A stretch of DNA of 64,000 nucleotides from Erysipelotrichaceae bacterium (lineage in GTDB: Bacteria; Bacillota_I; Bacilli_A; Erysipelotrichales; Erysipelotrichaceae). Of the stretch, positions 1-64,000 are shown piece by piece. The position numbers were made by a program, and so were the translations under genes. How positions within the stretch are numbered: the stretch's first letter is position 1; each line of letters begins with the position of its first letter. Below the pieces are notes generated by a model. It saw only the letters and a program-made list of their open reading frames with translations. It was not told where the DNA came from and did not search any database. The stretch spans positions 54,320 through 118,319 of the forward strand of contig JAFYHQ010000045.1 in the NCBI GenBank assembly GCA_017539105.1. The letters are read 5' to 3'.

Positions 1-261
1 GAAACTGACTTCCCAGAGGGTGGCAACACGAACTACTACAACATCAAGGATGATGCTTCTGCTCTTCCGATGGCTTCCAGCAAGTTCCAGAACTTCACGC
101 AGGCTGATTACGATGCGATCGTCAATCTGTTAAAGACGGACGAAGCATTCCGTACTTCTCTGCCTACAGGCTATGGCAACGGCCAGCCGAACGACTATGT
201 CAATGCAGCTGATTACGCAGCTACATTGGAACTGGTTGTCGTTGACGTTGTTAAAGAGTAA
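1..261 (+). CDS. 3' fragment of an upstream gene, probably the BMP-family substrate-binding lipoprotein of the downstream nucleoside ABC transporter; the gene starts before the window
   Basis: The open frame runs to the window edge and ends at a stop at 259-261. A rho-independent terminator follows. It is co-oriented directly upstream of a two-domain ABC ATPase and two permeases of BMP/nucleoside type. The product call rests on synteny only. Confidence 0.35.
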   Translation, partial: ETDFPEGGNTNYYNIKDDASALPMASSKFQNFTQADYDAIVNLLKTDEAFRTSLPTGYGNGQPNDYVNAADYAATLELVVVDVVKE

Positions 262-281
262 TTAAAAACTCACTGTTTTAA

Positions 282-312
282 GGGCTAGTTTTGAACTAGC
301 CCTTTCTTTTTC
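282..312 (+). terminator. Rho-independent terminator (GGGCTAGTT-TTG-AACTAGCCC followed by a T-run)
   Basis: A perfect 9-bp inverted repeat followed by TTTCTTTTTC is seen directly in the sequence. Confidence 0.6.
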
Positions 313-367
313 TTTTAATCCTGATGGATGTAAGCGATTGATTTTATTTGATATAGAAAGGGGATAT

Positions 368-1888
368 ATGGAGAACTATGCAATTGAAATGTTGAACATT
401 ACCAAGCGGTTCCCGGGAATCGTGGCCAATGACAACATTACATTACAGGTGAAATATGGTGAGATCCATGCCTTGCTTGGCGAAAACGGTGCCGGCAAAT
501 CCACTTTGATGAGTGTTCTTTTCGGTCTGTATCAACCGGAAGAAGGAAAGATCCTTCTCGATGGCGAAGAAGTCAAGATCACCAATCCAAAGAAAGCGAA
601 TGAGCTGGGCATCGGAATGGTTCACCAGCACTTTATGCAGATCAAGAACTTTACGGTCCTTGAAAACATCATCCTGGGTGTCGAAACGACGAAGAATGGC
701 GTTCTGCAGATGGATGAAGCAAGGAAGAAGGTCGTTGAACTGTCTGAAAAATATGGCTTGAAGATCGAACCGGATGCCATGGTCAGAGATATCACGGTCG
801 GTCAGCAGCAGCGTGTGGAAATTTTGAAGATGCTGTACCGTGACTGTAAGATCCTGATTTTCGATGAGCCGACTGCCGTCTTGACGCCGCAGGAGATCGA
901 TGAACTGATGCAGATCATGCGTAACCTGAAAGCGGAAGGCAAGGCGATCGTGTTTATCACCCATAAACTGGATGAAATCAAGGCGGTTTCCGACAGATGT
1001 ACCGTTCTGCGTCTGGGCAAGTGCATCGGTACGGTCGATACGGCAAATGCGACGACCCACCAGATGGCAGAAATGATGGTCGGACGTGAGGTCAACTTCC
1101 ATGTCGACAAAGCGCCGCAGAAGCTTGGCGAAGTCGTTCTGTCATTAAGAGATGTCTGCCTGAAGAGCGATATCTCCAACAAGCTGATTCTGAATCATGT
1201 TTCTTTCGATGTCCATGGGGGCGAGATCCTGTGTATCGCGGGTGTCGAAGGCAACGGTCAGTCCGAAGTGGTCAAGGTCATTTCCGGTCTTCTGGAACAG
1301 GATTCCGGGCAGATCTTATTAAGAGGCAAGGATATTTCCAAGGAATCCAGAAGACAGAGGATCGTCGAAGGCATCTCTTATGTGCCGGAAGACAGACATA
1401 AACATGGTGTCATTCTGGATAATACGCTGGAAGAGAACCTTGTTTTAAAGAAATACTTCCTGCCTGAGTATCAGAAGAATGGCGTCATCAATTTCAAAGC
1501 CAGAAAAGAACTGGCAGAGAAACTGATTGATGAATTCGATATCCGTACTTCCGAGGGAAGACAGACGCAGACAAGATCCATGTCAGGCGGCAACCAGCAG
1601 AAAGCGATCGTCGCACGAGAGATCGATGCCGATCATGATGTGCTGGTAGCGATACAGCCGACCAGAGGTCTGGATGTCGGCGCCATCGAAGGTATCCATG
1701 CGAACCTGGTCGCGCAAAGAGATGAAGGCAAAGCCGTTCTGCTGGTATCGTTCGACCTGGAAGAGGTCATGGGTGTTTCCGACAGGATCATCGTCTTCTA
1801 TGAAGGCGAGGTCGTTGCGAATGTAAGACCGGAAGATATTACTGTCAATGAACTGGGTCTGTATATGGCTGGAAGCAAGAGACAGTAG
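368..1888 (+). CDS. ABC transporter ATP-binding protein with two tandem ABC domains (nucleoside/sugar importer type, NupA/RbsA-like)
   Basis: Two nucleotide-binding folds are present: Walker A GENGAGKST in the first half and a second ABC domain after residue ~260 (GVEGNGQSE; signature MSGGNQQK). An RBS (GAAAGGGG) precedes the ATG at 368; the listed ORF start at 338 is an upstream extension. Confidence 0.9.
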   Translation: MENYAIEMLNITKRFPGIVANDNITLQVKYGEIHALLGENGAGKSTLMSVLFGLYQPEEGKILLDGEEVKITNPKKANELGIGMVHQHFMQIKNFTVLENIILGVETTKNGVLQMDEARKKVVELSEKYGLKIEPDAMVRDITVGQQQRVEILKMLYRDCKILIFDEPTAVLTPQEIDELMQIMRNLKAEGKAIVFITHKLDEIKAVSDRCTVLRLGKCIGTVDTANATTHQMAEMMVGREVNFHVDKAPQKLGEVVLSLRDVCLKSDISNKLILNHVSFDVHGGEILCIAGVEGNGQSEVVKVISGLLEQDSGQILLRGKDISKESRRQRIVEGISYVPEDRHKHGVILDNTLEENLVLKKYFLPEYQKNGVINFKARKELAEKLIDEFDIRTSEGRQTQTRSMSGGNQQKAIVAREIDADHDVLVAIQPTRGLDVGAIEGIHANLVAQRDEGKAVLLVSFDLEEVMGVSDRIIVFYEGEVVANVRPEDITVNELGLYMAGSKRQ

Positions 1889-1903
1889 GAGAGGAGAGAA
1901 CTG

Positions 1904-3007
1904 ATGTTAAAGAAAATATTACTTTCCAAGAGAGATTATTCCGGAGTCCTTTCATCCCTGCTGGCTATTTTCATCGGGTTGCTCGTCGGTTTTCTGGCGA
2001 TGGTCATCGTTAAGCCGAGTGCAGCTGTTGCAGGATTTAAAACTTTGGTTACAGGCGGATTCTTTAATGGCCTGATGACATTCGGTTCGGTATTCTTCTA
2101 TGCGACACCGATCATCCTTTGCGGTATGGGCGATGCCTTCGCGTTCAAGGCAAGTATCTTCAATATCGGCGGTCCGGGTCAGATGCATATGGGTGCCCTG
2201 GCTGCGGTATGGGTCACGATCAATATCGGCCTGGGACCTGTCGTTTCTCCGTTTATCGGCTTGCTGGCAGGCGCGATCGCAGGCGCTCTGTGGGCTCTGA
2301 TTCCTGCTTTGTTGAATGCTTACCGAAGAGTCAATATCATCATTACCACCATCATGATGAACTATATCGGCATGTTCCTGGCGGTAGATATTCTGAAAAA
2401 ATCGAATATCTTCGATAACACAAAGAACCAGTCGCTTGCCGTGCCTCGTCCGTTAAGAACGCCTCGCGCGGGATTGGATAAGATTTTCAAAGGAAGCGCG
2501 ATCGACTGCGGCATTATCATCGCGATCATCATCGCGATCATCCTTTGGTTCGTTTTAGAGAAAACAACGTTCGGTTATGAAATCAAAGCCGTCGGTAAAA
2601 ACAGAGATGCAGCTGACTATGCAGGTATCAATGCGAAGAGGACCATCGTTCTTTCCGTTCTGATTTCCGGTGCTTTGATCGGACTTGGCGGCGGTTTCAT
2701 GTATCTGGGCTGGGCCGGAAAATATCTGATCGGTTCCAATACCCAGCTGTCGGAAGGTTTCACAGGCATTGCGGTAACGATGCTTGCAAACAACAACCCG
2801 ATCGCATGTATATTCTCGGGATTCTTCCTGGCATATCTGACACAGTCCGGCTCCTATATGCAGGCGGTAGGCTTCTCTCCGGAAATCGTTAAAGTCATTT
2901 CCTCGGTTGTCGTTTACTGTTCCGCATTGTCGATGTTGGTACATGAATACTTAAGAAAGAAGAAACTCGATTACATCGGTCGTGAACAGAAAGGAGATCT
3001 CAGATAA
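1904..3007 (+). CDS. ABC transporter permease (BMP/nucleoside-type, NupB-like)
   Basis: Polytopic hydrophobic protein translationally adjacent to the ATPase; it overlaps the next permease by 1 nt. Confidence 0.8.
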   Translation: MLKKILLSKRDYSGVLSSLLAIFIGLLVGFLAMVIVKPSAAVAGFKTLVTGGFFNGLMTFGSVFFYATPIILCGMGDAFAFKASIFNIGGPGQMHMGALAAVWVTINIGLGPVVSPFIGLLAGAIAGALWALIPALLNAYRRVNIIITTIMMNYIGMFLAVDILKKSNIFDNTKNQSLAVPRPLRTPRAGLDKIFKGSAIDCGIIIAIIIAIILWFVLEKTTFGYEIKAVGKNRDAADYAGINAKRTIVLSVLISGALIGLGGGFMYLGWAGKYLIGSNTQLSEGFTGIAVTMLANNNPIACIFSGFFLAYLTQSGSYMQAVGFSPEIVKVISSVVVYCSALSMLVHEYLRKKKLDYIGREQKGDLR

Positions 3008-3966
3008 TGAATGCTTGGATACATCTGATTGGCGGCGGTATTCTGCTGGTCTTCATGCCTCTTCTGATCGGCGGCATTGCGGACCTGTTTGCGGAGAGAT
3101 CCGGTGTCTTGTGTATGTGTGTTGAAGGTATCATGATCGCCGGCGCTTTCTTTGGCGTCCTGATGATCCGTCTGTTTGCGGAAACGATGGGCGTCTGGCC
3201 ATTGCTATTCCTGTCGATCGTCGTCTCGATGATCGCCGGTCTGTTTGCCGGGCTCTTGCATGGTTTTGCGGCGATCCATCTGAAAGCGGAACAGAACATT
3301 TCTTCGACTGCGATCAATACGTTCGTTCCTGCGCTGACGATGCTGATTTCGAAATCTGTCTTCGGTACCGATAACTTCACGTATTCCGCCAGTAAGTTCT
3401 TAATCTCAAAGGTTCCGATCCTTGGCGATATTCCGATCATCGGACCGATCTTCTTCCAGGGTACCTATGCGACGACGTATATCGGTATCACGCTGGTTCT
3501 GATTTTATGGTTCATCCTGTACAAGACCAAATTCGGTTTGCAGTTACGATCCACTGGTGAAAACCCGCAGGCTTCCGATTCTGTCGGTATCTCCGTCTAT
3601 GCGATGCGATATGCCGCGATGATGATTGCCGGTGCGATGGGTGGTTTGGCAGGTTTCACTTATATCCTGAATACGACTTACGTGTTCATGGGTTCCGTCT
3701 ATGGCTATGGCTTCCTGGCTCTGTCCATCGTTTCTCTGGGCCAGTGGAAACCAAGCGGAATCATGCTGGGAGCTCTGCTGTTTGGCGCGATCTCGGTCAT
3801 TTCTTCGACCTATTCCGTATTGCCTGTCCTGCAGAATCTTCCGATTCCGCCGGTCTTCTATTCGATCCTGCCTTATGTCATCACCCTGATCGTCGTTGCC
3901 CTGACGCCTGACAAGCACAATGCTCCGGCTGTCTGTGGCGAACCATACGACAAGTCTAAGAGATAA
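3007..3966 (+). CDS. ABC transporter permease (NupC-like second permease)
   Basis: Polytopic membrane protein that is the third member of the ATPase/permease/permease unit. Confidence 0.8.
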   Translation: MNAWIHLIGGGILLVFMPLLIGGIADLFAERSGVLCMCVEGIMIAGAFFGVLMIRLFAETMGVWPLLFLSIVVSMIAGLFAGLLHGFAAIHLKAEQNISSTAINTFVPALTMLISKSVFGTDNFTYSASKFLISKVPILGDIPIIGPIFFQGTYATTYIGITLVLILWFILYKTKFGLQLRSTGENPQASDSVGISVYAMRYAAMMIAGAMGGLAGFTYILNTTYVFMGSVYGYGFLALSIVSLGQWKPSGIMLGALLFGAISVISSTYSVLPVLQNLPIPPVFYSILPYVITLIVVALTPDKHNAPAVCGEPYDKSKR

Positions 3967-3968
3967 TC

Positions 3969-4700
3969 ATGGCATTTTTCGATAAGAACAACGAATTGAT
4001 GTACCATATCCATTGTAAAAAAGGGGACATCGGGGAGTATGTCATACTTCCCGGTGACCCTTTTCGTACAGAAAAGATCGCTGCTTTCCTGGATGACTAT
4101 GAACTGATCGCTCACAATCGCGAACACAAGACTTATACCGGTCATCTGAATGGGATCAAAGTCTCTGTCACTTCGACAGGAATGGGCGGAGGCAGTACGG
4201 CGATCTGTGTGGAGGAACTCATCAAGTGCGGGGCGAAGTATCTGATCCGCATCGGTACCTGCGGCAGGATCACCGATGAGGCGAAGGATGAATCGCTTGA
4301 TGGCTGCATCGTAACAGCAGCCGTAAGAGACGAGGGTACGACCCTGCATTACATTCCGGTGGAATATCCGGCAGTGGCGGATCGCAAGGTCGTAGAAGCT
4401 CTGGCGGAAGCATCCGAAAAGCTGGGATATAACTATATGGAAGGCATCATACAGACCAAGGACTCCTACTATGGTCAGGTGGAACCGGAGAATATGCCAA
4501 CCGAGGCGAATCTTAACTACAGGATGGAGTGCTGGAAACGGGGTAATGTGGCTGTCACGGATATGGAGTCCGCGACTCTGTTCATCGTCAGCCAGATCCG
4601 TAGAGTCAAAGCGGGTTCCGTCATGTCTTTCAAAGAAACGGAAAAATCGATCGCCGTGATCATGGAAGCGATCAAGATATTGAACAGTAAAGGAGAATGA
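3969..4700 (+). CDS. Nucleoside phosphorylase, PNP/UDP family (uridine phosphorylase-like), paralog 1
   Basis: Motifs LPGDPFR, HNREHKTYTG, VSVTSTGMGGGSTAICVEELIKCGA and RIGTCG align to the Udp/DeoD fold. It lies 2 nt after the permease gene. Confidence 0.8.
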   Translation: MAFFDKNNELMYHIHCKKGDIGEYVILPGDPFRTEKIAAFLDDYELIAHNREHKTYTGHLNGIKVSVTSTGMGGGSTAICVEELIKCGAKYLIRIGTCGRITDEAKDESLDGCIVTAAVRDEGTTLHYIPVEYPAVADRKVVEALAEASEKLGYNYMEGIIQTKDSYYGQVEPENMPTEANLNYRMECWKRGNVAVTDMESATLFIVSQIRRVKAGSVMSFKETEKSIAVIMEAIKILNSKGE

Positions 4701-4701
4701 T

Positions 4702-5436
4702 ATGGCATTAACGAATGAAGAAGGCCTGATGTATCATGTACGCATCAAGCCGGGAGATGTCGGAAGATATGTATTGTTACCGGGGGATCCGTTCCGTACG
4801 GATCTGATCGCATCGTATTTCGATAACCCTGTGCTGGTTGCCCACAACCGTGAGCACAAGACCTGGACAGGTTATCTTAATGGCGTCAAGGTTTCCGTCA
4901 CTTCGACAGGTATGGGCTGTCCGTCGACGGCGATCGCTCTGGAAGAACTGATCAAGTGCGGCGCGGACACGTTCATCCGTGTCGGTACGGCAGGAAGAGT
5001 CTGCGACGAATCCTATGATGAGACTTTGGATGGCGTCATCAACAACGCCGCTGTCAGAGACGAGGGTACGACGATCCATTACATTCCGATCGAATACCCT
5101 GCAGTGGCAGACCGTCACGTGGTCGCCGCTCTGGCAGATGCTGCCGAGAAACTGGGATACAACTTCCTGGAAGGCATCACGCAGTCCAAGGATTCCTTCT
5201 ATGGCCAGCATGAACCGGAGACGATGCCTGCGGAAGCAAGACTGAAGTATCGCTGGGAAGCATGGCGCAGAGGTCATGTGGTATCCTCGGAAATGGAATG
5301 CGCTGCACTGTTCGTCATCAGTTCGATCAGAAGATGCAGGGCAGGAGCCATCATGGCTTTCACGGAAATGGAAAAATCCGTCGAAGTCGCCTGCGAAGCG
5401 ATCAAGATCCTGATCGAACAGGATAATAAGCAATAA
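4702..5436 (+). CDS. Nucleoside phosphorylase, PNP/UDP family, paralog 2 (tandem duplicate)
   Basis: About 60% identical to the preceding gene over full length with the same motif set; start is 2 nt after the previous stop. Confidence 0.8.
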   Translation: MALTNEEGLMYHVRIKPGDVGRYVLLPGDPFRTDLIASYFDNPVLVAHNREHKTWTGYLNGVKVSVTSTGMGCPSTAIALEELIKCGADTFIRVGTAGRVCDESYDETLDGVINNAAVRDEGTTIHYIPIEYPAVADRHVVAALADAAEKLGYNFLEGITQSKDSFYGQHEPETMPAEARLKYRWEAWRRGHVVSSEMECAALFVISSIRRCRAGAIMAFTEMEKSVEVACEAIKILIEQDNKQ

Positions 5437-5452
5437 AAATATTATATTTATA

Positions 5453-5481
5453 TTGAAAATTAAATCATTTTAAGGTAATAT
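5453..5481 (+). promoter_or_regulatory. Sigma-A-type promoter for rplJ-rplL (-35 TTGAAA 5453-5458, 17-nt spacer, -10 TAATAT 5476-5481)
   Basis: Hexamers and spacing are read directly from the sequence. Confidence 0.5.
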
Positions 5482-5489
5482 ATTATAGC

Positions 5490-5618
5490 ATCGATATACC
5501 ATAGACAGTAACGGCATCATGCTTAATAATGTTACCGAGGTAAATCTGAAATGATTTTTACCTGTGTCTGTGGGCACAGGTTTTATTTATGAGTATATGG
5601 GTGTTAGAAAGAGGGAAC
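5490..5618 (+). promoter_or_regulatory. rplJ 5' leader (probable L10 autoregulatory leader) containing the hairpin CCTGTGTCTGTGGGCACAGG
   Basis: A ~130-nt untranslated leader with a stable stem-loop lies directly upstream of rplJ. This is the conserved position of the L10(L12) leader in Firmicutes. Confidence 0.4.
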
Positions 5619-6233
5619 ATGAATCAAGCTGTATTAAGTAACAAGCAGGCAATCGTTACCGAGATCGTTGATCGTATGAAGAATTCCGACTCTACGGTTG
5701 TTTGCGAGTATCGTGGACTTAGCGTAGCTGAAGTGACGGAACTTAGAAGAAACTTAAGAGCGGAAGACGTTGAATTCAAGGTCTACAAAAACACCATGGT
5801 CGAAAGAGCGTGCGATGAAACCGGTTTTGGCGATCTGAAAGATGCGTTGGTTGGCCCAAATGCGTTTGCTTTCTCTAAGGATGCGACTGCTCCGGCTAGA
5901 GTACTTGCGAAGTTCGCGAAAAAACACAAAGCTCTGGTACTTAAGAAAGGCATCGTCGAAGGTAAGGTCGTTGATGAAAACATGATCAAGGAACTGTCTA
6001 TGCTTCCGAACCACGACGGCATGCTGTCGATGTTACTGAGCTGTTTACAGGCCCCGGTCAGTTCATTTGCCAGAGCGGTCAAAGCCGTGGCGGATGCCAG
6101 AGGGGATGGAGCACCTGCTACTCAAGAAGAAAAAGCAGAACCTGCTGCTGAAAAAGCGGTAGAAGAAACAAAGGCGGAAGCTCCTGCCGAGGAAGCAAAA
6201 GCCGAAGAAAAAGCTGCAGAAAGTGCAGAGTAA
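5619..6233 (+). CDS. rplJ: 50S ribosomal protein L10 with an unusual ~44-aa Ala/Glu/Lys-rich C-terminal tail
   Basis: MNQAVLSNKQAIVTEIVDRMK... is typical L10. RBS AGAAAGAGGG precedes the ATG at 5619, so the listed ORF start at 5589 is too early. The core is ~160 aa and the tail spans 6099-6233. Confidence 0.9.
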   Translation: MNQAVLSNKQAIVTEIVDRMKNSDSTVVCEYRGLSVAEVTELRRNLRAEDVEFKVYKNTMVERACDETGFGDLKDALVGPNAFAFSKDATAPARVLAKFAKKHKALVLKKGIVEGKVVDENMIKELSMLPNHDGMLSMLLSCLQAPVSSFARAVKAVADARGDGAPATQEEKAEPAAEKAVEETKAEAPAEEAKAEEKAAESAE

Positions 6234-6254
6234 GAAAGAAGGAGAAAAATTATA

Positions 6255-6629
6255 ATGGCAAAATTATCACATGAAGATATCTTGGTTTATCTCGAAGAAG
6301 CCAGCATCTTAGATCTGAACGAATTAGTTAAGGCAATCGAAGAAAAATTCGGTGTCAGCGCTGCTGCTCCAGTCGCTGTTGCTGCTGCACCTGCAGAAGA
6401 AGCTGCTGCTGCCGGTCCGTCCGTTGTATCAGTCATTCTGTCATCCTTTGGCGAAGCTAAGACTGCAGTCATCAAGGTCGTCAAGGAAATCACCGGTTTA
6501 GGTCTCGTTGAGGCTAAGGGTGTCGTTGACAAGTGCCCAAGCCCGATCAAAGAGAACATCTCTGTTGAAGAAGCAGAAGAAATCAAGAAGAAGCTGGTTG
6601 ACGCAGGAGCTACCGTCGAAATCAAATAA
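6255..6629 (+). CDS. rplL: 50S ribosomal protein L7/L12
   Basis: N-terminal dimerisation helix, Ala/Pro-rich hinge and C-terminal domain ending in VEIK. Confidence 0.9.
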
Positions 6630-6637
6630 TTCATTGA

Positions 6638-7228
6638 ATGAGCCATTATTATACGGATAATAAGGATCTTAGTTCTAATAGACAAGAATTCGATTATTAT
6701 TTCGATAATGAGGTTTTTCGTTTCACTACTGATAACGGCGTATTTTCTAAAAATAATGTTGATTTTGGTAGTTATATCTTGATTAAAACGATTTATGAAA
6801 AGGATCTGGGCAGATCTCTTCTTGATCTGGGATGCGGCTATGGACCGATCGGCATCATTCTGAAGCGATTTCATCCTTCGGTTGAAGTCGAAATGGTCGA
6901 TGTCAATTCCCGGGCAGTCGAGCTTGCTGCCGAGAACGCTTCTCGTAATCAAACAGATATTACGGTTTCTTTATGCGAAGATATCCTTACGCTCGGTCAT
7001 GAATTCGATACCATCGTTCTCAATCCTCCCATCCGGGCAGGAAAGAAAGTCATTTTCGGCTTGTATGAAAAGTCGAAAAAGATTTTGAATGAAGACGGGC
7101 ATCTCTATATCGTGATCCGCAAGGCGCAGGGAGCTGCTTCTTCCATCAAGGAACTGGAAACACTATTCAGAAATGTTGTGATCATCCATTCGAAAGCCGG
7201 ATACAAGGTGATCGATTGTCACAACTGA
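6638..7228 (+). CDS. Class I SAM-dependent methyltransferase (small-domain rRNA MTase; RsmC/YbxB-like)
   Basis: LDLGCGYGPIG glycine-rich SAM motif and VLNPPIRAGKK (NPP[FIY]-like motif). It sits between rplL and rpoB, as ybxB does in Bacillus. Confidence 0.75.
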   Translation: MSHYYTDNKDLSSNRQEFDYYFDNEVFRFTTDNGVFSKNNVDFGSYILIKTIYEKDLGRSLLDLGCGYGPIGIILKRFHPSVEVEMVDVNSRAVELAAENASRNQTDITVSLCEDILTLGHEFDTIVLNPPIRAGKKVIFGLYEKSKKILNEDGHLYIVIRKAQGAASSIKELETLFRNVVIIHSKAGYKVIDCHN

Positions 7229-7262
7229 TTCTACACAATGATTATTTGAAAGGACGGCGCAA

Positions 7263-10200
7263 ATGAAACAGACTTACAAAACATTGAATTCGGGTAAGCA
7301 TTCTACTCGCCGTGACTACTCTAAGGTTAGCGGTAATCTTGAATTGCCGAACCTGGTAGAGGTACAAACCGATTCTTTCAAGTGGTTTATCACTAAAGGA
7401 ATCAAAGAAGTATTTGATGATATTTATCCGATTCAGAACTATAGCGGCAATATACGCTTAAAACTATTGAATTATGAATTCGGCGAGCCGAAATACAGCG
7501 TTGCCGAAACCAAATATCGTGAAGAAGATTATCGCGCTCCTTTAAAAGCCAATATGGAACTGGAAATCATCGACGAAGCGACAGGACAGGTTTCTGTCAA
7601 ACGCGAGGAAGTTTTCCTTGGTGATTTCCCGATGATGACGCCGACAGGCACGTTCATCATCAATGGCGCTGAAAGAGTCATTGTTTCACAGATCGTCCGT
7701 TCGCCTGGCGCTTATTTTGACAGCCAGACCGATGACAAAACCAATAAGGAAACGTTCTCCGGAGAACTGATTCCTTCCAGAGGAACCTGGCTGGAATTTC
7801 TGACGGATGACAAGAAGAACGCTTTAGGCCGCATCATGAATATGTCGGTGGACCGTAAGCGTAAGATCCTGTCTACGATCCTTTTGAAATGCATCGGTTT
7901 CGCTTTGAATCTGGAAGACAACGAAAATAATTTCGATGTCACCAGAGCCAAGACATTCCTGGAAGCTTTAGGTCTGGAGATCCATGAGGACCTGATCAAC
8001 CAGAATGACGATCGTGAATATTTAAACATCTACGAAGCCATCTATACGTCTTTCTTAGGCGCTTATGAAGAGATTTCCTATACCCTTCAGGCGGATAAGA
8101 CCAAGACGATGGACGCGGCTTTGCTGGAAATGCACAAGAACCAGAAGCAGGATGAAGTCCCGACGGTCGAAGGTGCCGCCAACCTGATGAATGCGAAATT
8201 CTTCGATGAGAAGAAGTACGATCTGACATCGGCAGGCAGATACAAGCTCAGAAGAAAACTGAGTGTCGTCGACCGTATCGAGAATCATATCCTGGCGCAG
8301 GATGTGTGCACTGCCGAAGGCAAGGTCATTTACAAGGAAGGTACGCTGATCGAAAAGGCGCAGCGTAATGTCCTGAGAGAAGAACTGGCGAAAGGAAGCC
8401 ATGTCGAAGCATTCCCGTTCAGGCATATGTTCTCTCATCCGACGATCGTTGAAGTTCCTTCGAATCACAAAGCCGCCTTGAAAGGCCGTGTTCTGGCGAA
8501 CGATATCGATCTGAGTGACAGAACCTATATGATGGGTACCGTACTGACGGAAGACGATGTAAAACGCATCGCCAAAGAAGTCAGCACTGTCAGGATCTAC
8601 AGCGGTATCGTTGCAAGAGAAGTGCCGCTCAATTCCAAGAACTATCGTGCAGTCATGGATTATGGCCAGCGTTTCTTCGTATTGGGCAGACTGACCGATA
8701 AACATTCCGAAGACGTCAAAGTCGATGAGGAACAGGCTATGCCTTACTATCTGCCGGATCATGATACCTATATCCTGACGACAGACAAGGAAGAAGCCAT
8801 CAAGGCCAGAGTCGACAAAGGCGAACAGATCACCGCTTGGCTGGTCGGTACGGCTTGCCAGGTCGTGAACATCTATAATCCGAAAGACAATGCTTCAAAA
8901 ATCCGACTGATCGGCATCGATCCGCTCAACGACAAGAGATGCATCACGATGTCCGATATGCTGGCATTCTACAACTATATGTTTACCCTGCTGGATGGTG
9001 TCGGCTATACCGACGATATCGATATGCTGGGCAACCGTAGGATCCGTACCGTAGGCGAACTGATCCAGAATCAGTTCCGTATCGGTCTGTCGAGAATGGA
9101 AAAGGCGGTCAAAGAGAAGATGTCCATCACGGAAGTCGAAAACGCGACTCCGAAGACACTGACGAACAACCGTCCGTTATCCGGCGCGATCCGGGAATTC
9201 TTCTCCTCATCGCAGCTGTCCCAGTTCATGGACCAGCAGAATCCTTTGGCGGAACTGACAAACAAGCGTCGTATCTCCGCGTTAGGCCCGGGCGGTCTGA
9301 CCAGAGAGCGTGCAGGTTTCGAAGTCCGAGATGTCCATAACTCGCATTATGGCAGGATCTGTCCGATTGAGACGCCGGAAGGCCAGAACATCGGTCTGAT
9401 CTCTTATCTGACGACCTATGCGAAGATCAATGAGTATGGATTCATCCAGACTCCTTACCGCAAAGTCGATAAGAAGGGCAATGTCTCGGAAGACTATGTC
9501 TATCTGTCCGCGGATGATGAGAATGACTACATCATCGCGCAGGCAAACGAAGTCATCGATGGCAAGCTGGTCCATGACCAGGTCGTCTCGAGAAAAGCGG
9601 GAGAAACGATATTGGCGAACAGAGAAGATGTCGAACTTGCCGACGTATCGCCGAAGCAGGTCGTATCGGTCGCTGCCGCATGTATTCCGTTCCTTGAGAA
9701 CGATGACGCTTCCCGTGCCCTGATGGGTGCAAACATGCAGAGGCAGGCTGTGCCATTGCTGAACCCGCATGCTCCGTATGTCGGAACAGGCATCGAATCC
9801 AAGATCGCCAGAGACTCCGGAACAGGCCTGATTTCAGCACATGAAGGTACGGTAACCTATGTGGATGCCAACACCATCACCATCACTTCGAAAGATGGCG
9901 AGAAGCATGATTATGCCTTGGAAAAATTCGCACGTTCCAATGCCGGAACCTGCATCAATCACCGTCCGATCGTGGTCGATGGCGATGAAGTCAAAGTCGG
10001 CGATATCATTGCCGATGGTCCGAGCATGGATGATGGCGAACTGTCCCTGGGACAGAATGTGACGATCGCTTTCATGACATGGCATGGCTACAACTATGAG
10101 GATGCCATCATCATGTCCGAGCGTATGGTCAAAGACGATGTCTATACATCGATCCATATCGATGAATATTCCATCGAAAAACGTAAAACGAAACTGGGTG

Positions 10201-11417
10201 AAGAAGAGATTACCCGTGATATTCCGAACGTCCAGGAAGGCGCATGCCGTAATCTGGACAGCCGCGGTATCGTCATGGTCGGTGCCGAGGTCAAGGAGGG
10301 AGATATCCTGGTCGGAAAGGTCACGCCAAAGGGTCAGTCCGATGCTTCTCCGGAAGAAAAGCTGTTACTTGCGATCTTCGGTGAGAAATCACACGAAGTC
10401 AGAGATAATTCCTTAAGAGTTCCTCATGGCGGAGCAGGTATCGTTCAGTCCATCAGAGTGTTTAAGCGTTCTGAAGGCTACGAACTGGGTCCGGGCGTGA
10501 CGGAAGTCATCAAGGTCTATGTCGTACAGAAGCGTAAGATTTCTGAAGGCGATAAGATGGCAGGAAGACATGGCAACAAGGGTGTCATTTCCAAGATCCT
10601 GCCGATCGAAGATATGCCGTTCATGCCTGATGGAACGCCGATCGACATCATGTTGAATCCGTTCGGTGTGCCTTCACGTATGAATATCGGACAGGTCCTG
10701 GAGATCCACCTTGGCATGGCTGCCAAAGCGTTAAGCGAAAAGACAGGCCAGCCGGTGAAATTCGCGACCCCGGTCTTCGATGGTATCACCAATGAAGAAC
10801 TGACGCAGATCATGGAAGAAGCGCAGACATCCATGGATGGCAAGATCGTATTGCGTGACGGCAAGACGGGAGAACCTTACGATGAGCGTATCTCCGTCGG
10901 TGTCATGTATATGATCAAGCTGGCGCACATGGTCGACGATAAGCTGCATGCCCGTGCGACAGGTCCGTATTCCCTGGTGACGCAGCAGCCGTTAGGCGGT
11001 AAAGCGCAGAATGGCGGCCAGCGTTTCGGTGAGATGGAGGTCTGGGCACTGGAAGCATATGGCGCCGCTCATACGCTGGAAGAGATCCTGACGGTCAAAT
11101 CCGATGATATCAATGGCCGTACCAAGACTTATGATGCGATCATCAAAGGCAAGAGGATCCCTGAACCTGGCATTCCGGAATCTTTCAATGTCTTGAAGAA
11201 TGAACTTCAGGCTTTGGCATTGGATGTACGGATGCTGGATGAAGAAGGGAATGAGGTCAGCATCTCACGTTCCGATGAAGATGAGCGCGACGTAGAAAAA
11301 GCGCGCGAAGCCGTAACCGTAGAGGATAGTGCCGATCTGACAGTGAGAGATTCGCTGGATGACGACATGACGCCTGAAGCGATGGCAGGCTTCGACGATT
11401 ATACAGGGGAGGAGTAA
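7263..11417 (+). CDS. rpoB: DNA-directed RNA polymerase subunit beta (1384 aa, with a lineage-specific insertion)
   Basis: Universal beta-subunit motifs are present ([56 protein letters not shown]). Confidence 0.97.
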
Positions 11418-11419
11418 GC

Positions 11420-14400
11420 ATGGCAACGAATAAATTCGATAAAATCAGAGTCAGTTTAGCATCTCCTGAGCGTATCCTGGAGTGGTCTCATGGCGAAGTC
11501 ACAAAGCCTGAGACGATCAACTACCGCAGCCAGAAACCGGAACGCGATGGTCTTTTCTGCGAAAGGATCTTCGGTCCGACCAAAGACTGGGAATGTTACT
11601 GCGGCAAGTATAAGAAAGTCAGATACAAGGGTGTCGTCTGCGACCGTTGCGGTGTCGAAATCACCAAGTCTTCGGTCCGTAGGGAACGGATGGGCCATAT
11701 CGCATTGGCTGCTCCTGTCGCCCATATCTGGTATCTGAAAGGCATTCCTTCGAGAATGGGCCTGGTACTCAATGTATCGCCTAAGATCCTCGAGGAAGTC
11801 GTCTACTTCGTTACCTGGATCGTTACCGATCCGGGCAAGACAGAACTGGAATACAAGCAGCCTCTGTCGGAACTCGAAGTCAGAAACTATGAAGCTCTTT
11901 ATGGCAAAGACGCGTTCAAGGCACAGACCGGCGCGGAAGCGATCCGGACACTGCTGGAACAGGTCGATGTCGTAAAAGAAAAAGAAAACATCACCAAGGA
12001 GCTGGAAAAGGCTTCCGGTGATGACAAGCGCAAGAAGCTGATCAAACGTCTGGAAACGATCAATGCGTTCGTGGAATCAGGCAACAAACCGCAGTGGATG
12101 GTTCTTACCGTTCTGCCGGTCATTCCGCCTGATCTGAGACCGATGCTGCAGCTGGATGGCGGACGTTTCGCGACCTCCGACCTGAATGACCTGTACCGTC
12201 GTGTCATTACCCGTAACAATCGTCTGAAGAAACTTCTGGAAATCGGTACGCCTAGTATCATCGTCCAGAACGAAAAACGTATGTTGCAGGAAGCCGTGGA
12301 TGCGCTGATCGATAACGGCAGAAGAGGCAACCCGGTCAAGGGTTCCGCCAACCGTCCGTTGAAGTCGCTGTCTCATTCTTTAAAGGGAAAACAGGGACGT
12401 TTCAGACAGAACCTCTTAGGAAAACGTGTCGACTTCTCAGGCCGTTCCGTTATCGCGGTCGGGCCGGATCTCAAGATGTATCAGTGCGGCATTCCTAGAG
12501 AAATGGCGATTCAGCTCTACAAGCCATTTGTGATCAACGAACTGGTCAACCAGAAGATCGTTCAGTCCTCGAAACTGGCCGAAAAGATGATCGACCGTTC
12601 CGATCCGCAGATCTGGGATGTTCTGGAAGAAATCATGGACAACCATCCGGTCTTCCTGAACCGTGCGCCTACATTGCACAGGCTGGGTATCCAGGCATTC
12701 AAACCGAAACTGGTCGAAGGCCGTGCGATCCGTCTGCATCCATTGGTATGTACGGCATTCAACGCCGACTTCGATGGCGACCAGATGGCAGTGCACCTTC
12801 CATTGTCAGAAAGAGCCCGTGCGGAAGCCGAGATTCTGATGATGGCCTCCAACAACATCCTTGGTCCGAAAGATGGCAAACCGATCGTTACGCCTTCGCA
12901 GGATATGGTCCTGGGAAACTTCTACCTGAATATGGAAGAGACTGCCGAGGAATTCTATGAGAAAGCCGACGCGATCGAAGCGCTCGGAGACACGGAGACA
13001 GCAGCCATGTGGCGCCGTTTCGGTGACAACGAGAGCCATGTCTACAAAGACTACAACGAAGCCGTCATGGCTTACAACGACAAGCAGGTCCATCTGCATA
13101 CCCGTATCGCGATTCCTGCTGCTTCGTTGCACAAAACCTGTTTCACAGAAGAAGAGAACGGAAAATATCTGATCACTACGATCGGCAAGCTGATCTTCAA
13201 CGATCAGTTCCCGGCCGATTTCCCTTACATCAATGAAGTCGAAGGAGATTCTTTAAAGAGAACGCCTGACAAGTATTTCGTTGATTACGGAACAGATATC
13301 AAGTCCTTCATCAAGAATCAGCCGATCGCTCCGGAATTTACGAAGAAATGTCTGTCTAAAGTCATTGCGGAAGTCTTCGCAAGATACAAGACGGAAGGAT
13401 CTTCCGGCATTCTGGATTCGATCAAAGACTTAGGTTTCGAATATTCGACCGTTGCCGGTATGACGATTTCCCTGGCGGATATCAATGTCGCACCGAACAA
13501 ACAGAAATATGTCGATGAAGCAAAATCGAAAGCCGATGTCCTTCAGACCCTGCTGAAACGTGGCCAGCTGACGCTCCCGGAATGGGAAAAACATTTCTCC
13601 AAACTGTGGGCAGATACGACCAACGCGATCGGTGATGACGTCATGAACAACCTTCAGCGTAAATCCCCAATCAACATGTCCAGCGTTTCCGGAGCCCGTG
13701 GTAATAAATCGAATATCACACAGCTCTCTGGCATGCGTGGTCTGATGGGCAGACCGACGCAGTCCAAATCCAAGAAAGAGTATCAGCCTTCGATCATCGA
13801 GGTCCCAATCTATTCTTCTTTCCGTGAAGGACTGAACGTATCCGAATTCTTTATCTCGACCCATGGCGTCCGTAAAGGTCTGACCGATACCGCTTTGAAG
13901 ACAGCCGAATCCGGCTATCTGACCAGAAGACTGGTTGACGTCGCTCAGGATGTCATGATCATGCAGGAAGACTGCCAGACCCGCAAGGGCTACTATGTCG
14001 AGGATATCATCGACCAGAAGGATAATTCCCGCATCGAGAGTTTCTATGACCGTATCGTGGGACGTTATTCCAAAGATGAACTGACCGATCCGAAGACTGG
14101 AGAAGTCATCGTCGGTCAGGATGAATTCATCGATGAAGCGGTTGCGGAAAAGATCATCGCAGCTGGCTACAAGGGTATGAATATCCGTAACTCCTTCACC
14201 TGCGAATGCACCGATGGCATCTGCCGCAAGTGCTATGGCCGCAATATGGCGACCGGCAAGCTGGTGGAAGCAGGCGAAGCAGTCGGTATCATGGCTGCAC
14301 AGTCTATCGGCGAACCTGGCACACAGCTGACCATGCGTACCTTCCACTCGGGCGGTGTCGCAAACGCTGATGATGATATCACCCAGGGTCTCCCGCGTGT

Positions 14401-15265
14401 CGAAGAACTGTTCGAAGCGCGTTGTCCGAAACATCCTGCCGTTCTGGCTAAGATCAGCGGTACCGTTACATCGATCGAAGAAGCGGATGATCACTCCGTG
14501 ACCATCGATATCACAAACGATACCGAAACCATCACTCATAAGCTGGGCATCTCCCAGACCAAGAGAGACTGGATCAACGTTGGTACGGAAGTGCAGGCAG
14601 GCGATAAGCTAACCGAAGGCAATGTCGATCCGAAAGAACTGCTGGCGATCGCAGGCGTGAATGCGGTTCAGAACTATATTCTGAAAGAAGTCAAGAAAGT
14701 CTACGCCGTCACAGGTATCGATATTTCCGACAAACACGTCGAAGTCATCATCAAGCAGATGCTGAAGAAGGTCATCATTACCGAATCCGGCGATTCCGAT
14801 TATTCTGTCGGACAGACGGTTTCGCAGAAGAAGATCAACGAAGTACTCAACCAGCTGCTTCAGGAAAACAAGAAGCCGGTGAAATTCGCGCCATTGCTGA
14901 TGGGTATCTCGAAATCATCCGTTGAAACCGATTCCTTCCTGTCGGCCGCAAGCTTCCAGGAAACGACAAAAGTCCTGACGGATGCTGCCGTCAACGGCAA
15001 GACCGATAACCTCTTCGGTATCAAGGAAAACGTCATTATCGGTAAACTGATTCCTGCCGGAACGGGTTCCCGTTTCGAAAGAGAAACGACCTCCCTGATC
15101 GATCAGAGAGCCGCAGAGCTTGAAGAGATCAGAGAAGAAAAACTCCTTGCTGCGCAAGAAGAAAAAGAAGCTGCTTTGCCAAGCGAACTGACCGGAGATA
15201 TCGATGATATTCTAGGTATCGAACCTGAAGTATCTGTCGAACCGGCAGAAGAAGATCAGCAGTAA
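11420..15265 (+). CDS. rpoC: DNA-directed RNA polymerase subunit beta'
   Basis: Zn-finger [20 protein letters not shown], catalytic [12 protein letters not shown] and trigger-loop/bridge-helix regions are present. It starts 3 nt after rpoB. Confidence 0.97.
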
Positions 15266-15284
15266 GCAGTCTGTCATTCAAATA

Positions 15285-15320
15285 AAATGGTCATCTCAAT
15301 GAGATGACCATTTTTCTTTT
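15285..15320. terminator. Bidirectional rho-independent terminator shared by rpoC (+) and the convergent NlpC/P60 gene (-)
   Basis: An 11-bp perfect stem ATGGTCATCTC/GAGATGACCAT with a 3-nt loop, flanked by T-runs on both strands. Confidence 0.7.
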
Positions 15321-16719
15321 ACCACATTTCCGTATAGTTTCCGTCTGCGAGATATTCATCGTCCATCAGCATGAAATACGTGAACGCATCGTCTCCCAGT
15401 TCATTGAATGATTCGACTTTGCGTTCGTATCTGCGGACCTTCGTTCCTGTCCGGATCGTATCAGCGATCCAGATGTAGTCCTCCTCGATACCGATCACGA
15501 TTCCCACATGACCCGTAAAGCCGCATAAGTCGCCGCATCTGATCCGATCCGACTGCAGCAGTTCATCAGTGATGTTTACTCTTTCTCCCAGCATCGACAT
15601 GCCATAGGAACCGGGACCGCCCGCTCCCATATCGCCGAAATCGTATCCGGCATTGTAGTAGCACCAAGATACGAAACCGCCGCAATCCAAACCGTTCGGA
15701 CGCTTCATCAGATACAGGTTCGTACCGATATCGGAAACCACCAGTCCGCCATCGAGATATTCTTCATCCCGGGAATGATCCTCGGTCGTATCTTCTTTGA
15801 AGTACTGTCCCCAGTATTTCGGACCCAGGATGCTGGCGACAATGTCATCATATTTCTCTTCGCTCAGATAGAAACCCTTGTGATAGTATCTTCCCTCGCC
15901 ATCGCTGCGACGGGAATCCACCGTATTATCCAGTTTTCCGGTTTCCGCAAAGTATGCCAGACGATAAGGAAACTGCAAAGCCAGGAAGCGCGCTGCCGCA
16001 ACGACGCCAGCTCTGGTCTGATAGCCTGCTTCATCGATTTTCATCTCCAGGACCTGATCCAGTTTCCGGTTCCCTTCGTAATCGCAGATCGTTTCATGCA
16101 AGATCGGCTTGTTCATGGAATCGGTATCGATGAGCGTATAGAGATCAGTCACTTCGATATTGATGCTATCGCTGATCCCTTTTGAACTGACCGTGATCGT
16201 GGCAGTACCGACAGAATTGGTAATGATCTTGTTTTCCCTGATGAATGCGACATTCTGATCAGATGAGGAGAACTTCAGGTCTTCATCCTGACCGAAGGTC
16301 AGAAGATCGCAATTCAGTTCCAGTTCTTCTCCGATCGGATAGAACGGATACTTCAGTTCCTCAAGATGGATCGACAGGGTCGAGTTGATGATCGATTCCG
16401 AATCGATCGTTTTTCCCATTGCGTCTTTCACATGGATATAGTACGTTCCTGCTTCGATCGCATATGTCTGATTCGGATCATATGGCGCAAAGTCTGTGCC
16501 GTTATCGCTGATGGCGTCATGATCCAGAGCGACGGAAAAACTGCGCTTCAGTAGGCTTTTGTCTTCGATAGATATGCGGACAGTCGCGGAAGCATCGTCA
16601 TGATCAAGCACTTCGTAGCCGATGATTGGCTTGCTTAAAAGATTGAATAAAAAGAACAGGGATAACCCTATCAGCAGAAGCAGTATAAACAGCAGGATAA
16701 CGATCTTTCTTTTTTTCAT
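15319..16719 (-). CDS. Membrane-anchored NlpC/P60-family cell-wall hydrolase with an Ig-like (Big_2-type) domain
   Basis: N-terminal KKRK + hydrophobic anchor; Ig-like segment (ATITVSSKGISDSINIEV); C-terminal papain-like catalytic motifs DCGGFVSWCYYNAGY (Cys) and GHVGIVIG (His). Confidence 0.7.
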   Translation of the reverse strand: MKKRKIVILLFILLLLIGLSLFFLFNLLSKPIIGYEVLDHDDASATVRISIEDKSLLKRSFSVALDHDAISDNGTDFAPYDPNQTYAIEAGTYYIHVKDAMGKTIDSESIINSTLSIHLEELKYPFYPIGEELELNCDLLTFGQDEDLKFSSSDQNVAFIRENKIITNSVGTATITVSSKGISDSINIEVTDLYTLIDTDSMNKPILHETICDYEGNRKLDQVLEMKIDEAGYQTRAGVVAAARFLALQFPYRLAYFAETGKLDNTVDSRRSDGEGRYYHKGFYLSEEKYDDIVASILGPKYWGQYFKEDTTEDHSRDEEYLDGGLVVSDIGTNLYLMKRPNGLDCGGFVSWCYYNAGYDFGDMGAGGPGSYGMSMLGERVNITDELLQSDRIRCGDLCGFTGHVGIVIGIEEDYIWIADTIRTGTKVRRYERKVESFNELGDDAFTYFMLMDDEYLADGNYTEMW

Positions 16720-16814
16720 AAACCTGAGATAAGTATAACATACTCTCGGTTCAATTTATGGTACTATGAATGCGGACGCCGTTGCGTATGAAACGGTTAT
16801 ACAAGGAGGCAGAT

Positions 16815-18275
16815 ATGGGTTGTACGACGATACTTGCAGGCAGGAATGCCACTTATGATGGATCAACGATGATTGCCAGAAATGATGATGGACGTTTTGA
16901 TGTGAAGAAAATGATCGTGGTCGATCCAAAGAAGCAGCCGAAACACTACCGGAGCAAGATCTCGCATCTCAAGATCGAACTTCCTGAGAATCCGATGCGT
17001 TATACCGCGACTCCAAGCGTCGATCCGAAAAACGGCATCTGGGCTGCGAATGGCATCAATGAGGCAAACGTCGGAATGACCGCGACCGAAACGATCACTT
17101 CCAATGCTTTGGTACTGGGCGCGGATCCTTATGTCGTCTATAAAGAAAAGAAAGGCAGACAGAAAGAAGAAATCGGCGGTCTCGGGGAAGAAGACCTGGT
17201 CGTGCTGGTTCTTCCTTATGTTCATAGCGCAAGAGAAGCGGTTCTCCGTTTAGGTTCTTTATTGGAACAGTATGGAACCTATGAACCCAACGGCATCGCT
17301 TTCAATGATGAAAAAGAATGCTGGTGGCTGGAAACGATCGGCGGACATCACTGGATCGCAAAGAGAGTCAAGGATGACGAGTATGTCATGATGCCGAATC
17401 AGTTTGGCATGGACCGTTTCGATCTGAATGATGCCTTCGGGGATCAGAAGGAACATCTTTGCAGCGCCGATCTGAGAGAATTCATCAGAGACAATCATCT
17501 GGATCTCAACAGGGATGGCGTCTTCAATCCGCGTTATGTCTTCGGTTCGCATTCCGATGCCGATCATGTATACAACACACCGCGCGCCTGGTTTATCGGA
17601 CGCTATTTCAATCCGAATACCTTCAAATGGGACGGAGAAAATGCCGATTTCACACCGGAAAGCGATGACATCCCATGGTCCATGGTTCCGGAAAAGAAGA
17701 TCACTGTGGAAGATATCAAATATATCCTTTCTTCCTATTATCAGGGAACGCCATACAATCCTTACCAGAAAGCCGAGGATCCAAAGAAGGGCATCTATCG
17801 TCCGATCGGTATCAGCCGTACGGGAGTCATGGCTGTGCTGCAGATCCGTGGCTATATGCCTGATCCTTTGAAAGGGGTGGAATGGGTCTGCTTCGGCGCC
17901 AATCCGTTCAATACGGTCGTACCGGTCTATGCGCAGGCTGAAAGGATGCCGAAATATCTGAGCGATGTCACGTTGGATGTATCCACGGAGAACTTCTACT
18001 GGGCTTCCCGTATCATCGGGGCAATGGCGGATCCGTATTTCGGTTCCATGATCCAGCATATCGAACGCTACCAGATGTCCGTCGCTTCCAAGGGACATAA
18101 ACTGATCAACGAGTATGACCGCAAGATGATGGAACAGAATGATTATTCGCTCATCGAAGAAGCGAACGAGAAGATCTGTGCCATGTGCAAGGAAGAAACG
18201 CTCAAAGCATTAAACAACGTACTGCATGAAGCGAGCCTGCAGATGAAATGCGGCTATTCCAGGGCAGATAATTGA
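16815..18275 (+). CDS. C69-family dipeptidase (Ntn Cys hydrolase)
   Basis: MGCTTILAGRNATYDGSTMIARNDD: the nucleophile Cys directly follows the Met. RBS AAGGAGG precedes the ATG at 16815; the listed ORF start at 16770 is an upstream extension. Confidence 0.85.
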   Translation: MGCTTILAGRNATYDGSTMIARNDDGRFDVKKMIVVDPKKQPKHYRSKISHLKIELPENPMRYTATPSVDPKNGIWAANGINEANVGMTATETITSNALVLGADPYVVYKEKKGRQKEEIGGLGEEDLVVLVLPYVHSAREAVLRLGSLLEQYGTYEPNGIAFNDEKECWWLETIGGHHWIAKRVKDDEYVMMPNQFGMDRFDLNDAFGDQKEHLCSADLREFIRDNHLDLNRDGVFNPRYVFGSHSDADHVYNTPRAWFIGRYFNPNTFKWDGENADFTPESDDIPWSMVPEKKITVEDIKYILSSYYQGTPYNPYQKAEDPKKGIYRPIGISRTGVMAVLQIRGYMPDPLKGVEWVCFGANPFNTVVPVYAQAERMPKYLSDVTLDVSTENFYWASRIIGAMADPYFGSMIQHIERYQMSVASKGHKLINEYDRKMMEQNDYSLIEEANEKICAMCKEETLKALNNVLHEASLQMKCGYSRADN

Positions 18276-18344
18276 TCTGAAAATATTTTCAATGCAAATG
18301 TAAATATAGACATATTTGTGTAAGAAACAGTCATGGAATCATTG

Positions 18345-18605
18345 TTTTTTGAGGAATTATATCTTAAAATAGAGAAAAGCTGTGAACAGAAGAGTAGCTT
18401 GATCGGATAGCGTAGAGAATCTTTGGCTGGTGAAAAAAGATGTGGATGATCAGGGGAAGATGGTCTGGGAGCTGCCGGTCCGATATGAAGGCCGGACGCA
18501 TGCCTGCGTTACAGGGCCAGGATATGTCTGTATCCGATGAGGTGCTTTTGCACGAAATAAGGTGGTAACACGATGATAAGTCGTCCTTAGGGGCGGCTTT
18601 TTTGT
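18345..18605 (+). promoter_or_regulatory. Candidate T-box leader (Met specifier?) ending in a terminator hairpin, upstream of metQ
   Basis: A ~440-nt 5' UTR contains an AGAGAA/AGUAG (AG-box-like) region, a possible AUG specifier context (AAAGAUGUGG), a GCGUUA F-box-like element and AAAUAAGGUGGUAACACG (10/12 to the T-box core GGUGGUACCGCG). A 7-bp hairpin GUCGUCC-UUAG-GGGCGGC followed by U6 sits at 18580-18604. Confidence 0.4.
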
Positions 18606-18721
18606 TTCAGGGGGTACATATGAATAAGAAAGTGAAAGAGGTGATCGGCTTGCGTTTCAGCGCAGGCGCGACAATGTGCAATATCATCGTCATCAAGTAA
18701 CAATAAGAAGGGAGAAAAACA

Positions 18722-19561
18722 ATGAAGAAAATCGTTACATTACTGTTTGTTTTACTGCTGCTCTGCGCTTGCGGAAACGGCGGTTCCGGATCAGGCGATA
18801 CGCCTGAGGAAGATAAGACGATCACGGTCGGAGTGAACCCGGTTCCTCATGCCGAAATTCTGGAGAAAGCGGTCAAGCCTGTGCTCGAAGCTCAAGGCTG
18901 GAAACTGGAAGTCGTGGTCTATCAGGACTATGTATTGCCAAATGAAAACCTGGTGGCAGGAGAACTGGATGCCAACTATTTCCAGACTCTGGGCTACATG
19001 AATGGACAGAATGAATCCCATGGCTGGACGCTGACTGCCATCAAGGGCGTGCATATCGAACCGATGGGACTTTATTCCGAGAAATACACGAGTGCTGCCG
19101 ATATCCCGGATGGCGCATATATTTCCGTTCCAAACGATGAAGACAACCGGACCAGAGCGTTGGAATTTCTGATTGCGAATGGTTTCCTGAACCCTGTGGA
19201 AGGAGAGCTGTCAGGCGATACCCTGAACGGCAATGCCGAGGCGAATCCGCATGGCTATCTGATCGTCGAACTGGAAGCTGCGCAATTGCCTCTTGCACTG
19301 GCCGATGTGGATGCATCCGTCATTAATGGAAACTATGCGTTAGGCGCAGGTCTTCCTGCGACCCATCCGGCACTGCTGGTAGAAAGCTTCGATGCGGAAA
19401 CCACGATCCGTCGCACCAACTTTATTGTCGTACTGGAAGGAAACGAGAAATCAGAAAAGATACAGGCGTTGGTCGATGCGATCACTTCGGATGCGGTAGC
19501 GAAGTATATCGAAGATACCTACAAAGGTGCGGTCATCACTTCTTTTGTCGATCCGCAGTAA
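18722..19561 (+). CDS. metQ: Methionine ABC transporter substrate-binding lipoprotein (NlpA/MetQ family)
   Basis: Lipoprotein signal LLLLCACGNG followed by the MetQ fold (TITVGVNPVPHAEILE...). Confidence 0.85.
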   Translation: MKKIVTLLFVLLLLCACGNGGSGSGDTPEEDKTITVGVNPVPHAEILEKAVKPVLEAQGWKLEVVVYQDYVLPNENLVAGELDANYFQTLGYMNGQNESHGWTLTAIKGVHIEPMGLYSEKYTSAADIPDGAYISVPNDEDNRTRALEFLIANGFLNPVEGELSGDTLNGNAEANPHGYLIVELEAAQLPLALADVDASVINGNYALGAGLPATHPALLVESFDAETTIRRTNFIVVLEGNEKSEKIQALVDAITSDAVAKYIEDTYKGAVITSFVDPQ

Positions 19562-19583
19562 TCGATAGAAACAGCTGATACTT

Positions 19584-19620
19584 AGAGATGTTCCGTCTTT
19601 TCTGAACATCTCTCTTTCTT
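19584..19620 (+). terminator. Hairpin + T-rich tract between metQ and metN (partial terminator or attenuator)
   Basis: AGAGATGTTC...GAACATCTCT is a 10-bp stem with a 10-nt loop, followed by CTTTCTT. Confidence 0.35.
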
Positions 19621-19631
19621 AGAGGTCAGAT

Positions 19632-20600
19632 ATGATAAAACTGGAAAACGTATGTAAAGATTTCGGAGATCTCAAGGTCCTTAAAGATATTACGCTTGAG
19701 ATCGCAGATCACGAGATCTATGGAATCATCGGACAGAGCGGCGCAGGGAAGTCGACGCTTTTGCGATGCATCAATGGTTTGGAAGAATATCAGTCCGGTC
19801 ACATCTATGTCGATGACGTGGAAGTGTCCGCAAAGGATACAAAGCAGCTGCATCTTCTGCAGAAGAAGATGGGCATGATCTTTCAGAATTTCAATCTGCT
19901 GGAACGTCTGGATGTCTATGACAACGTGGCGCTGCCGATGAAATTCTGGGGCATCAATACCCATACGCCCGAAGCGCAGGCAAAGATCAAGGAACTGATT
20001 TCGCTGGTCGGGCTGCAGGATAAGATGCATGTCCGTCCGAAGGAACTTTCCGGCGGGCAAAAGCAGAGAGTGGCGATAGCAAGGGCGCTGGTTCTTGATC
20101 CGCAGATCCTCTTATGCGATGAAGCGACCTCCGCCTTGGATCCGGCCATCACCAGAGAGATTCTGGCCCTGCTTCAAGAGATCAACAGGAATCTGGGCAT
20201 CACCATCATCGTCGTGACACACCAGATGGAAGTCGTGAAACAGATCTGTGAAAAAGTCGCTTTCATCAAAGAAGGAAGAGTCCTGGCCATAGGAAAACCG
20301 GAAGAACTGTTCATCCGCCCGACCAGGGACATCAAAGCCTTCCTGCATGAAGACAGCGAACTGCTGCCGGACAACGGATTGAATATCCAGCTCTTCTTTA
20401 CCGACGAAAGCTCGGACGAACCTGTCATCTCCCAGATGGCCAGAAAGCTGGATATCGATTTCTCTATTTCCTGGGCAAAACTTGAGGACTTCCGTTCCAA
20501 TGTGTACGGTTCGCTGGTAATCACGATAAATGAAGAAGATAAAGACAAAGTTCTGGATTATCTGGATTCGGTCAATGTCTTATGGGAGGTTTTGGACTGA
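19632..20600 (+). CDS. metN: Methionine ABC transporter ATP-binding protein with a C-terminal NIL/ACT-like regulatory domain
   Basis: Walker A GQSGAGKST, signature LSGGQKQR, Walker B LLCDEATSALD. Confidence 0.9.
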   Translation: MIKLENVCKDFGDLKVLKDITLEIADHEIYGIIGQSGAGKSTLLRCINGLEEYQSGHIYVDDVEVSAKDTKQLHLLQKKMGMIFQNFNLLERLDVYDNVALPMKFWGINTHTPEAQAKIKELISLVGLQDKMHVRPKELSGGQKQRVAIARALVLDPQILLCDEATSALDPAITREILALLQEINRNLGITIIVVTHQMEVVKQICEKVAFIKEGRVLAIGKPEELFIRPTRDIKAFLHEDSELLPDNGLNIQLFFTDESSDEPVISQMARKLDIDFSISWAKLEDFRSNVYGSLVITINEEDKDKVLDYLDSVNVLWEVLD

Positions 20601-20601
20601 T

Positions 20602-21237
20602 ATGATGGATATTATTCTGAATGCAAGCAGGCAAACTCTGTATATGGTCTTCTGGTCGACATTGTTTTCTGTCATCCTTGGCTTTATTCCTGCCATCATC
20701 CTGACATTGACGGCTCCGGATGGCCTGCGTCCCAACAAGATCGTGTATGAGACATTGTCTTTGCTTGTGAACATCTTCCGTTCGTTTCCTTTCATCATAT
20801 TGCTGGTGATCATCATTCCATTTACCAGATTGGTGGCTGGAAAAGCGATCGGTACCAGAGCGGCCATCGTTCCTTTGACCGTTTCGGCGATTCCTTACAT
20901 CGCCAGGATTTTCGAGACCAGTCTTCGCGAGACTGATCCCGGAGTCATCGAAGCGGCACGCTCATTCGGCGCTTCCGATCTGCAGATCCTGTTCCGTGTC
21001 TATATCAAAGAGTCGATCCCGAGAATGTTGAATGGAGTGATCCTGCTGATCATCTCGCTGGTTGGTTATTCAGCCATGGCAGGCACCGTAGGCGGAGGAG
21101 GCATCGGCGATCTGGCGATCCGTTACGGCTATCAGCAGTACAAGACGGAATACCTTCTGGTCTGTTCGATCATCCTGATCGTTTTCGTTCAGCTCGTACA
21201 GATGCTGGGAAACTATCTGTATAAGAGGCTATCCTAG
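20602..21237 (+). CDS. metI: Methionine ABC transporter permease
   Basis: The EAA-like loop (EAARSFGASDLQILFRVY) is present. The ATG at 20602 follows the metN stop; the listed ORF start at 20530 overlaps metN. Confidence 0.85.
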   Translation: MMDIILNASRQTLYMVFWSTLFSVILGFIPAIILTLTAPDGLRPNKIVYETLSLLVNIFRSFPFIILLVIIIPFTRLVAGKAIGTRAAIVPLTVSAIPYIARIFETSLRETDPGVIEAARSFGASDLQILFRVYIKESIPRMLNGVILLIISLVGYSAMAGTVGGGGIGDLAIRYGYQQYKTEYLLVCSIILIVFVQLVQMLGNYLYKRLS

Positions 21238-22032
21238 ATGAAGAAGGAAACTGTATCGATCCTATCGCAAAGAGGAACACTGATTCCTGCCGATATCGTT
21301 TCGGTTGAAGGCAAAGGAGGCCTGCTGATCCTGGCGCATGGCTTCAAGGCGGAACGTACGGAGGACGGAAGATTTACATTTGTAGCGGAACAGATGGCAG
21401 AGCACGGATTCCATTCAATACGGATGGATTTTCCTGCTTGCGGCGATTCAAAAGAACCTTTTATCGCTTACAGTCTGGATCACTGTCTGGAGGACATGGA
21501 GAGCTGCTTCCTGCATATGAAGGAACGCTATGAGATCGATGACCGTCTCTATCTTCTCGGCTACAGCATGGGCGGAAGACTGATTTCGCTGTTTCTCAGA
21601 AAACATCCGGAAATAAAGAAACTGGTGTTCTGGGCCGCCTGCAACCGTTCATTCGATCTGGATGATCTGTTTCTGGGACAGTCATTCAGGACACTCAAGG
21701 AACAATGCGACAGGGAAGGCTCCTGCGATTTCTATGATATCTATACACAGGAAACCGACCGGATGTCGGCAGAATTCGTCAGCAACATGCTGGAAGAGGA
21801 TGCTTTAGGTCCCTTGGAAAGTTTCAAAGGAGATGCCCTGATCCTTCAGGGAGATCATGATCAGACCATCGAAGTCGGAAACGCGCAATGGATCTATGAT
21901 CATCTGAAACAGGCTTCCGGCAGGAATCTGCATTACATCCATGGCGCCGATCATGGTTTCGGTCTATGGGATGGACGGACGCAAGACAGCGAGGAACTGA
22001 TCAAAACGACCGTATCCTTCCTGAAAGGATAA
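21238..22032 (+). CDS. Alpha/beta-hydrolase fold protein (dienelactone hydrolase/S9-like)
   Basis: HGFKAE...GYSMGG nucleophile elbow and GADHGF near the C-terminus. Its start abuts the metI stop. Confidence 0.65.
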   Translation: MKKETVSILSQRGTLIPADIVSVEGKGGLLILAHGFKAERTEDGRFTFVAEQMAEHGFHSIRMDFPACGDSKEPFIAYSLDHCLEDMESCFLHMKERYEIDDRLYLLGYSMGGRLISLFLRKHPEIKKLVFWAACNRSFDLDDLFLGQSFRTLKEQCDREGSCDFYDIYTQETDRMSAEFVSNMLEEDALGPLESFKGDALILQGDHDQTIEVGNAQWIYDHLKQASGRNLHYIHGADHGFGLWDGRTQDSEELIKTTVSFLKG

Positions 22033-22060
22033 ATGTATCCGTTTACATTGTTCCGGTATA

Positions 22061-22089
22061 TTGAAACCGCAGATCAATGATGTTAAGAT
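22061..22089 (+). promoter_or_regulatory. Promoter (-35 TTGAAA 22061-22066, 17-nt spacer, -10 TAAGAT 22084-22089) driving the riboswitch-led ECF S-component transcript
   Basis: Hexamers are read from the sequence. The predicted transcription start coincides with the riboswitch P1 5' strand. Confidence 0.4.
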
Positions 22090-22095
22090 TATTAA

Positions 22096-22212
22096 GTCCA
22101 TAAAGAGAGATGGAGAGACAAGCTCTGTGATATCTCAGCAACCTCACTGTAAGGTGCTAAAGCTTGAACGATGGGTGAAAAACATTTGCCCATCTTGTGA
22201 TGGGCTTTCTTT
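22096..22212 (+). promoter_or_regulatory. SAM-I-like (S-box) riboswitch lacking P4, with a terminator expression platform
   Basis: AGAGAGAUGGAGAGA matches the S-box P2/K-turn hallmark AGAGAGGUGGAGGGA. GCAACC...GGUGC forms the conserved P3 with a bulged A. The loop CAAGCU (22120-22125) is complementary to J3/4 AGCUUG (22161-22166), giving a pseudoknot. P1 is UCCAU (22097-22101) with AUGGG (22171-22175). The antiterminator GAUGGGU (22170-22176) with GCCCAUC (22188-22194) competes with the terminator GCCCAUC-UUGUG-GAUGGGC + UUUCUUU (22188-22212). Confidence 0.5.
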
Positions 22213-22235
22213 ATGAAAATAGGGGGAGAAATAGT

Positions 22236-22781
22236 ATGAAAAATGATTCTGTCAAGAAAGTTGTCGCTACCGGTATCGGTGCCGCATTGTTCTTTGTGCT
22301 GGCTCGTTTCGTAGCGGTTCCTAGCGGCATTCCGAACACGAATATCACGTTCCAGTATGCGATCCAGGCGGTATTTGCCGTACTGTACGGACCGGTCGTA
22401 GGATGTCTGTCAGGTTTCATCGGCCATGTGCTTTGTGACATGAGCTGGGGCGGCGTCTGGTGGAGCTGGGCGTTTGCAACAGGTGTCTATGGCCTGGTTG
22501 TCGGTTTCTTTGCAGACAAGATCAATGTCAAAGACGGCTACTTCGCTAAGAAAGAATTCTTCACGTTCGTTGTAGCAAACCTGGTGGCCAACTTGCTGGC
22601 ATGGCTGCTGATCGCTCCGATCGGCGATATCGTCATCTACAAAGAAGATGCCAAACTGGTCTTCACGCAGGGTCTGATTGCCGGCGCAGGCGACTTCCTG
22701 TTCGCAGTCGTGCTGGGCGGCTTGCTGCTCTACGGCTACTCCAAGACCGTTGCCAAGACCGGCTCGCTGGATAAAGAGTAG
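22236..22781 (+). CDS. ECF transporter S (substrate-specific) component, substrate unknown (SAM/methionine-related suggested by the leader)
   Basis: A ~180-aa hydrophobic protein with the S-component pattern (GIGAALFFVLARFVAVP..., ...LYGPVVGCLSGFIGHVL). RBS GGGGGAG precedes the ATG at 22236. An ECF A1A2-T module follows. Confidence 0.65.
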   Translation: MKNDSVKKVVATGIGAALFFVLARFVAVPSGIPNTNITFQYAIQAVFAVLYGPVVGCLSGFIGHVLCDMSWGGVWWSWAFATGVYGLVVGFFADKINVKDGYFAKKEFFTFVVANLVANLLAWLLIAPIGDIVIYKEDAKLVFTQGLIAGAGDFLFAVVLGGLLLYGYSKTVAKTGSLDKE

Positions 22782-22805
22782 ATCAAGATCCAGATTGCAA
22801 TGAAA

Positions 22806-22843
22806 AAGAAGTATCCATGATACTTCTTTTTTCTTTTTTTTGG
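22806..22843 (+). terminator. Rho-independent terminator after the S-component gene
   Basis: AAGAAGTAT-CCATGA-TACTTCTT followed by a run of T. Confidence 0.65.
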
Positions 22844-22976
22844 TTTTCAGGGAGATGAAATGAAAAAACTTTACAATATTATCTTAACAGGTGATTGTGA
22901 AACAATGGTGATAATTCCTGCATCATTTCCAGGAATCGCAGATATGCGTGATGAACATATTGTATAATGATGAAGT

Positions 22977-24689
22977 ATGAAACCGATTATTTCTTTTATG
23001 GATTTTTCTTTCCAGTACAATGCCCAGAAGCAGCCGACGCTGAAGCATATCGATCTGGACATCTATCCGGGAGAAAAGATCCTGATCTGCGGAGCCAGCG
23101 GTTCCGGCAAGAGCACGTTGGGCAATTGTATCAATGGCCTGATTCCTTTTTCTTATGAAGGAAAGATGGAAGGGGAACTGACGGTCGATGGAATCGTAAC
23201 GAAAGATTCTTCCATTTTTGAACTGTCGACCAGAGTGGGTACGGTCCTTCAGGATCCGGATGGACAGTTTGTCGGACTGACGGTGGCGGAAGATATCGCT
23301 TTCGCTTTGGAGAATGACTGCGTGGAGCAGGATGCGATGAAGAAGCAGATCATGGAAGCGGCAAAAAAGGTAGGCATCGAGGAACGCATGAACAATGCTC
23401 CGTATGATCTTTCCGGCGGTCAGAAACAGCGGGTTTCCATGGCAGGCGTCATCGTCGATGATGTCAAGATTTTATTATTCGATGAACCGTTGGCCAACCT
23501 GGATCCATATACCGGCAAGACCGCCATCGAACTGATCGATCTGATCAAGAAGCAGACCGATACCACGGTCCTGATCATCGAACACCGCATCGAGGATGTC
23601 CTGTGGGAAAAAGTCGATCGCATCATTTTGATGGATGACGGCCGGATCGTTTCCGATACGAAACCGGAAGAACTGCTGCGCAGCAGTCTTTTGTGGAAAT
23701 ATGGGATCAGGGAACCGTTGTATCTCACGCTGCTGAAATATGCGGGAATCGATGTGAATAAAGTCGAAGGGATCGACAACATCAAAGATCTACAATTAAA
23801 AGCAAACGACAAGAAAAAGATACGCGACTGGTATGAAGCCCAGAGCAAGCCTGAACGTGTGAACAATAATGATTACATCCTGGAAGTCGAACATGTGGAT
23901 TTTTCTTACGACAACAGCGAGCAGATCCTTTTCGATGTTTCTTTCAAAGTGAAACAGGGAGAGATGCTGGCGATCGTCGGAAAGAACGGCGCAGGGAAGT
24001 CCACCATGTGCAAGGTCATCTGCGGTTTCGAAAGAAACAAGACCGGGAAGATCCTTTTCAAAGGAGAAGACGTGACCCAATCCAGCATCCGTGCCAGAGC
24101 ATCCCATATCGGATACGTCATGCAGAACCCGAACCAGATGATCTCCCAGCCGATGATTTTCGATGAAGTCGCCATGGGCATCCGCAATCTGGGATTAAGT
24201 GAAGAAGAACTGCAGAAACGGGTCTATGACACACTTAAGATCTGCGGCTTGTATGAATTCCGCAACTGGCCGATTTCTGCCTTGAGTTTCGGACAGAAGA
24301 AACGAGTCACGATCGCATCCATCCTGGTCATGGGACCGGAAGTGGTGATGCTGGATGAACCGACCGCGGGACAGGATCTCAGACATTACACCGAAATCAT
24401 GGAATTCCTGAAAGAACTGAACGAAAAAGGCATCACGATTATCCTGATCACGCACGACATGCATCTGATGCTGGAATATACCGACCGTTCCATTGTCTTT
24501 ACCGATGGACGCATCGTTGCAGACAAGTCGGGTTCTGCCGTCCTTTGCGACAGGGAACTGATACAGAGAGCAGCTTTGAAGGAGACGTCGCTCTTCTATA
24601 TCGCGGAAATGACAGGCATCGATGATCCTGTGGATTTCGTCGACTGCTTCATCGCCTGCGACAGAAAGGAGCGGGACCGTGGCAACTAA
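22977..24689 (+). CDS. ECF transporter fused ATPase (EcfA1-EcfA2 tandem ABC domains)
   Basis: Two ABC domains (Walker A GASGSGKST and GKNGAGKST; signatures LSGGQKQR and LSFGQKKR); the length of 570 aa fits an A1A2 fusion. Confidence 0.9.
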   Translation: MKPIISFMDFSFQYNAQKQPTLKHIDLDIYPGEKILICGASGSGKSTLGNCINGLIPFSYEGKMEGELTVDGIVTKDSSIFELSTRVGTVLQDPDGQFVGLTVAEDIAFALENDCVEQDAMKKQIMEAAKKVGIEERMNNAPYDLSGGQKQRVSMAGVIVDDVKILLFDEPLANLDPYTGKTAIELIDLIKKQTDTTVLIIEHRIEDVLWEKVDRIILMDDGRIVSDTKPEELLRSSLLWKYGIREPLYLTLLKYAGIDVNKVEGIDNIKDLQLKANDKKKIRDWYEAQSKPERVNNNDYILEVEHVDFSYDNSEQILFDVSFKVKQGEMLAIVGKNGAGKSTMCKVICGFERNKTGKILFKGEDVTQSSIRARASHIGYVMQNPNQMISQPMIFDEVAMGIRNLGLSEEELQKRVYDTLKICGLYEFRNWPISALSFGQKKRVTIASILVMGPEVVMLDEPTAGQDLRHYTEIMEFLKELNEKGITIILITHDMHLMLEYTDRSIVFTDGRIVADKSGSAVLCDRELIQRAALKETSLFYIAEMTGIDDPVDFVDCFIACDRKERDRGN

Positions 24690-25512
24690 AGTACTGAACT
24701 ATATTCCGAAAGAAAGCTTCATCCATGGTCTTTCCGGAACCACCAAGCTGATCATTTTCCTGACCTTTTCCGTTTTATGCGGTCTTTCCTTCGATACCAG
24801 AGTTTTATTGTTCCTGCTGCTGCTTTCCTTTGTCGGTTTTTCTCTAAGCAATATCCGGCTTTCCGAAATCCGTCTGATGAGCACGTTCCTGATCATCTTC
24901 CTGGTAATGAATTTCATATTATTATTCCTTTTCAATCCGGAATACGGTCCTGAACTGTATGGTTCAAGAACGGTACTGTTCCATCTGTTCGGCAGATATG
25001 ATGTGACCATGGAACAGCTGTTCTATCAGTTCAATGTTTCCCTGAAATATGTCATCGGTTTCCCGATCGCGATCCTGTTCATTTCGACGACCAACCCGAG
25101 CGAATTCGCTTCCTCGCTGTCACAGATCGGCGTGCCGTACCGGATCAGCTATTCCGTTTCCCTGGCACTGCGATACATCCCGGATATCCAGCAGGATTAC
25201 CACGAGATCGCCCAGTCCCAGGAAGCAAGAGGCGTCGCTTTAGGCAAGGATGTCAAGTTCTTTGAACGTCTGAAGAATTCCGCCAAGATCCTGCTTCCGC
25301 TGGTACTGACCAGCCTCAACCGCATCGATGACATTTCCAATTCGATGCAGCTGAGAAGCTTCGGCAAATATAAGAAGAGAACCTGGTATACCAAGAAGAA
25401 AATGACGGCTGCGGATTACAGCGTCATTGCGTTCTGTGTCGTGCTGTTCGTAGTGGGCATGATCATCACCAATCAGGGCGGGAACAACCTTTTTAATCCT
25501 TTTGTGAGGTAG
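24679..25512 (+). CDS. ECF transporter transmembrane (T) component (EcfT/CbiQ family)
   Basis: Polytopic protein with the EcfT-like ARG region (SLALRYIPDIQ...AQSQEARG). A likely GTG start at 24679 is preceded by AAAGGAG and overlaps the ecfA stop; the longer ORF from the ATG at 24622 overlaps ecfA by 68 nt. Confidence 0.8.
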   Translation: MATKVLNYIPKESFIHGLSGTTKLIIFLTFSVLCGLSFDTRVLLFLLLLSFVGFSLSNIRLSEIRLMSTFLIIFLVMNFILLFLFNPEYGPELYGSRTVLFHLFGRYDVTMEQLFYQFNVSLKYVIGFPIAILFISTTNPSEFASSLSQIGVPYRISYSVSLALRYIPDIQQDYHEIAQSQEARGVALGKDVKFFERLKNSAKILLPLVLTSLNRIDDISNSMQLRSFGKYKKRTWYTKKKMTAADYSVIAFCVVLFVVGMIITNQGGNNLFNPFVR

Positions 25513-25514
25513 CT

Positions 25515-26357
25515 ATGAAAAAGATGCTTGTAGTTCAGACAGATTTTACTTATAAAGAAGGCGCGGTAGCAGCCATGTATGGCGTGATCAAGAGCGTGGA
25601 TCCAGACATCGAGATCATCACCGCGACCCATGAGATCCCCCAGTACGATACTTGGTCGGCATCCTATCGCCTGTACCAGTATATCGACTTCTGGCCGAAA
25701 GGAACGATCTTCATTTCCGTGGTCGATCCCGGCGTAGGAACGGACCGCAGAGCCTGTGTCGCAAAGACAAGGAACGGCTACTATATCGTGACTCCGGATA
25801 ACGGTTCTCTGACACATGCGGATCATTATTTCGGAATCGAGGAAGTTAGACAGATCGATGAAACGATCAACCGTCTGCATCGCGAAGACAACGGAGCGGT
25901 ATCGATCTTTCACGGGCGCGATCTTTTCGGTTACTGTGCAGCCAGACTGGCTTCGGGGATCATTTCCTATGAAGAAGTCGGACCTGTATACGATATCTCT
26001 GAAATCGTCCGTCACGACATCAAGGAAGCGGAAATTTTTGAAGACAGGATCGAAGGAATGTTCGAGATCAATGACCCGAATTTCGGCAATCTCTGGACGA
26101 ATATCCTCTTGAGCGATTTCCTGAAAAAACACAAGATGGGCGATCTGGTTCATACCGCGATCTATCGCGACGAAGAGAAAGTCTTCGATGACGTTCTTCC
26201 ATACTACGATTCCTTCGGCAAGGCTCCGAAGCACAGCGTGATGATCTACAACAATGAGATCAATAAGATGGGTCTGGCCGAAGTGATGGGCAATCTCTGC
26301 GAAGATTATGACTTAGGCTACGGCGAAGCATACAAGGTGGTGTTCTATGATGAATAA
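25515..26357 (+). CDS. SAM hydroxide adenosyltransferase family protein (DUF62; fluorinase/chlorinase-like fold), paralog 1
   Basis: N-terminal QTDFTYKEGAVAAMYGV, plus DNG, FHGRDLF and GNLWTNI motifs, are shared with SalL/FlA/DUF62 SAM-cleaving enzymes. Start is 3 nt after the ecfT stop. Confidence 0.75.
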   Translation: MKKMLVVQTDFTYKEGAVAAMYGVIKSVDPDIEIITATHEIPQYDTWSASYRLYQYIDFWPKGTIFISVVDPGVGTDRRACVAKTRNGYYIVTPDNGSLTHADHYFGIEEVRQIDETINRLHREDNGAVSIFHGRDLFGYCAARLASGIISYEEVGPVYDISEIVRHDIKEAEIFEDRIEGMFEINDPNFGNLWTNILLSDFLKKHKMGDLVHTAIYRDEEKVFDDVLPYYDSFGKAPKHSVMIYNNEINKMGLAEVMGNLCEDYDLGYGEAYKVVFYDE

Positions 26358-27186
26358 ACTTCTGGTATTTCAGACAGACTTCGGTCTGGACGATGGGGCG
26401 ATCAGCGCCATGGAAGGCGTCGCTTTCAGCGTCGACTTCGATCTGAATATCCGCCATCTGACGCACAATATCCCTCAGTACAACATTTTTGATGCGTCCT
26501 ATCGTTTGTATCAGGCCATCAATTACTGGCCTTCAGGGACCGTTTTTGTGTCTGTAGTAGACCCCGGCGTGGGATCGGATCGCAAGGCGGTCGTCGCCAG
26601 GACGAAGAACGACTACTATGTCGTCACCCCGGACAACGGAACCCTGACCCATATCGACCGTTTCCTGGGCATCGAAGAACTGCGGGAGATCGATGAGAAG
26701 ACAAACAGGCTGGCAGGTTCGGATCTGTCTTATACGTTCCATGGCAGAGATGTCTTCGCCTATACCGGAGCCAGACTCGCCTCCGGAAAGATCACATTCG
26801 AAGAAGTAGGACCAAAGATCGATCTGAAAGATCTGGTCCGTCAGGAACTCTATGGCTGCCATCCGATCGAAAATGGCATCATGGGGCAGATCGATATCCT
26901 GGATGTCCGTTTCGGTTCCTTGTGGACTTCGATCTCTTATAAAGATTTCATCAGCTGCGGCTTCCAGATCGGCGATGACATCCTGGTCGAGATCTTCCAC
27001 AACGATCAGAAAGTCTATTCCAACCGGATCAACTATGGAAAATCTTTTGCGGATGTCGCCATCAGCGAACCGCTGATCTATATGAATTCCGCCTATCACA
27101 TGGCGGTCGCGATCAACCAGGGATCTTTCTCCAAGGTCTATGGCATCGGCGTAGGCTCCGAATGGAAGATCACCATGACCAGATGA
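26347..27186 (+). CDS. SAM hydroxide adenosyltransferase family protein (DUF62), paralog 2
   Basis: Same motif set (QTDFGLDDGAISAMEGV, DNG, FHGRDVF, GSLWTSI). It overlaps paralog 1 by 11 nt (translational coupling). Confidence 0.75.
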   Translation: MMNKLLVFQTDFGLDDGAISAMEGVAFSVDFDLNIRHLTHNIPQYNIFDASYRLYQAINYWPSGTVFVSVVDPGVGSDRKAVVARTKNDYYVVTPDNGTLTHIDRFLGIEELREIDEKTNRLAGSDLSYTFHGRDVFAYTGARLASGKITFEEVGPKIDLKDLVRQELYGCHPIENGIMGQIDILDVRFGSLWTSISYKDFISCGFQIGDDILVEIFHNDQKVYSNRINYGKSFADVAISEPLIYMNSAYHMAVAINQGSFSKVYGIGVGSEWKITMTR

Positions 27187-27268
27187 TTTAACAATTCTTT
27201 CACAAGCGACTGATATACTTTTTTTCGAATCATAAGAAAGATTATTGTATGATAGAAAGGAGGGCTTG

Positions 27269-27772
27269 ATGAATAAGAATAAAGATCTTGATATCTTTGA
27301 ACACGACGACTGGCTGAAAAAAGAAAGAGCCAGAGAAAGCAGGATCTCTGCCTGGGATTTTGATGATGCAAAGAAACTGCGTCAGGAACACGAAGATGAC
27401 TGCGACGCTGAAGATGTGGCGCAGCTGCATCGCATTGAACACAAACGCAGCAATACGATGAAAACCCCATCCTTATCCCGGATGAACGGAACGACTTCAT
27501 CAAACGATGTCGTCTGGTTCATCATCGACATCATCGCCATGTTTGTTCTGGTATTCCTGAATAACATGATATTCCGGCGCTGGGATTTCTATTGGCCGAT
27601 CATCATCCTGTTCCTGGGAATCAATCCCGGCATCTTTATCTGGCTGGCTGTCTTCAGACGCTTCCCGCCGGCAAGATTCAGTAAGCTCTTGCTGTGTATC
27701 GCGATCCTTATCGAAGTGATCGGATTCCTGTATTTTATGATTTATTATCATGGTTATTATTATTTTTTTTAG
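27269..27772 (+). CDS. Hypothetical membrane protein (acidic N-terminal cytoplasmic region, 3-4 C-terminal TM helices), upstream partner of an SPFH protein
   Basis: RBS AAGGAGGG precedes the ATG at 27269. The C-terminal half is hydrophobic. There is a 13-nt gap to the SPFH gene. Confidence 0.5.
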   Translation: MNKNKDLDIFEHDDWLKKERARESRISAWDFDDAKKLRQEHEDDCDAEDVAQLHRIEHKRSNTMKTPSLSRMNGTTSSNDVVWFIIDIIAMFVLVFLNNMIFRRWDFYWPIIILFLGINPGIFIWLAVFRRFPPARFSKLLLCIAILIEVIGFLYFMIYYHGYYYFF

Positions 27773-27785
27773 GAGGTAAAGAAGA

Positions 27786-28670
27786 ATGATTTATGTTGTG
27801 ATTATTGCATTTGTGATCCTGCTGATCCTGATGGTCCTCTTGTCATGCATCAGCATCGTTCCTCAGGGCAATGCCTGGGTCGTGGAACGGCTGGGTAAGT
27901 ATTCCGATACCTGGAAGGCAGGTCTGCATCTCAAGACGCCTGTTCTGGAAAGAGTCGTACGTAAGATTTCCTTAAAGGAACAGGTTGCCGACTTCGAACC
28001 GCAATCCGTTATTACCAAAGATAACGTCACGATGAACGTCGACTCCGTCGTCTATTTCCAGGTCATCGATCCGAAAGCGCTGACTTATGGCGTCGAACGT
28101 CCGATTGCGGCGATCGAGAATCTCTGTGCTACCACATTGAGAAACATCATCGGTTCCATGACGCTGGATGAAACGCTGACTTCCAGAGAAAAGATCAACA
28201 ATGAGACGATCAAAGTCCTGGATGAAGCCACCAACAAGTGGGGTATCGATATCACCCGTGTCGAGGTCCAGAATATCACTCCTCCGAAGTCCATTCAGGA
28301 AGCCATGGAGAAGCAGATGAAGGCAGAACGTGAAAAGAGAGCGGTCATCCTGACGGCAGAAGGCGAGAAGCAGTCTGCGATCACCAGAGCGGAAGGCGAG
28401 AAGGAGTCTGCGATCTTAAGAGCGGATGCAGTCAGAGAAGAACGTATCCGTACCGCGCAGGGTGAAGCGGAAGCGATCCGGGCCGTTGCGGAAGCGCAGG
28501 CAAAAGCCATCGAAATGGTCAACAGCGCCCATCCTTCGAAAGAATATCTGTCGATAAGATCCATGGAAGCGGCAGAAAAAATGGCTGACGGTCAGTCAAC
28601 CAAGATCATCGTTCCATCCGATCTGCAGGATATCGCTTCATTAGCTACGATCTTCAAAGAAAGCAAGTAG
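27786..28670 (+). CDS. SPFH/Band-7 family protein (stomatin/QmcA-like)
   Basis: N-terminal TM followed by the SPFH domain (IVPQGNAWVVERLGKY...), then a coiled-coil Ala/Glu-rich region. Confidence 0.85.
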   Translation: MIYVVIIAFVILLILMVLLSCISIVPQGNAWVVERLGKYSDTWKAGLHLKTPVLERVVRKISLKEQVADFEPQSVITKDNVTMNVDSVVYFQVIDPKALTYGVERPIAAIENLCATTLRNIIGSMTLDETLTSREKINNETIKVLDEATNKWGIDITRVEVQNITPPKSIQEAMEKQMKAEREKRAVILTAEGEKQSAITRAEGEKESAILRADAVREERIRTAQGEAEAIRAVAEAQAKAIEMVNSAHPSKEYLSIRSMEAAEKMADGQSTKIIVPSDLQDIASLATIFKESK

Positions 28671-29153
28671 TCATTTCTTAAACAGCACGATTTTTGGCGC
28701 CAGTATCACGCCGATGCTTAAAGCGATGCCATCCGCCACAAAAGCAACGAAATTGCTGGTGAACTTGGCATAGAGCGGCCAGTGATACATCCAGATTTCC
28801 AGTGCTGTTTTTATTACGGCAATTCCGATGAATACCGCAAGCAGGCTGAGCAAGACTTTCAGATAAATGTTCTTCATGCGAGGCAAGAGATAGCCCAAGG
28901 ACAAACCGATAAAAGCCTGTCCGATGGCCCATGCGATCGGCAGAGACCCTCCTTTCAGCAGGTTGGAAATGATGCAGCCTGCCACACCCACGATGGTGGC
29001 GGAAGGACCCATACCCGCAAGCAGGACTCCGAATACGATATATCCGAGATCCAGCTTGATCCGGCTGATCAAAGGAATGATCACGACCGTAGATAGGACC
29101 ACATACAAAGCGATCCCTATGCCCAATATCGCTATTTTACGTTGTCTGTTCAT
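28671..29153 (-). CDS. Small polytopic membrane protein (160 aa; possibly a solitary ECF S component)
   Basis: Five predicted TM helices, size and hydropathy are reminiscent of ECF S components. It is transcribed divergently from the MarR gene. Confidence 0.4.
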   Translation of the reverse strand: MNRQRKIAILGIGIALYVVLSTVVIIPLISRIKLDLGYIVFGVLLAGMGPSATIVGVAGCIISNLLKGGSLPIAWAIGQAFIGLSLGYLLPRMKNIYLKVLLSLLAVFIGIAVIKTALEIWMYHWPLYAKFTSNFVAFVADGIALSIGVILAPKIVLFKK

Positions 29154-29166
29154 ATCTTCATTATAC

Positions 29167-29214
29167 GATAGAAAAGATTCCGTGTTTTCCTATCAAACGG
29201 CATTCTATCAAAAC
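29167..29214. promoter_or_regulatory. Candidate MarR operator: imperfect palindrome GATAGAAAAG-N8-TTTTCCTATC plus a direct repeat of TCTATCAAAAC/CCTATCAAAC
   Basis: Seen directly in the divergent intergenic region between the membrane protein (-) and MarR (+) genes. Confidence 0.35.
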
Positions 29215-29308
29215 TGTATGTTTCCTTTTCAATATATGATATATAATGTTAAAATAAGTATGGATGATACAAGCATATAATCAATGATCAGTCGGGAGGT
29301 CCGTTTTC

Positions 29309-29749
29309 ATGGAAAGAGTACTAACAAGAGAAATATCGCGCTTAGATGAGAAGATACATAAGTATATCAATAAAGTCACAAAACTGGAGGATTATTTCAA
29401 TCTGACCCAGATTCATGTGCTTGTATATCTGGTACGTCACATCGATGAAGATGTCTGTCAGAAGGACATCGAAATCGAAATGGGGCTGAAGAAAGCGACC
29501 ATTACCGGACTGATCGATATTCTGAGCGAAAAGGGATTTGTCTACAGGATACAGGCGGATGACGACAGGCGCAAGAATTATATAAAGCTTACGCAGAAGG
29601 CGATAGAATACAAAGATGAGATTGCGAAGCATATACACGAACTGAATGGTCTCATAGCTAAAGGCATTTCAAAAGAAGAACTGGAATCGTTCTATCAGAC
29701 CATCGACAAATTAAACGGGAACATGGATTCCCTGAAAGAAATGAACTGA
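29309..29749 (+). CDS. MarR-family transcriptional regulator
   Basis: The winged-helix region (IHVLVYLVRH...KATITGLIDILSEKGFVYRIQADDDRRK) is typical MarR. Confidence 0.8.
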   Translation: MERVLTREISRLDEKIHKYINKVTKLEDYFNLTQIHVLVYLVRHIDEDVCQKDIEIEMGLKKATITGLIDILSEKGFVYRIQADDDRRKNYIKLTQKAIEYKDEIAKHIHELNGLIAKGISKEELESFYQTIDKLNGNMDSLKEMN

Positions 29750-29780
29750 AAAAAAGGGTAGCTCAGCCACCCTTTGATTG

Positions 29781-31124
29781 TTAATCGGCTAATGATCCGA
29801 ACGGATCCCATGGATCGAGAACGATCGGTTTCTTTTCCAGTGCTTTCAGCTGTTTCTGGCTGAGATATTTCTTATGAACGACGGCTTCAAAGACATACTG
29901 ATCGAACCAGCTGTCGGAACAGATGTAGTAACCCTTGTTGGCGGACTTGTCGCCCCAGGAATTTTCGATCTTCCAGCGGGTCGGCTTATTCTTTACAAGA
30001 TTGACTCCGGTAAAGACCATTGCGTGATTCATTGCAGATTCTCTCGCATCCAGCATATCCGCTTTGGACATTCCGAGATCCATATCGAAGGTTTTCTCAT
30101 AATCCATAAGATCGTCATCCCAGAGACCCAGCTGCCGGTCTCCGTCCTTGCCGCAGTCGCAGCCGAACCAGACGATCTCTTTTTCTTTCAGCTGTTTCAG
30201 GATCAGATTCTTGAAATCATCCAGAGGAAGATTCAGGTAGAAGACTTCGTTTTCCGTTCCTGCGACATTCCCCAGGTATTTTACAGTATAGGTCTGGTAG
30301 TATTTCTTGTCATCGGTCGGACCGTTGATGATGCCTACATAATCATCGAGATCGACGCCAAGATACTTTTCATACATCTCCTGCGGAGTCACATCGTAAT
30401 AGGCATGATACTTGTCTTTCTTGTCGTAGTATTCGAAGGTGAATGTCTTCGGAGGAACGCCGAAGCAGTCGCATAACAGTCCGTAGCATTCTTTCAGGCA
30501 CTGATCTTTCATTTCTTTGATCTGTGTGTCTTTTTCTTTTTCAGGGACTTTCTTGAGATCAGTCGCAAACTTTCTCAGACGCCGGTTGATGATTCCATTC
30601 ATCGCTCTTGTATGGGAAGACTGGTACGTTTCCGGCATGGCTGTCTTCGGACAGAGACCATATTTCTTGACCAGGGATACCATCATATCCCACTGTCCGC
30701 CGTCACCGATCGCCGTCTGCAGAAGATAGCGTACGGTTTCATCATTCAAAGGCGTATCGGCTTCTTTGATCATGCATTCCAGGAAATAGTTGATCTTCTC
30801 CAGCTTGTCGTAGAAAGCGATGTAGTTCTGCGAGAATTCGAACTGTTCCTTGATGTTGTATTTTTTGGCCAGGATCTCTCTTAAGATCGTCATCGAGGAG
30901 AACAGCCAGCAGCGTCCTGAGGACATCTGGTTGTTTACAGGAAGCGTTTCGATGTCGATGGAGAAGAAATTGGGGTTCTCCGCTTTGGCTTCCAGGCGTC
31001 TTGAAATCAGTGTGAGATCGTTTTCTGTCAGTGCATTGCGAACCACTCTGGCTTTTTCGTCTTTGAGATATTCTTTGTTTAGTTCTTCAAGAAATTTCTT
31101 GCTGATTGCGTGTAGTTTTGCCAT
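29781..31124 (-). CDS. pepC: Aminopeptidase C (C1-family bleomycin-hydrolase-like)
   Basis: The catalytic Cys motif QMSSGRCWLFS, a 447-aa length and the C-terminal ...WDPFGSLA, which is typical of PepC. Confidence 0.9.
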   Translation of the reverse strand: MAKLHAISKKFLEELNKEYLKDEKARVVRNALTENDLTLISRRLEAKAENPNFFSIDIETLPVNNQMSSGRCWLFSSMTILREILAKKYNIKEQFEFSQNYIAFYDKLEKINYFLECMIKEADTPLNDETVRYLLQTAIGDGGQWDMMVSLVKKYGLCPKTAMPETYQSSHTRAMNGIINRRLRKFATDLKKVPEKEKDTQIKEMKDQCLKECYGLLCDCFGVPPKTFTFEYYDKKDKYHAYYDVTPQEMYEKYLGVDLDDYVGIINGPTDDKKYYQTYTVKYLGNVAGTENEVFYLNLPLDDFKNLILKQLKEKEIVWFGCDCGKDGDRQLGLWDDDLMDYEKTFDMDLGMSKADMLDARESAMNHAMVFTGVNLVKNKPTRWKIENSWGDKSANKGYYICSDSWFDQYVFEAVVHKKYLSQKQLKALEKKPIVLDPWDPFGSLAD

Positions 31125-31340
31125 ATGTTATCCCTCTTTCACTATCCATCTTAACATGATTATCTAAAAGTCGTCTGAATGATGAAATAAAGCAAATAAT
31201 GAATGACTCGATATATGCTTATATTTCCCAAGTTTCATATCAGAAAAAAACACATTCTACAGGAAATAGCTCTATTGTGGAATATACCCTTATGATTTAA
31301 AATATTATTATTGATAAATGCTACATTTGGAGGTTTTATA

Positions 31341-32660
31341 ATGGCTATCACAACAGTAATCAAATATGAAGGGGATAACAGTACCTTTATCTGGAAGCAT
31401 CCTACGGTAAACTTTAATAGCATGACCCAGCTGATCGTCTATGAATCGCAGGAAGCTGTTTTCATGATGAACGGCATGATCATGGATACTTTCGGTCCCG
31501 GAAAGTACAACCTGGATACCGAATCGCTGCCGATATTAGGTAAATTTGTCGATAATCTGGTCTATGGCGATTCATCCTTTACGGCAGATGTTTATTTCAT
31601 CAATCAGACCGTACAGATGGCTCTGAAATGGGGCACATCGCCAAAAGTAAGGTTCATTGAACCAAATACAGGCATTCCTTTGGAAATCGGCGCTTCAGGA
31701 AATCTCAATCTGAGAGTGAAAGATTCCAAGAAGCTGCTGGTCAAGCTGGTAGGAACGACTTCAGGCGTTGCCTGGGACAGCAAAGATTCCACCGATCTGA
31801 GGAAATCATCTGATTCTTCCAATCTGACAAAATCATTGCAGGATCTGTTCAGACCTCTAATCAATACAGCTTTCAGAGTGAATTTCGCTCCGATCGTCAA
31901 AGAAAACAACATCAATATCATCGAGATCGATCAGCACGTCGAACAGCTCGCAAAACCGATGCATGAGAAAATCAACGAAGGTTTTGAAGAGTACGGACTG
32001 TCTGTCGTCGATTTCTATATCACCGATATCGTTCTTCCTGAAGAAGACAGGAACTTCAAGAGAATCAAGGATATCATGGCTTCTTCTTATCTGGGTGTAA
32101 AAGAAGCCCAAGTAGAAGCAGATATCATTGCCGCAAGAAGACTAGCTGAATTGGAACAGGAGCAAACCGCTACTGCGAAGAAGAAAATGGAATTAGAAAG
32201 AGAACTACTGCAGGCGCAGCTGGATGCTCAGAAGACGAAACTATCCGGATTAGCTGAAGCAGAAGTCATGGCTGCCCAAGGCGTGACTAAGAAAGACTAC
32301 CTGCAGGCGGATGTTCAGAAAGCATATGCGGAAGGTTTAGGGAAAGCAGGTTCCAATGGGGGCACAGGGCCATCGATTGCCGGAGACATGATGCAGATGC
32401 AGATGGGCATGATGGCAGCGAATGCGATGTCCGGTCAGATGAAAGAAATGATGTCGGGAATGACTGAGAATGATGCACAGCCTCAACAAGCAAATGTCGT
32501 ATATTGTCCGAACTGTGGCGCTCAGCTTCCAGCTGGAGCGAAATTCTGTATGTCTTGTGGTCAGCCGTTGATAGCAAGTGATAAATGTCCGAATTGCGGA
32601 AGCGAGATTCCAGAAGGTGCGAAATTCTGCCTGAACTGCGGAACAAAGATTGGAGAATAA
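31341..32660 (+). CDS. SPFH-like domain protein with a C-terminal double zinc ribbon (COG4260-type: stomatin/prohibitin-like with C-terminal Zn-ribbon; YdjI-like)
   Basis: The N-terminal ~300 aa carry an SPFH-like fold signature (TVIKYEGDNSTFIWKHP...). A coiled coil follows, then two CxxC...CxxC pairs (CPNCGAQL..CMSCG; CPNCGSEI..CLNCG). RBS GGAGG precedes the ATG at 31341. Confidence 0.7.
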   Translation: MAITTVIKYEGDNSTFIWKHPTVNFNSMTQLIVYESQEAVFMMNGMIMDTFGPGKYNLDTESLPILGKFVDNLVYGDSSFTADVYFINQTVQMALKWGTSPKVRFIEPNTGIPLEIGASGNLNLRVKDSKKLLVKLVGTTSGVAWDSKDSTDLRKSSDSSNLTKSLQDLFRPLINTAFRVNFAPIVKENNINIIEIDQHVEQLAKPMHEKINEGFEEYGLSVVDFYITDIVLPEEDRNFKRIKDIMASSYLGVKEAQVEADIIAARRLAELEQEQTATAKKKMELERELLQAQLDAQKTKLSGLAEAEVMAAQGVTKKDYLQADVQKAYAEGLGKAGSNGGTGPSIAGDMMQMQMGMMAANAMSGQMKEMMSGMTENDAQPQQANVVYCPNCGAQLPAGAKFCMSCGQPLIASDKCPNCGSEIPEGAKFCLNCGTKIGE

Positions 32661-32662
32661 AT

Positions 32663-33664
32663 ATGTCAAAAAAGTTTATCATTTTTCTGACTCTATGGCT
32701 TGTTGCTGTAGCAACACTGAATACTTTGGCTTGGACTCTTGATATCGATAGAGATAAGCTTTTTATCATCAACTACGTTATTCTGAATGTTACCTGGCTG
32801 TTGCAGCTGATCATTTCAATATTCAAGAGACGCAAAGAAGAAGATTTTTCCAGCTTGAAGTTTTTGATCTATCAGGTCGTTCTTTTGGTGATTCTGTCGC
32901 TTCTGGCAGTCTATTACAAGTTTGATTGGAAAGCATTACTGGTTCTGGCGCTTCTCTACTTGAGTATCGTCAGCGGATCAAAAGGCTATAATGCCTATCT
33001 GATTGCCTGGATGGTCATCTTCGTTGCGACTGTAGTGATCTACAGGGTCATTCCGAATGAGGAAGGCGATGTATTCGATGTCGGGTACACTGTTATGATC
33101 ATTGCTCTGGTCATCCAGCTGATCATATCTTATTTTGCTTTACTGAATAAAGAAAGAGATGTTGCGATTCCAACATTCATCATTTCGGTTATAGGATTGG
33201 TCGTGCTGGCGGCGTTCGATCTGGCAATGATCGAATATCTGTATAATCCTGCATTCCGCTACTTTATCATGACTCACGCTTATTTACGCATCTTTATCTT
33301 CAGAATCGCGGATCTGGGAAGCTGGGGGTTTGCTGTAGTCAATGTCGTTGTGCTGGCTTTGCAGTATCTTGTTACTCTGGCAGTCAATATCGGTCAGAAG
33401 AAGAATGTCGAGAGAGACAGACACTTTGTCGAAAAGACTGAAACCATGAGCTCATTAGCAAACAAAGTCAAGAAAATGGCGGACAGTACCGGAAACGAAG
33501 ACATCGGACGTCTCTACGAAGCGCTGCGTCTTGCCGATAAAGCTTCAAAGAACAGCGAAATCGAAAACAGAATCGCAGAAGAGGTCGCTAGACTTAAGAC
33601 TGTTGATTCAAATGAAATGAAAGAAGAAGTTGACTTGATCATCTCGCTGCTGAACGAGAGATAG
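32663..33664 (+). CDS. Polytopic membrane protein (6-7 TM) with a C-terminal cytoplasmic helical tail; co-operonic with the SPFH-Zn-ribbon gene and the TIR genes
   Basis: ATG at 32663 lies 3 nt after the previous stop. It is hydrophobic up to about residue 270, then charged and helical. The next gene starts 33 nt downstream with no terminator between them. Confidence 0.55.
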   Translation: MSKKFIIFLTLWLVAVATLNTLAWTLDIDRDKLFIINYVILNVTWLLQLIISIFKRRKEEDFSSLKFLIYQVVLLVILSLLAVYYKFDWKALLVLALLYLSIVSGSKGYNAYLIAWMVIFVATVVIYRVIPNEEGDVFDVGYTVMIIALVIQLIISYFALLNKERDVAIPTFIISVIGLVVLAAFDLAMIEYLYNPAFRYFIMTHAYLRIFIFRIADLGSWGFAVVNVVVLALQYLVTLAVNIGQKKNVERDRHFVEKTETMSSLANKVKKMADSTGNEDIGRLYEALRLADKASKNSEIENRIAEEVARLKTVDSNEMKEEVDLIISLLNER

Positions 33665-33697
33665 ATTTCTGATCTATAAAAAAAGGGGAACAATAAT

Positions 33698-36600
33698 ATG
33701 CCTGTTTTGAAGTGCAAAATGTGTGGTGGCGACCTGAATGTCACCGATGACTCGGGTGTCGTTGTTTGCGAATACTGTGGAACAAAACAAACCATATCCC
33801 GCACAAATGATGATGTAATAAATAACCTATACAACAGAGCCAATAACCTTCGCTTGAAAAATGAATTTGATAAAGCTCAGAATGTTTATGAGAAGATCAT
33901 TGAACAAGACGCTGACGATGCGGAAGCTTATTGGTCTTTGGTGCTGTGCAAATACGGTATCGAATATGTAGAGGATCCTTTATCACATAAAAGAGTGCCT
34001 ACCGTAAACAGGACACAATACACATCGATCTTTGCGGATCACGATTATAAAGAAGCAATCAGCCGTGCCAATCCTGAGCAAAAGATCGTCTATGAACAGG
34101 AAGCTCAAGCTATTGATAAAATTCAGAAAGGTATCTTGGAAATATCCAAAAAGGAAGAACCTTTCGATATCTTTATTTGTTACAAAGAAACAGATGAAAA
34201 AGGCCACAGAACAATTGACTCCGTAATTGCGAACGATTTATATCATGAACTCGTTAACGAAGGATACAAAGTATTTTTCTCGAAAATCACATTGGAAGAT
34301 AAACTGGGCGAAGCATATGAACCATATATTTTTGCGGCACTCAATTCTGCCAAAGTCATGGTCGTGTTAGGAACGAAAGCAGATTATTTCAACGCAGTAT
34401 GGGTTAAAAATGAATGGTCAAGATATCTTCAGCTGATTGCTAAAGGCGAAAAGAAGACGCTCATTCCTGCATATAGAGATATGGATCCATATGATTTGCC
34501 GGAAGAGTTCGCTTATCTGCAGGCACTTGATATGTCCAAGATCGGTTTTGTGCAGGATCTGCTTAGAGGCATACGAAAACTGGTTGCTACCGAAGAGAAA
34601 AATGATACAAGAGAGATTATCGTTGAGAATCATAATGCTAACGCAGAACCTTTGCTGAAGCGTGCATTCATCTTTCTGGAAGACGGCAATTTCCAAAGTG
34701 CCGACGAATACTGTGACAAAGTTCTTGATATCGATCCAGAAAACGGAAAAGCCTATCTTGGAAAACTGATGGTTCAGCAAAAGATGAACACGGTTTCTGC
34801 TTTATTAGAAAATTATGAACATCTCTATGGTGATCCTGATTATGAAAGAACTAGTATTTCTGAGGTGATGGATGACTATCAGGATATCATTGCATCTAAA
34901 GTTGAAGAATATACGATTCCATCTTATCTGGAAGAAGATAAGTTAAAAGAATTATTCAGGAAATACAATACCAGCTATGATTCCAAAGTACCTGGGCTTG
35001 AGAAACAGAAAGAAATGATAATCAATCTGTTCAATGATGACCGCTCCATCTCAAAGATTCGACGTTATGGCAATCAAGATATTACATCGCTCTTTGATAA
35101 AGTAATCGAGTCTTATGATAAACGGATCGAAGAAGCAAAAGACAACGACAAAGAAACGATCGCTTTGATCAAACAGGGAGTCGTTGACTTCATGAACGAA
35201 ACTGAGGACTCAATTAAGAACCTATATGATGAGGAATCAAAAAAACGTGAAGAGGATTATGAAAAAGCGGTCGAAGATTATGAAAAGACAAATCTCATTG
35301 ACGTATTGAAGCAGAATATTGAAGTTTTCACTAAATGTGGTGATTATCGCGATAGTAAAGAGTATATCGAGAGATGCAACGTCAAGATCGCTGAGCTGAA
35401 AGAACAGCACAAGCGGGAAGAGGAAGCTGCAGCCAAGAAAAAACAGAAAACGATCTTGCTGACGGTTGCTGCAGTTATTCTGTCTATCATTGCTTTTGTG
35501 TTCTATCAGAACGTCATCCTGCCAAACAACAAGTATAATCAGGCTCATATGTATGTCGAGAACGGCGAATATGAACAAGCTGTCGCAATATATAAAGAAC
35601 TAGGTGAATACAGAGACTGTCAGGAGCTGTATAAAGATGCGTTCTATAAGCAAGGACAGGACGCTTTGCAAAAAGAAAACTATGAAACTGCAATCGCTGT
35701 TTTCACTGAATTAGGAACTTATGAAGCATCCGGTGAGAATCTGAAGCAAGCAATATATGGGTATGCGTTAAGTCTTGTGGAAAAACTGAATTATGACGAG
35801 GCGTTAGAAGAGTTCGATCTCATAAATGAATATAAAGATGTTGCTGATAAGATTCTTGATACAAAATACCATAAAGCGCAGTATCTATATGAACAGAAGA
35901 AATATGATGATGCAATAGCTTTGTTTACAGAGATAGTAGATTATGAGGATTCGAATAACTTTATTCTTAAGGTCAAATATGATAAAGCACTTTGGCTGCT
36001 TGAGAATAAAAACTATGATGAATCTATCGCGCTGTTTGATGAGATATCCGGATTTGAAGATGCTGCCAAACAAAAGAAAGAAGCAGAGAAAGAAAAAGAT
36101 AAAAACACGGTCAAGATCCCTTCTGTCTTGGATAAGAGTCAGGAGAAAGCCGAATCCTTACTGAAAGAGGCAGATCTGAAATATACAGTTAAAACCGATA
36201 CATCGCAGAATCAAGTGCCGGGAACTGTTATCAAAGTCAGCCCTGATCAGGGAACGCGTGTAATGAAAGGCTCCACTGTTACAATTACAGTTGCTAAAGG
36301 ATCATCGCAGTATTCTACTTATGCTGGCGATAATAATAACAACGTTTTATATCAGGTCAACGTATCTGGAGGTGTCAGCGATCTGAAGATCAGAAGCGCT
36401 CCGACAGCGATGGATAACAATATCCTGGATAAAGCTAAAACCGGTCAAATATTTAATGTGTATGAAACGCTTTCCAACGAAGGTTACACATGGCTGAGAA
36501 TCGGAAACAAGAGATGGATCGCCGATAATGGATCTTGGGTATATAGAGACACCAAGTGCGACAATAGAAATGGCAATTTCACTTTTGTTACAGCTACAAT

Positions 36601-36802
36601 CAGCGATCCGGACAACGACCATGTCAGTCTTTATGATAATCCTGTAGGAAATGAAAACATGAGAAACTGGGTTGGCAGCGTTTATAACGGAGAAACAGTC
36701 AAAGTATATTTCCGTTTCCATGATGGCACTTACTGGTGGTATAAAGTCGGCGTCGATCGTTGGATTAAGGATAGCGGTGAAGGCAGGGTCAAGATTAACT
36801 AG
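33698..36802 (+). CDS. Single-pass membrane TIR-domain protein, paralog A: cytoplasmic Zn-ribbon + helical module + TIR; TM; extracellular TPR-like repeats + PASTA + 2x SH3b
   Basis: Zn-ribbon CKMCGG...CEYCGT. TIR signature FDIFICYKETDEKG...SAKVMVVLGTKADYFNAVWVKNEWSRYL, with the alpha-C Glu of the SxW..E motif conserved. Single TM TILLTVAAVILSIIAFVFY at about aa 584. PASTA-like segment (TVKIPSVLDKSQEKAESLLKEADLKYTV...GSTVTITVAKG). Two SH3_3-like segments (...IRSAPTAMDNNILDKAKTGQIFNVYETLSNEGYTWLRIGNKRWIADNG...). Confidence 0.8.
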   Translation: MPVLKCKMCGGDLNVTDDSGVVVCEYCGTKQTISRTNDDVINNLYNRANNLRLKNEFDKAQNVYEKIIEQDADDAEAYWSLVLCKYGIEYVEDPLSHKRVPTVNRTQYTSIFADHDYKEAISRANPEQKIVYEQEAQAIDKIQKGILEISKKEEPFDIFICYKETDEKGHRTIDSVIANDLYHELVNEGYKVFFSKITLEDKLGEAYEPYIFAALNSAKVMVVLGTKADYFNAVWVKNEWSRYLQLIAKGEKKTLIPAYRDMDPYDLPEEFAYLQALDMSKIGFVQDLLRGIRKLVATEEKNDTREIIVENHNANAEPLLKRAFIFLEDGNFQSADEYCDKVLDIDPENGKAYLGKLMVQQKMNTVSALLENYEHLYGDPDYERTSISEVMDDYQDIIASKVEEYTIPSYLEEDKLKELFRKYNTSYDSKVPGLEKQKEMIINLFNDDRSISKIRRYGNQDITSLFDKVIESYDKRIEEAKDNDKETIALIKQGVVDFMNETEDSIKNLYDEESKKREEDYEKAVEDYEKTNLIDVLKQNIEVFTKCGDYRDSKEYIERCNVKIAELKEQHKREEEAAAKKKQKTILLTVAAVILSIIAFVFYQNVILPNNKYNQAHMYVENGEYEQAVAIYKELGEYRDCQELYKDAFYKQGQDALQKENYETAIAVFTELGTYEASGENLKQAIYGYALSLVEKLNYDEALEEFDLINEYKDVADKILDTKYHKAQYLYEQKKYDDAIALFTEIVDYEDSNNFILKVKYDKALWLLENKNYDESIALFDEISGFEDAAKQKKEAEKEKDKNTVKIPSVLDKSQEKAESLLKEADLKYTVKTDTSQNQVPGTVIKVSPDQGTRVMKGSTVTITVAKGSSQYSTYAGDNNNNVLYQVNVSGGVSDLKIRSAPTAMDNNILDKAKTGQIFNVYETLSNEGYTWLRIGNKRWIADNGSWVYRDTKCDNRNGNFTFVTATISDPDNDHVSLYDNPVGNENMRNWVGSVYNGETVKVYFRFHDGTYWWYKVGVDRWIKDSGEGRVKIN

Positions 36803-36838
36803 CGGCAGATTTGTTTATAAGCATATATTCAAGGGGGT

Positions 36839-38848
36839 ATGATGATGTTTTTGAAGTGCAAAATGTGTGGCGGAGACTTGAATATTGATAAAGGTGCTAC
36901 CACATGTAAATGTGAATATTGCGGTACGATTCAGACGATACCTGTATTGGACGACGAAAAGAAGAACAAACTTTTCGAAAGAGCCAACAGATTGCGTTTC
37001 AATAACGAATTCGATAAAGCTTATTCCGTCTATCATGACATCATAAACGACTTCCCGACAGAAGCAGAAGCCTACTGGGGGCTGCTTCTGTGCAAATACG
37101 GCATCGAATATGTTGAAGACCCTTATACTCACAAAAGGATCCCTACATGCCATAGATCTTCCTTTGAATCCATCTTTGATGATGATACTTTTGAAATGGT
37201 CATGGAGAATGCCGATGTCGTTGCCAGGGAGATCTACAGGAACGAAGCCAAGGCAATTGAAGAATTGCGGAAAAAGATCATTGAAGTCTCCAATAAGGAA
37301 GAACCATATGACATCTTTATCTGTTATAAAGAAGCCGATGAACAGAATAACAGGACGATAGATTCTGTCATAGCGCAGGATGTTTATAATGCTTTGACCG
37401 AAAAAGGCTACAGAGTGTTCTTCTCAAGGATCTCTCTTGAAGATAAACTGGGGCAGGAATATGAACCATACATTTTTGCAGCGCTGAACAGTGCGAAAGT
37501 CATGCTGGTATTCGGCACCAAGTATGATTATTTCAATGCTGTCTGGGTCAAGAATGAATGGTCAAGATATCTGCAGCTTATAGCTAAAGGCGAAAAGAAG
37601 ACACTCATACCATGTTACAGAGATATCGACGCCTATGACATGCCGAAAGAATTCCAGCATCTCCAGGCACAGGATATGGGCAAGGTAGGAGCGATACAGG
37701 ATCTGCTGCGAGGGATCGAAAAGGTCATGCCGAAGCAGGAAAAGACCGTTGTCAAGGAAACGGTTGCTGATCATGTTGAAACGGTTAAAAAAATAGAAAC
37801 CCCTGTAGAAGAAAAGCCGGTTGAGAAACAAAAGAAATCGTCCCTGGCCTTAATACTTTTCATCGTAGCCTGCATCGTAGTTGCTGCACTGGTACCGACA
37901 GTTATCATTCCGAAGTACAAATATAACAAAGCGATGGATTTGTTAGAATCCGGCAGTTATGAAGCCGCATATGCGATCCTGGAGGAAATAGGGAATGTTG
38001 AAGCGATTGCCTCAAACAAATATGATCGTGCGATCGCTTTGCTGGAATCCGGTGATTTTGAAAAAGCATACGCACTTCTGGAAGAGATCGGGAACGTTGA
38101 AGCAATTGCATCGAATATGTATGATCGTGCAGTCGCCTCGATCAATACCAGAGATTATGAAACAGCCTATATGCTGCTGAATGGACTGGATTATAAGGAC
38201 AGCGCAGACTTGCTGGATTCCATCCTTCCGGAATATCAGAGATTATTGATTTCCAGAGCGGAAGTTGGTTCTTATGTTTCGTTTGGTTCCTACGAACAAG
38301 ACAATAATACCGCAAACGGACAAGAAGAAATCGAATGGCTCGTGCTTTCAAAAGAAGGCGGTCTGATATGGCTGGTAAGCAGGTATGCTTTGGATTGCAA
38401 GCCATTCAATTACTCGCTTACTGATGTCACTTGGGAGACCTGCTCATTGCGCTCATGGCTGAATGATTCGTTCTATCATAACGCATTTGATTCGACGGAA
38501 CAGCAGATCATTGCCAGTAAATATGTAAGTGCCGACAGGAATCCTGACTATGCGGTTTCTTCCGGCAACAGCACGACAGATAAAGTGTTCCTGTTAAGCG
38601 TTTCAGAAGTAAACAGATATCTGGGATCTAATTCTGCAAGAACATGCTCCGGAACGGATTATGCATATGCACAAGGCGCATATAAGAGCAATGCAGGAAA
38701 TTGCTGGTGGTGGCTTCGTACGCATGGCGGAAGTTCCAGTTATGCCGTGAATGTCTGGGATTACGGCGCAATCGACAGCTATGGAGGCTGGGTCGACAAT
38801 AACAAATGTGGTATCCGTCCTGCGATATGTATCGAAATGGGATATTAG
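36839..38848 (+). CDS. Single-pass membrane TIR-domain protein, paralog B: same cytoplasmic Zn-ribbon + TIR module; TM; extracellular 33-aa tandem repeats + C-terminal CWWWLR...GIRPA domain (DUF6273-like)
   Basis: The N-terminal 300 aa are ~65% identical to paralog A (MCGGDLN..CEYCGT, AEAYWGLLLCKYGIEYVEDP, TIR PYDIFICYKEADEQ...NAVWVKNEWSRYLQL). TM is LALILFIVACIVVAALVPTVII. Two tandem 99-bp repeats lie at 37940-38137. The C-terminus carries a CWWWLR...NKCGIRPAICIE motif. Confidence 0.8.
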   Translation: MMMFLKCKMCGGDLNIDKGATTCKCEYCGTIQTIPVLDDEKKNKLFERANRLRFNNEFDKAYSVYHDIINDFPTEAEAYWGLLLCKYGIEYVEDPYTHKRIPTCHRSSFESIFDDDTFEMVMENADVVAREIYRNEAKAIEELRKKIIEVSNKEEPYDIFICYKEADEQNNRTIDSVIAQDVYNALTEKGYRVFFSRISLEDKLGQEYEPYIFAALNSAKVMLVFGTKYDYFNAVWVKNEWSRYLQLIAKGEKKTLIPCYRDIDAYDMPKEFQHLQAQDMGKVGAIQDLLRGIEKVMPKQEKTVVKETVADHVETVKKIETPVEEKPVEKQKKSSLALILFIVACIVVAALVPTVIIPKYKYNKAMDLLESGSYEAAYAILEEIGNVEAIASNKYDRAIALLESGDFEKAYALLEEIGNVEAIASNMYDRAVASINTRDYETAYMLLNGLDYKDSADLLDSILPEYQRLLISRAEVGSYVSFGSYEQDNNTANGQEEIEWLVLSKEGGLIWLVSRYALDCKPFNYSLTDVTWETCSLRSWLNDSFYHNAFDSTEQQIIASKYVSADRNPDYAVSSGNSTTDKVFLLSVSEVNRYLGSNSARTCSGTDYAYAQGAYKSNAGNCWWWLRTHGGSSSYAVNVWDYGAIDSYGGWVDNNKCGIRPAICIEMGY

Positions 38849-38881
38849 GATTTCATGTATCTGATTAGGAGTTAATCAATT

Positions 38882-39648
38882 GTGCCTTTATTGAAATGTA
38901 AAATGTGTGGCGGCAGCCTGAACATCATAGAAGGTCAGACAGTCTGCGAATGCGAATACTGCGGTACGAAACAGACGCTTCCAAAACTGGATAGCGAAAG
39001 AAAACTCAATCTGTATGACCGTGCTTCCTTTTTAAGAAGAAGCAACGATTTTGATAAAGCTACAGCCATTTATGAGCAGATCCTTGCTGAAGATAAGACG
39101 GATGCCGAAGCATACTGGTCTCTGGTTTTGTGCAAGTATGGCGTCGAATATGTGGAAGATCCTTCCTCTCATAAGAGACTACCGACAGTCAACAGGACAC
39201 AATTGACCTCGATCTTCAATGATCCGGATTATAAAGAAGCACTTAACCACGCTTCTGTTGAACAGAAGATTATCTATGAAGAAGAAGCAAAAAAGATTGA
39301 TGATATCCAAAAAAGCATATTCAAACTAAAGAGGTAATAACAAATGTTGGGAATAACACATACGATAGTGTTTTCTTATTAGGCACTGATGAAGTAAAAG
39401 AATACTTAAATACCATCCAGATAAGACGATGTCAGGTTTCTGAATATGCTTTCAGTCGACACGCGACAAGAGCAAGCGATGGTTACTGTTGGTGGTGGCT
39501 TCGCACTATTAGTGGTGATCATTCCAGAGCTGTTGTTGTTTATTCTGATGGCAGTATATATAGTACCGGGAATCTCGCTAATACAACAAGTAATACTGTT
39601 CGTCCTGCCATGTGGATTACTTTACCTTGATTTAGCCCAGTTATTCAT
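38882..39648 (+). pseudogene. Decayed third paralog of the Zn-ribbon-TIR membrane protein family (intact N-terminal 151 codons, internal deletion removing TIR and TM, frameshifted C-terminal CWWWLR...VRPAMWI remnant)
   Basis: 38882-39337 encodes MPLLKCKMCGGSLN..CEYCGT..AEAYWSLVLCKYGVEYVEDP, then stops. Frame +1 across 39373-39648 translates to VFLLGTDEVKEYLN...GYCWWWLRT...SNTVRPAMWITLP, which is homologous to the C-terminus of paralog B. Confidence 0.6.
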
Positions 39649-39820
39649 CTAAATATACTTATAGTTAATTACATGTCGATCATTTGGTTGACATGTTTTT
39701 TCTATTGAAAATGTCAGGAAGATCAACAGACAATGACTTTATCGTAGCAGTTTAATAGTAATAATCAGACATATTATATTTCAGGCTATGATTCAATGAT
39801 TCGTAAGTTATAATTGAACT

Positions 39821-41794
39821 ATGGATGATAGGAAATTCAAACTGGTATCACCCTTCACTCCTACCGGAGATCAGCCGGAAGCAATCGAAAAGCTGGTCGA
39901 AGGGATCAACGAAGGCAAAGAGGAACAGGTCCTTTTAGGTGCGACCGGTACGGGAAAAACATTTACGATCGCCAATGTCATCGCACAAGTCAACAAGCCT
40001 ACTCTGGTCTTCGCCCATAATAAGACTTTGGCAGGCCAGCTTTATTCGGAATTCAAGGCTTTATTCCCGGAGAATGCAGTCGAATACTTCATCTCCAACT
40101 TCGACTATTATCAGCCGGAAGCCTACATGCCCAAGACCGATACCTATATTGAAAAGAATGCCGTCACCAACGACGAGATCGACATGCTGAGGATGTCCGC
40201 ATACAACTCTCTATTGGAACGAAGGGATGTCATTGTCGTCGCGTCTGTGGCCTGCATCTATGCCGGCAGCAACCCTAAGGATTACAAAGATATGTTTTTT
40301 ACGCTGAAGGTTGGAGAGATCATCGACCGTCAGGATCTGATTAAAAGATTAGTCGTCATGCAGTATCAGCGCAACGATGTGGACAAGCTGCGCGGAACGT
40401 TCTCCGTCAAAGGCGATGTCATCGAGATCTGTCCGGGACATACCGATGCCTTCATCATACGGGTTGAAATGTTTGATGACGAAGTCGAGAGGATCACCGA
40501 GATCGAACCTGTCACCAAGAATCTGATCAATGGCTATACGATCTATTCCTTCTTCCCGGCATCCGGCTATGCGCGCAAGAAAGAAGACCTTCTGATTGCC
40601 TGCGACAATATCGAAAAAGAACTGGAAGAACGGCTCGAATACTTCAAAGAAAAAGGCAAAGCCGTGGAATATGAACGTCTGGAACAGCGCTGCCGCTATG
40701 ATATCGAGGCTTTAAGAGAAATGGGCATGTGCTCGGGCATTGAGAACTATGCGATGCATATCGACCACCGTGTACCGGGAGAGAGACCTTACAACCTCTT
40801 TGATTATTTCGGCGATGATTTCCTGATCGTGGTCGATGAATCCCATGCGTCTCTGCCGCAGATCCGGGGCATGTACAATGGCGATCATCAGCGCAAGCTG
40901 ACTCTTGTGGAATACGGTTTCCGTCTGCCTAGCGCTCTGGAAAACCGCCCGATGCGATTCGATGAATGGGAAGAGATCAATGCCCAGCGCATCTATATGT
41001 CCGCGACTCCGGGAGATTATGAACTGGAACGCAGCGGTGAAGTCGTAGAACAGCTCATCCGTCCGACCGGACTGGTCGATCCAAAAGTGGAAGTACGCAA
41101 GACCAACGGCCAGATCGACGACCTGATGCAGGAGATAAATGCAACGATCGAGAAAAATCAGCGTACCCTGATCACGACACTGACAGTCAAGATGGCCGAA
41201 GATCTCAGCGACTATCTGCAGAAGCTGAACTATAAGGTTGCCTATCTCCATCATGAAACCAAGACGCTGGAACGAAGCGAGATCATCCACGACCTGAGAG
41301 AAGGAAAATACGATGTCCTGGTCGGAATCAATCTGTTAAGAGAAGGACTGGATATTCCGGAAGTATCCCTGATCGCGATCCTGGATGCGGACAAAGAAGG
41401 CTTCCTAAGAAGCTCCCGTTCCCTGATCCAGACCATCGGCCGTGCCGCCCGTAATGTGGATGGCAGGGTCATCATGTATGCGGACGAGATCACTGATTCC
41501 ATGAAACAGGCCATCGATGAGACCGAACGACGCAGGAAGATACAGATCGCCTATAATGAGGAACATCACATCACTCCGCGTTCCGTCGTAAAAGAAGTCA
41601 ACGAAGTCATCCATTCGAAAGAAACCAAAGAAATGGCTCGCAAATATAACCAGAAGCATAAGCACACGAAGGCGGAAAAAGAAAAACTCATGGCTTCGAT
41701 CGAAGCGGAAATGAAACAGGCTGCAAAACAGCTGAATTTCGAGCGTGCCGCCGAACTGAGGGATATCCTGTATGAACTCCGAGACGAAGATTGA
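39821..41794 (+). CDS. uvrB: Excinuclease ABC subunit B
   Basis: Walker A GATGTGKT, helicase motifs, the beta-hairpin region and the C-terminal UVR domain (ELRDILYEL). Confidence 0.95.
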
Positions 41795-42383
41795 TATCAG
41801 GCGCTTATTCTATACCGTTCTTGGAATCGCCATTCTTGGCGCGGGTGTCGCTCTGGCTGTAAGAGCCGGATTGGGCACCAGTCCTTTGGACGTGCTCATC
41901 GAACTGGTTCATTTCAAGATCGGCATTTCAGTCGGAAGACTGACATTTTTCTGCCAGGTCATGATGGTGGTGATCGCTTTGATTCTGTGGCCCAAGACCA
42001 TCGGCATCGGAACGGTCATGGCGATGTTTCTGACCCAGTTTCCGATCGATCTGGTCTATGACCTGGTCGGGACCTATGACAGCTTCTATATCAATCTGTT
42101 CCTATGCGTCATCGGTACCGCATTGACAGCCTTTGGCGCTGCCGTGATCATCCGTGCAGGTCTGGGTATGGGAACCTATGAAGCATTGACCTTCTCGATC
42201 TCCAATCGTTTCAAGATAAAGTATCTCTATGTCAAATACGGACTGGAAGCGATCTTTCTTCTGCTGCTGATCCTGTTCCATGGAACCATCGGCATCGGTA
42301 CCTTGATTTCCTATCTCTTTTTAGGCAAACTGATCACGGTCTTCATCCCTGTGACAGAGAAATGGATCTCTTTCCCGGATTAG
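41772..42383 (+). CDS. Small polytopic membrane protein (YczE/YitT-like)
   Basis: [10 protein letters not shown]-type motif and ~6 TM helices; it overlaps the uvrB 3' end by 23 nt. Confidence 0.5.
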
Positions 42384-42415
42384 AAACACCATAAAATGTG
42401 TTATATAATGGAACT

Positions 42416-43258
42416 ATGAAAAAACTGGTACTCATCAGCGGTATCTCCGGAGCCGGCAAATCGACTGCTTCCAATATCCTCGAGGATATGGGTTTCACTT
42501 GTATCGACCAGTATCCGGTCGAACTCTTGCCTGATCTGATCGAACTGATCAAAAGCAGTGATTCGATCAAATACAACAAAGTCGCACTGACCATCGGATT
42601 ATCGGATCTGGAGAATTTCTATGATTTATTGGCGAATTCCGAATTCGATGTTTCATTGATCCTTCTGGATGCCAGCAAGGATTCGATCATCAACCGCTAC
42701 AAGTTCACCAGACGCGTCCATCCTTTGGTGACATCGAATATGGCAGCGACCGTGGAAGAAGCGATCGAAATCGAAAAGAACATCCTGAACAAATGGAAGA
42801 CACGCAATGTGCATGTCATCGATACCAGCAATCTCACGGTCAAGCAGCACAAAGAAAAGCTGGATAAGATCCTGAAATACAACGATCAGGAGAATCTGGC
42901 GATCACGTTTGAATCCTTCGGATTCAAGAACGGGGTCCCGGAAGATGCCGATGTGATCCTGGATGTCAGGATGCTGGATAACCCGTTCTATATCGCCAAA
43001 CTGAAGAATAAGACAGGCAACGACAAGGCTGTCAGGAACTATGTCCTGGACTCCAAGCTGACCCAGCGATATATCAAGAAGAGCCTGGCTTATCTCGATT
43101 TCATGTTCAAGGAATACGGCAAAGAAGAGAAAAGACATCTGACCATCTGCGTCGGATGCACCGGAGGCCAGCATCGTAGCGTCACCCTGGCGAATTATTT
43201 CTACGAGTACTATAAAGACAAATACATGTGTTACGTGACACACAGGGAACTGAAATGA
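42416..43258 (+). CDS. rapZ: RNase adapter protein RapZ (YvcJ; P-loop NTPase)
   Basis: MKKLVLISGISGAGKSTASNILEDMG and C-terminal CTGGQHRSV; the listed ORF start at 42398 is an upstream extension. Confidence 0.9.
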   Translation: MKKLVLISGISGAGKSTASNILEDMGFTCIDQYPVELLPDLIELIKSSDSIKYNKVALTIGLSDLENFYDLLANSEFDVSLILLDASKDSIINRYKFTRRVHPLVTSNMAATVEEAIEIEKNILNKWKTRNVHVIDTSNLTVKQHKEKLDKILKYNDQENLAITFESFGFKNGVPEDADVILDVRMLDNPFYIAKLKNKTGNDKAVRNYVLDSKLTQRYIKKSLAYLDFMFKEYGKEEKRHLTICVGCTGGQHRSVTLANYFYEYYKDKYMCYVTHRELK

Positions 43259-44181
43259 AAAAGATCGTAGCGATCGGCGGAGGCCATGGGCTTTCGGCGA
43301 TCTTAAGAGGAATCAAAGACATTCCGGATATCGAGATCTCGGCAATCGTAACAGTCGCCGATGACGGAGGATCCACGGGACGTCTCAGGAAACGTTATAC
43401 CATTCCGGCCATGGGCGATGTCAGGAATGTGCTTTTGGCGTTGTCGGATGGCGAACCTTTGCTGCATGATCTGATGAACTTCCGTTTCGAAGGCGAAGAC
43501 AACATGGATATCGCAGGTCATTCCTTGGGCAATCTGATTCTGACTGCTTTGACCAATATGACCGGTTCCTTCAATGAAGCGATAAGAATTACTTCGGATA
43601 TGCTGATGGTGAAAGGAAGGATCATTCCTTCGACTCTTCAGAATGTCACCCTGTTTGCGCAGATGGATGACGGAACGATCGTCAAAGGGGAAGCCAATAT
43701 CCCATCTCTCATCCACAACATCGAAAAAGTCTTCTATCAGGAAGCGGTCCATGCCAACGAAGAAGCCGTACAGGCCATCAAAGAAGCCGATCTGATCATT
43801 TACGGGATCGGATCCCTCTATACTTCCATTCTTCCGAATACGATCATCAAAGGCATCAACGAAGCCCTGCATGAATCCAAAGCCTGGCGCATCTATTTCG
43901 CCAACTGCATGACCCAGTCCAACGAGACATATAACTATGACCTGGCAGCCCATCTGCAGGCCTTCAAGGACCATCATACCGATGTGGACCTGGTCGTCAC
44001 CCATGAAGACAAGATCCCGGAACATATCCTTTACCGTTATGCCCAGCAGAATTCCATCGAAGTCCTGGACAGCGAAGAAGTCACGATCCCGGTCATCAAA
44101 TATCCTTTATTATCTTTTGAAAACGATCTGGTCCGTCATGATCCGAAACAGATAAGGAAAGTCATCGAGGATCTGCTCTGA
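43255..44181 (+). CDS. yvcK: Gluconeogenesis factor / UPF0052 (YvcK, CofD-like)
   Basis: MKKIVAIGGGHGLSAILRGIK...DDGGSTGRLR; it overlaps rapZ by 4 nt. Confidence 0.9.
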   Translation: MKKIVAIGGGHGLSAILRGIKDIPDIEISAIVTVADDGGSTGRLRKRYTIPAMGDVRNVLLALSDGEPLLHDLMNFRFEGEDNMDIAGHSLGNLILTALTNMTGSFNEAIRITSDMLMVKGRIIPSTLQNVTLFAQMDDGTIVKGEANIPSLIHNIEKVFYQEAVHANEEAVQAIKEADLIIYGIGSLYTSILPNTIIKGINEALHESKAWRIYFANCMTQSNETYNYDLAAHLQAFKDHHTDVDLVVTHEDKIPEHILYRYAQQNSIEVLDSEEVTIPVIKYPLLSFENDLVRHDPKQIRKVIEDLL

Positions 44182-45122
44182 TGTCTTTTTCTACCGATAT
44201 CAAACAGGAAATCAGCAAGCGTGATTCCGAGCTTCACTGCAAGAAAGCGGAGCTCAGCGCATTGCTGAAGCTGACCAGTTCCCTGACCATATCCAATGGA
44301 AATCTGGGTTTTGTGGTACGCACCGAGAATCCCACCACGGCAAAGCGTATCGTTTTTTTATTGAAAGAACTCTATGAAGCGGATACGGAGCTGCAGATCT
44401 ATAAGAAGACCAATCTCAAGAAAAACAACGTCTATACCATCGAAGTCCATGAACAGGGAAGAGAGATCCTGGATGATCTGGACATCTACAATGAAAAAGG
44501 CCTGCAGGCCCATCCCCGTTACGATCTGATCATGCGCAACTGCTGCGCGGCTTCCTATCTGGCAGGAGCGTTTCTAGCTTACGGTGCCTGCAACGATCCG
44601 CAGAATTCCAACTATCACATGGAGATCTCTTTGCCCGAGATCGAGAATGCGAACTTCCTGGTCAAGCTGTTATCCCGTTTCCAGATCGAAGCGAAGATCG
44701 TTAAAAGAAGGGCGCGCTATATCGTTTATGTGAAGAAAGCGGATCATGTATCGGATTTCCTGGCGCTGATCGGCGCGCATGACGCGATGATGCGTTTTGA
44801 AGATGAAAGGATCGGAAGGGACGTAAACAACTCCATACGCAGGATCGACAACTGCGAGATCGCGAATGAAGTGAAAACACTGAAAGCGGCCCAGCAGCAG
44901 ATCACGAACATGCAGAAGATCATCGACAGCGGCAAGTATGAACATCTCAATGAGAAACTGAGGAATGTGATTGATATCCGATTGAAGTATCAGGACTCCT
45001 CATTGCTGGAGTTATGTGAAGCATATCAGAAGAACTATGGCGAAGCCATCTCCAAGTCGGGCATGAAACACCGGCTGAACCGGATCGATGGCATCGCCGA
45101 TCATTTGGAGGAACAGCCATGA
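44181..45122 (+). CDS. whiA: Sporulation/cell-division DNA-binding regulator WhiA
   Basis: LAGLIDGDG-derived N-terminal region and C-terminal HTH; conserved rapZ-yvcK-whiA synteny. Confidence 0.9.
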   Translation: MSFSTDIKQEISKRDSELHCKKAELSALLKLTSSLTISNGNLGFVVRTENPTTAKRIVFLLKELYEADTELQIYKKTNLKKNNVYTIEVHEQGREILDDLDIYNEKGLQAHPRYDLIMRNCCAASYLAGAFLAYGACNDPQNSNYHMEISLPEIENANFLVKLLSRFQIEAKIVKRRARYIVYVKKADHVSDFLALIGAHDAMMRFEDERIGRDVNNSIRRIDNCEIANEVKTLKAAQQQITNMQKIIDSGKYEHLNEKLRNVIDIRLKYQDSSLLELCEAYQKNYGEAISKSGMKHRLNRIDGIADHLEEQP

Positions 45123-45901
45123 AATATGTATTGATTACCGGAGCATCCAGCGGGATCGGAAAAGAACTGGCGAAGCAGTTTGCGAAGAAGGGACATGATC
45201 TGATTCTGGTGGCGAGAAGAGAAGATCTTCTCAAGGAACTGAAGGAAGAACTGGAAACAGAATATCATCGCAGCGTTCTTTATTATCCTTGCGATATCGC
45301 AAAAGATCCAAAAGCGGTCTATGACTTCTGCAGGGATAACGGTCTCGATGTATCCGTTCTGGTAAACAATGCGGGTTATGGGGATTACGGTCCGTTCACC
45401 GATGGGGATATCGATAAGCTTTTGGGTATGATCGATCTCAATGACAAGGCGCTGGTGGCTCTGACTTATCATTTCCTGAAGGATATGAAAGAAAAAGGAT
45501 CCGGACATATCATCAATACCGGATCGGTGGCTTCGTTCATTCCGGGTCCCTATATGGCGGTCTACTATGCGACCAAGGCTTTCGTTTTGAGCTTCTCTCT
45601 GGCATTGAGAGAAGAGCTGAAAGATACCGGCATCCATGTTTCTGTCCTGTGTCCTGCGCCGACCAAGTCTCCGTTCTGGGAGGTTGCCGGAGGGGAAACC
45701 ACTGCCGTATACAATAATATTTTTGCCCGTACCGCAAAGAATGCTGCCAAGACCGGTTATGATCTGTATGACAGCAAAAAAGCCTATGCGATCGACGGTC
45801 CGGCATACAAGCTGATCATCGGGATCGCCAGGCATCTGCCTTTGGAACTTTGTGCCAGAACGATCGGATACCTCCAATCCAAAACGAAGAAATCCCGTTA
45901 A
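45119..45901 (+). CDS. SDR-family oxidoreductase
   Basis: TGASSGIG cofactor motif and the YxxxK catalytic motif (YYATK). Confidence 0.8.
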   Translation: MKYVLITGASSGIGKELAKQFAKKGHDLILVARREDLLKELKEELETEYHRSVLYYPCDIAKDPKAVYDFCRDNGLDVSVLVNNAGYGDYGPFTDGDIDKLLGMIDLNDKALVALTYHFLKDMKEKGSGHIINTGSVASFIPGPYMAVYYATKAFVLSFSLALREELKDTGIHVSVLCPAPTKSPFWEVAGGETTAVYNNIFARTAKNAAKTGYDLYDSKKAYAIDGPAYKLIIGIARHLPLELCARTIGYLQSKTKKSR

Positions 45902-46668
45902 ATCTTTCTATAGATATCGATAATAAATGCGAACGTAACGGACAGCCCATCACAGCTGTTCAGTTTCTTTTTGTCTGAAACTGAGGTGGTATTGCTGTAG
46001 GGAGTCATCAGGAAGAGATCATGAAGCTCTTCTTTGTTCAGGATCGCTTTCTGATGGATTTTTAGCTGTTTTTCAAGGACCAGACCATCGATCATGATAT
46101 CTTCTATGTCATTCCTGTAAGGCTTCTCATAGAGGACTTCTTTCATCTCAAAGAGATGCTCCTCATCGGGACGAACCAGAAGGAATCGTCCATCTTTTTT
46201 CAGGATGCGTACGATCTCTTCCTTGGCGATCGGCGCGAAGATGGTCAGGACCTTGTCCGCACATCCGTCATATAACGGAACATCGAAGATCGATGAAAGG
46301 ATATAGACCGTATCTTTATCGCTTTTCGAAGCATAACGCAGACCCTGCTTGCTTAAGTCGATGCCTGTTTTATCCTTGCTGTGGAAACGGGAAGTATAGT
46401 AACCCTCTCCGCAAGCCAGATCGACCAGGATATCTTCTTCACTGATGTGCCTGTTTAATTCATCCAACAGGAAACGGTAATGATCCCTGTTCAGGAAATT
46501 CCTTCTTGCCTGTATCATTTCTTTATTGTCTCCGCTTGTTTCCGATTTATGCAGATAGAGATTCACATAGCCTTCCCTGGCAATATCAAAACTGTGTCCA
46601 TGAATGCACCTATAGGTATTCTCATTCTTATGCAACGTTTCTTTACAGACCGGACAACGGATTTCCAT
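45898..46668 (-). CDS. 23S rRNA (guanine-N1)-methyltransferase RlmA-like (Zn-finger + class I MTase)
   Basis: MEIRCPVCKETL...YRCIHGHSFDIAREGYVNL plus DLACGEGYY. The start is taken at the MEIRCP Met (46668) rather than the longer ORF (46806), which has no N-terminal similarity. Confidence 0.7.
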   Translation of the reverse strand: MEIRCPVCKETLHKNENTYRCIHGHSFDIAREGYVNLYLHKSETSGDNKEMIQARRNFLNRDHYRFLLDELNRHISEEDILVDLACGEGYYTSRFHSKDKTGIDLSKQGLRYASKSDKDTVYILSSIFDVPLYDGCADKVLTIFAPIAKEEIVRILKKDGRFLLVRPDEEHLFEMKEVLYEKPYRNDIEDIMIDGLVLEKQLKIHQKAILNKEELHDLFLMTPYSNTTSVSDKKKLNSCDGLSVTFAFIIDIYRKI

Positions 46669-46714
46669 AACAATATTGTACGATACGGGAAAGAAAATGT
46701 TATAGAATGAAAGT

Positions 46715-47293
46715 ATGAAAAAGGGACTGTTAATCGTATTTAGCGGAGTATCAGGCGTAGGCAAGGGAACGCTTCTTGATCGGCTGATGCCTATGGAAGA
46801 TCTCAATCTGGCTTATTCGGTATCCATGACGACCAGAGCGCCGCGCGAGGGAGAAGTCGAAGGAGAAGATTATTTCTTTGTATCCAAGAAGAGATTCGTG
46901 GAAGCCATCAAGAATGACGAGCTCCTTGAGCATGCGCGTTTTGTCGGAAACGACTATGGGACGCCGAGAGCCTACGTCGAGCAGCAACGGGAACTGGGCA
47001 AGAATGTCATTCTGGAGATCGAGATCCGGGGAGCGAAACAGATCATGGAGAAGTGTCCGGATGCCTTGAGCATCTATATCGTTCCGCCTTCGCTGGAAGA
47101 ACTGGAACGGAGACTGCGGGCTCGCGGTACCGAGGATGACGAGACGATCATGAAGAGGATCTCCAAGGCGAAGAAGGAACTCAAAGATACGGATACTTAT
47201 GAGCATATCGTATGCAACGACGACCTTGATGTCGCGGTCGAAGAGATCCGCCAGATCATTCTGGATGAGATCGATAAACAGGAAGAGAACTGA
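46715..47293 (+). CDS. gmk: Guanylate kinase
   Basis: GVSGVGKGTL P-loop and typical Gmk length. Confidence 0.9.
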   Translation: MKKGLLIVFSGVSGVGKGTLLDRLMPMEDLNLAYSVSMTTRAPREGEVEGEDYFFVSKKRFVEAIKNDELLEHARFVGNDYGTPRAYVEQQRELGKNVILEIEIRGAKQIMEKCPDALSIYIVPPSLEELERRLRARGTEDDETIMKRISKAKKELKDTDTYEHIVCNDDLDVAVEEIRQIILDEIDKQEEN

Positions 47294-47325
47294 GCGATCC
47301 GCTGAAGATTCACAGAATAGAAAGA

Positions 47326-47372
47326 AACATATCACAGGAGATAATCTTATCCTGACGATATGTTTTTATTTT
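47326..47372 (+). terminator. Terminator after gmk (stem AACATATC/GATATGTT followed by TTTTTATTTT)
   Basis: Inverted repeat followed by a T-run. Confidence 0.45.
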
Positions 47373-47384
47373 CAATAATCTTAA

Positions 47385-47414
47385 TTGTGAAAACGTTTAC
47401 AATTATCTTATAAT
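47385..47414 (+). promoter_or_regulatory. Promoter (-35 TTGTGA, 18-nt spacer, -10 TATAAT) overlapped by a consensus cre site TGAAAACGTTTACA (47388-47401)
   Basis: The cre consensus TGWAANCGNTNWCA is matched at every defined position. Promoter hexamers are read from the sequence. Confidence 0.5.
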
Positions 47415-47446
47415 ATTATTTAGGGGAAAAACCCCAGGAGGAAATT

Positions 47447-48523
47447 ATGAAAAAACTTTTTAAGTTGCTTATGATCGCTTTGATCGCTTGCTGCTTATTC
47501 GCATGCGGTAAGGGCGGTAACGAAGGCGGCGGCGAAGAAACCGTTGGCGGCGGCAGTCTGGTTATCTATTCTCCAAACTCCGACGCTCTGGTCGAAGCTG
47601 CTGAAAAATTCGGTGAGAAGTATGGCATCGATGTACAGTTCATTTCCGCAAAAACAGGCGAATGTCTGGAAAGAATCGCTGCGGAAAAAGACAACCCGCA
47701 GGGCGATGTCATGTATGGCGGCATGAACTATGCCAACTCTTTCAACCCGGATTATGTTCCGTTGTTTGAACCATACGTTGCAAAAGGCGATGAGAATCTT
47801 CCTGAAGCATATCAGAACTTCAATGGCATCACCACGCACTACTGCCTGGATGGTTCCGCAGCTTTGCTGGTCAACGTTGCCGAGTATGAAAAACTGGGTC
47901 TGAATATCGATGATTTCGATTCTTATGCAGATCTGTTACAGCCGGAACTGTTCGGCAAGATCGCTATGGGTGACCCTGCTTCTTCATCCAGTGCATGGGC
48001 TGAACTGACGAATATGCTGTTAGTCATGGGTGATGAACCATATGACGAGAAGGCTTGGGAATGGGTCAATACATTCGCTCAGAACCTGAATGGCGTCATC
48101 ATCGATGGCTCTTCCGCAATCTACAAGGGCACGTTCGAAGGCGAATATGTCGTAGGCGTTTCCTATGAAGACCCATGTGTAGGTCTCTTGGTCGACCAGG
48201 CAGCTCTGGGCGAAGAGATCGTCCGTCTGGTTTATCCTTCCGAAGGTGCCGTATGGCTCCCTGCAGGTGCAGCTATCATCAAGAACGCTCCGAATATGGA
48301 AAATGCGAAACTGTTCATGGATTGGCTGATCTCCGATGAAGGTCAGAACGAAATCGCTAAGACGACGGCTCGTCCGGTCAATCCTAGCATTCCGAACACT
48401 TCCGATCTGATGATCCCGTTCTCCAAGATCAATGTCGTATACGAAGACATGGAACTCTGCGGAACGCACAAGAAGGAATGGCAGGCTCGTTGGACGGATA
48501 TGTTCAATGCTGCAAAACAGTAA
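47447..48523 (+). CDS. ABC transporter substrate-binding lipoprotein (SBP family 1; Fe3+/thiamine/polyamine type)
   Basis: Lipobox LIACCLFACGKGG; the SBP fold is inferred from length and operon context. Confidence 0.75.
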   Translation: MKKLFKLLMIALIACCLFACGKGGNEGGGEETVGGGSLVIYSPNSDALVEAAEKFGEKYGIDVQFISAKTGECLERIAAEKDNPQGDVMYGGMNYANSFNPDYVPLFEPYVAKGDENLPEAYQNFNGITTHYCLDGSAALLVNVAEYEKLGLNIDDFDSYADLLQPELFGKIAMGDPASSSSAWAELTNMLLVMGDEPYDEKAWEWVNTFAQNLNGVIIDGSSAIYKGTFEGEYVVGVSYEDPCVGLLVDQAALGEEIVRLVYPSEGAVWLPAGAAIIKNAPNMENAKLFMDWLISDEGQNEIAKTTARPVNPSIPNTSDLMIPFSKINVVYEDMELCGTHKKEWQARWTDMFNAAKQ

Positions 48524-48563
48524 TTCAAAGTAATACAATAATCAAACAGGTGAGGTTGGAAAT

Positions 48564-49691
48564 ATGAGTGTTAATATCAAAATCCGTGACGCTGTGAAAA
48601 AATACGGCGATAATACGATAATTTCTGACTTATCACTGGATATCAAGGAGGGTGAGTTCTTTACCCTCCTTGGTCCATCTGGATGTGGTAAGACGACTTT
48701 ATTGCGTATGATTGCTGGCTTTAACTCGATCGAGGGTGGAGACTTTTATTTTGGGGATACCAGAATAAATGATATGGATCCGGCAAAGCGTAATATCGGT
48801 ATGGTGTTTCAGAACTATGCCATTTTCCCGAATATGACGGTGGAAAAGAACGTAGCATTCGGTCTGAAGAACCGTAAGCTTCCTGCGGAAGAGATCGCAT
48901 CCAAGACGGATCAGTTTCTGAAACTGATGAAGATTGATGAATATCGCGATCGTATGCCGGAGAGGCTTTCCGGCGGTCAGCAGCAGCGTGTCGCTTTGGC
49001 GAGAGCCTTGGCGATCACTCCGGATGTATTGCTGATGGACGAGCCGCTTTCGAATCTGGATGCCAAGCTGAGAGTCGAAATGCGTACGGTCATCAAGCAG
49101 ATACAGAATGAAGTAGGTATCACGACTGTCTACGTTACTCATGACCAGGAAGAGGCTATGGCTGTTTCCGATCGTATCGCTGTCATGAACAATGGCGATA
49201 TTCAGCAAATCGGTACGCCGAAGATCCTTTATCAGAGACCTGCGAATCTGTTTGTCGCAACGTTTATCGGTCATACGAATGTGATCGATGGCGAACTGAA
49301 GATCGAAGACGGCAAGGCTTATCTGTATCTGCCTGGCAACTACAAGGTCAGAATGGATACGATCCGCAAGGAAGATATGAAGGATCAGAAGGTCAAAGCA
49401 AGCATCCGTCCGGAAGAACTGGTAGTGGATGTGAACAATAAAGACGGCATCAAGGCGGTCATCGATGATGCGGTATTCCTTGGCTTGAATACGCACTATT
49501 TCGTACACTTCGAAGACGGAGAGACCGCGGAGATCGTTCAGGAATCCAAGATCGATTCCATCATTGAAAAAGGCACGGAAATCCGTCTGGGTGTCAAGAC
49601 CGAGAAGATCAATATCTTCGATGAGAACGGAGAACACAACCTGGTGGAAGGCGTGATCAACGATTACGACGTGTATAAAAAAGAGGCTTAA
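48564..49691 (+). CDS. ABC transporter ATP-binding protein with a C-terminal TOBE domain (FbpC/PotA-like)
   Basis: GPSGCGKTT, LSGGQQQRVALARAL and a C-terminal beta-rich TOBE-like extension. Confidence 0.9.
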   Translation: MSVNIKIRDAVKKYGDNTIISDLSLDIKEGEFFTLLGPSGCGKTTLLRMIAGFNSIEGGDFYFGDTRINDMDPAKRNIGMVFQNYAIFPNMTVEKNVAFGLKNRKLPAEEIASKTDQFLKLMKIDEYRDRMPERLSGGQQQRVALARALAITPDVLLMDEPLSNLDAKLRVEMRTVIKQIQNEVGITTVYVTHDQEEAMAVSDRIAVMNNGDIQQIGTPKILYQRPANLFVATFIGHTNVIDGELKIEDGKAYLYLPGNYKVRMDTIRKEDMKDQKVKASIRPEELVVDVNNKDGIKAVIDDAVFLGLNTHYFVHFEDGETAEIVQESKIDSIIEKGTEIRLGVKTEKINIFDENGEHNLVEGVINDYDVYKKEA

Positions 49692-49694
49692 TCT

Positions 49695-51350
49695 ATGAAC
49701 AGCAAGTCCAACAAATACTTCGATGTCTGGAAACTGGTCTCGGTAGCGATCCTTTTCCTGTACATCCTGTTCCTGCTGTATCCGCTGTTTAAGTTGCTGC
49801 AGAACGCGTTCTTTACCAACGAGGGACATTTCACTCTGGAACAGTTCCAGGCGTTCTTTTCGCAGTCTTATTACGTAGAATCGATCTTCAACAGCTTGAA
49901 GGTATCGGCGCTGGCGACGCTGCTGACGCTGGTCATCGGCATTCCTTTGGCCTACTTCTATCAGATGTATGAGATCAAAGGAAAGACGATACTGCAGGTA
50001 CTGATCATCCTTTGCTCGATGTCCGCTCCGTTTATCGGCGCGTACTCCTGGATCATGCTGCTGGGCAGAGGCGGTATCATCACGAAATTCATCGAGAGCA
50101 TCATCCAGAGACAGATGCCAAGCATCTATGGCTTCAATGGCATCCTGCTGGTGCTGGCACTACAGCTGTTCCCGCTGGTCTTCCTGTATGTTTCCGGCGC
50201 TTTGAAGAATATCGATAACTCCCTGCTGGAAGCAGCGGAAAATATGGGATGTTCCGGATTCAAGCGTTTCTTCAAGATCGTCATTCCATTGTGCATGCCT
50301 ACGATCATTGCGGCAACGCTGATGGTCTTCATGCGTGCGTTTGCGGATTTCGGTACGCCATTGCTGATTGGCGAAGGCTATCAGACCTTCCCGGTCATCA
50401 TTTATAAGACCTACTTTGCGGAAACCGGTTCCGACCACAATTTCGGTGCGGCCATTTCCGTTATCGCGATCGTCATCACGGCAATCATCTTCCTGATCCA
50501 GAGATACGTCAACAACCAGTTCCGTTTCACGATGAATGCGATGCATTCCATTGAACGAAAAGAACTGCATGGCTTGAAATCCATCCTGGTACATTTCTAT
50601 TGCTGGTTCGTGGTACTGCTGGCGTTCATGCCGCAGATCTATGTCATCTACACCTCGTTCCAGAAGACCTCAGGCAAGATCTTCCTGCCGGGCTATTCTT
50701 TGGATTCGTACCGTTTCGCGTTCTCGCATCTGAAGAATGCGATTCCGAATACGTTCCTGATCGGCGGTCTGGCTTTGATTGTTGTCATCCTGCTGGCGAT
50801 TCTGATCGCTTATCTGGTGGTCAGAAGAAGCAACCTCATCAACAAGATCATCGATACCTTGTCCATGGTTCCATATATCATTCCTGGTTCCGTTGTCGGT
50901 ATTGCATTGCTGATGGCGTTCAATAAGAAGCCGCTGGTACTGGCAGGCACGGTCACGATCATGATCATCGCATTGGTCATCCGTCGTATCCCTTATACCA
51001 TCCGTTCTTCGACTGCGACTTTGCAGCAGATCCCGATGTCGATCGAGGAAGCGGCGATCTCGCTTGGTTCTTCCAAGCTGAAGGCGTTCTTTACGATCAC
51101 GGTTCCGATGATGGCGAATGGTATCCTGTCGGGTGCGATCATGTCCTGGGTCACGATCATTACCGAGCTGTCTACGGCAATCATCCTGTACAACCTGAAG
51201 ACGATCACGCTGACGCTGGCGACGTATACGTATGTTTCCAGAGGCAACTATGGCATCGCTGCGGCTTATGCGACGATCCTGACGGTTGCGACGGTACTGT
51301 CGTTACTGATCTACATGAAGATCACAGGAAACAAAGAAATATCGTTCTAG
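49695..51350 (+). CDS. ABC transporter permease with two fused permease domains (FbpB/ThiP-type)
   Basis: A 551-aa polytopic protein with two internal homologous halves, each carrying an EAA-like loop. Confidence 0.85.
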   Translation: MNSKSNKYFDVWKLVSVAILFLYILFLLYPLFKLLQNAFFTNEGHFTLEQFQAFFSQSYYVESIFNSLKVSALATLLTLVIGIPLAYFYQMYEIKGKTILQVLIILCSMSAPFIGAYSWIMLLGRGGIITKFIESIIQRQMPSIYGFNGILLVLALQLFPLVFLYVSGALKNIDNSLLEAAENMGCSGFKRFFKIVIPLCMPTIIAATLMVFMRAFADFGTPLLIGEGYQTFPVIIYKTYFAETGSDHNFGAAISVIAIVITAIIFLIQRYVNNQFRFTMNAMHSIERKELHGLKSILVHFYCWFVVLLAFMPQIYVIYTSFQKTSGKIFLPGYSLDSYRFAFSHLKNAIPNTFLIGGLALIVVILLAILIAYLVVRRSNLINKIIDTLSMVPYIIPGSVVGIALLMAFNKKPLVLAGTVTIMIIALVIRRIPYTIRSSTATLQQIPMSIEEAAISLGSSKLKAFFTITVPMMANGILSGAIMSWVTIITELSTAIILYNLKTITLTLATYTYVSRGNYGIAAAYATILTVATVLSLLIYMKITGNKEISF

Positions 51351-51374
51351 GATAGAAATAAGTAAATTTGATTA

Positions 51375-51410
51375 AAACCCTCCCTGTTAAAAAACAAGGA
51401 GGGTTTTTAA
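51375..51410 (+). terminator. Rho-independent terminator (AAACCCTCCCTG-loop-CAAGGAGGGTTT followed by TTT)
   Basis: A 12-bp stem with one mismatch, followed by a T-run. Confidence 0.65.
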
Positions 51411-51497
51411 TTAATAGAAAACGGATGTGTTATTATATTTATGAAAAATATAGAATTATTAATTTAAAAGAGTATGAAACAAAGGGGTATCAGGATT

Positions 51498-54400
51498 ATG
51501 AAACGTATATTGACAATATTGTCTGTTTTTTTATTGTGTGTATCTTTATTGAGCGTAAAGATTATTTCTGCTGAAGAAGATGCCGCTACAAACACTTTAT
51601 CAGAAGCCGTTGAAGAAAATGCATCTAAAGAAGAAACTGTTCAACAGGATGTGACAACAGAAACGATGGATGAAGATGCAATAGAAGAGAATAAAACAGA
51701 AACGATCGTTTCAGATAATGATGTTTCAAATGAGAACATCATGGAAATAAATGTTGAAGAAGCTGATGAATCTGTCCTTAATGATGAAACGATCGATAAC
51801 TCCATTAGGCAAGAGGAAACAACGGATTCCATCTCCGAAGATCTTCCGGTAGAGCTGGATGAAACCAGCACCACTGGAGATGCTTACGCAATTCTGGCAA
51901 ATAACGGAGACTTTGTTTTCTTTAGAAGTACTACATCCTATAACAATGGGTCTACATACTCCGTCACAATAAATGGAACATCTTATAGAGGGACCGTTTA
52001 TTCTGGAATCGAGATGTTACAGGCAACCTATGATGGCGTTACTTGCACAACTCCTTGGCGCAATAAAATATCATCAATCAAAAAAGTCTATGTAGCAAAT
52101 GGCCAGACAATAAGTCCTATATCTATGGCATACTGGTTTTTGAGTTGTACTAACATGACATCTTTCGATGGAACAGGTTTCGATACATCGAATGTTACGG
52201 ATATGAGTTGGATGTTCGCTTTTTGTTCTTCCCTGACATCCGTAAATGTGAGTGGTTTCGATACATCGAATGTTACGGATATGAATTTATTGTTTGATGG
52301 CTGTTCTTCTTTAACGACTGTTGATGTGAGTGGATTCAATACATCGAGTGTTGCTGATATGAGCCAAATGTTTCATGGTTGTTCCTCTCTGACAGCCGTT
52401 GATGTGAGCGGATTCGATACATCGAGTGTCGTGTACATGCTCTACATGTTTTCTGGGTGTTCGTCTTTGACATCTCTTGATTTGAGCGGATTCAATACAT
52501 CGAGTGTTACGGATACGGGATACATGTTTAATGACTGCTCCTCCCTAACATCTCTTGACATAAGTGGATTCGTTACATCAAATGTTTCATATATGGCATA
52601 TATGTTTAATGGTTGTTCCTCTCTGACAGCCGTTGATGTGAGCGGATTCGATACATCGAGTGTCGTGTACATGCTCAACATGTTTTCTGGGTGTTCGTCT
52701 TTGGCATCTCTTGATCTGAGCAGTTTTGATACGTCGAATGTCTCATATATGAGAAATATGTTTGATGGTTGCTCCGTTTTAGATACGGTCATATTGGGTT
52801 CCAAATTTACAAGATGGTTAGACAACTCTTATCTTCCTTCAGGTAGCTGGTATCACGAAAACCCCAATTTAGTTAAGGATGAATATGAACTGTGCAACCA
52901 ATTTCCATCTCATGCTGCAGAATGGGCTGGAACATGGACACGGAAAGGCTTTGCTTATGCTATCTTGACAAACAATAGGGAACTTATTTTCTTTAGAAGC
53001 GGAACTTCCTATACTAACGGTTCAACATACACTGTTACAATTGATGGAACATCTTATACAGGAACTGTTTATTCCGGATTTGAGGCACTGTCTGCGACTT
53101 CATATAATTCAATTCCTTGGTATTCAAATAGACAATTGATCAATAAAGTCTATGTAGTTAATGGTCAAACAATCAATCCTGTATCGACCACTTATTGGTT
53201 CTATGAATGTTCCAACATAACATCTTTCAATGCAACAGGCTTCAATACATCAAATGTTACGAATATGGGGAGCATGTTCTACGGCTGTTCCTCCTTGACA
53301 TCGCTAGATCTGAGCGGATTTGATACATCAGAAGTTACTAATATGAGCGGTATTTTCTATGATTGCTCCTCCTTGACATCTCTTGACATGAGTGATTTCG
53401 ATACATCAAAAGTCACACACATGAGGCGTATGTTCTGGAATTGCTCCTCCTTGACATCTCTTGATTTGAACAGTTTCGATACATCATGCGTTGAGGATAT
53501 GGAAAGCATGTTCTCTGGCTGTTCTTCCCTGACCTCTTTAGATCTCAGTCATTTCGATACATCAAATGTTACTCGCATGCAAGGATATGATTATTTATAT
53601 GGAATGTTCTCTGGCTGTTCATCGCTGACTTCTCTAGATCTCAGTCATTTCGATACATCTAACGTTGGGGATATGGCTAGTATGTTCTCTGGCTGTTCTT
53701 CCCTGGCTTCCCTTAATTTAAGCAGTTTCAATACATCGAATGTTGTAGATATGTACAACATGTTTTCCGGTTGTTCTTCCCTGGCTTCCCTTGATCTAAG
53801 TGGTTTTGATACATCAAATGTACAAGGCATGGATCGTATGTTCTATAATTGTTCTTCCTTGGTCTCTCTTGATTTAAGCAGTTTCGATACATCAAAAGTG
53901 ACGGATGCGGAAATGATGATGGACATGTTTTATGGATGTTCTTCCTTAGAAACTATCAAACTAGGTTCTGGATTTACAAACTGGATAGATAATGCTTATT
54001 TGCCTACGGGCAACTGGTTGCATGAAGAACCTGATCTGGTGAAGACTGAAGTCGAACTGTATAACCAATATCCATCTCATGCAGCAGAATGGGCAGGCAT
54101 CTGGACTAGAGACATGTCAAGAGTTGGCAGTGCATATGCGATCCTTGCGGACGATGGAGACTTCATCTTCTTTAGAAGCGAAACGCCTTATACCAATGGT
54201 TCGTCTTGTACTGTAGTTATCAATGGTGTTTCCTATACCGGAACCGTATATTCCGGAATCGAAGACTTGTCTGTTGACGATAATTATGACATTCCTTGGT
54301 ATTCCAAAACAGGAACGATCAAGAAAACGTATGTTGCAGAAGGGTATACAATCAAGCCGGTCTCCATGGCTTACTGGTTCTATGATTGTACCGAAATGAC

Positions 54401-57400
54401 TTCATTCGATGGCGATGGCTTCGATACTTCATGCGTTACTGGTATGAATTTCTTGTTCTACAATTGCCGGTTAATGACGGAAACTGACCTAAGCGATTTT
54501 GACACCTCCAGTGTTGAAGATATGGGCTGGATGTTCTATGATTGCGAATCACTGGCATTTTTTGATCTGGAGGGATTCGTTACTTCAAATGTCGAAAATA
54601 TGGGCAGCATGTTCTCGCATTGCCTTTCTGCGGTATCTCTCGATGTCGATGGTTTCGATACTTCAAAAGTTCGTTCCATGAGTTCTATGTTCGCTTATTG
54701 TAACCTGCTGGAGTCTCTTGATCTGAGTCATTTCAACACATTGAGCGTTCAAAGCATGGACTCGATGTTTGCTGGCTTACCAGCCATGACATCGCTCGAT
54801 TTAAGCAATTTCAATACTTCAGCAGTTCAGAATATGTCCTCCATGTTCAGCAACAGCGGATTCCTAGTATCGCTTGATTTAAGCAGTTTTAATACCTCAA
54901 GTGTTACAAATATGCGGATGATGTTTAATGGATGCCTGTCTTTGGCTGAAGTGAAATTTGGTCCGTCTTTCAGTAAATGGATCCAGAACGCCTATCTGCC
55001 TTCAGGCAGCTGGGCGCTTAAGAACTCTTCTTTAGTTAAGACAGAAACTGAACTGTATAATGAGTATCCTTCTCATGCACAAGAATGGGCAGGAACCTGG
55101 ATTAAAATCACACCTGTTTCTTCTGTTTCTTTGAATAAGAATTCACTTAATATCAAAGTAAATGCTTCAGAAGCTTTAACTGTGACAGTTCTTCCTGAAG
55201 ATGCAACGATCAGAGATGTGGTATGGAGTTCATCCGATTCAACTGTTGCTTCTGTTAATCAGAACGGTCTTGTGACCGCTTTACAAGCCGGGACAGCCAT
55301 CATCACTGTTACAACAACTGATGGAACCAATCTTTCTGCTCAATGTGAAGTAACAGTGGAAGAAAATGTCCCTACAGACGGAACTGCTTATGCAGTGTTA
55401 ACAGACAATGGCAATTTGATATTCTTTAGAAGTTTTGAAACATACACAAATGGTGTTAATACGACAGCAAAAGATATCTACAATAATACCTATACCGGAA
55501 TTGTATATACAGGAATAGAAACAGCAAATTTTGAAGAATCTTCTCAGGTTCCGTGGCTTTCAGATCCAGGTTCTATTGGAAGTTCATATGTTGCACCTGT
55601 CCAGATTATTAGCCCGATATCAACAGCCTTCTGGTTTTATAATTGTTCGAATATGACATCAGTAGATTTATCAGGACTTGATACATCCAATGCCACATAT
55701 ATGCACTGCATGTTCTATGGTTGTTCCTCCCTCACATCTCTTGACTTAAGTAACTTCAGCACATCTGACGTCATATATATGGACAGCTTGTTCTCCGGTT
55801 GTTCTTCTCTGACCTCTATTGATCTGAGCAGCTTTGATACCTCCGCCGCCACAAATATGGCTGATATGTTTAAAGATTGTTCCGCCTTGATTTCTGTAAA
55901 ATTTGGAACGGAATTCACCAAATGGATCCAGAATGCTTATCTTCCTACAGGCACATGGTTCAATCTGGAAAAGAATCTTCACAAAACAGAGACAGAACTG
56001 TATGACAGCTATCCCGCAAATGCGTCAGCTTGGTCAGGGACATGGATAAAAGGCATGCTTGCTTCCTCCATTTCTCTGAATAACGATTCGTTAATCATGA
56101 AAGTTGATGATTCCGAAACATTGATTGCTACGGTTCTTCCTGAAGATGCAGCATTCAAAGACGTTGCATGGAATTCATCCGATCCGACTATTGCCTCTGT
56201 CGATCAGAATGGTCTTGTCACAGCATTAAGCACAGGAACAGCCATCATTACTGCAACAACAACTGATGGAACTGATCTTTCTGCACAGTGCGAAGTAACG
56301 GTTGAAGAAATACAACCGACAGATGGAACGGCATATGCCTTATTAACAAACAGAGGAGATCTGATCTTCTTCAGAAGTTTTAGTACATACACAAACAGAA
56401 CGAGTACAACTGTAGAAGATATATATGGCAATACCTATACCGGAACTGTCTATACAGGGGTTGAATCTGGCAATAACTACTGGCTCTCAGACAGCGATTC
56501 TGTAAAGAGTGTCTATGTTGCACCAAACCAGACGATCAAGCCAGCATACACTGCGTATTGGTTCCGCGACTGTTCGAACATGACTTCATTTGATGCAACA
56601 GGTTTTGATACATCAAATGATAGAAACATGTCATACATGTTCCTTTACTGTTCTTCTCTTTCTTCTCTTTATCTCAGCGGTTTTGATACATCCAACGTTA
56701 CAGACATGAGAGAAATGTTCTCTGGCTGTTCCGCTCTGACTTCTCTGGATCTAAGCAGCTTTGATACATCAAAAGTAACGAACATGACATCCATGTTTTA
56801 TAGGTGTTCCGCTCTGACTTCTCTTGATCTGAGTAGTTTTAATACAACCCTTGTCACAACAGGAATGGCCAATATGTTCTATGGATGTTCTTCTTTGCCA
56901 TCTCTTGATCTGAGCAGTTTTAACACGTTGAATGTAACAGATATGAGTTCCATGTTTGAAGGATGCTCTTCATTATCATCGGTTGACTTAAGTGGTTTTG
57001 TTACGTCACAAGTTACCGACATGTCATTGATGTTCTATGAATGCTCATCTCTAGCCTCAATTGATCTTAGTAGCTTCAATACATCCAATGTTACGAACAT
57101 GAGAGGAATGTTCGATAATGATTCCGCTCTGACCACTCTTGATCTGAGCAGTTTCGATACATCGAAAGTCACCGATATGTATGGTATAGTCTCTCACTGT
57201 TCCTCTCTTGTTTCACTTGATCTGAGCAGTTTTAACACGTCGAATGTGGCCAATATGAAAACCATGTTCCGTGACTGTAGCAGTTTGGCTTCTGTTAAAT
57301 TAGGTGCTGATTTTACTAAATGGATAGACAATGCCTACTTGCCTTCAGGCACATGGTACAACTTTGAGAAGGAACTTCATAAAACAGAAATAGAACTCTA

Positions 57401-59435
57401 TAACAACTATCCTTCAAATGCTTCAGACTGGGCAGGAACCTGGATCAAAGGAACAGATGTTTCGTCCGTTTCTTTGAACAAGACTTCACTGAATATGAAG
57501 GTCGGAGCTTCTGAAACACTTACTGCGACAGTCCTCCCTGAAGATGCAACGAATAAAGAATTAGTCTGGTCATCCTTGGATCCAACGATTGCTTCTGTCG
57601 ATCAGAATGGACTGGTTACAGCTATGAAAGTTGGAATCACAATTATCAAAGCAACCACGACAGACGGAACGAATCTTTCTGCTCAATGCGGAGTGACCGT
57701 AGAAAAAGCTGATGCAACAGACGGAATCGCTTATGCCGTGCTGACATCGGATGGGGATCTGATTTTCTTCAAAAGTTTTGAAACATACACAAACGGCGAG
57801 GAAATATCAGCCAGAGATATTCATAACAATTCTTATATCGGCACCGTTTATTCGGGAATCGAAACGGATGTTTATGACCTTTCTGTTCCATGGTATTCAC
57901 AACAGGAATCTATCATAAAAGCATATGTTGCCCCGGATCAGATGATTAAGCCGAAATCCACAGCATACTGGTTCAATGATTGCGAAGCTATGACATCTAT
58001 CGCTTTATCAGGATTCGATACATCGGATGTCACCGACATGCGTGACATGTTCCATGGCTGCGAATCGCTGACTTCTCTTGATCTAAGCAGTCTCAATACA
58101 ACTAAGGTTGCAGATACGACTGCCATGTTCTATGGGTGTACTTCCCTTGAATCACTTGATCTGAGCAGTTTCAATACTTCGAATGTTGAAAGAATGGAAG
58201 ATATGTTCCTTGATTGTCCTTCTTTGACTTCTGTCAAGCTGGGTACCGGGTTCACGACATGGAATGATAATGCATACCTTCCTGAAGGAACATGGCACAA
58301 TTTTGATAAAAATCTGCATATCACAGAAACTGAATTGTATAGCAGCTATCCAAGGAATGCGTCTGTATGGTCGGGTACTTGGGTCAGAAGAACATTGCTT
58401 TCTTCGGTCGCTTTGAATGAGCATGAACTGACCATGATCATCAGTGACACAGAGAGTCTTTCTGCAACGATCCAGCCAGAAGATGCAACGATCAAGGATC
58501 TTGAATGGTCTTCTTCCAAACCAGCTATCGTATCCGTGGATCAGGAAGGCAATATCGTTGCGTTGGCGTTGGGAGAAGCGGTGATTACTGTTTCTGCCAC
58601 GGATGGTTCCGGTTTGTCTGACAGCTGCACTGTGAAGGTGGTTGAGATGATGTTGCATTTTGAAGAGAAGAATCTCACAATCATTCCGCAGGACAGCAAG
58701 CAGCTTACGGTCGCTATCAGACCTGAAAGCCAGTCAGGTCGTAAAGTAGTCTATGAATCTTCCGATCCTTCCATACTGTCGGTAGATGAAGAAGGCGTTA
58801 TTACCGGAATCAAAGCGGGGAAAGCAACGGTTACGGCATACCTTGAAGAATACGAAGAAGCAAGCGATACCTGTGAGGTCAGGGTTCTGTTCAAAGACGT
58901 CGCCGTATCTACAAGTTATTTCTTCAACCCGGTCTATTGGGCATTCGATAACGGAATAACCACCGGCACCTCTCCAACGACTTTCTCTCCGGATGATCCT
59001 TGTACAAGAGGACAGGTAGTAACGTTCCTGTGGAGAACACTTGGCTGCCCTGAACCTGTATCAGAGAATCCTTTCAAGGATGTTTCTGAAGGCAAGTTCT
59101 ATTACAAAGCAGTCATCTGGGCATTCGAGAACGGCATTACGACAGGAACATCAAAGACCACTTTCTCTCCGAATGACAAGTGTACGAGAGAACAGATCGT
59201 TACTTTCTTATACAGAACTGCTAAATATGCCAACGGAGGCAATGATCCTGAATATGTATCGAAAGATATGAACTTCTCTGATGTCTTGGTGAGCAATTAT
59301 TTCTATGAACCTGTACATTGGGCATTCTCAACAGGCATCACCACCGGAATTTCGTCAACGAAATTCGGTGTAGGTAACGACTGTATCAGGGCGATGGTCG
59401 TTACTTTCCTGAAGAGGTATGATGACGCATACTAA
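51498..59435 (+). CDS. Giant (~2,646 aa) SLH-anchored cell-surface protein built from six super-repeats of DUF285-type 26-residue repeats, Big_2 Ig-like domains and three C-terminal SLH domains
   Basis: Signal peptide MKRILTILSVFLLCVSLLSV (RBS AAGGGG before the ATG at 51498; the ORF could start at 51474). There are more than 60 copies of the 26-aa unit FDTSNVTDMSxMFxGCSSLTSLDLSG. There are five or six Big_2 modules (...LTVTVLPEDAT...VTALQAGTAIITVTT...). The C-terminus carries three SLH domains (...NPVYWAFDNGITTGTS...). Confidence 0.85.
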   Translation: MKRILTILSVFLLCVSLLSVKIISAEEDAATNTLSEAVEENASKEETVQQDVTTETMDEDAIEENKTETIVSDNDVSNENIMEINVEEADESVLNDETIDNSIRQEETTDSISEDLPVELDETSTTGDAYAILANNGDFVFFRSTTSYNNGSTYSVTINGTSYRGTVYSGIEMLQATYDGVTCTTPWRNKISSIKKVYVANGQTISPISMAYWFLSCTNMTSFDGTGFDTSNVTDMSWMFAFCSSLTSVNVSGFDTSNVTDMNLLFDGCSSLTTVDVSGFNTSSVADMSQMFHGCSSLTAVDVSGFDTSSVVYMLYMFSGCSSLTSLDLSGFNTSSVTDTGYMFNDCSSLTSLDISGFVTSNVSYMAYMFNGCSSLTAVDVSGFDTSSVVYMLNMFSGCSSLASLDLSSFDTSNVSYMRNMFDGCSVLDTVILGSKFTRWLDNSYLPSGSWYHENPNLVKDEYELCNQFPSHAAEWAGTWTRKGFAYAILTNNRELIFFRSGTSYTNGSTYTVTIDGTSYTGTVYSGFEALSATSYNSIPWYSNRQLINKVYVVNGQTINPVSTTYWFYECSNITSFNATGFNTSNVTNMGSMFYGCSSLTSLDLSGFDTSEVTNMSGIFYDCSSLTSLDMSDFDTSKVTHMRRMFWNCSSLTSLDLNSFDTSCVEDMESMFSGCSSLTSLDLSHFDTSNVTRMQGYDYLYGMFSGCSSLTSLDLSHFDTSNVGDMASMFSGCSSLASLNLSSFNTSNVVDMYNMFSGCSSLASLDLSGFDTSNVQGMDRMFYNCSSLVSLDLSSFDTSKVTDAEMMMDMFYGCSSLETIKLGSGFTNWIDNAYLPTGNWLHEEPDLVKTEVELYNQYPSHAAEWAGIWTRDMSRVGSAYAILADDGDFIFFRSETPYTNGSSCTVVINGVSYTGTVYSGIEDLSVDDNYDIPWYSKTGTIKKTYVAEGYTIKPVSMAYWFYDCTEMTSFDGDGFDTSCVTGMNFLFYNCRLMTETDLSDFDTSSVEDMGWMFYDCESLAFFDLEGFVTSNVENMGSMFSHCLSAVSLDVDGFDTSKVRSMSSMFAYCNLLESLDLSHFNTLSVQSMDSMFAGLPAMTSLDLSNFNTSAVQNMSSMFSNSGFLVSLDLSSFNTSSVTNMRMMFNGCLSLAEVKFGPSFSKWIQNAYLPSGSWALKNSSLVKTETELYNEYPSHAQEWAGTWIKITPVSSVSLNKNSLNIKVNASEALTVTVLPEDATIRDVVWSSSDSTVASVNQNGLVTALQAGTAIITVTTTDGTNLSAQCEVTVEENVPTDGTAYAVLTDNGNLIFFRSFETYTNGVNTTAKDIYNNTYTGIVYTGIETANFEESSQVPWLSDPGSIGSSYVAPVQIISPISTAFWFYNCSNMTSVDLSGLDTSNATYMHCMFYGCSSLTSLDLSNFSTSDVIYMDSLFSGCSSLTSIDLSSFDTSAATNMADMFKDCSALISVKFGTEFTKWIQNAYLPTGTWFNLEKNLHKTETELYDSYPANASAWSGTWIKGMLASSISLNNDSLIMKVDDSETLIATVLPEDAAFKDVAWNSSDPTIASVDQNGLVTALSTGTAIITATTTDGTDLSAQCEVTVEEIQPTDGTAYALLTNRGDLIFFRSFSTYTNRTSTTVEDIYGNTYTGTVYTGVESGNNYWLSDSDSVKSVYVAPNQTIKPAYTAYWFRDCSNMTSFDATGFDTSNDRNMSYMFLYCSSLSSLYLSGFDTSNVTDMREMFSGCSALTSLDLSSFDTSKVTNMTSMFYRCSALTSLDLSSFNTTLVTTGMANMFYGCSSLPSLDLSSFNTLNVTDMSSMFEGCSSLSSVDLSGFVTSQVTDMSLMFYECSSLASIDLSSFNTSNVTNMRGMFDNDSALTTLDLSSFDTSKVTDMYGIVSHCSSLVSLDLSSFNTSNVANMKTMFRDCSSLASVKLGADFTKWIDNAYLPSGTWYNFEKELHKTEIELYNNYPSNASDWAGTWIKGTDVSSVSLNKTSLNMKVGASETLTATVLPEDATNKELVWSSLDPTIASVDQNGLVTAMKVGITIIKATTTDGTNLSAQCGVTVEKADATDGIAYAVLTSDGDLIFFKSFETYTNGEEISARDIHNNSYIGTVYSGIETDVYDLSVPWYSQQESIIKAYVAPDQMIKPKSTAYWFNDCEAMTSIALSGFDTSDVTDMRDMFHGCESLTSLDLSSLNTTKVADTTAMFYGCTSLESLDLSSFNTSNVERMEDMFLDCPSLTSVKLGTGFTTWNDNAYLPEGTWHNFDKNLHITETELYSSYPRNASVWSGTWVRRTLLSSVALNEHELTMIISDTESLSATIQPEDATIKDLEWSSSKPAIVSVDQEGNIVALALGEAVITVSATDGSGLSDSCTVKVVEMMLHFEEKNLTIIPQDSKQLTVAIRPESQSGRKVVYESSDPSILSVDEEGVITGIKAGKATVTAYLEEYEEASDTCEVRVLFKDVAVSTSYFFNPVYWAFDNGITTGTSPTTFSPDDPCTRGQVVTFLWRTLGCPEPVSENPFKDVSEGKFYYKAVIWAFENGITTGTSKTTFSPNDKCTREQIVTFLYRTAKYANGGNDPEYVSKDMNFSDVLVSNYFYEPVHWAFSTGITTGISSTKFGVGNDCIRAMVVTFLKRYDDAY
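52150..58250 (+). repeat. Intragenic array of near-identical 78-bp (26-codon) coding repeats organised into six ~1-1.4-kb super-repeats
   Basis: Recurrent DNA words such as TTCGATACATCGAATGTTACGGATATG and GGCTGTTCTTCCCTGAC. Each super-repeat starts with a module of the form (D)AYAILxNNGDLIFFRS...GTVYSGIE.... Confidence 0.8.
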
Positions 59436-59463
59436 GTAATTATATAAATTTCAGATCATGTCA

Positions 59464-59495
59464 AAAGGCTACTGATAATTCAGTAGCCTTTTATA
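59464..59495 (+). terminator. Terminator after the giant surface-protein gene (AAAGGCTACTG-ATAATT-CAGTAGCCTTT)
   Basis: An 11-bp perfect stem followed by a T-rich tail. Confidence 0.6.
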
Positions 59496-59539
59496 TCTTC
59501 GTCATTATTAATGTTCAGCGTGTTAATATATTGGTGTAG

Positions 59540-59900
59540 ATATGAAACAAGGGAGTGTCAGGATCATGAAACGCTTATTGACAATATTGTTTCAGTTCTT
59601 TTATTATGCACAACCAATGTAACTAGCTTGTACTTTTTATTTTCAGAATGTAATTCACTGGTCTCTCTTGATTTAAGCAGTTTCAATACATCTAATGTTA
59701 CAGATATGTTTGGCATTACATGGTATTATCCGACTGAATTAAACTTCAAAGATGTTCAAAAAGGGAAATACTATTATGAAGCTATCCAATGGGCATATTA
59801 TTGGGGCATCACTACAGGCGTTTCTTCCACCAAATTCGGTGTAGGAAATGACTGTTCAAGAGGAATGGTTGTGACATTCCTGAGTAGGTATTCTGATTAA
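59540..59900 (+). pseudogene. Deleted paralog remnant of the giant surface-protein gene: homologous 5' region/signal-peptide start fused out of frame to one 26-aa repeat and one SLH domain
   Basis: 59540-59600 (ATGAAACAAGGGAGTGTCAGGATCATGAAACGCTTATTGACAATATTG) is homologous to 51474-51530. The signal-peptide frame hits a stop after ~18 codons. Another frame encodes ...SLDLSSFNTSNVTDMFG... plus an SLH domain (YYYEAIQWAYYWGITTGVSSTKFGVGNDCSRGMVVTFL). Confidence 0.5.
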
Positions 59901-59944
59901 AGAACACTGAAAAGTGTTCTTTTTTCATATCGTTATAGAAGAAC

Positions 59945-59973
59945 AGAAAAAAAGGATCCTCTTTTGAGGATCC
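59945..59973 (-). terminator. rpsD terminator (GGATCCTC-AAAA-GAGGATCC followed by T7 on the minus strand)
   Basis: Perfect 8-bp stem; the A7 run on the plus strand gives T7 on the minus strand. Confidence 0.7.
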
Positions 59974-59988
59974 CTAGGTCCGTTAGTA

Positions 59989-60597
59989 TTATCTGTTGTA
60001 ATACTCGATGACCAGCAGTTCGTTGATGTCCTGGCTGAGTTCTTTTCTTTCAGGATATCTGACATACTTGCCCTTGCGAGCATCTTTGTCGACTTCAACG
60101 AAATCCTTGGTCGAGACGTTAGCTTCCAGCGACTGGCTGACTAAGACATTGTTCTTGTAGTTGTCTTTGATCTCGATCACGGAACCCGGCTTGATCTGAG
60201 CGGAAGGAATATCTACCTTCTTGCCATCAACCAGCACATGGCCGTGATTGACGATCTGTCTGGCCTGCTTTCTTGTCGAAGCGAAGCCCATACGATAGAC
60301 CAGGTTGTCCAGTCTTGATTCCAGCATGGTGAACAGGATGGTACCTGTAACGCCTTTGGAACGTACGGCTTTCACGAATGTGTTGTAGAACTGTTTTTCG
60401 CTTAAGCCATAGAGATGTCTCATCTTCTGCTTCTCGGCTTTCTGCAATCCGTAGTTGGACTGTTTCGCTCTTCTGGCAGTCGGTGAGCCGTGCTGGCCCG
60501 GAATGTAAGGCCGTTTCGCCAATTCTTGTCCTGTTTCAAGAACAGAGAAGTTTAAACGTCTGCTGATTCTCCAAGTAGGACCTGTATTTCTTGCCAT
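59989..60597 (-). CDS. rpsD: 30S ribosomal protein S4
   Basis: MARNTGPTWRISRRL... is canonical S4. Confidence 0.95.
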   Translation of the reverse strand: MARNTGPTWRISRRLNFSVLETGQELAKRPYIPGQHGSPTARRAKQSNYGLQKAEKQKMRHLYGLSEKQFYNTFVKAVRSKGVTGTILFTMLESRLDNLVYRMGFASTRKQARQIVNHGHVLVDGKKVDIPSAQIKPGSVIEIKDNYKNNVLVSQSLEANVSTKDFVEVDKDARKGKYVRYPERKELSQDINELLVIEYYNR

Positions 60598-60750
60598 AAG
60601 TCATTTCCTCCTTAAGTAAGTACAGGTGTAAATCATTACCGGGGGTGTTGGTATGCGATTTTCAGCAATAGCGCCTGCCTACTAATCTCCTGTGGTATCA
60701 ACGCCTTACCGATAACTTTACATGCTGCTATGATTATGTGCTTTACTATT
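60598..60750 (-). promoter_or_regulatory. rpsD 5' leader (candidate S4 autoregulatory leader)
   Basis: A ~150-nt structured untranslated region lies upstream of rpsD, in the position of the Firmicute S4 leader. Confidence 0.3.
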
Positions 60751-60813
60751 ATCCCAAATAGGGGACCTAAAGTCAATTGAAAAAAGGTATTTTAAATAGT
60801 AAAATGGTTCTGT

Positions 60814-62541
60814 ATGAAAGAAAAGATCCTTGATTTTGTCATCAATAATAAATTATACGTCATCATCGCTGTCGCAGCGTTGGTGTTTCTTATTTTCCTT
60901 CTGATCATCATCAAAAAGGCACATAAGAAAAAGCTTAAGAAAACCTTGGATGAGCTCTATGTGCGTTTCAATGATGTGAAGACCGTTCCGATCGCTTTCA
61001 AACTGAACAAGGCCCAGATCATGGCCAAGAGAAACAAGGAAACGATGGAACAGGTATCGCAGTACTATCAGAAGTATGAGGATGCGGAGAAGCACATCAC
61101 GCAGGTGCAGGATCTTTTGAATGAGGCGGATGATTCTTTGGGCAGCGTGAGTTACAAGGAAGCGATGAACAGCCTACGTATCGTGGGGGAGAATCTGACA
61201 GATTGCGAGAAGGAAATCAAGAGTATCGACAGTTTCCTGGAAGCATTCTCCAAGAAGGAAGACGAGCAGCGGGATTATTCCATCAAACTGAAAGAGAAGT
61301 ATCGCGTGGTCAAAGCGACGATCGATAAGAATTCACAGCTGCTGTCGATCGCTTATGATGGTTTCGTGAATAAACTGAAAGAGTGCGAAGAACTGTTCTC
61401 GGCATCGGAAGATGCGATGATGTCTTCGGAATATGGTCTGGCACAGGATGATCTGGAGAAGATCGATCAGATCTTAAGCGAGATCAAGACCAATGCGAAT
61501 GCCGTTCCTACGCTGGTAAAGGATACCAAAGGCGTACTGCCTTTGATGCTGGATGAGACGAAACGGGAACTTGCCCTGACTCAGCAGCGGGGCGTCTATC
61601 TCGATCATCTGAGGATCGATGAGAGGATCGAAGAGATCGAACGTTCCTTGAACAGCGATATCAAGAATATCATGGATGCGGATACCCAGGGGATCAAAAA
61701 CAATGTCGCCAGAGCGAAGGAACAGGTCAATGAACTCAATGATATGCTGGCGGCGGAGAATCGCGCTTACAAGCAGGCCAAGGAAACCAATGACAAGGCG
61801 TATGAACATCTTGCCGATATGGAGAAGGTGGAGAACTATGTCCGTGTCGCATATGAGAAGGATTCGGACCGCTACGGCTTGAGTATCGTATCGGAGACGC
61901 TGGATCAACTGAAAGAAAACATCCAGGCGTACCGTCAGGAGTATCAGAATATTGCTGCGGATCTCAGCAAGGCGGATCATCCTTCGGGAGAGATCCTGGC
62001 TGCTGCCGAAGATCTTTACAATCATATCGAAGATGACAAGAAGGCTCTGTATGCGTACAAGAGCATCATCGATAAGTCGACGGATGGCGAACAGAGGGCC
62101 ATCTCTCAGCTGACCAAACTGCAGCTGGTGGTCTGCGAAGTGGAAGCCAAGCTGGCGGAATATTCTTTGCCTGCGATCGATGAATCCTACAAGGATGACT
62201 TGTATCGGGCGCATGGCTATATCGAGAGACTGCGCAGCGAACTGTCGGTCATTCCGATCGATGTGGATAAGCTGAATGAGCTTTTATCGGAAGCGATCGA
62301 TTTCATCTACAAGTTCTATAACAACATCAACAATGTCGTTGGCATGGGTGTGATGGTGGAGAATGCGATCGTGTTCGGCAACCGTTACCGTTCCACTTAT
62401 CCGGAGATCGATCGGGAATTGTCGAAAGCGGAATTCCAGTATTTCAATGGCGAATATACGAAGGCTTTGAAGACGGCGATCACCTGCATGGAGACGCTGT
62501 TTCCGGAAAGCATCGATGAAAAGATCATGGAGAATGCCTGA
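60814..62541 (+). CDS. ezrA: Septation ring formation regulator EzrA
   Basis: N-terminal TM (VIIAVAALVFLIFLLIII) followed by ~540 aa of coiled coil; conserved position next to rpsD and upstream of cysteine desulfurase-thiI. Confidence 0.85.
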   Translation: MKEKILDFVINNKLYVIIAVAALVFLIFLLIIIKKAHKKKLKKTLDELYVRFNDVKTVPIAFKLNKAQIMAKRNKETMEQVSQYYQKYEDAEKHITQVQDLLNEADDSLGSVSYKEAMNSLRIVGENLTDCEKEIKSIDSFLEAFSKKEDEQRDYSIKLKEKYRVVKATIDKNSQLLSIAYDGFVNKLKECEELFSASEDAMMSSEYGLAQDDLEKIDQILSEIKTNANAVPTLVKDTKGVLPLMLDETKRELALTQQRGVYLDHLRIDERIEEIERSLNSDIKNIMDADTQGIKNNVARAKEQVNELNDMLAAENRAYKQAKETNDKAYEHLADMEKVENYVRVAYEKDSDRYGLSIVSETLDQLKENIQAYRQEYQNIAADLSKADHPSGEILAAAEDLYNHIEDDKKALYAYKSIIDKSTDGEQRAISQLTKLQLVVCEVEAKLAEYSLPAIDESYKDDLYRAHGYIERLRSELSVIPIDVDKLNELLSEAIDFIYKFYNNINNVVGMGVMVENAIVFGNRYRSTYPEIDRELSKAEFQYFNGEYTKALKTAITCMETLFPESIDEKIMENA

Positions 62542-63644
62542 TGAAGATCTATCTGGATGCAGTCTCAACGACGGCTCTTGATCCGGAAGTCAAAGAGACT
62601 TATGTGAGACTTCTCGATGAATATTACTGCAATAGCGATGCCTTATATGACGATGGCGTCGCTATTTATGATATGCAGGAAAAGGCGCGTACGCACATTT
62701 TAGAGGCTTTAGATCTCAAGGATAAGGATCTGATCTTTACTTCGGGAGCTTCGGAGGCGAATTCTCTGGCAATCAAAGGATTCTGTCTGAAACAGAAGGA
62801 AAAGAAGCACGTGATCACATCCTATTATGAGCATTCTTCGGTATACAATGCCTTCAGACAGCTGGAGGACCGGTTCGGTTTCGATGTGACATATCTGAAG
62901 CCGGATGAGGATGGGCAGATCACGGCAGATGCGGTAAAGAACGCTTTACGAAACGATACCTGTCTGGTGAGCATCATGGCCGTAAACAACGAGATCGGTG
63001 CGATCAATGATGTCGCGCAAATCGCCAAGGCTGTCAAGAAGCATCCGGGAACCTTGTTTCATACGGATATCACCCAGGCGATCGGCAAGATCCCGTTGGA
63101 TCTCAAAGATGCGGATATGGCTTCGTTTTCTGCCCATAAGATCCATGGATTAAAAGGAAGCGGAGCATTGATCAAGAAGAGTCATATCGAGCTGCTTCCG
63201 TTGATTTCCGGAGGACAGCAGGAGTATTCCATGCGCGGAGGCACATCCAATGCCCTGGTCAATATCGTCCTGGCAAAGACCGTGAGACTGGCTCTGGAGC
63301 ATCAGAAAAGAGATCAGGAACAGCTGAAGAAGATGCACGATCATCTCATTGAAGGATTCCCTGAACAGGTGCATATCAACTATGACAAAGGAGTTGTTAC
63401 ATTGGTCAACATTTCGACGCCTATCCCTTCGGAAGTATTGCTGAATGCCTTAAACAAAGAAGGCATCATGGTTTCCAGCAAGTCCACTTGCGGATCCAGA
63501 AAGAACGAACTCAACCGCAGCCTCTCCAGCATGAATATCGATGAGGACCATGCGATAAGGATCTCGTTCGATTCTACGAATACGATCGAAGAACTGGGCC
63601 GTTTCAATCAATGCCTAAAGGAGATTTTAAATCAATATGCCTGA
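62541..63644 (+). CDS. Cysteine desulfurase (class V aminotransferase, NifS/IscS/NifZ-like)
   Basis: PLP-Lys motif SFSAHKIHGLKGSG; it is co-operonic with thiI. Confidence 0.9.
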   Translation: MKIYLDAVSTTALDPEVKETYVRLLDEYYCNSDALYDDGVAIYDMQEKARTHILEALDLKDKDLIFTSGASEANSLAIKGFCLKQKEKKHVITSYYEHSSVYNAFRQLEDRFGFDVTYLKPDEDGQITADAVKNALRNDTCLVSIMAVNNEIGAINDVAQIAKAVKKHPGTLFHTDITQAIGKIPLDLKDADMASFSAHKIHGLKGSGALIKKSHIELLPLISGGQQEYSMRGGTSNALVNIVLAKTVRLALEHQKRDQEQLKKMHDHLIEGFPEQVHINYDKGVVTLVNISTPIPSEVLLNALNKEGIMVSSKSTCGSRKNELNRSLSSMNIDEDHAIRISFDSTNTIEELGRFNQCLKEILNQYA

Positions 63645-64000
63645 TTATGATCATATCATCGTCCGATATGGAGAACTTTCCACCAAAGGCAAGAACCGGA
63701 AAGAATTCACCAATCGTCTGACTCAGAATATCCGCAGCCGTTTAAGCGAATACCATGCCCTGATTTACAAGACCCTGCATGACGGTCTTTTCATCCGTCT
63801 GAATGGCGAAAACTATGAAGCGATCAGAGAAGACCTGAAACAGGTTTTCGGTTACAGCTATTTTCAGGGAGCCATCAAGGTTAAGAAGGATATCAATGAA
63901 CTGAAGGAGGTTTCATTGAAACTGGTCAATGCCCATGAATCAAAAACGTTCAAGGTACAGACCAAACGTCACGACAAGAGCTTCCCGATGTCTTCCGATG
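63637..64000 (+). CDS. thiI: tRNA 4-thiouridine synthase ThiI, N-terminal part (the gene continues beyond the window)
   Basis: MPDYDHIIVRYGELSTKGKNR... (THUMP N-terminus); it overlaps the previous gene by 8 nt. Confidence 0.85.
   Translation, partial: MPDYDHIIVRYGELSTKGKNRKEFTNRLTQNIRSRLSEYHALIYKTLHDGLFIRLNGENYEAIREDLKQVFGYSYFQGAIKVKKDINELKEVSLKLVNAHESKTFKVQTKRHDKSFPMSSD

Follow-up and report, generated by a model that had tools for sequence, protein, structure and literature searches.

The TIR proteins of Thoeris (ThsB), TIR-SAVED, TIR-STING and retron-TIR systems, like the AbTir/BtpA-type NADases, are soluble and have an intracellular or nucleotide-signal trigger, unlike the two proteins described here. 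A TIR NADase restrained by membrane tethering has been described in amoebae, namely TirC (PMC13142454). C-type-lectin sensors that are diversified by diversity-generating retroelements (DGRs) and linked to TIR or other effectors (Dore et al. 2024, PMC10907252; Kaur et al. 2020, PMC7159879) are mostly STAND NTPases or vWA-MoxR ternary modules, with most targets predicted to be cytoplasmic, and are hosted by multicellular bacteria such as cyanobacteria, Chromatiales and comparable groups. Most DGR targets of cellular organisms are anchored in the membrane and bind substrates outside the cell (Roux 2021, PMC8144416). A secreted IgA protease with a sortase anchor has DUF6273 as its N-terminal domain (PMC12402451), and in phage receptor-binding proteins DUF6273 is a C-type-lectin-like domain targeted by DGRs (PMC10743442). 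In B. subtilis, YdjG (zinc ribbon and transmembrane (TM) helix) and YdjI (band 7) are operon partners that recruit PspA (PMC9239133).

Here, a 64,000-nucleotide stretch of Erysipelotrichaceae DNA (the window) was analysed. It encodes two single-pass membrane proteins with a TIR domain, receptors A and B, of a kind for which a full-text literature search returned no description in bacteria. Both are already deposited (MBR4462792 and MBR4462793) and come from an unstudied family of great size, with thousands of members, which are annotated in databases just as "TIR domain-containing protein".

Organization of the locus

Receptors A and B constitute the distal part of an operon with genes for an SPFH/double-zinc-ribbon protein (MBR4462790, "SPFH domain-containing protein") and a polytopic membrane protein, U (Table 1). 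The first-pass annotation had described a tandem array; the receptor genes do not stand alone, as these two genes lie directly upstream on the same strand in an arrangement conserved in relatives. The intergenic gaps of the unit span 2–36 nt, and the terminator-like hairpin probably marks its end. In Pfam, the SPFH protein matched Band_7_1 (E 1.7e-36), Zn_Ribbon_1 (E 2.6e-19) and DZR (E 1.7e-12). U had no match in Pfam, NCBIfam, PADLOC or PDB, and its C-terminal domain is predicted to be cytoplasmic and helical. With 21–25% identity to the ~232-aa ORFs found between SPFH and receptor genes elsewhere, it is, judged by sequence, a divergent member of this four-TM (4-TM) family, which is itself without known relatives.

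Table 1. Features of the receptor locus and its flanks in the window. Nucleotide positions are numbered from the first letter of the window; residues refer to the respective protein.
Feature	Position (nt)	Strand	Residues	Remarks
pepC-like peptidase	29781..31124	-		flank
SPFH (Band_7_1) protein	31341..32660	+		439 aa; C-terminal double zinc ribbon; first gene of the operon
Polytopic membrane protein U	32663..33664	+		333 aa; multiple hydrophobic segments
Receptor A	33698..36802	+		1034 aa; GenBank "TIR domain-containing protein"
A zinc ribbon			1-32	
A TPR-like head with beta-hairpin			39-152	
A TIR			158-297	E239 codon 34412-34414
A TPR/coiled region			298-582	predicted cytoplasmic
A TM helix	35444-35515		about 583-606	
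A TPR-like repeats				between TM helix and PASTA; predicted extracellular
A PASTA	36110-36298		805-867	Pfam 52.6 bits
A SH3b-like units (two)			894-1034	
Receptor B	36839..38848	+		669 aa; GenBank "TIR domain-containing protein"
B zinc ribbon and head				N-terminal to TIR
B TIR			159-297	E240 codon 37556-37558
B TM helix	37844-37918		about 336-360	
B helical-hairpin repeats			361-473	predicted extracellular
B DUF6273, lectin-like	38273-38845		479-669	Pfam 95 bits
Pseudogene C, head fragment	38882..39337	+		151 codons, then stop; zinc ribbon and helical head
Pseudogene C, tail fragment	39334..39630	+		other frame; last ~95 residues of DUF6273
Terminator-like hairpin, then T-run	39671..39696	+		upstream of uvrB; consensus match only
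uvrB	39821..41794			flank

For comparison across genomes, the operon was defined as an SPFH Band_7_1 gene and a polytopic gene directly upstream of one or more receptor genes on the same strand, which is the order found in the window. Counts were taken from the 79 best-scoring of at least 582 loci, not from the whole family. The order SPFH, ~232-aa polytopic protein and receptor on one strand was present in 37 of the 53 gut Clostridia loci that had enough upstream sequence to be assessed, the SPFH gene lay downstream of the receptor in six further loci, and two or three tandem receptor genes occurred in 16/79.

The surroundings of the locus are chromosomal housekeeping genes with no defence island, and the locus is the same in five independent metagenome assemblies. 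Its embedding between pepC and uvrB, with no integrase or transposase at the locus, was seen as previously reported.

Receptors A and B and the remnant of a third gene

A and B are 61% identical over residues 1–311 and unrelated beyond. Both contain a CxxC...CxxC pattern (residues 6–27), the motif AEAYW.L.LCKYGIEYVEDP and a TIR domain that matched Pfam TIR_2 (PF13676) at 47.3 and 48.0 bits, respectively, against a cutoff of 28. Their C-terminal parts carry different domains in Pfam: PASTA and an SH3_3 match just below cutoff (25.2 vs 27) in A, and DUF6273 in B. The ectodomain of B was modelled by AlphaFold with pLDDT >95, and its helical-hairpin repeats include a 99-nt tandem repeat at 37917–38114. 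In Foldseek, B matched the IgA peptidase of T. ramosa at E 1e-5 and DUF6273 proteins of phages at E 1e-7. For these two genes, the zinc-ribbon/AEAYW/TIR module and the divergent ectodomains proposed by the first-pass annotation were thus borne out. Its count of three co-oriented TIR paralogs, each with one TM helix, holds for the adjacent A and B, with one hydrophobic segment apiece, but not for the third gene.

That gene, C, is a pseudogene with an internal deletion: the TIR domain and TM helix are missing, as is most of the ectodomain. Its head fragment is 61.6% identical to residues 1–151 of A, and neither a TIR match in the Pfam search nor a TM helix was found in it; its tail fragment aligns with residues 576–667 of B at 41% identity (E 7e-23). 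The remnant is unchanged in five independent metagenome contigs. The supposed third TM helix was rejected, as the 68-aa hydrophobic ORF at 39446..39652 is a wrong reading frame of the DUF6273 tail. Both this helix and the end coordinate of the array in the first-pass annotation originated from that ORF.

Membrane topology

A Kyte-Doolittle scan identified a single hydrophobic segment in each receptor (A 585–603, B 339–357), and no N-terminal signal peptide or sortase motif was found in either. Elsewhere, PASTA, SH3b and DUF6273 domains occur on the outside of cells. Taken together with domain logic, the scan lends indirect support to an N-in/C-out, receptor-like topology for A and B, based on the lack of a signal peptide, the N-terminal four-cysteine ribbon, the extracellular-type C-terminal domains and the positive-inside rule, which is clear for A (six Lys/Arg on the N-terminal vs one on the C-terminal flank) and weak for B (four vs three). 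Of the TLR-like topology suggested earlier, the single TM helix stands and the cytoplasmic placement of the module has indirect support, whereas the order mirrors that of animal TLRs, with the TIR domain N-terminal.

TIR domain and catalytic-position glutamate

The TIR domains have the flavodoxin-like TIR fold. The glutamate of VWVKNEW (W-x3-E) in helix alpha-C, which had been singled out as retained from NADase-type TIR domains, is indeed kept as E239 in A and E240 in B. It was aligned with AbTir E208 by hhalign (probability 97.2%). Among aligned relatives, a set of 57 shows no exception to it and a set of 70 nearly none; A and B are full-length and retain all residues that are invariant in the family. 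The retained glutamate is no proof of NADase activity, because a Eubacterium eligens homolog with 50% identity to B (EUBELI_RS07950/C4Z355) had its TIR domain assayed in vitro in isolation, as two constructs, with the NADase product given as "None" (Weagley 2022 Table S2, PMC9092222).

Family, effector slot and DGRs in relatives

The family comprises 4110 clusters at 50% identity (E <= 1e-30). Its cytoplasmic module is ~70% identical across Clostridia families, with about 90 invariant positions in ~300 aa among aligned relatives, and the C-termini are divergent. A single TM helix followed by 3–2440 residues, mostly >100, is present in 110 of 150 cluster representatives, and many members are tail-anchored at most or have no TM helix. 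TIR_2 matched all 57 representatives examined with Pfam. Among the domains found in these outside the module, counted irrespective of their position relative to the TM helix, were DUF6273 (20), RCC1 (6) and Lcl_C (3), as well as BspA-LRR, LRR_8, ankyrin repeats and a solute-binding domain. Zinc-ribbon/TM/DUF6273 proteins without TIR also exist (P0301, P0313). Phage and plasmid collections contain essentially no members of the family.

In some relatives, a variable gene slot immediately precedes the receptor start, separated from it by 23–34 nt or overlapping it by 1–14 nt in seven of eight measured cases, with a gap of 361 nt in L042. The slot holds an AbTir-like stand-alone TIR in L016 and L060 (PADLOC PDC-S66 E 1e-40, ThsB E 1e-24), DUF4365 nuclease-like proteins in L047 and L034, and DUF2971 in L029. 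HEPN pEK499_p136 scored above cutoff only in L036; L042 and L068 were sub-threshold, and L006 had the motif only.

A variable repeat (VR), a template repeat (TR) differing from it at adenines and a nearby reverse transcriptase were found in L023, L029, L049, L057 and L085. In the first four, the VR of an intact 829–863-aa receptor falls within the final ~42 DUF6273 codons, the TR and the reverse transcriptase lie downstream of it, and 16–24 of the 17–26 VR/TR mismatches fall on TR adenines. This pattern indicates that the DGR hypermutates the DUF6273 domain in at least four relatives. A repeat of the 3'-terminal DNA of B was not found in the window, and neither was a template repeat, a reverse transcriptase or an additional effector gene.

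Proposed function and alternatives

The locus is best read as encoding a transmembrane sensor system, probably one related to conflict. Our preferred reading, held with slightly less than even confidence, is of one operon for a membrane-embedded sensing system, most likely with a role in defence or conflict. Such a role is suggested by analogy with other TIR systems and by the interchangeable effector genes and hypermutating ectodomains of relatives; the same variable slot and DGR-targeted ectodomains strengthen the case for an abortive-infection or envelope-sensing function. The parts would be an SPFH scaffold with zinc ribbons, the 4-TM-type U and two type-II single-pass receptors, a third receptor gene having decayed. 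Outside, A would expose peptidoglycan-type PASTA and SH3b units and B a C-type-lectin-like DUF6273, with the conserved zinc-ribbon/TPR/TIR module inside. We infer ligand-driven activation, in which a ligand bound by the ectodomain, or a disturbance of the envelope acting there, would alter receptor clustering in the membrane and clustering would bring the cytoplasmic TIR domains together. The assembled TIR might then cleave NAD+, causing depletion or producing a signalling nucleotide, or nucleate and activate partner proteins, and the SPFH protein and U could act as a membrane scaffold or restraint, possibly as effector. The biological role would be to detect phages or competitors as they touch the cell surface.

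A more specific proposal, which is somewhat unlikely, is that the family represents a bacterial counterpart of Toll-like receptors, with rapidly diversifying surface recognition (DGR-hypermutated in some species), one TM helix and a cytoplasmic TIR. Contact with a phage or competitor would trigger TIR assembly and NAD+-based or effector-mediated growth arrest, the SPFH and 4-TM proteins being a new scaffold/effector pair. If true, gut Clostridia would possess a pre-entry, anticipatory immune receptor system.

Several observations count against a defence reading. Conservation of the module approaches that of housekeeping proteins, which is unusual for immune sensors; the window has no extra effector, reverse transcriptase or template repeat; the locus lies in no defence island and matches no PADLOC/NCBIfam system model; and the isolated E. 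eligens TIR gave no NADase product. The SPFH partner and the PASTA/SH3b ectodomain fit envelope homeostasis equally well. Receptors that monitor the cell's own peptidoglycan or surface and elicit an SPFH microdomain response in the manner of pspA-ydjGHI, with no part in immunity, are an unlikely explanation. It draws on the zinc-ribbon SPFH Band_7_1 protein as the most conserved neighbour, the precedent of YdjG and YdjI, the peptidoglycan-binding type of both A ectodomain modules, the housekeeping-level conservation, the chromosomal position among core genes, the absence of the family from phages and plasmids, and the TIR-less zinc-ribbon/TM/DUF6273 proteins. It does not account for the huge ectodomain turnover, for relatives in which a DGR hypermutates DUF6273, for receptor genes that were duplicated in tandem or became pseudogenes, or for the tightly coupled TIR, HEPN and DUF4365 genes, and no PspA-like gene lies beside the operon in the L001 gene calls.

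We regard it as decidedly unlikely that A and B are surface adhesins or ligand binders (of host glycans, IgA or other microbes) for colonization, with the cytoplasmic module serving solely to anchor or organize them and the TIR as a non-catalytic assembly domain that does not signal. The membrane-anchored nature of most cellular DGR targets, the presence of DUF6273 both in an IgA protease of the cell surface and in proteins of phages, including receptor-binding ones, the catalytically silent E. eligens domain and the many tail-anchored or TM-less members would suit such a role. However, an anchor needs no 300-aa module with so many invariant positions, among them the catalytic-position glutamate; the SPFH and U partners and the co-transcribed nuclease, RNase and TIR genes would have no explanation; and Gram-positive adhesins normally have the signal peptides and sortase motifs that A and B lack. 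Decay of the whole locus into a non-functional state, with A and B heading for the fate of C, is highly improbable: one of three copies is already an internally deleted pseudogene and the window has neither DGR nor accessory effector, but A and B are full-length with their invariant residues and tight operon spacing, the B ectodomain is modelled with very high confidence, and five independent assemblies share the locus.

Comparison with known systems

PADLOC and NCBIfam searches matched no known defence system model, and TIR-defence families scored far below cutoff. Thoeris, which pairs a ThsB-type TIR with a ThsA effector (SIR2 or Macro/SLOG), was rejected, with no ThsA-like gene in the operon, no PADLOC ThsB match for A or B, and 20 bits for NCBIfam ThcB4 against a cutoff of 220. 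No CD-NTase, SAVED, STING or reverse-transcriptase partner was found in the window operon either.

Like animal TLR/IL-1R proteins, A and B are predicted to be single-pass proteins whose variable ligand-binding domain is extracellular and whose TIR is cytoplasmic, and as paralogs they keep the TIR while their ectodomains diverge. LRR domains, as in TLRs, form the putative ectodomains of some family members, and the small soluble TIR encoded beside the receptor in some loci recalls the TLR receptor-plus-adaptor logic. Unlike the type-I animal receptors, A and B have the TIR N-terminal, the ectodomain C-terminal and no signal peptide. They further differ from TLRs in their additional zinc-ribbon/TPR head, the retained catalytic-position glutamate, PASTA/SH3b and DUF6273 ectodomains instead of LRR, and an SPFH and a polytopic membrane protein as partners. 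The resemblance is one of architecture and does not imply common descent of the whole receptors.

Compared by description only, B. subtilis PspA-YdjGHI likewise combines a band-7/SPFH protein (YdjI), a zinc-ribbon TM protein (YdjG) and a further membrane protein (YdjH), but the zinc-ribbon TM proteins of the window bear a TIR and large variable ectodomains. The PASTA Ser/Thr kinases PknB/Stk1/PrkC have the layout predicted for A, type-II and single-pass with a cytoplasmic signalling domain and extracellular PASTA, and the Stk1 model aligns in its PASTA part with residues 800–878 of A. A is not such a kinase: only that part matches, at 45 bits, where the full model requires 450. Instead of a Hanks-type kinase domain A has a TIR, and a single PASTA unit is followed by SH3b-like units. 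Finally, the five relatives with a DGR resemble the systems of Dore et al. and Kaur et al. in that a DGR rewrites the lectin-like C-terminal domain of a TIR-bearing protein. They differ in having the diversified domain beyond a TM helix, no NTPase and gut Clostridia as hosts. By analogy, these relatives fit the concept of a sensor that is hypervariable and acts through an effector for death or signalling.

Operon organization

Receptor genes A and B, which the first-pass annotation had implied to form a stand-alone array, belong to an operon together with the genes of an SPFH protein and of a polytopic membrane protein (U). All genes from 31341 to 39700 share the plus strand and are spaced 2-36 nt apart, and the operon proteins were found by exact protein look-up as GenBank MBR4462790 to MBR4462793, where A and B are annotated as 'TIR domain-containing protein', with nothing further. 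Five metagenome contigs with the locus were 100% identical to one another, so that these copies, which show no variation, are uninformative on the diversification of B. A 667-aa version of B in contig L004 was rejected as a real variant, as it merely reflects a different start-codon call. The closest locus in the genome scan was 73% identical.

Further features of the window were recorded alongside the operon. Gene calls from contig L001 (window coordinate = L001 coordinate + 23697) revealed a second SPFH pair approximately 3 kb upstream of the operon, comprising a 167-aa ORF without a Pfam match followed by a 294-aa Band_7 (PF01145) protein. This pair looks like an NfeD/stomatin-type arrangement, and the locus thus encodes two different SPFH proteins within 5 kb. 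Two tandem paralogs of the SAM hydroxide adenosyltransferase or fluorinase-like type were found downstream of ECF/CbiQ transporter genes. Three RNA elements matched Rfam over the gathering score, all of them usual in a Firmicutes chromosome, and a tRNA search of the 64 kb was negative.

Coordinates of the operon and of other features in the window
Feature	Position	Strand	Remarks
L10 leader	5481-5596		Rfam
T-box leader	18373-18591		Rfam
SAM riboswitch	22095-22177		Rfam
SAM_HAT paralogs	25524-27186		277 and 279 aa; SAM_HAT_N/SAM_HAT_C domains
Second SPFH pair	27269-28670		167 and 294 aa
pepC-like peptidase	upstream of operon	-	
SPFH protein	31341..32660	+	
U, polytopic membrane protein	32663..33664	+	N-terminal extension at 32663-33000
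A, receptor	33698..36802	+	1034 aa
B, receptor	36839..38848	+	669 aa
Tandem duplication within B	37917-38114		99-nt unit, copies 73% identical
C, decayed third copy	38882..39337	+	151-codon ORF
DUF6273 tail of C	39334..39630		frame other than that of the C head
Hydrophobic ORF	39446..39652		wrong frame of the DUF6273 tail
Terminator-like hairpin and T-run	39671-39696		after C, before uvrB
uvrB	start 39821		downstream of hairpin

Receptors A and B and pseudogene C

The first 311 residues of A and B are 61% identical, and the two proteins are unrelated beyond. Of the domains suspected in the first-pass annotation, the Pfam search gave TIR_2 above the curated cutoff in both proteins, PASTA in A, and SH3_3 in A just below the cutoff. 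An AlphaFold model of residues 1-303 (pLDDT 83.9, pTM 0.80) contains a zinc ribbon with four cysteines at positions 6, 9, 24 and 27, followed by three TPR-like helices, a β-hairpin that corresponds to the invariant YGIEYVEDP...PTVNR stretch, two long helices, and a TIR fold at 158-297. The TIR was read from this separate model of the module, since the full-length model of B is of low confidence in that region (about 45-70) owing to a poor combined alignment. A search of the PDB with the module profile returned mostly TPR designs and one TLR TIR at E 0.004.

Both proteins have a single hydrophobic segment, lack a signal peptide, and carry a basic N-terminal flank, with Lys/Arg counts at the N-terminal versus the C-terminal side of the TM helix that are clear for A (6 vs 1) and weak for B (4 vs 3). 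Beyond this helix, A comprises TPR-like repeats, one PASTA domain and two SH3b-like units, and B comprises helical-hairpin repeats followed by a DUF6273 domain. The ectodomain of B was modelled with pLDDT above 95 and matches phage DUF6273 proteins as well as the IgA peptidase of Thomasclavelia ramosa, which is secreted, belongs to the sortase-type surface proteins and starts with a DUF6273 domain at its N-terminus (PMC12402451). Through the tandem duplication, B carries a 33-aa helical-hairpin unit (KYxxAxxLLESGxxExAYxLLEEIGNVEAIAS) twice, directly outside its TM helix; A and many relatives have similar units after theirs.

Of the three membrane TIR paralogs initially proposed, A and B stand and C does not. 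The C ORF ends after 151 residues, without a TIR domain or a TM helix, and the final ~95 residues of a DUF6273 domain follow in another frame; C is an internally deleted pseudogene. The third TM helix that had been ascribed to it rests on a hydrophobic ORF that is in the wrong frame of the DUF6273 tail, and was rejected.

Family size, ectodomains and hosts

Searches with the N-terminal module (zinc ribbon, TPR-like head and TIR) yielded more than 3100 proteins, most approximately 70% identical, in a 90%-clustered collection, and 7074 clusters, 4110 of them at E <= 1e-30, in a 50%-clustered library, where the module was always at residues 1-300. That a conserved module is spread over thousands of 50% clusters indicates that the C-terminal parts differ widely. 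Among the 150 best representatives, 110 have a single TM helix followed by 3-2440 residues (more than 100 in most, with a few only tail-anchored), 21 have no TM helix, and 19 have at least two hydrophobic segments. When 57 representatives were searched against Pfam for domain content, irrespective of the side of the membrane, TIR_2 was present in 57/57, DUF6273 in 20, RCC1 repeats in 6, and Lcl_C in 3, along with single cases of a BspA-type LRR, LRR_8, a solute-binding domain and ankyrin repeats. Two proteins from the same gut metagenomes, P0301 and P0313, combine a double zinc ribbon with DUF6273 and lack the TIR, so that the TIR module may be just one option within a wider class of zinc-ribbon/TM/ectodomain proteins.

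In the genome scan, the hosts were gut and rumen Clostridia, including Oscillospiraceae, Lachnospiraceae, Acutalibacteraceae, Ruminococcaceae, Anaerovoracaceae and others. The module had zero matches in 50,697 phage records and 72,556 plasmids and just 2 among the 2.9 million contigs of IMG/VR, and a mobile-element origin was rejected on these grounds.

Conserved neighbourhood and variable slot

The neighbourhood was analysed in 79 fetched genome loci, the best of at least 582 among GTDB species genomes, of which 57 carry a homolog of the window's SPFH protein and 16 have two or three tandem receptor genes, like the window. Upstream order was assessed in the 53 loci with at least 4.5 kb before the first receptor gene. 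The SPFH gene was found upstream on the same strand in 37 of these (median start-to-start distance 2160 nt), a conserved arrangement overlooked in the first-pass annotation, and downstream in six further loci. In almost all of the 37, an ORF of ~232 aa that includes several hydrophobic segments lies between SPFH and receptor; these ORFs form a family that shares RYSDPMS as a conserved cytoplasmic motif and RNxKCKLLK at the C-terminus. U of the window belongs to this family as a divergent member (21-25% identity), which lacks both motifs and bears an N-terminal extension of ~100 aa with extra hydrophobic segments. No relatives of the U family were found in Pfam, NCBIfam or PADLOC, and nothing credible in a PDB sequence search. 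The C-terminal extension of the SPFH partner differs among loci (seen at L036:8465-8710 and L038:7364-7690), with fused double zinc ribbons in the window and, elsewhere, a separate 109-aa four-ribbon ORF or an 82-aa ORF, the latter of which looks SHOCT-like by eye.

About a third of the 37 loci have a further gene in a slot between U and the receptor; the window's operon has none. Of eight such genes measured, seven end 23-34 nt ahead of the receptor start or overlap it by 1-14 nt, and the one in L042 ends 361 nt ahead. In L016 and L060, the slot gene codes for a stand-alone, AbTir-like TIR protein of 141-150 aa (PADLOC PDC-S66 at E 1e-40 and ThsB at E 1e-24, with FxSHSSxDK and WTEYE motifs), in L047 and L034 for a DUF4365 nuclease-like protein, and in L029 for a DUF2971 protein. 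HEPN pEK499_p136-like proteins match above the cutoff in L036, more weakly in L042 and L068, and by an R-x4-H motif only in L006. Other slot genes encode small zinc-ribbon/TM proteins, RCC1 proteins and one HTH protein. As is typical of conflict systems, the slot genes are interchangeable, sensor-less and of effector type, and translational coupling joins them to a conserved core; we infer that they mark such a system.

Association with diversity-generating retroelements

DUF6273 is reported to be a C-type-lectin-like target of diversity-generating retroelements (DGRs) in gut phages (PMC10743442). Four relatives (L049, L029, L023 and L057) encode an intact receptor of 829-863 aa with one TM helix and a C-terminal DUF6273, in which the last ~42 codons constitute the variable repeat (VR), and a template repeat (TR) and an RVT_1 reverse transcriptase follow downstream. 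The VR/TR mismatches fall at template adenines in 16-24 of 17-26 positions. These adenine-biased mismatches within DUF6273 indicate targeted hypermutation of the predicted extracellular part in some relatives. Locus L085 (GCA_964261755.1) has the same VR/TR/reverse-transcriptase pattern, but two ORFs separated by 108 nt (L085:8001-10580) make up its receptor, one for a 498-aa cytoplasmic module and one for a 324-aa TM-plus-DUF6273 protein, where the orthologs of the other four loci are single polypeptides; the split may reflect an error of assembly, a disruption of recent date or a true two-chain form.

The window itself differs in this respect. Blastn of the 3' end of B and the tail of C against the 64 kb returned only a 20-nt mutual similarity and no TR for B, and tblastn with a relative's DGR reverse transcriptase found no such enzyme in the 64 kb, so B was rejected as an active local DGR target. 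The tail of C was likewise rejected as a TR, as it is 41% identical to B at the protein level without a DNA-level match.

Functional interpretation

The best-supported reading is that the locus encodes a transmembrane sensing system, and the idea of a receptor-like TIR finds support as far as sequence analysis reaches. The variable outer domains would bind ligands, probably of peptidoglycan type for A and of lectin type for B, and the signal would pass through the one TM helix to the conserved zinc-ribbon/TPR/TIR module, which would act with SPFH and U and, in relatives, also with a plug-in effector. The receptor TIR may be either an enzyme or an assembly platform: the invariant Glu (E239 in A) speaks for catalysis, and the lack of product from a Eubacterium eligens TIR in vitro speaks for at least tight regulation.

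We favour a role in conflict or defence because of the ectodomain turnover, the tandem duplication and decay, the DGR targeting and the effector slot. A role in envelope homeostasis is a serious rival, to which the SPFH partner, the PASTA/SH3b ectodomain, and the core-genome setting with strong conservation of the module all point.

To our knowledge, known bacterial TIR systems sense infection inside the cell. If the sensing reading is true, a TIR receptor that reads the surface would be a new detection point, before or at entry, and, in architecture, the nearest bacterial TIR counterpart of animal TLRs to date. A DGR-rewritten outer domain would connect a TIR receptor of ordinary gut bacteria with targeted hypermutation and extend this link past multicellular bacteria. 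The finding is more interesting at the family level than the first-pass annotation knew, owing to the conservation of the operon, the effector slot and the ectodomains targeted by DGRs. With its very large size in the gut Clostridia of humans and animals, the family may influence how phages and hosts, or cells among themselves, interact in the microbiome. The SPFH and 4-TM genes conserved alongside the receptors give new access to bacterial SPFH function, and the hypothesis is testable thanks to a cultured carrier, Eubacterium eligens ATCC 27750.

Comparison with known systems

Identity with a known defence system was rejected, since PADLOC and NCBIfam searches with all five operon proteins returned solely sub-threshold matches or matches to the PASTA part. 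No description of the family as a receptor or operon was found in open-access papers and bioRxiv, nor was the zinc-ribbon/TIR/TM/ectodomain architecture described in the TIR surveys or DGR papers found there. One member was among the 160 TIR domains assayed by Weagley et al. 2022, in which two constructs of the isolated TIR domain of E. eligens EUBELI_RS07950/C4Z355 gave no product and metagenomic family members were predicted 'Inactive' in Table S1 (PMC9092222). This protein, 50% identical to B over 329 residues, shares the zinc ribbon and the motifs LCKYGIEY and VWVKNEW. Its null result counts against constitutive activity of the bare TIR domain, not against activity of the assembled or full-length protein.

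Known DGR-diversified lectin sensors with TIR effectors are mostly of the STAND or vWA-MoxR type with mainly cytoplasmic targets, and their hosts are multicellular bacteria (PMC10907252, PMC7159879), whereas the present family is found in gut Clostridia. The pairing of an SPFH protein with a zinc-ribbon TM partner resembles that in pspA-ydjGHI of B. subtilis (PMC9239133), and in amoeba TirC a TM tether restrains the TIR NADase (PMC13142454).
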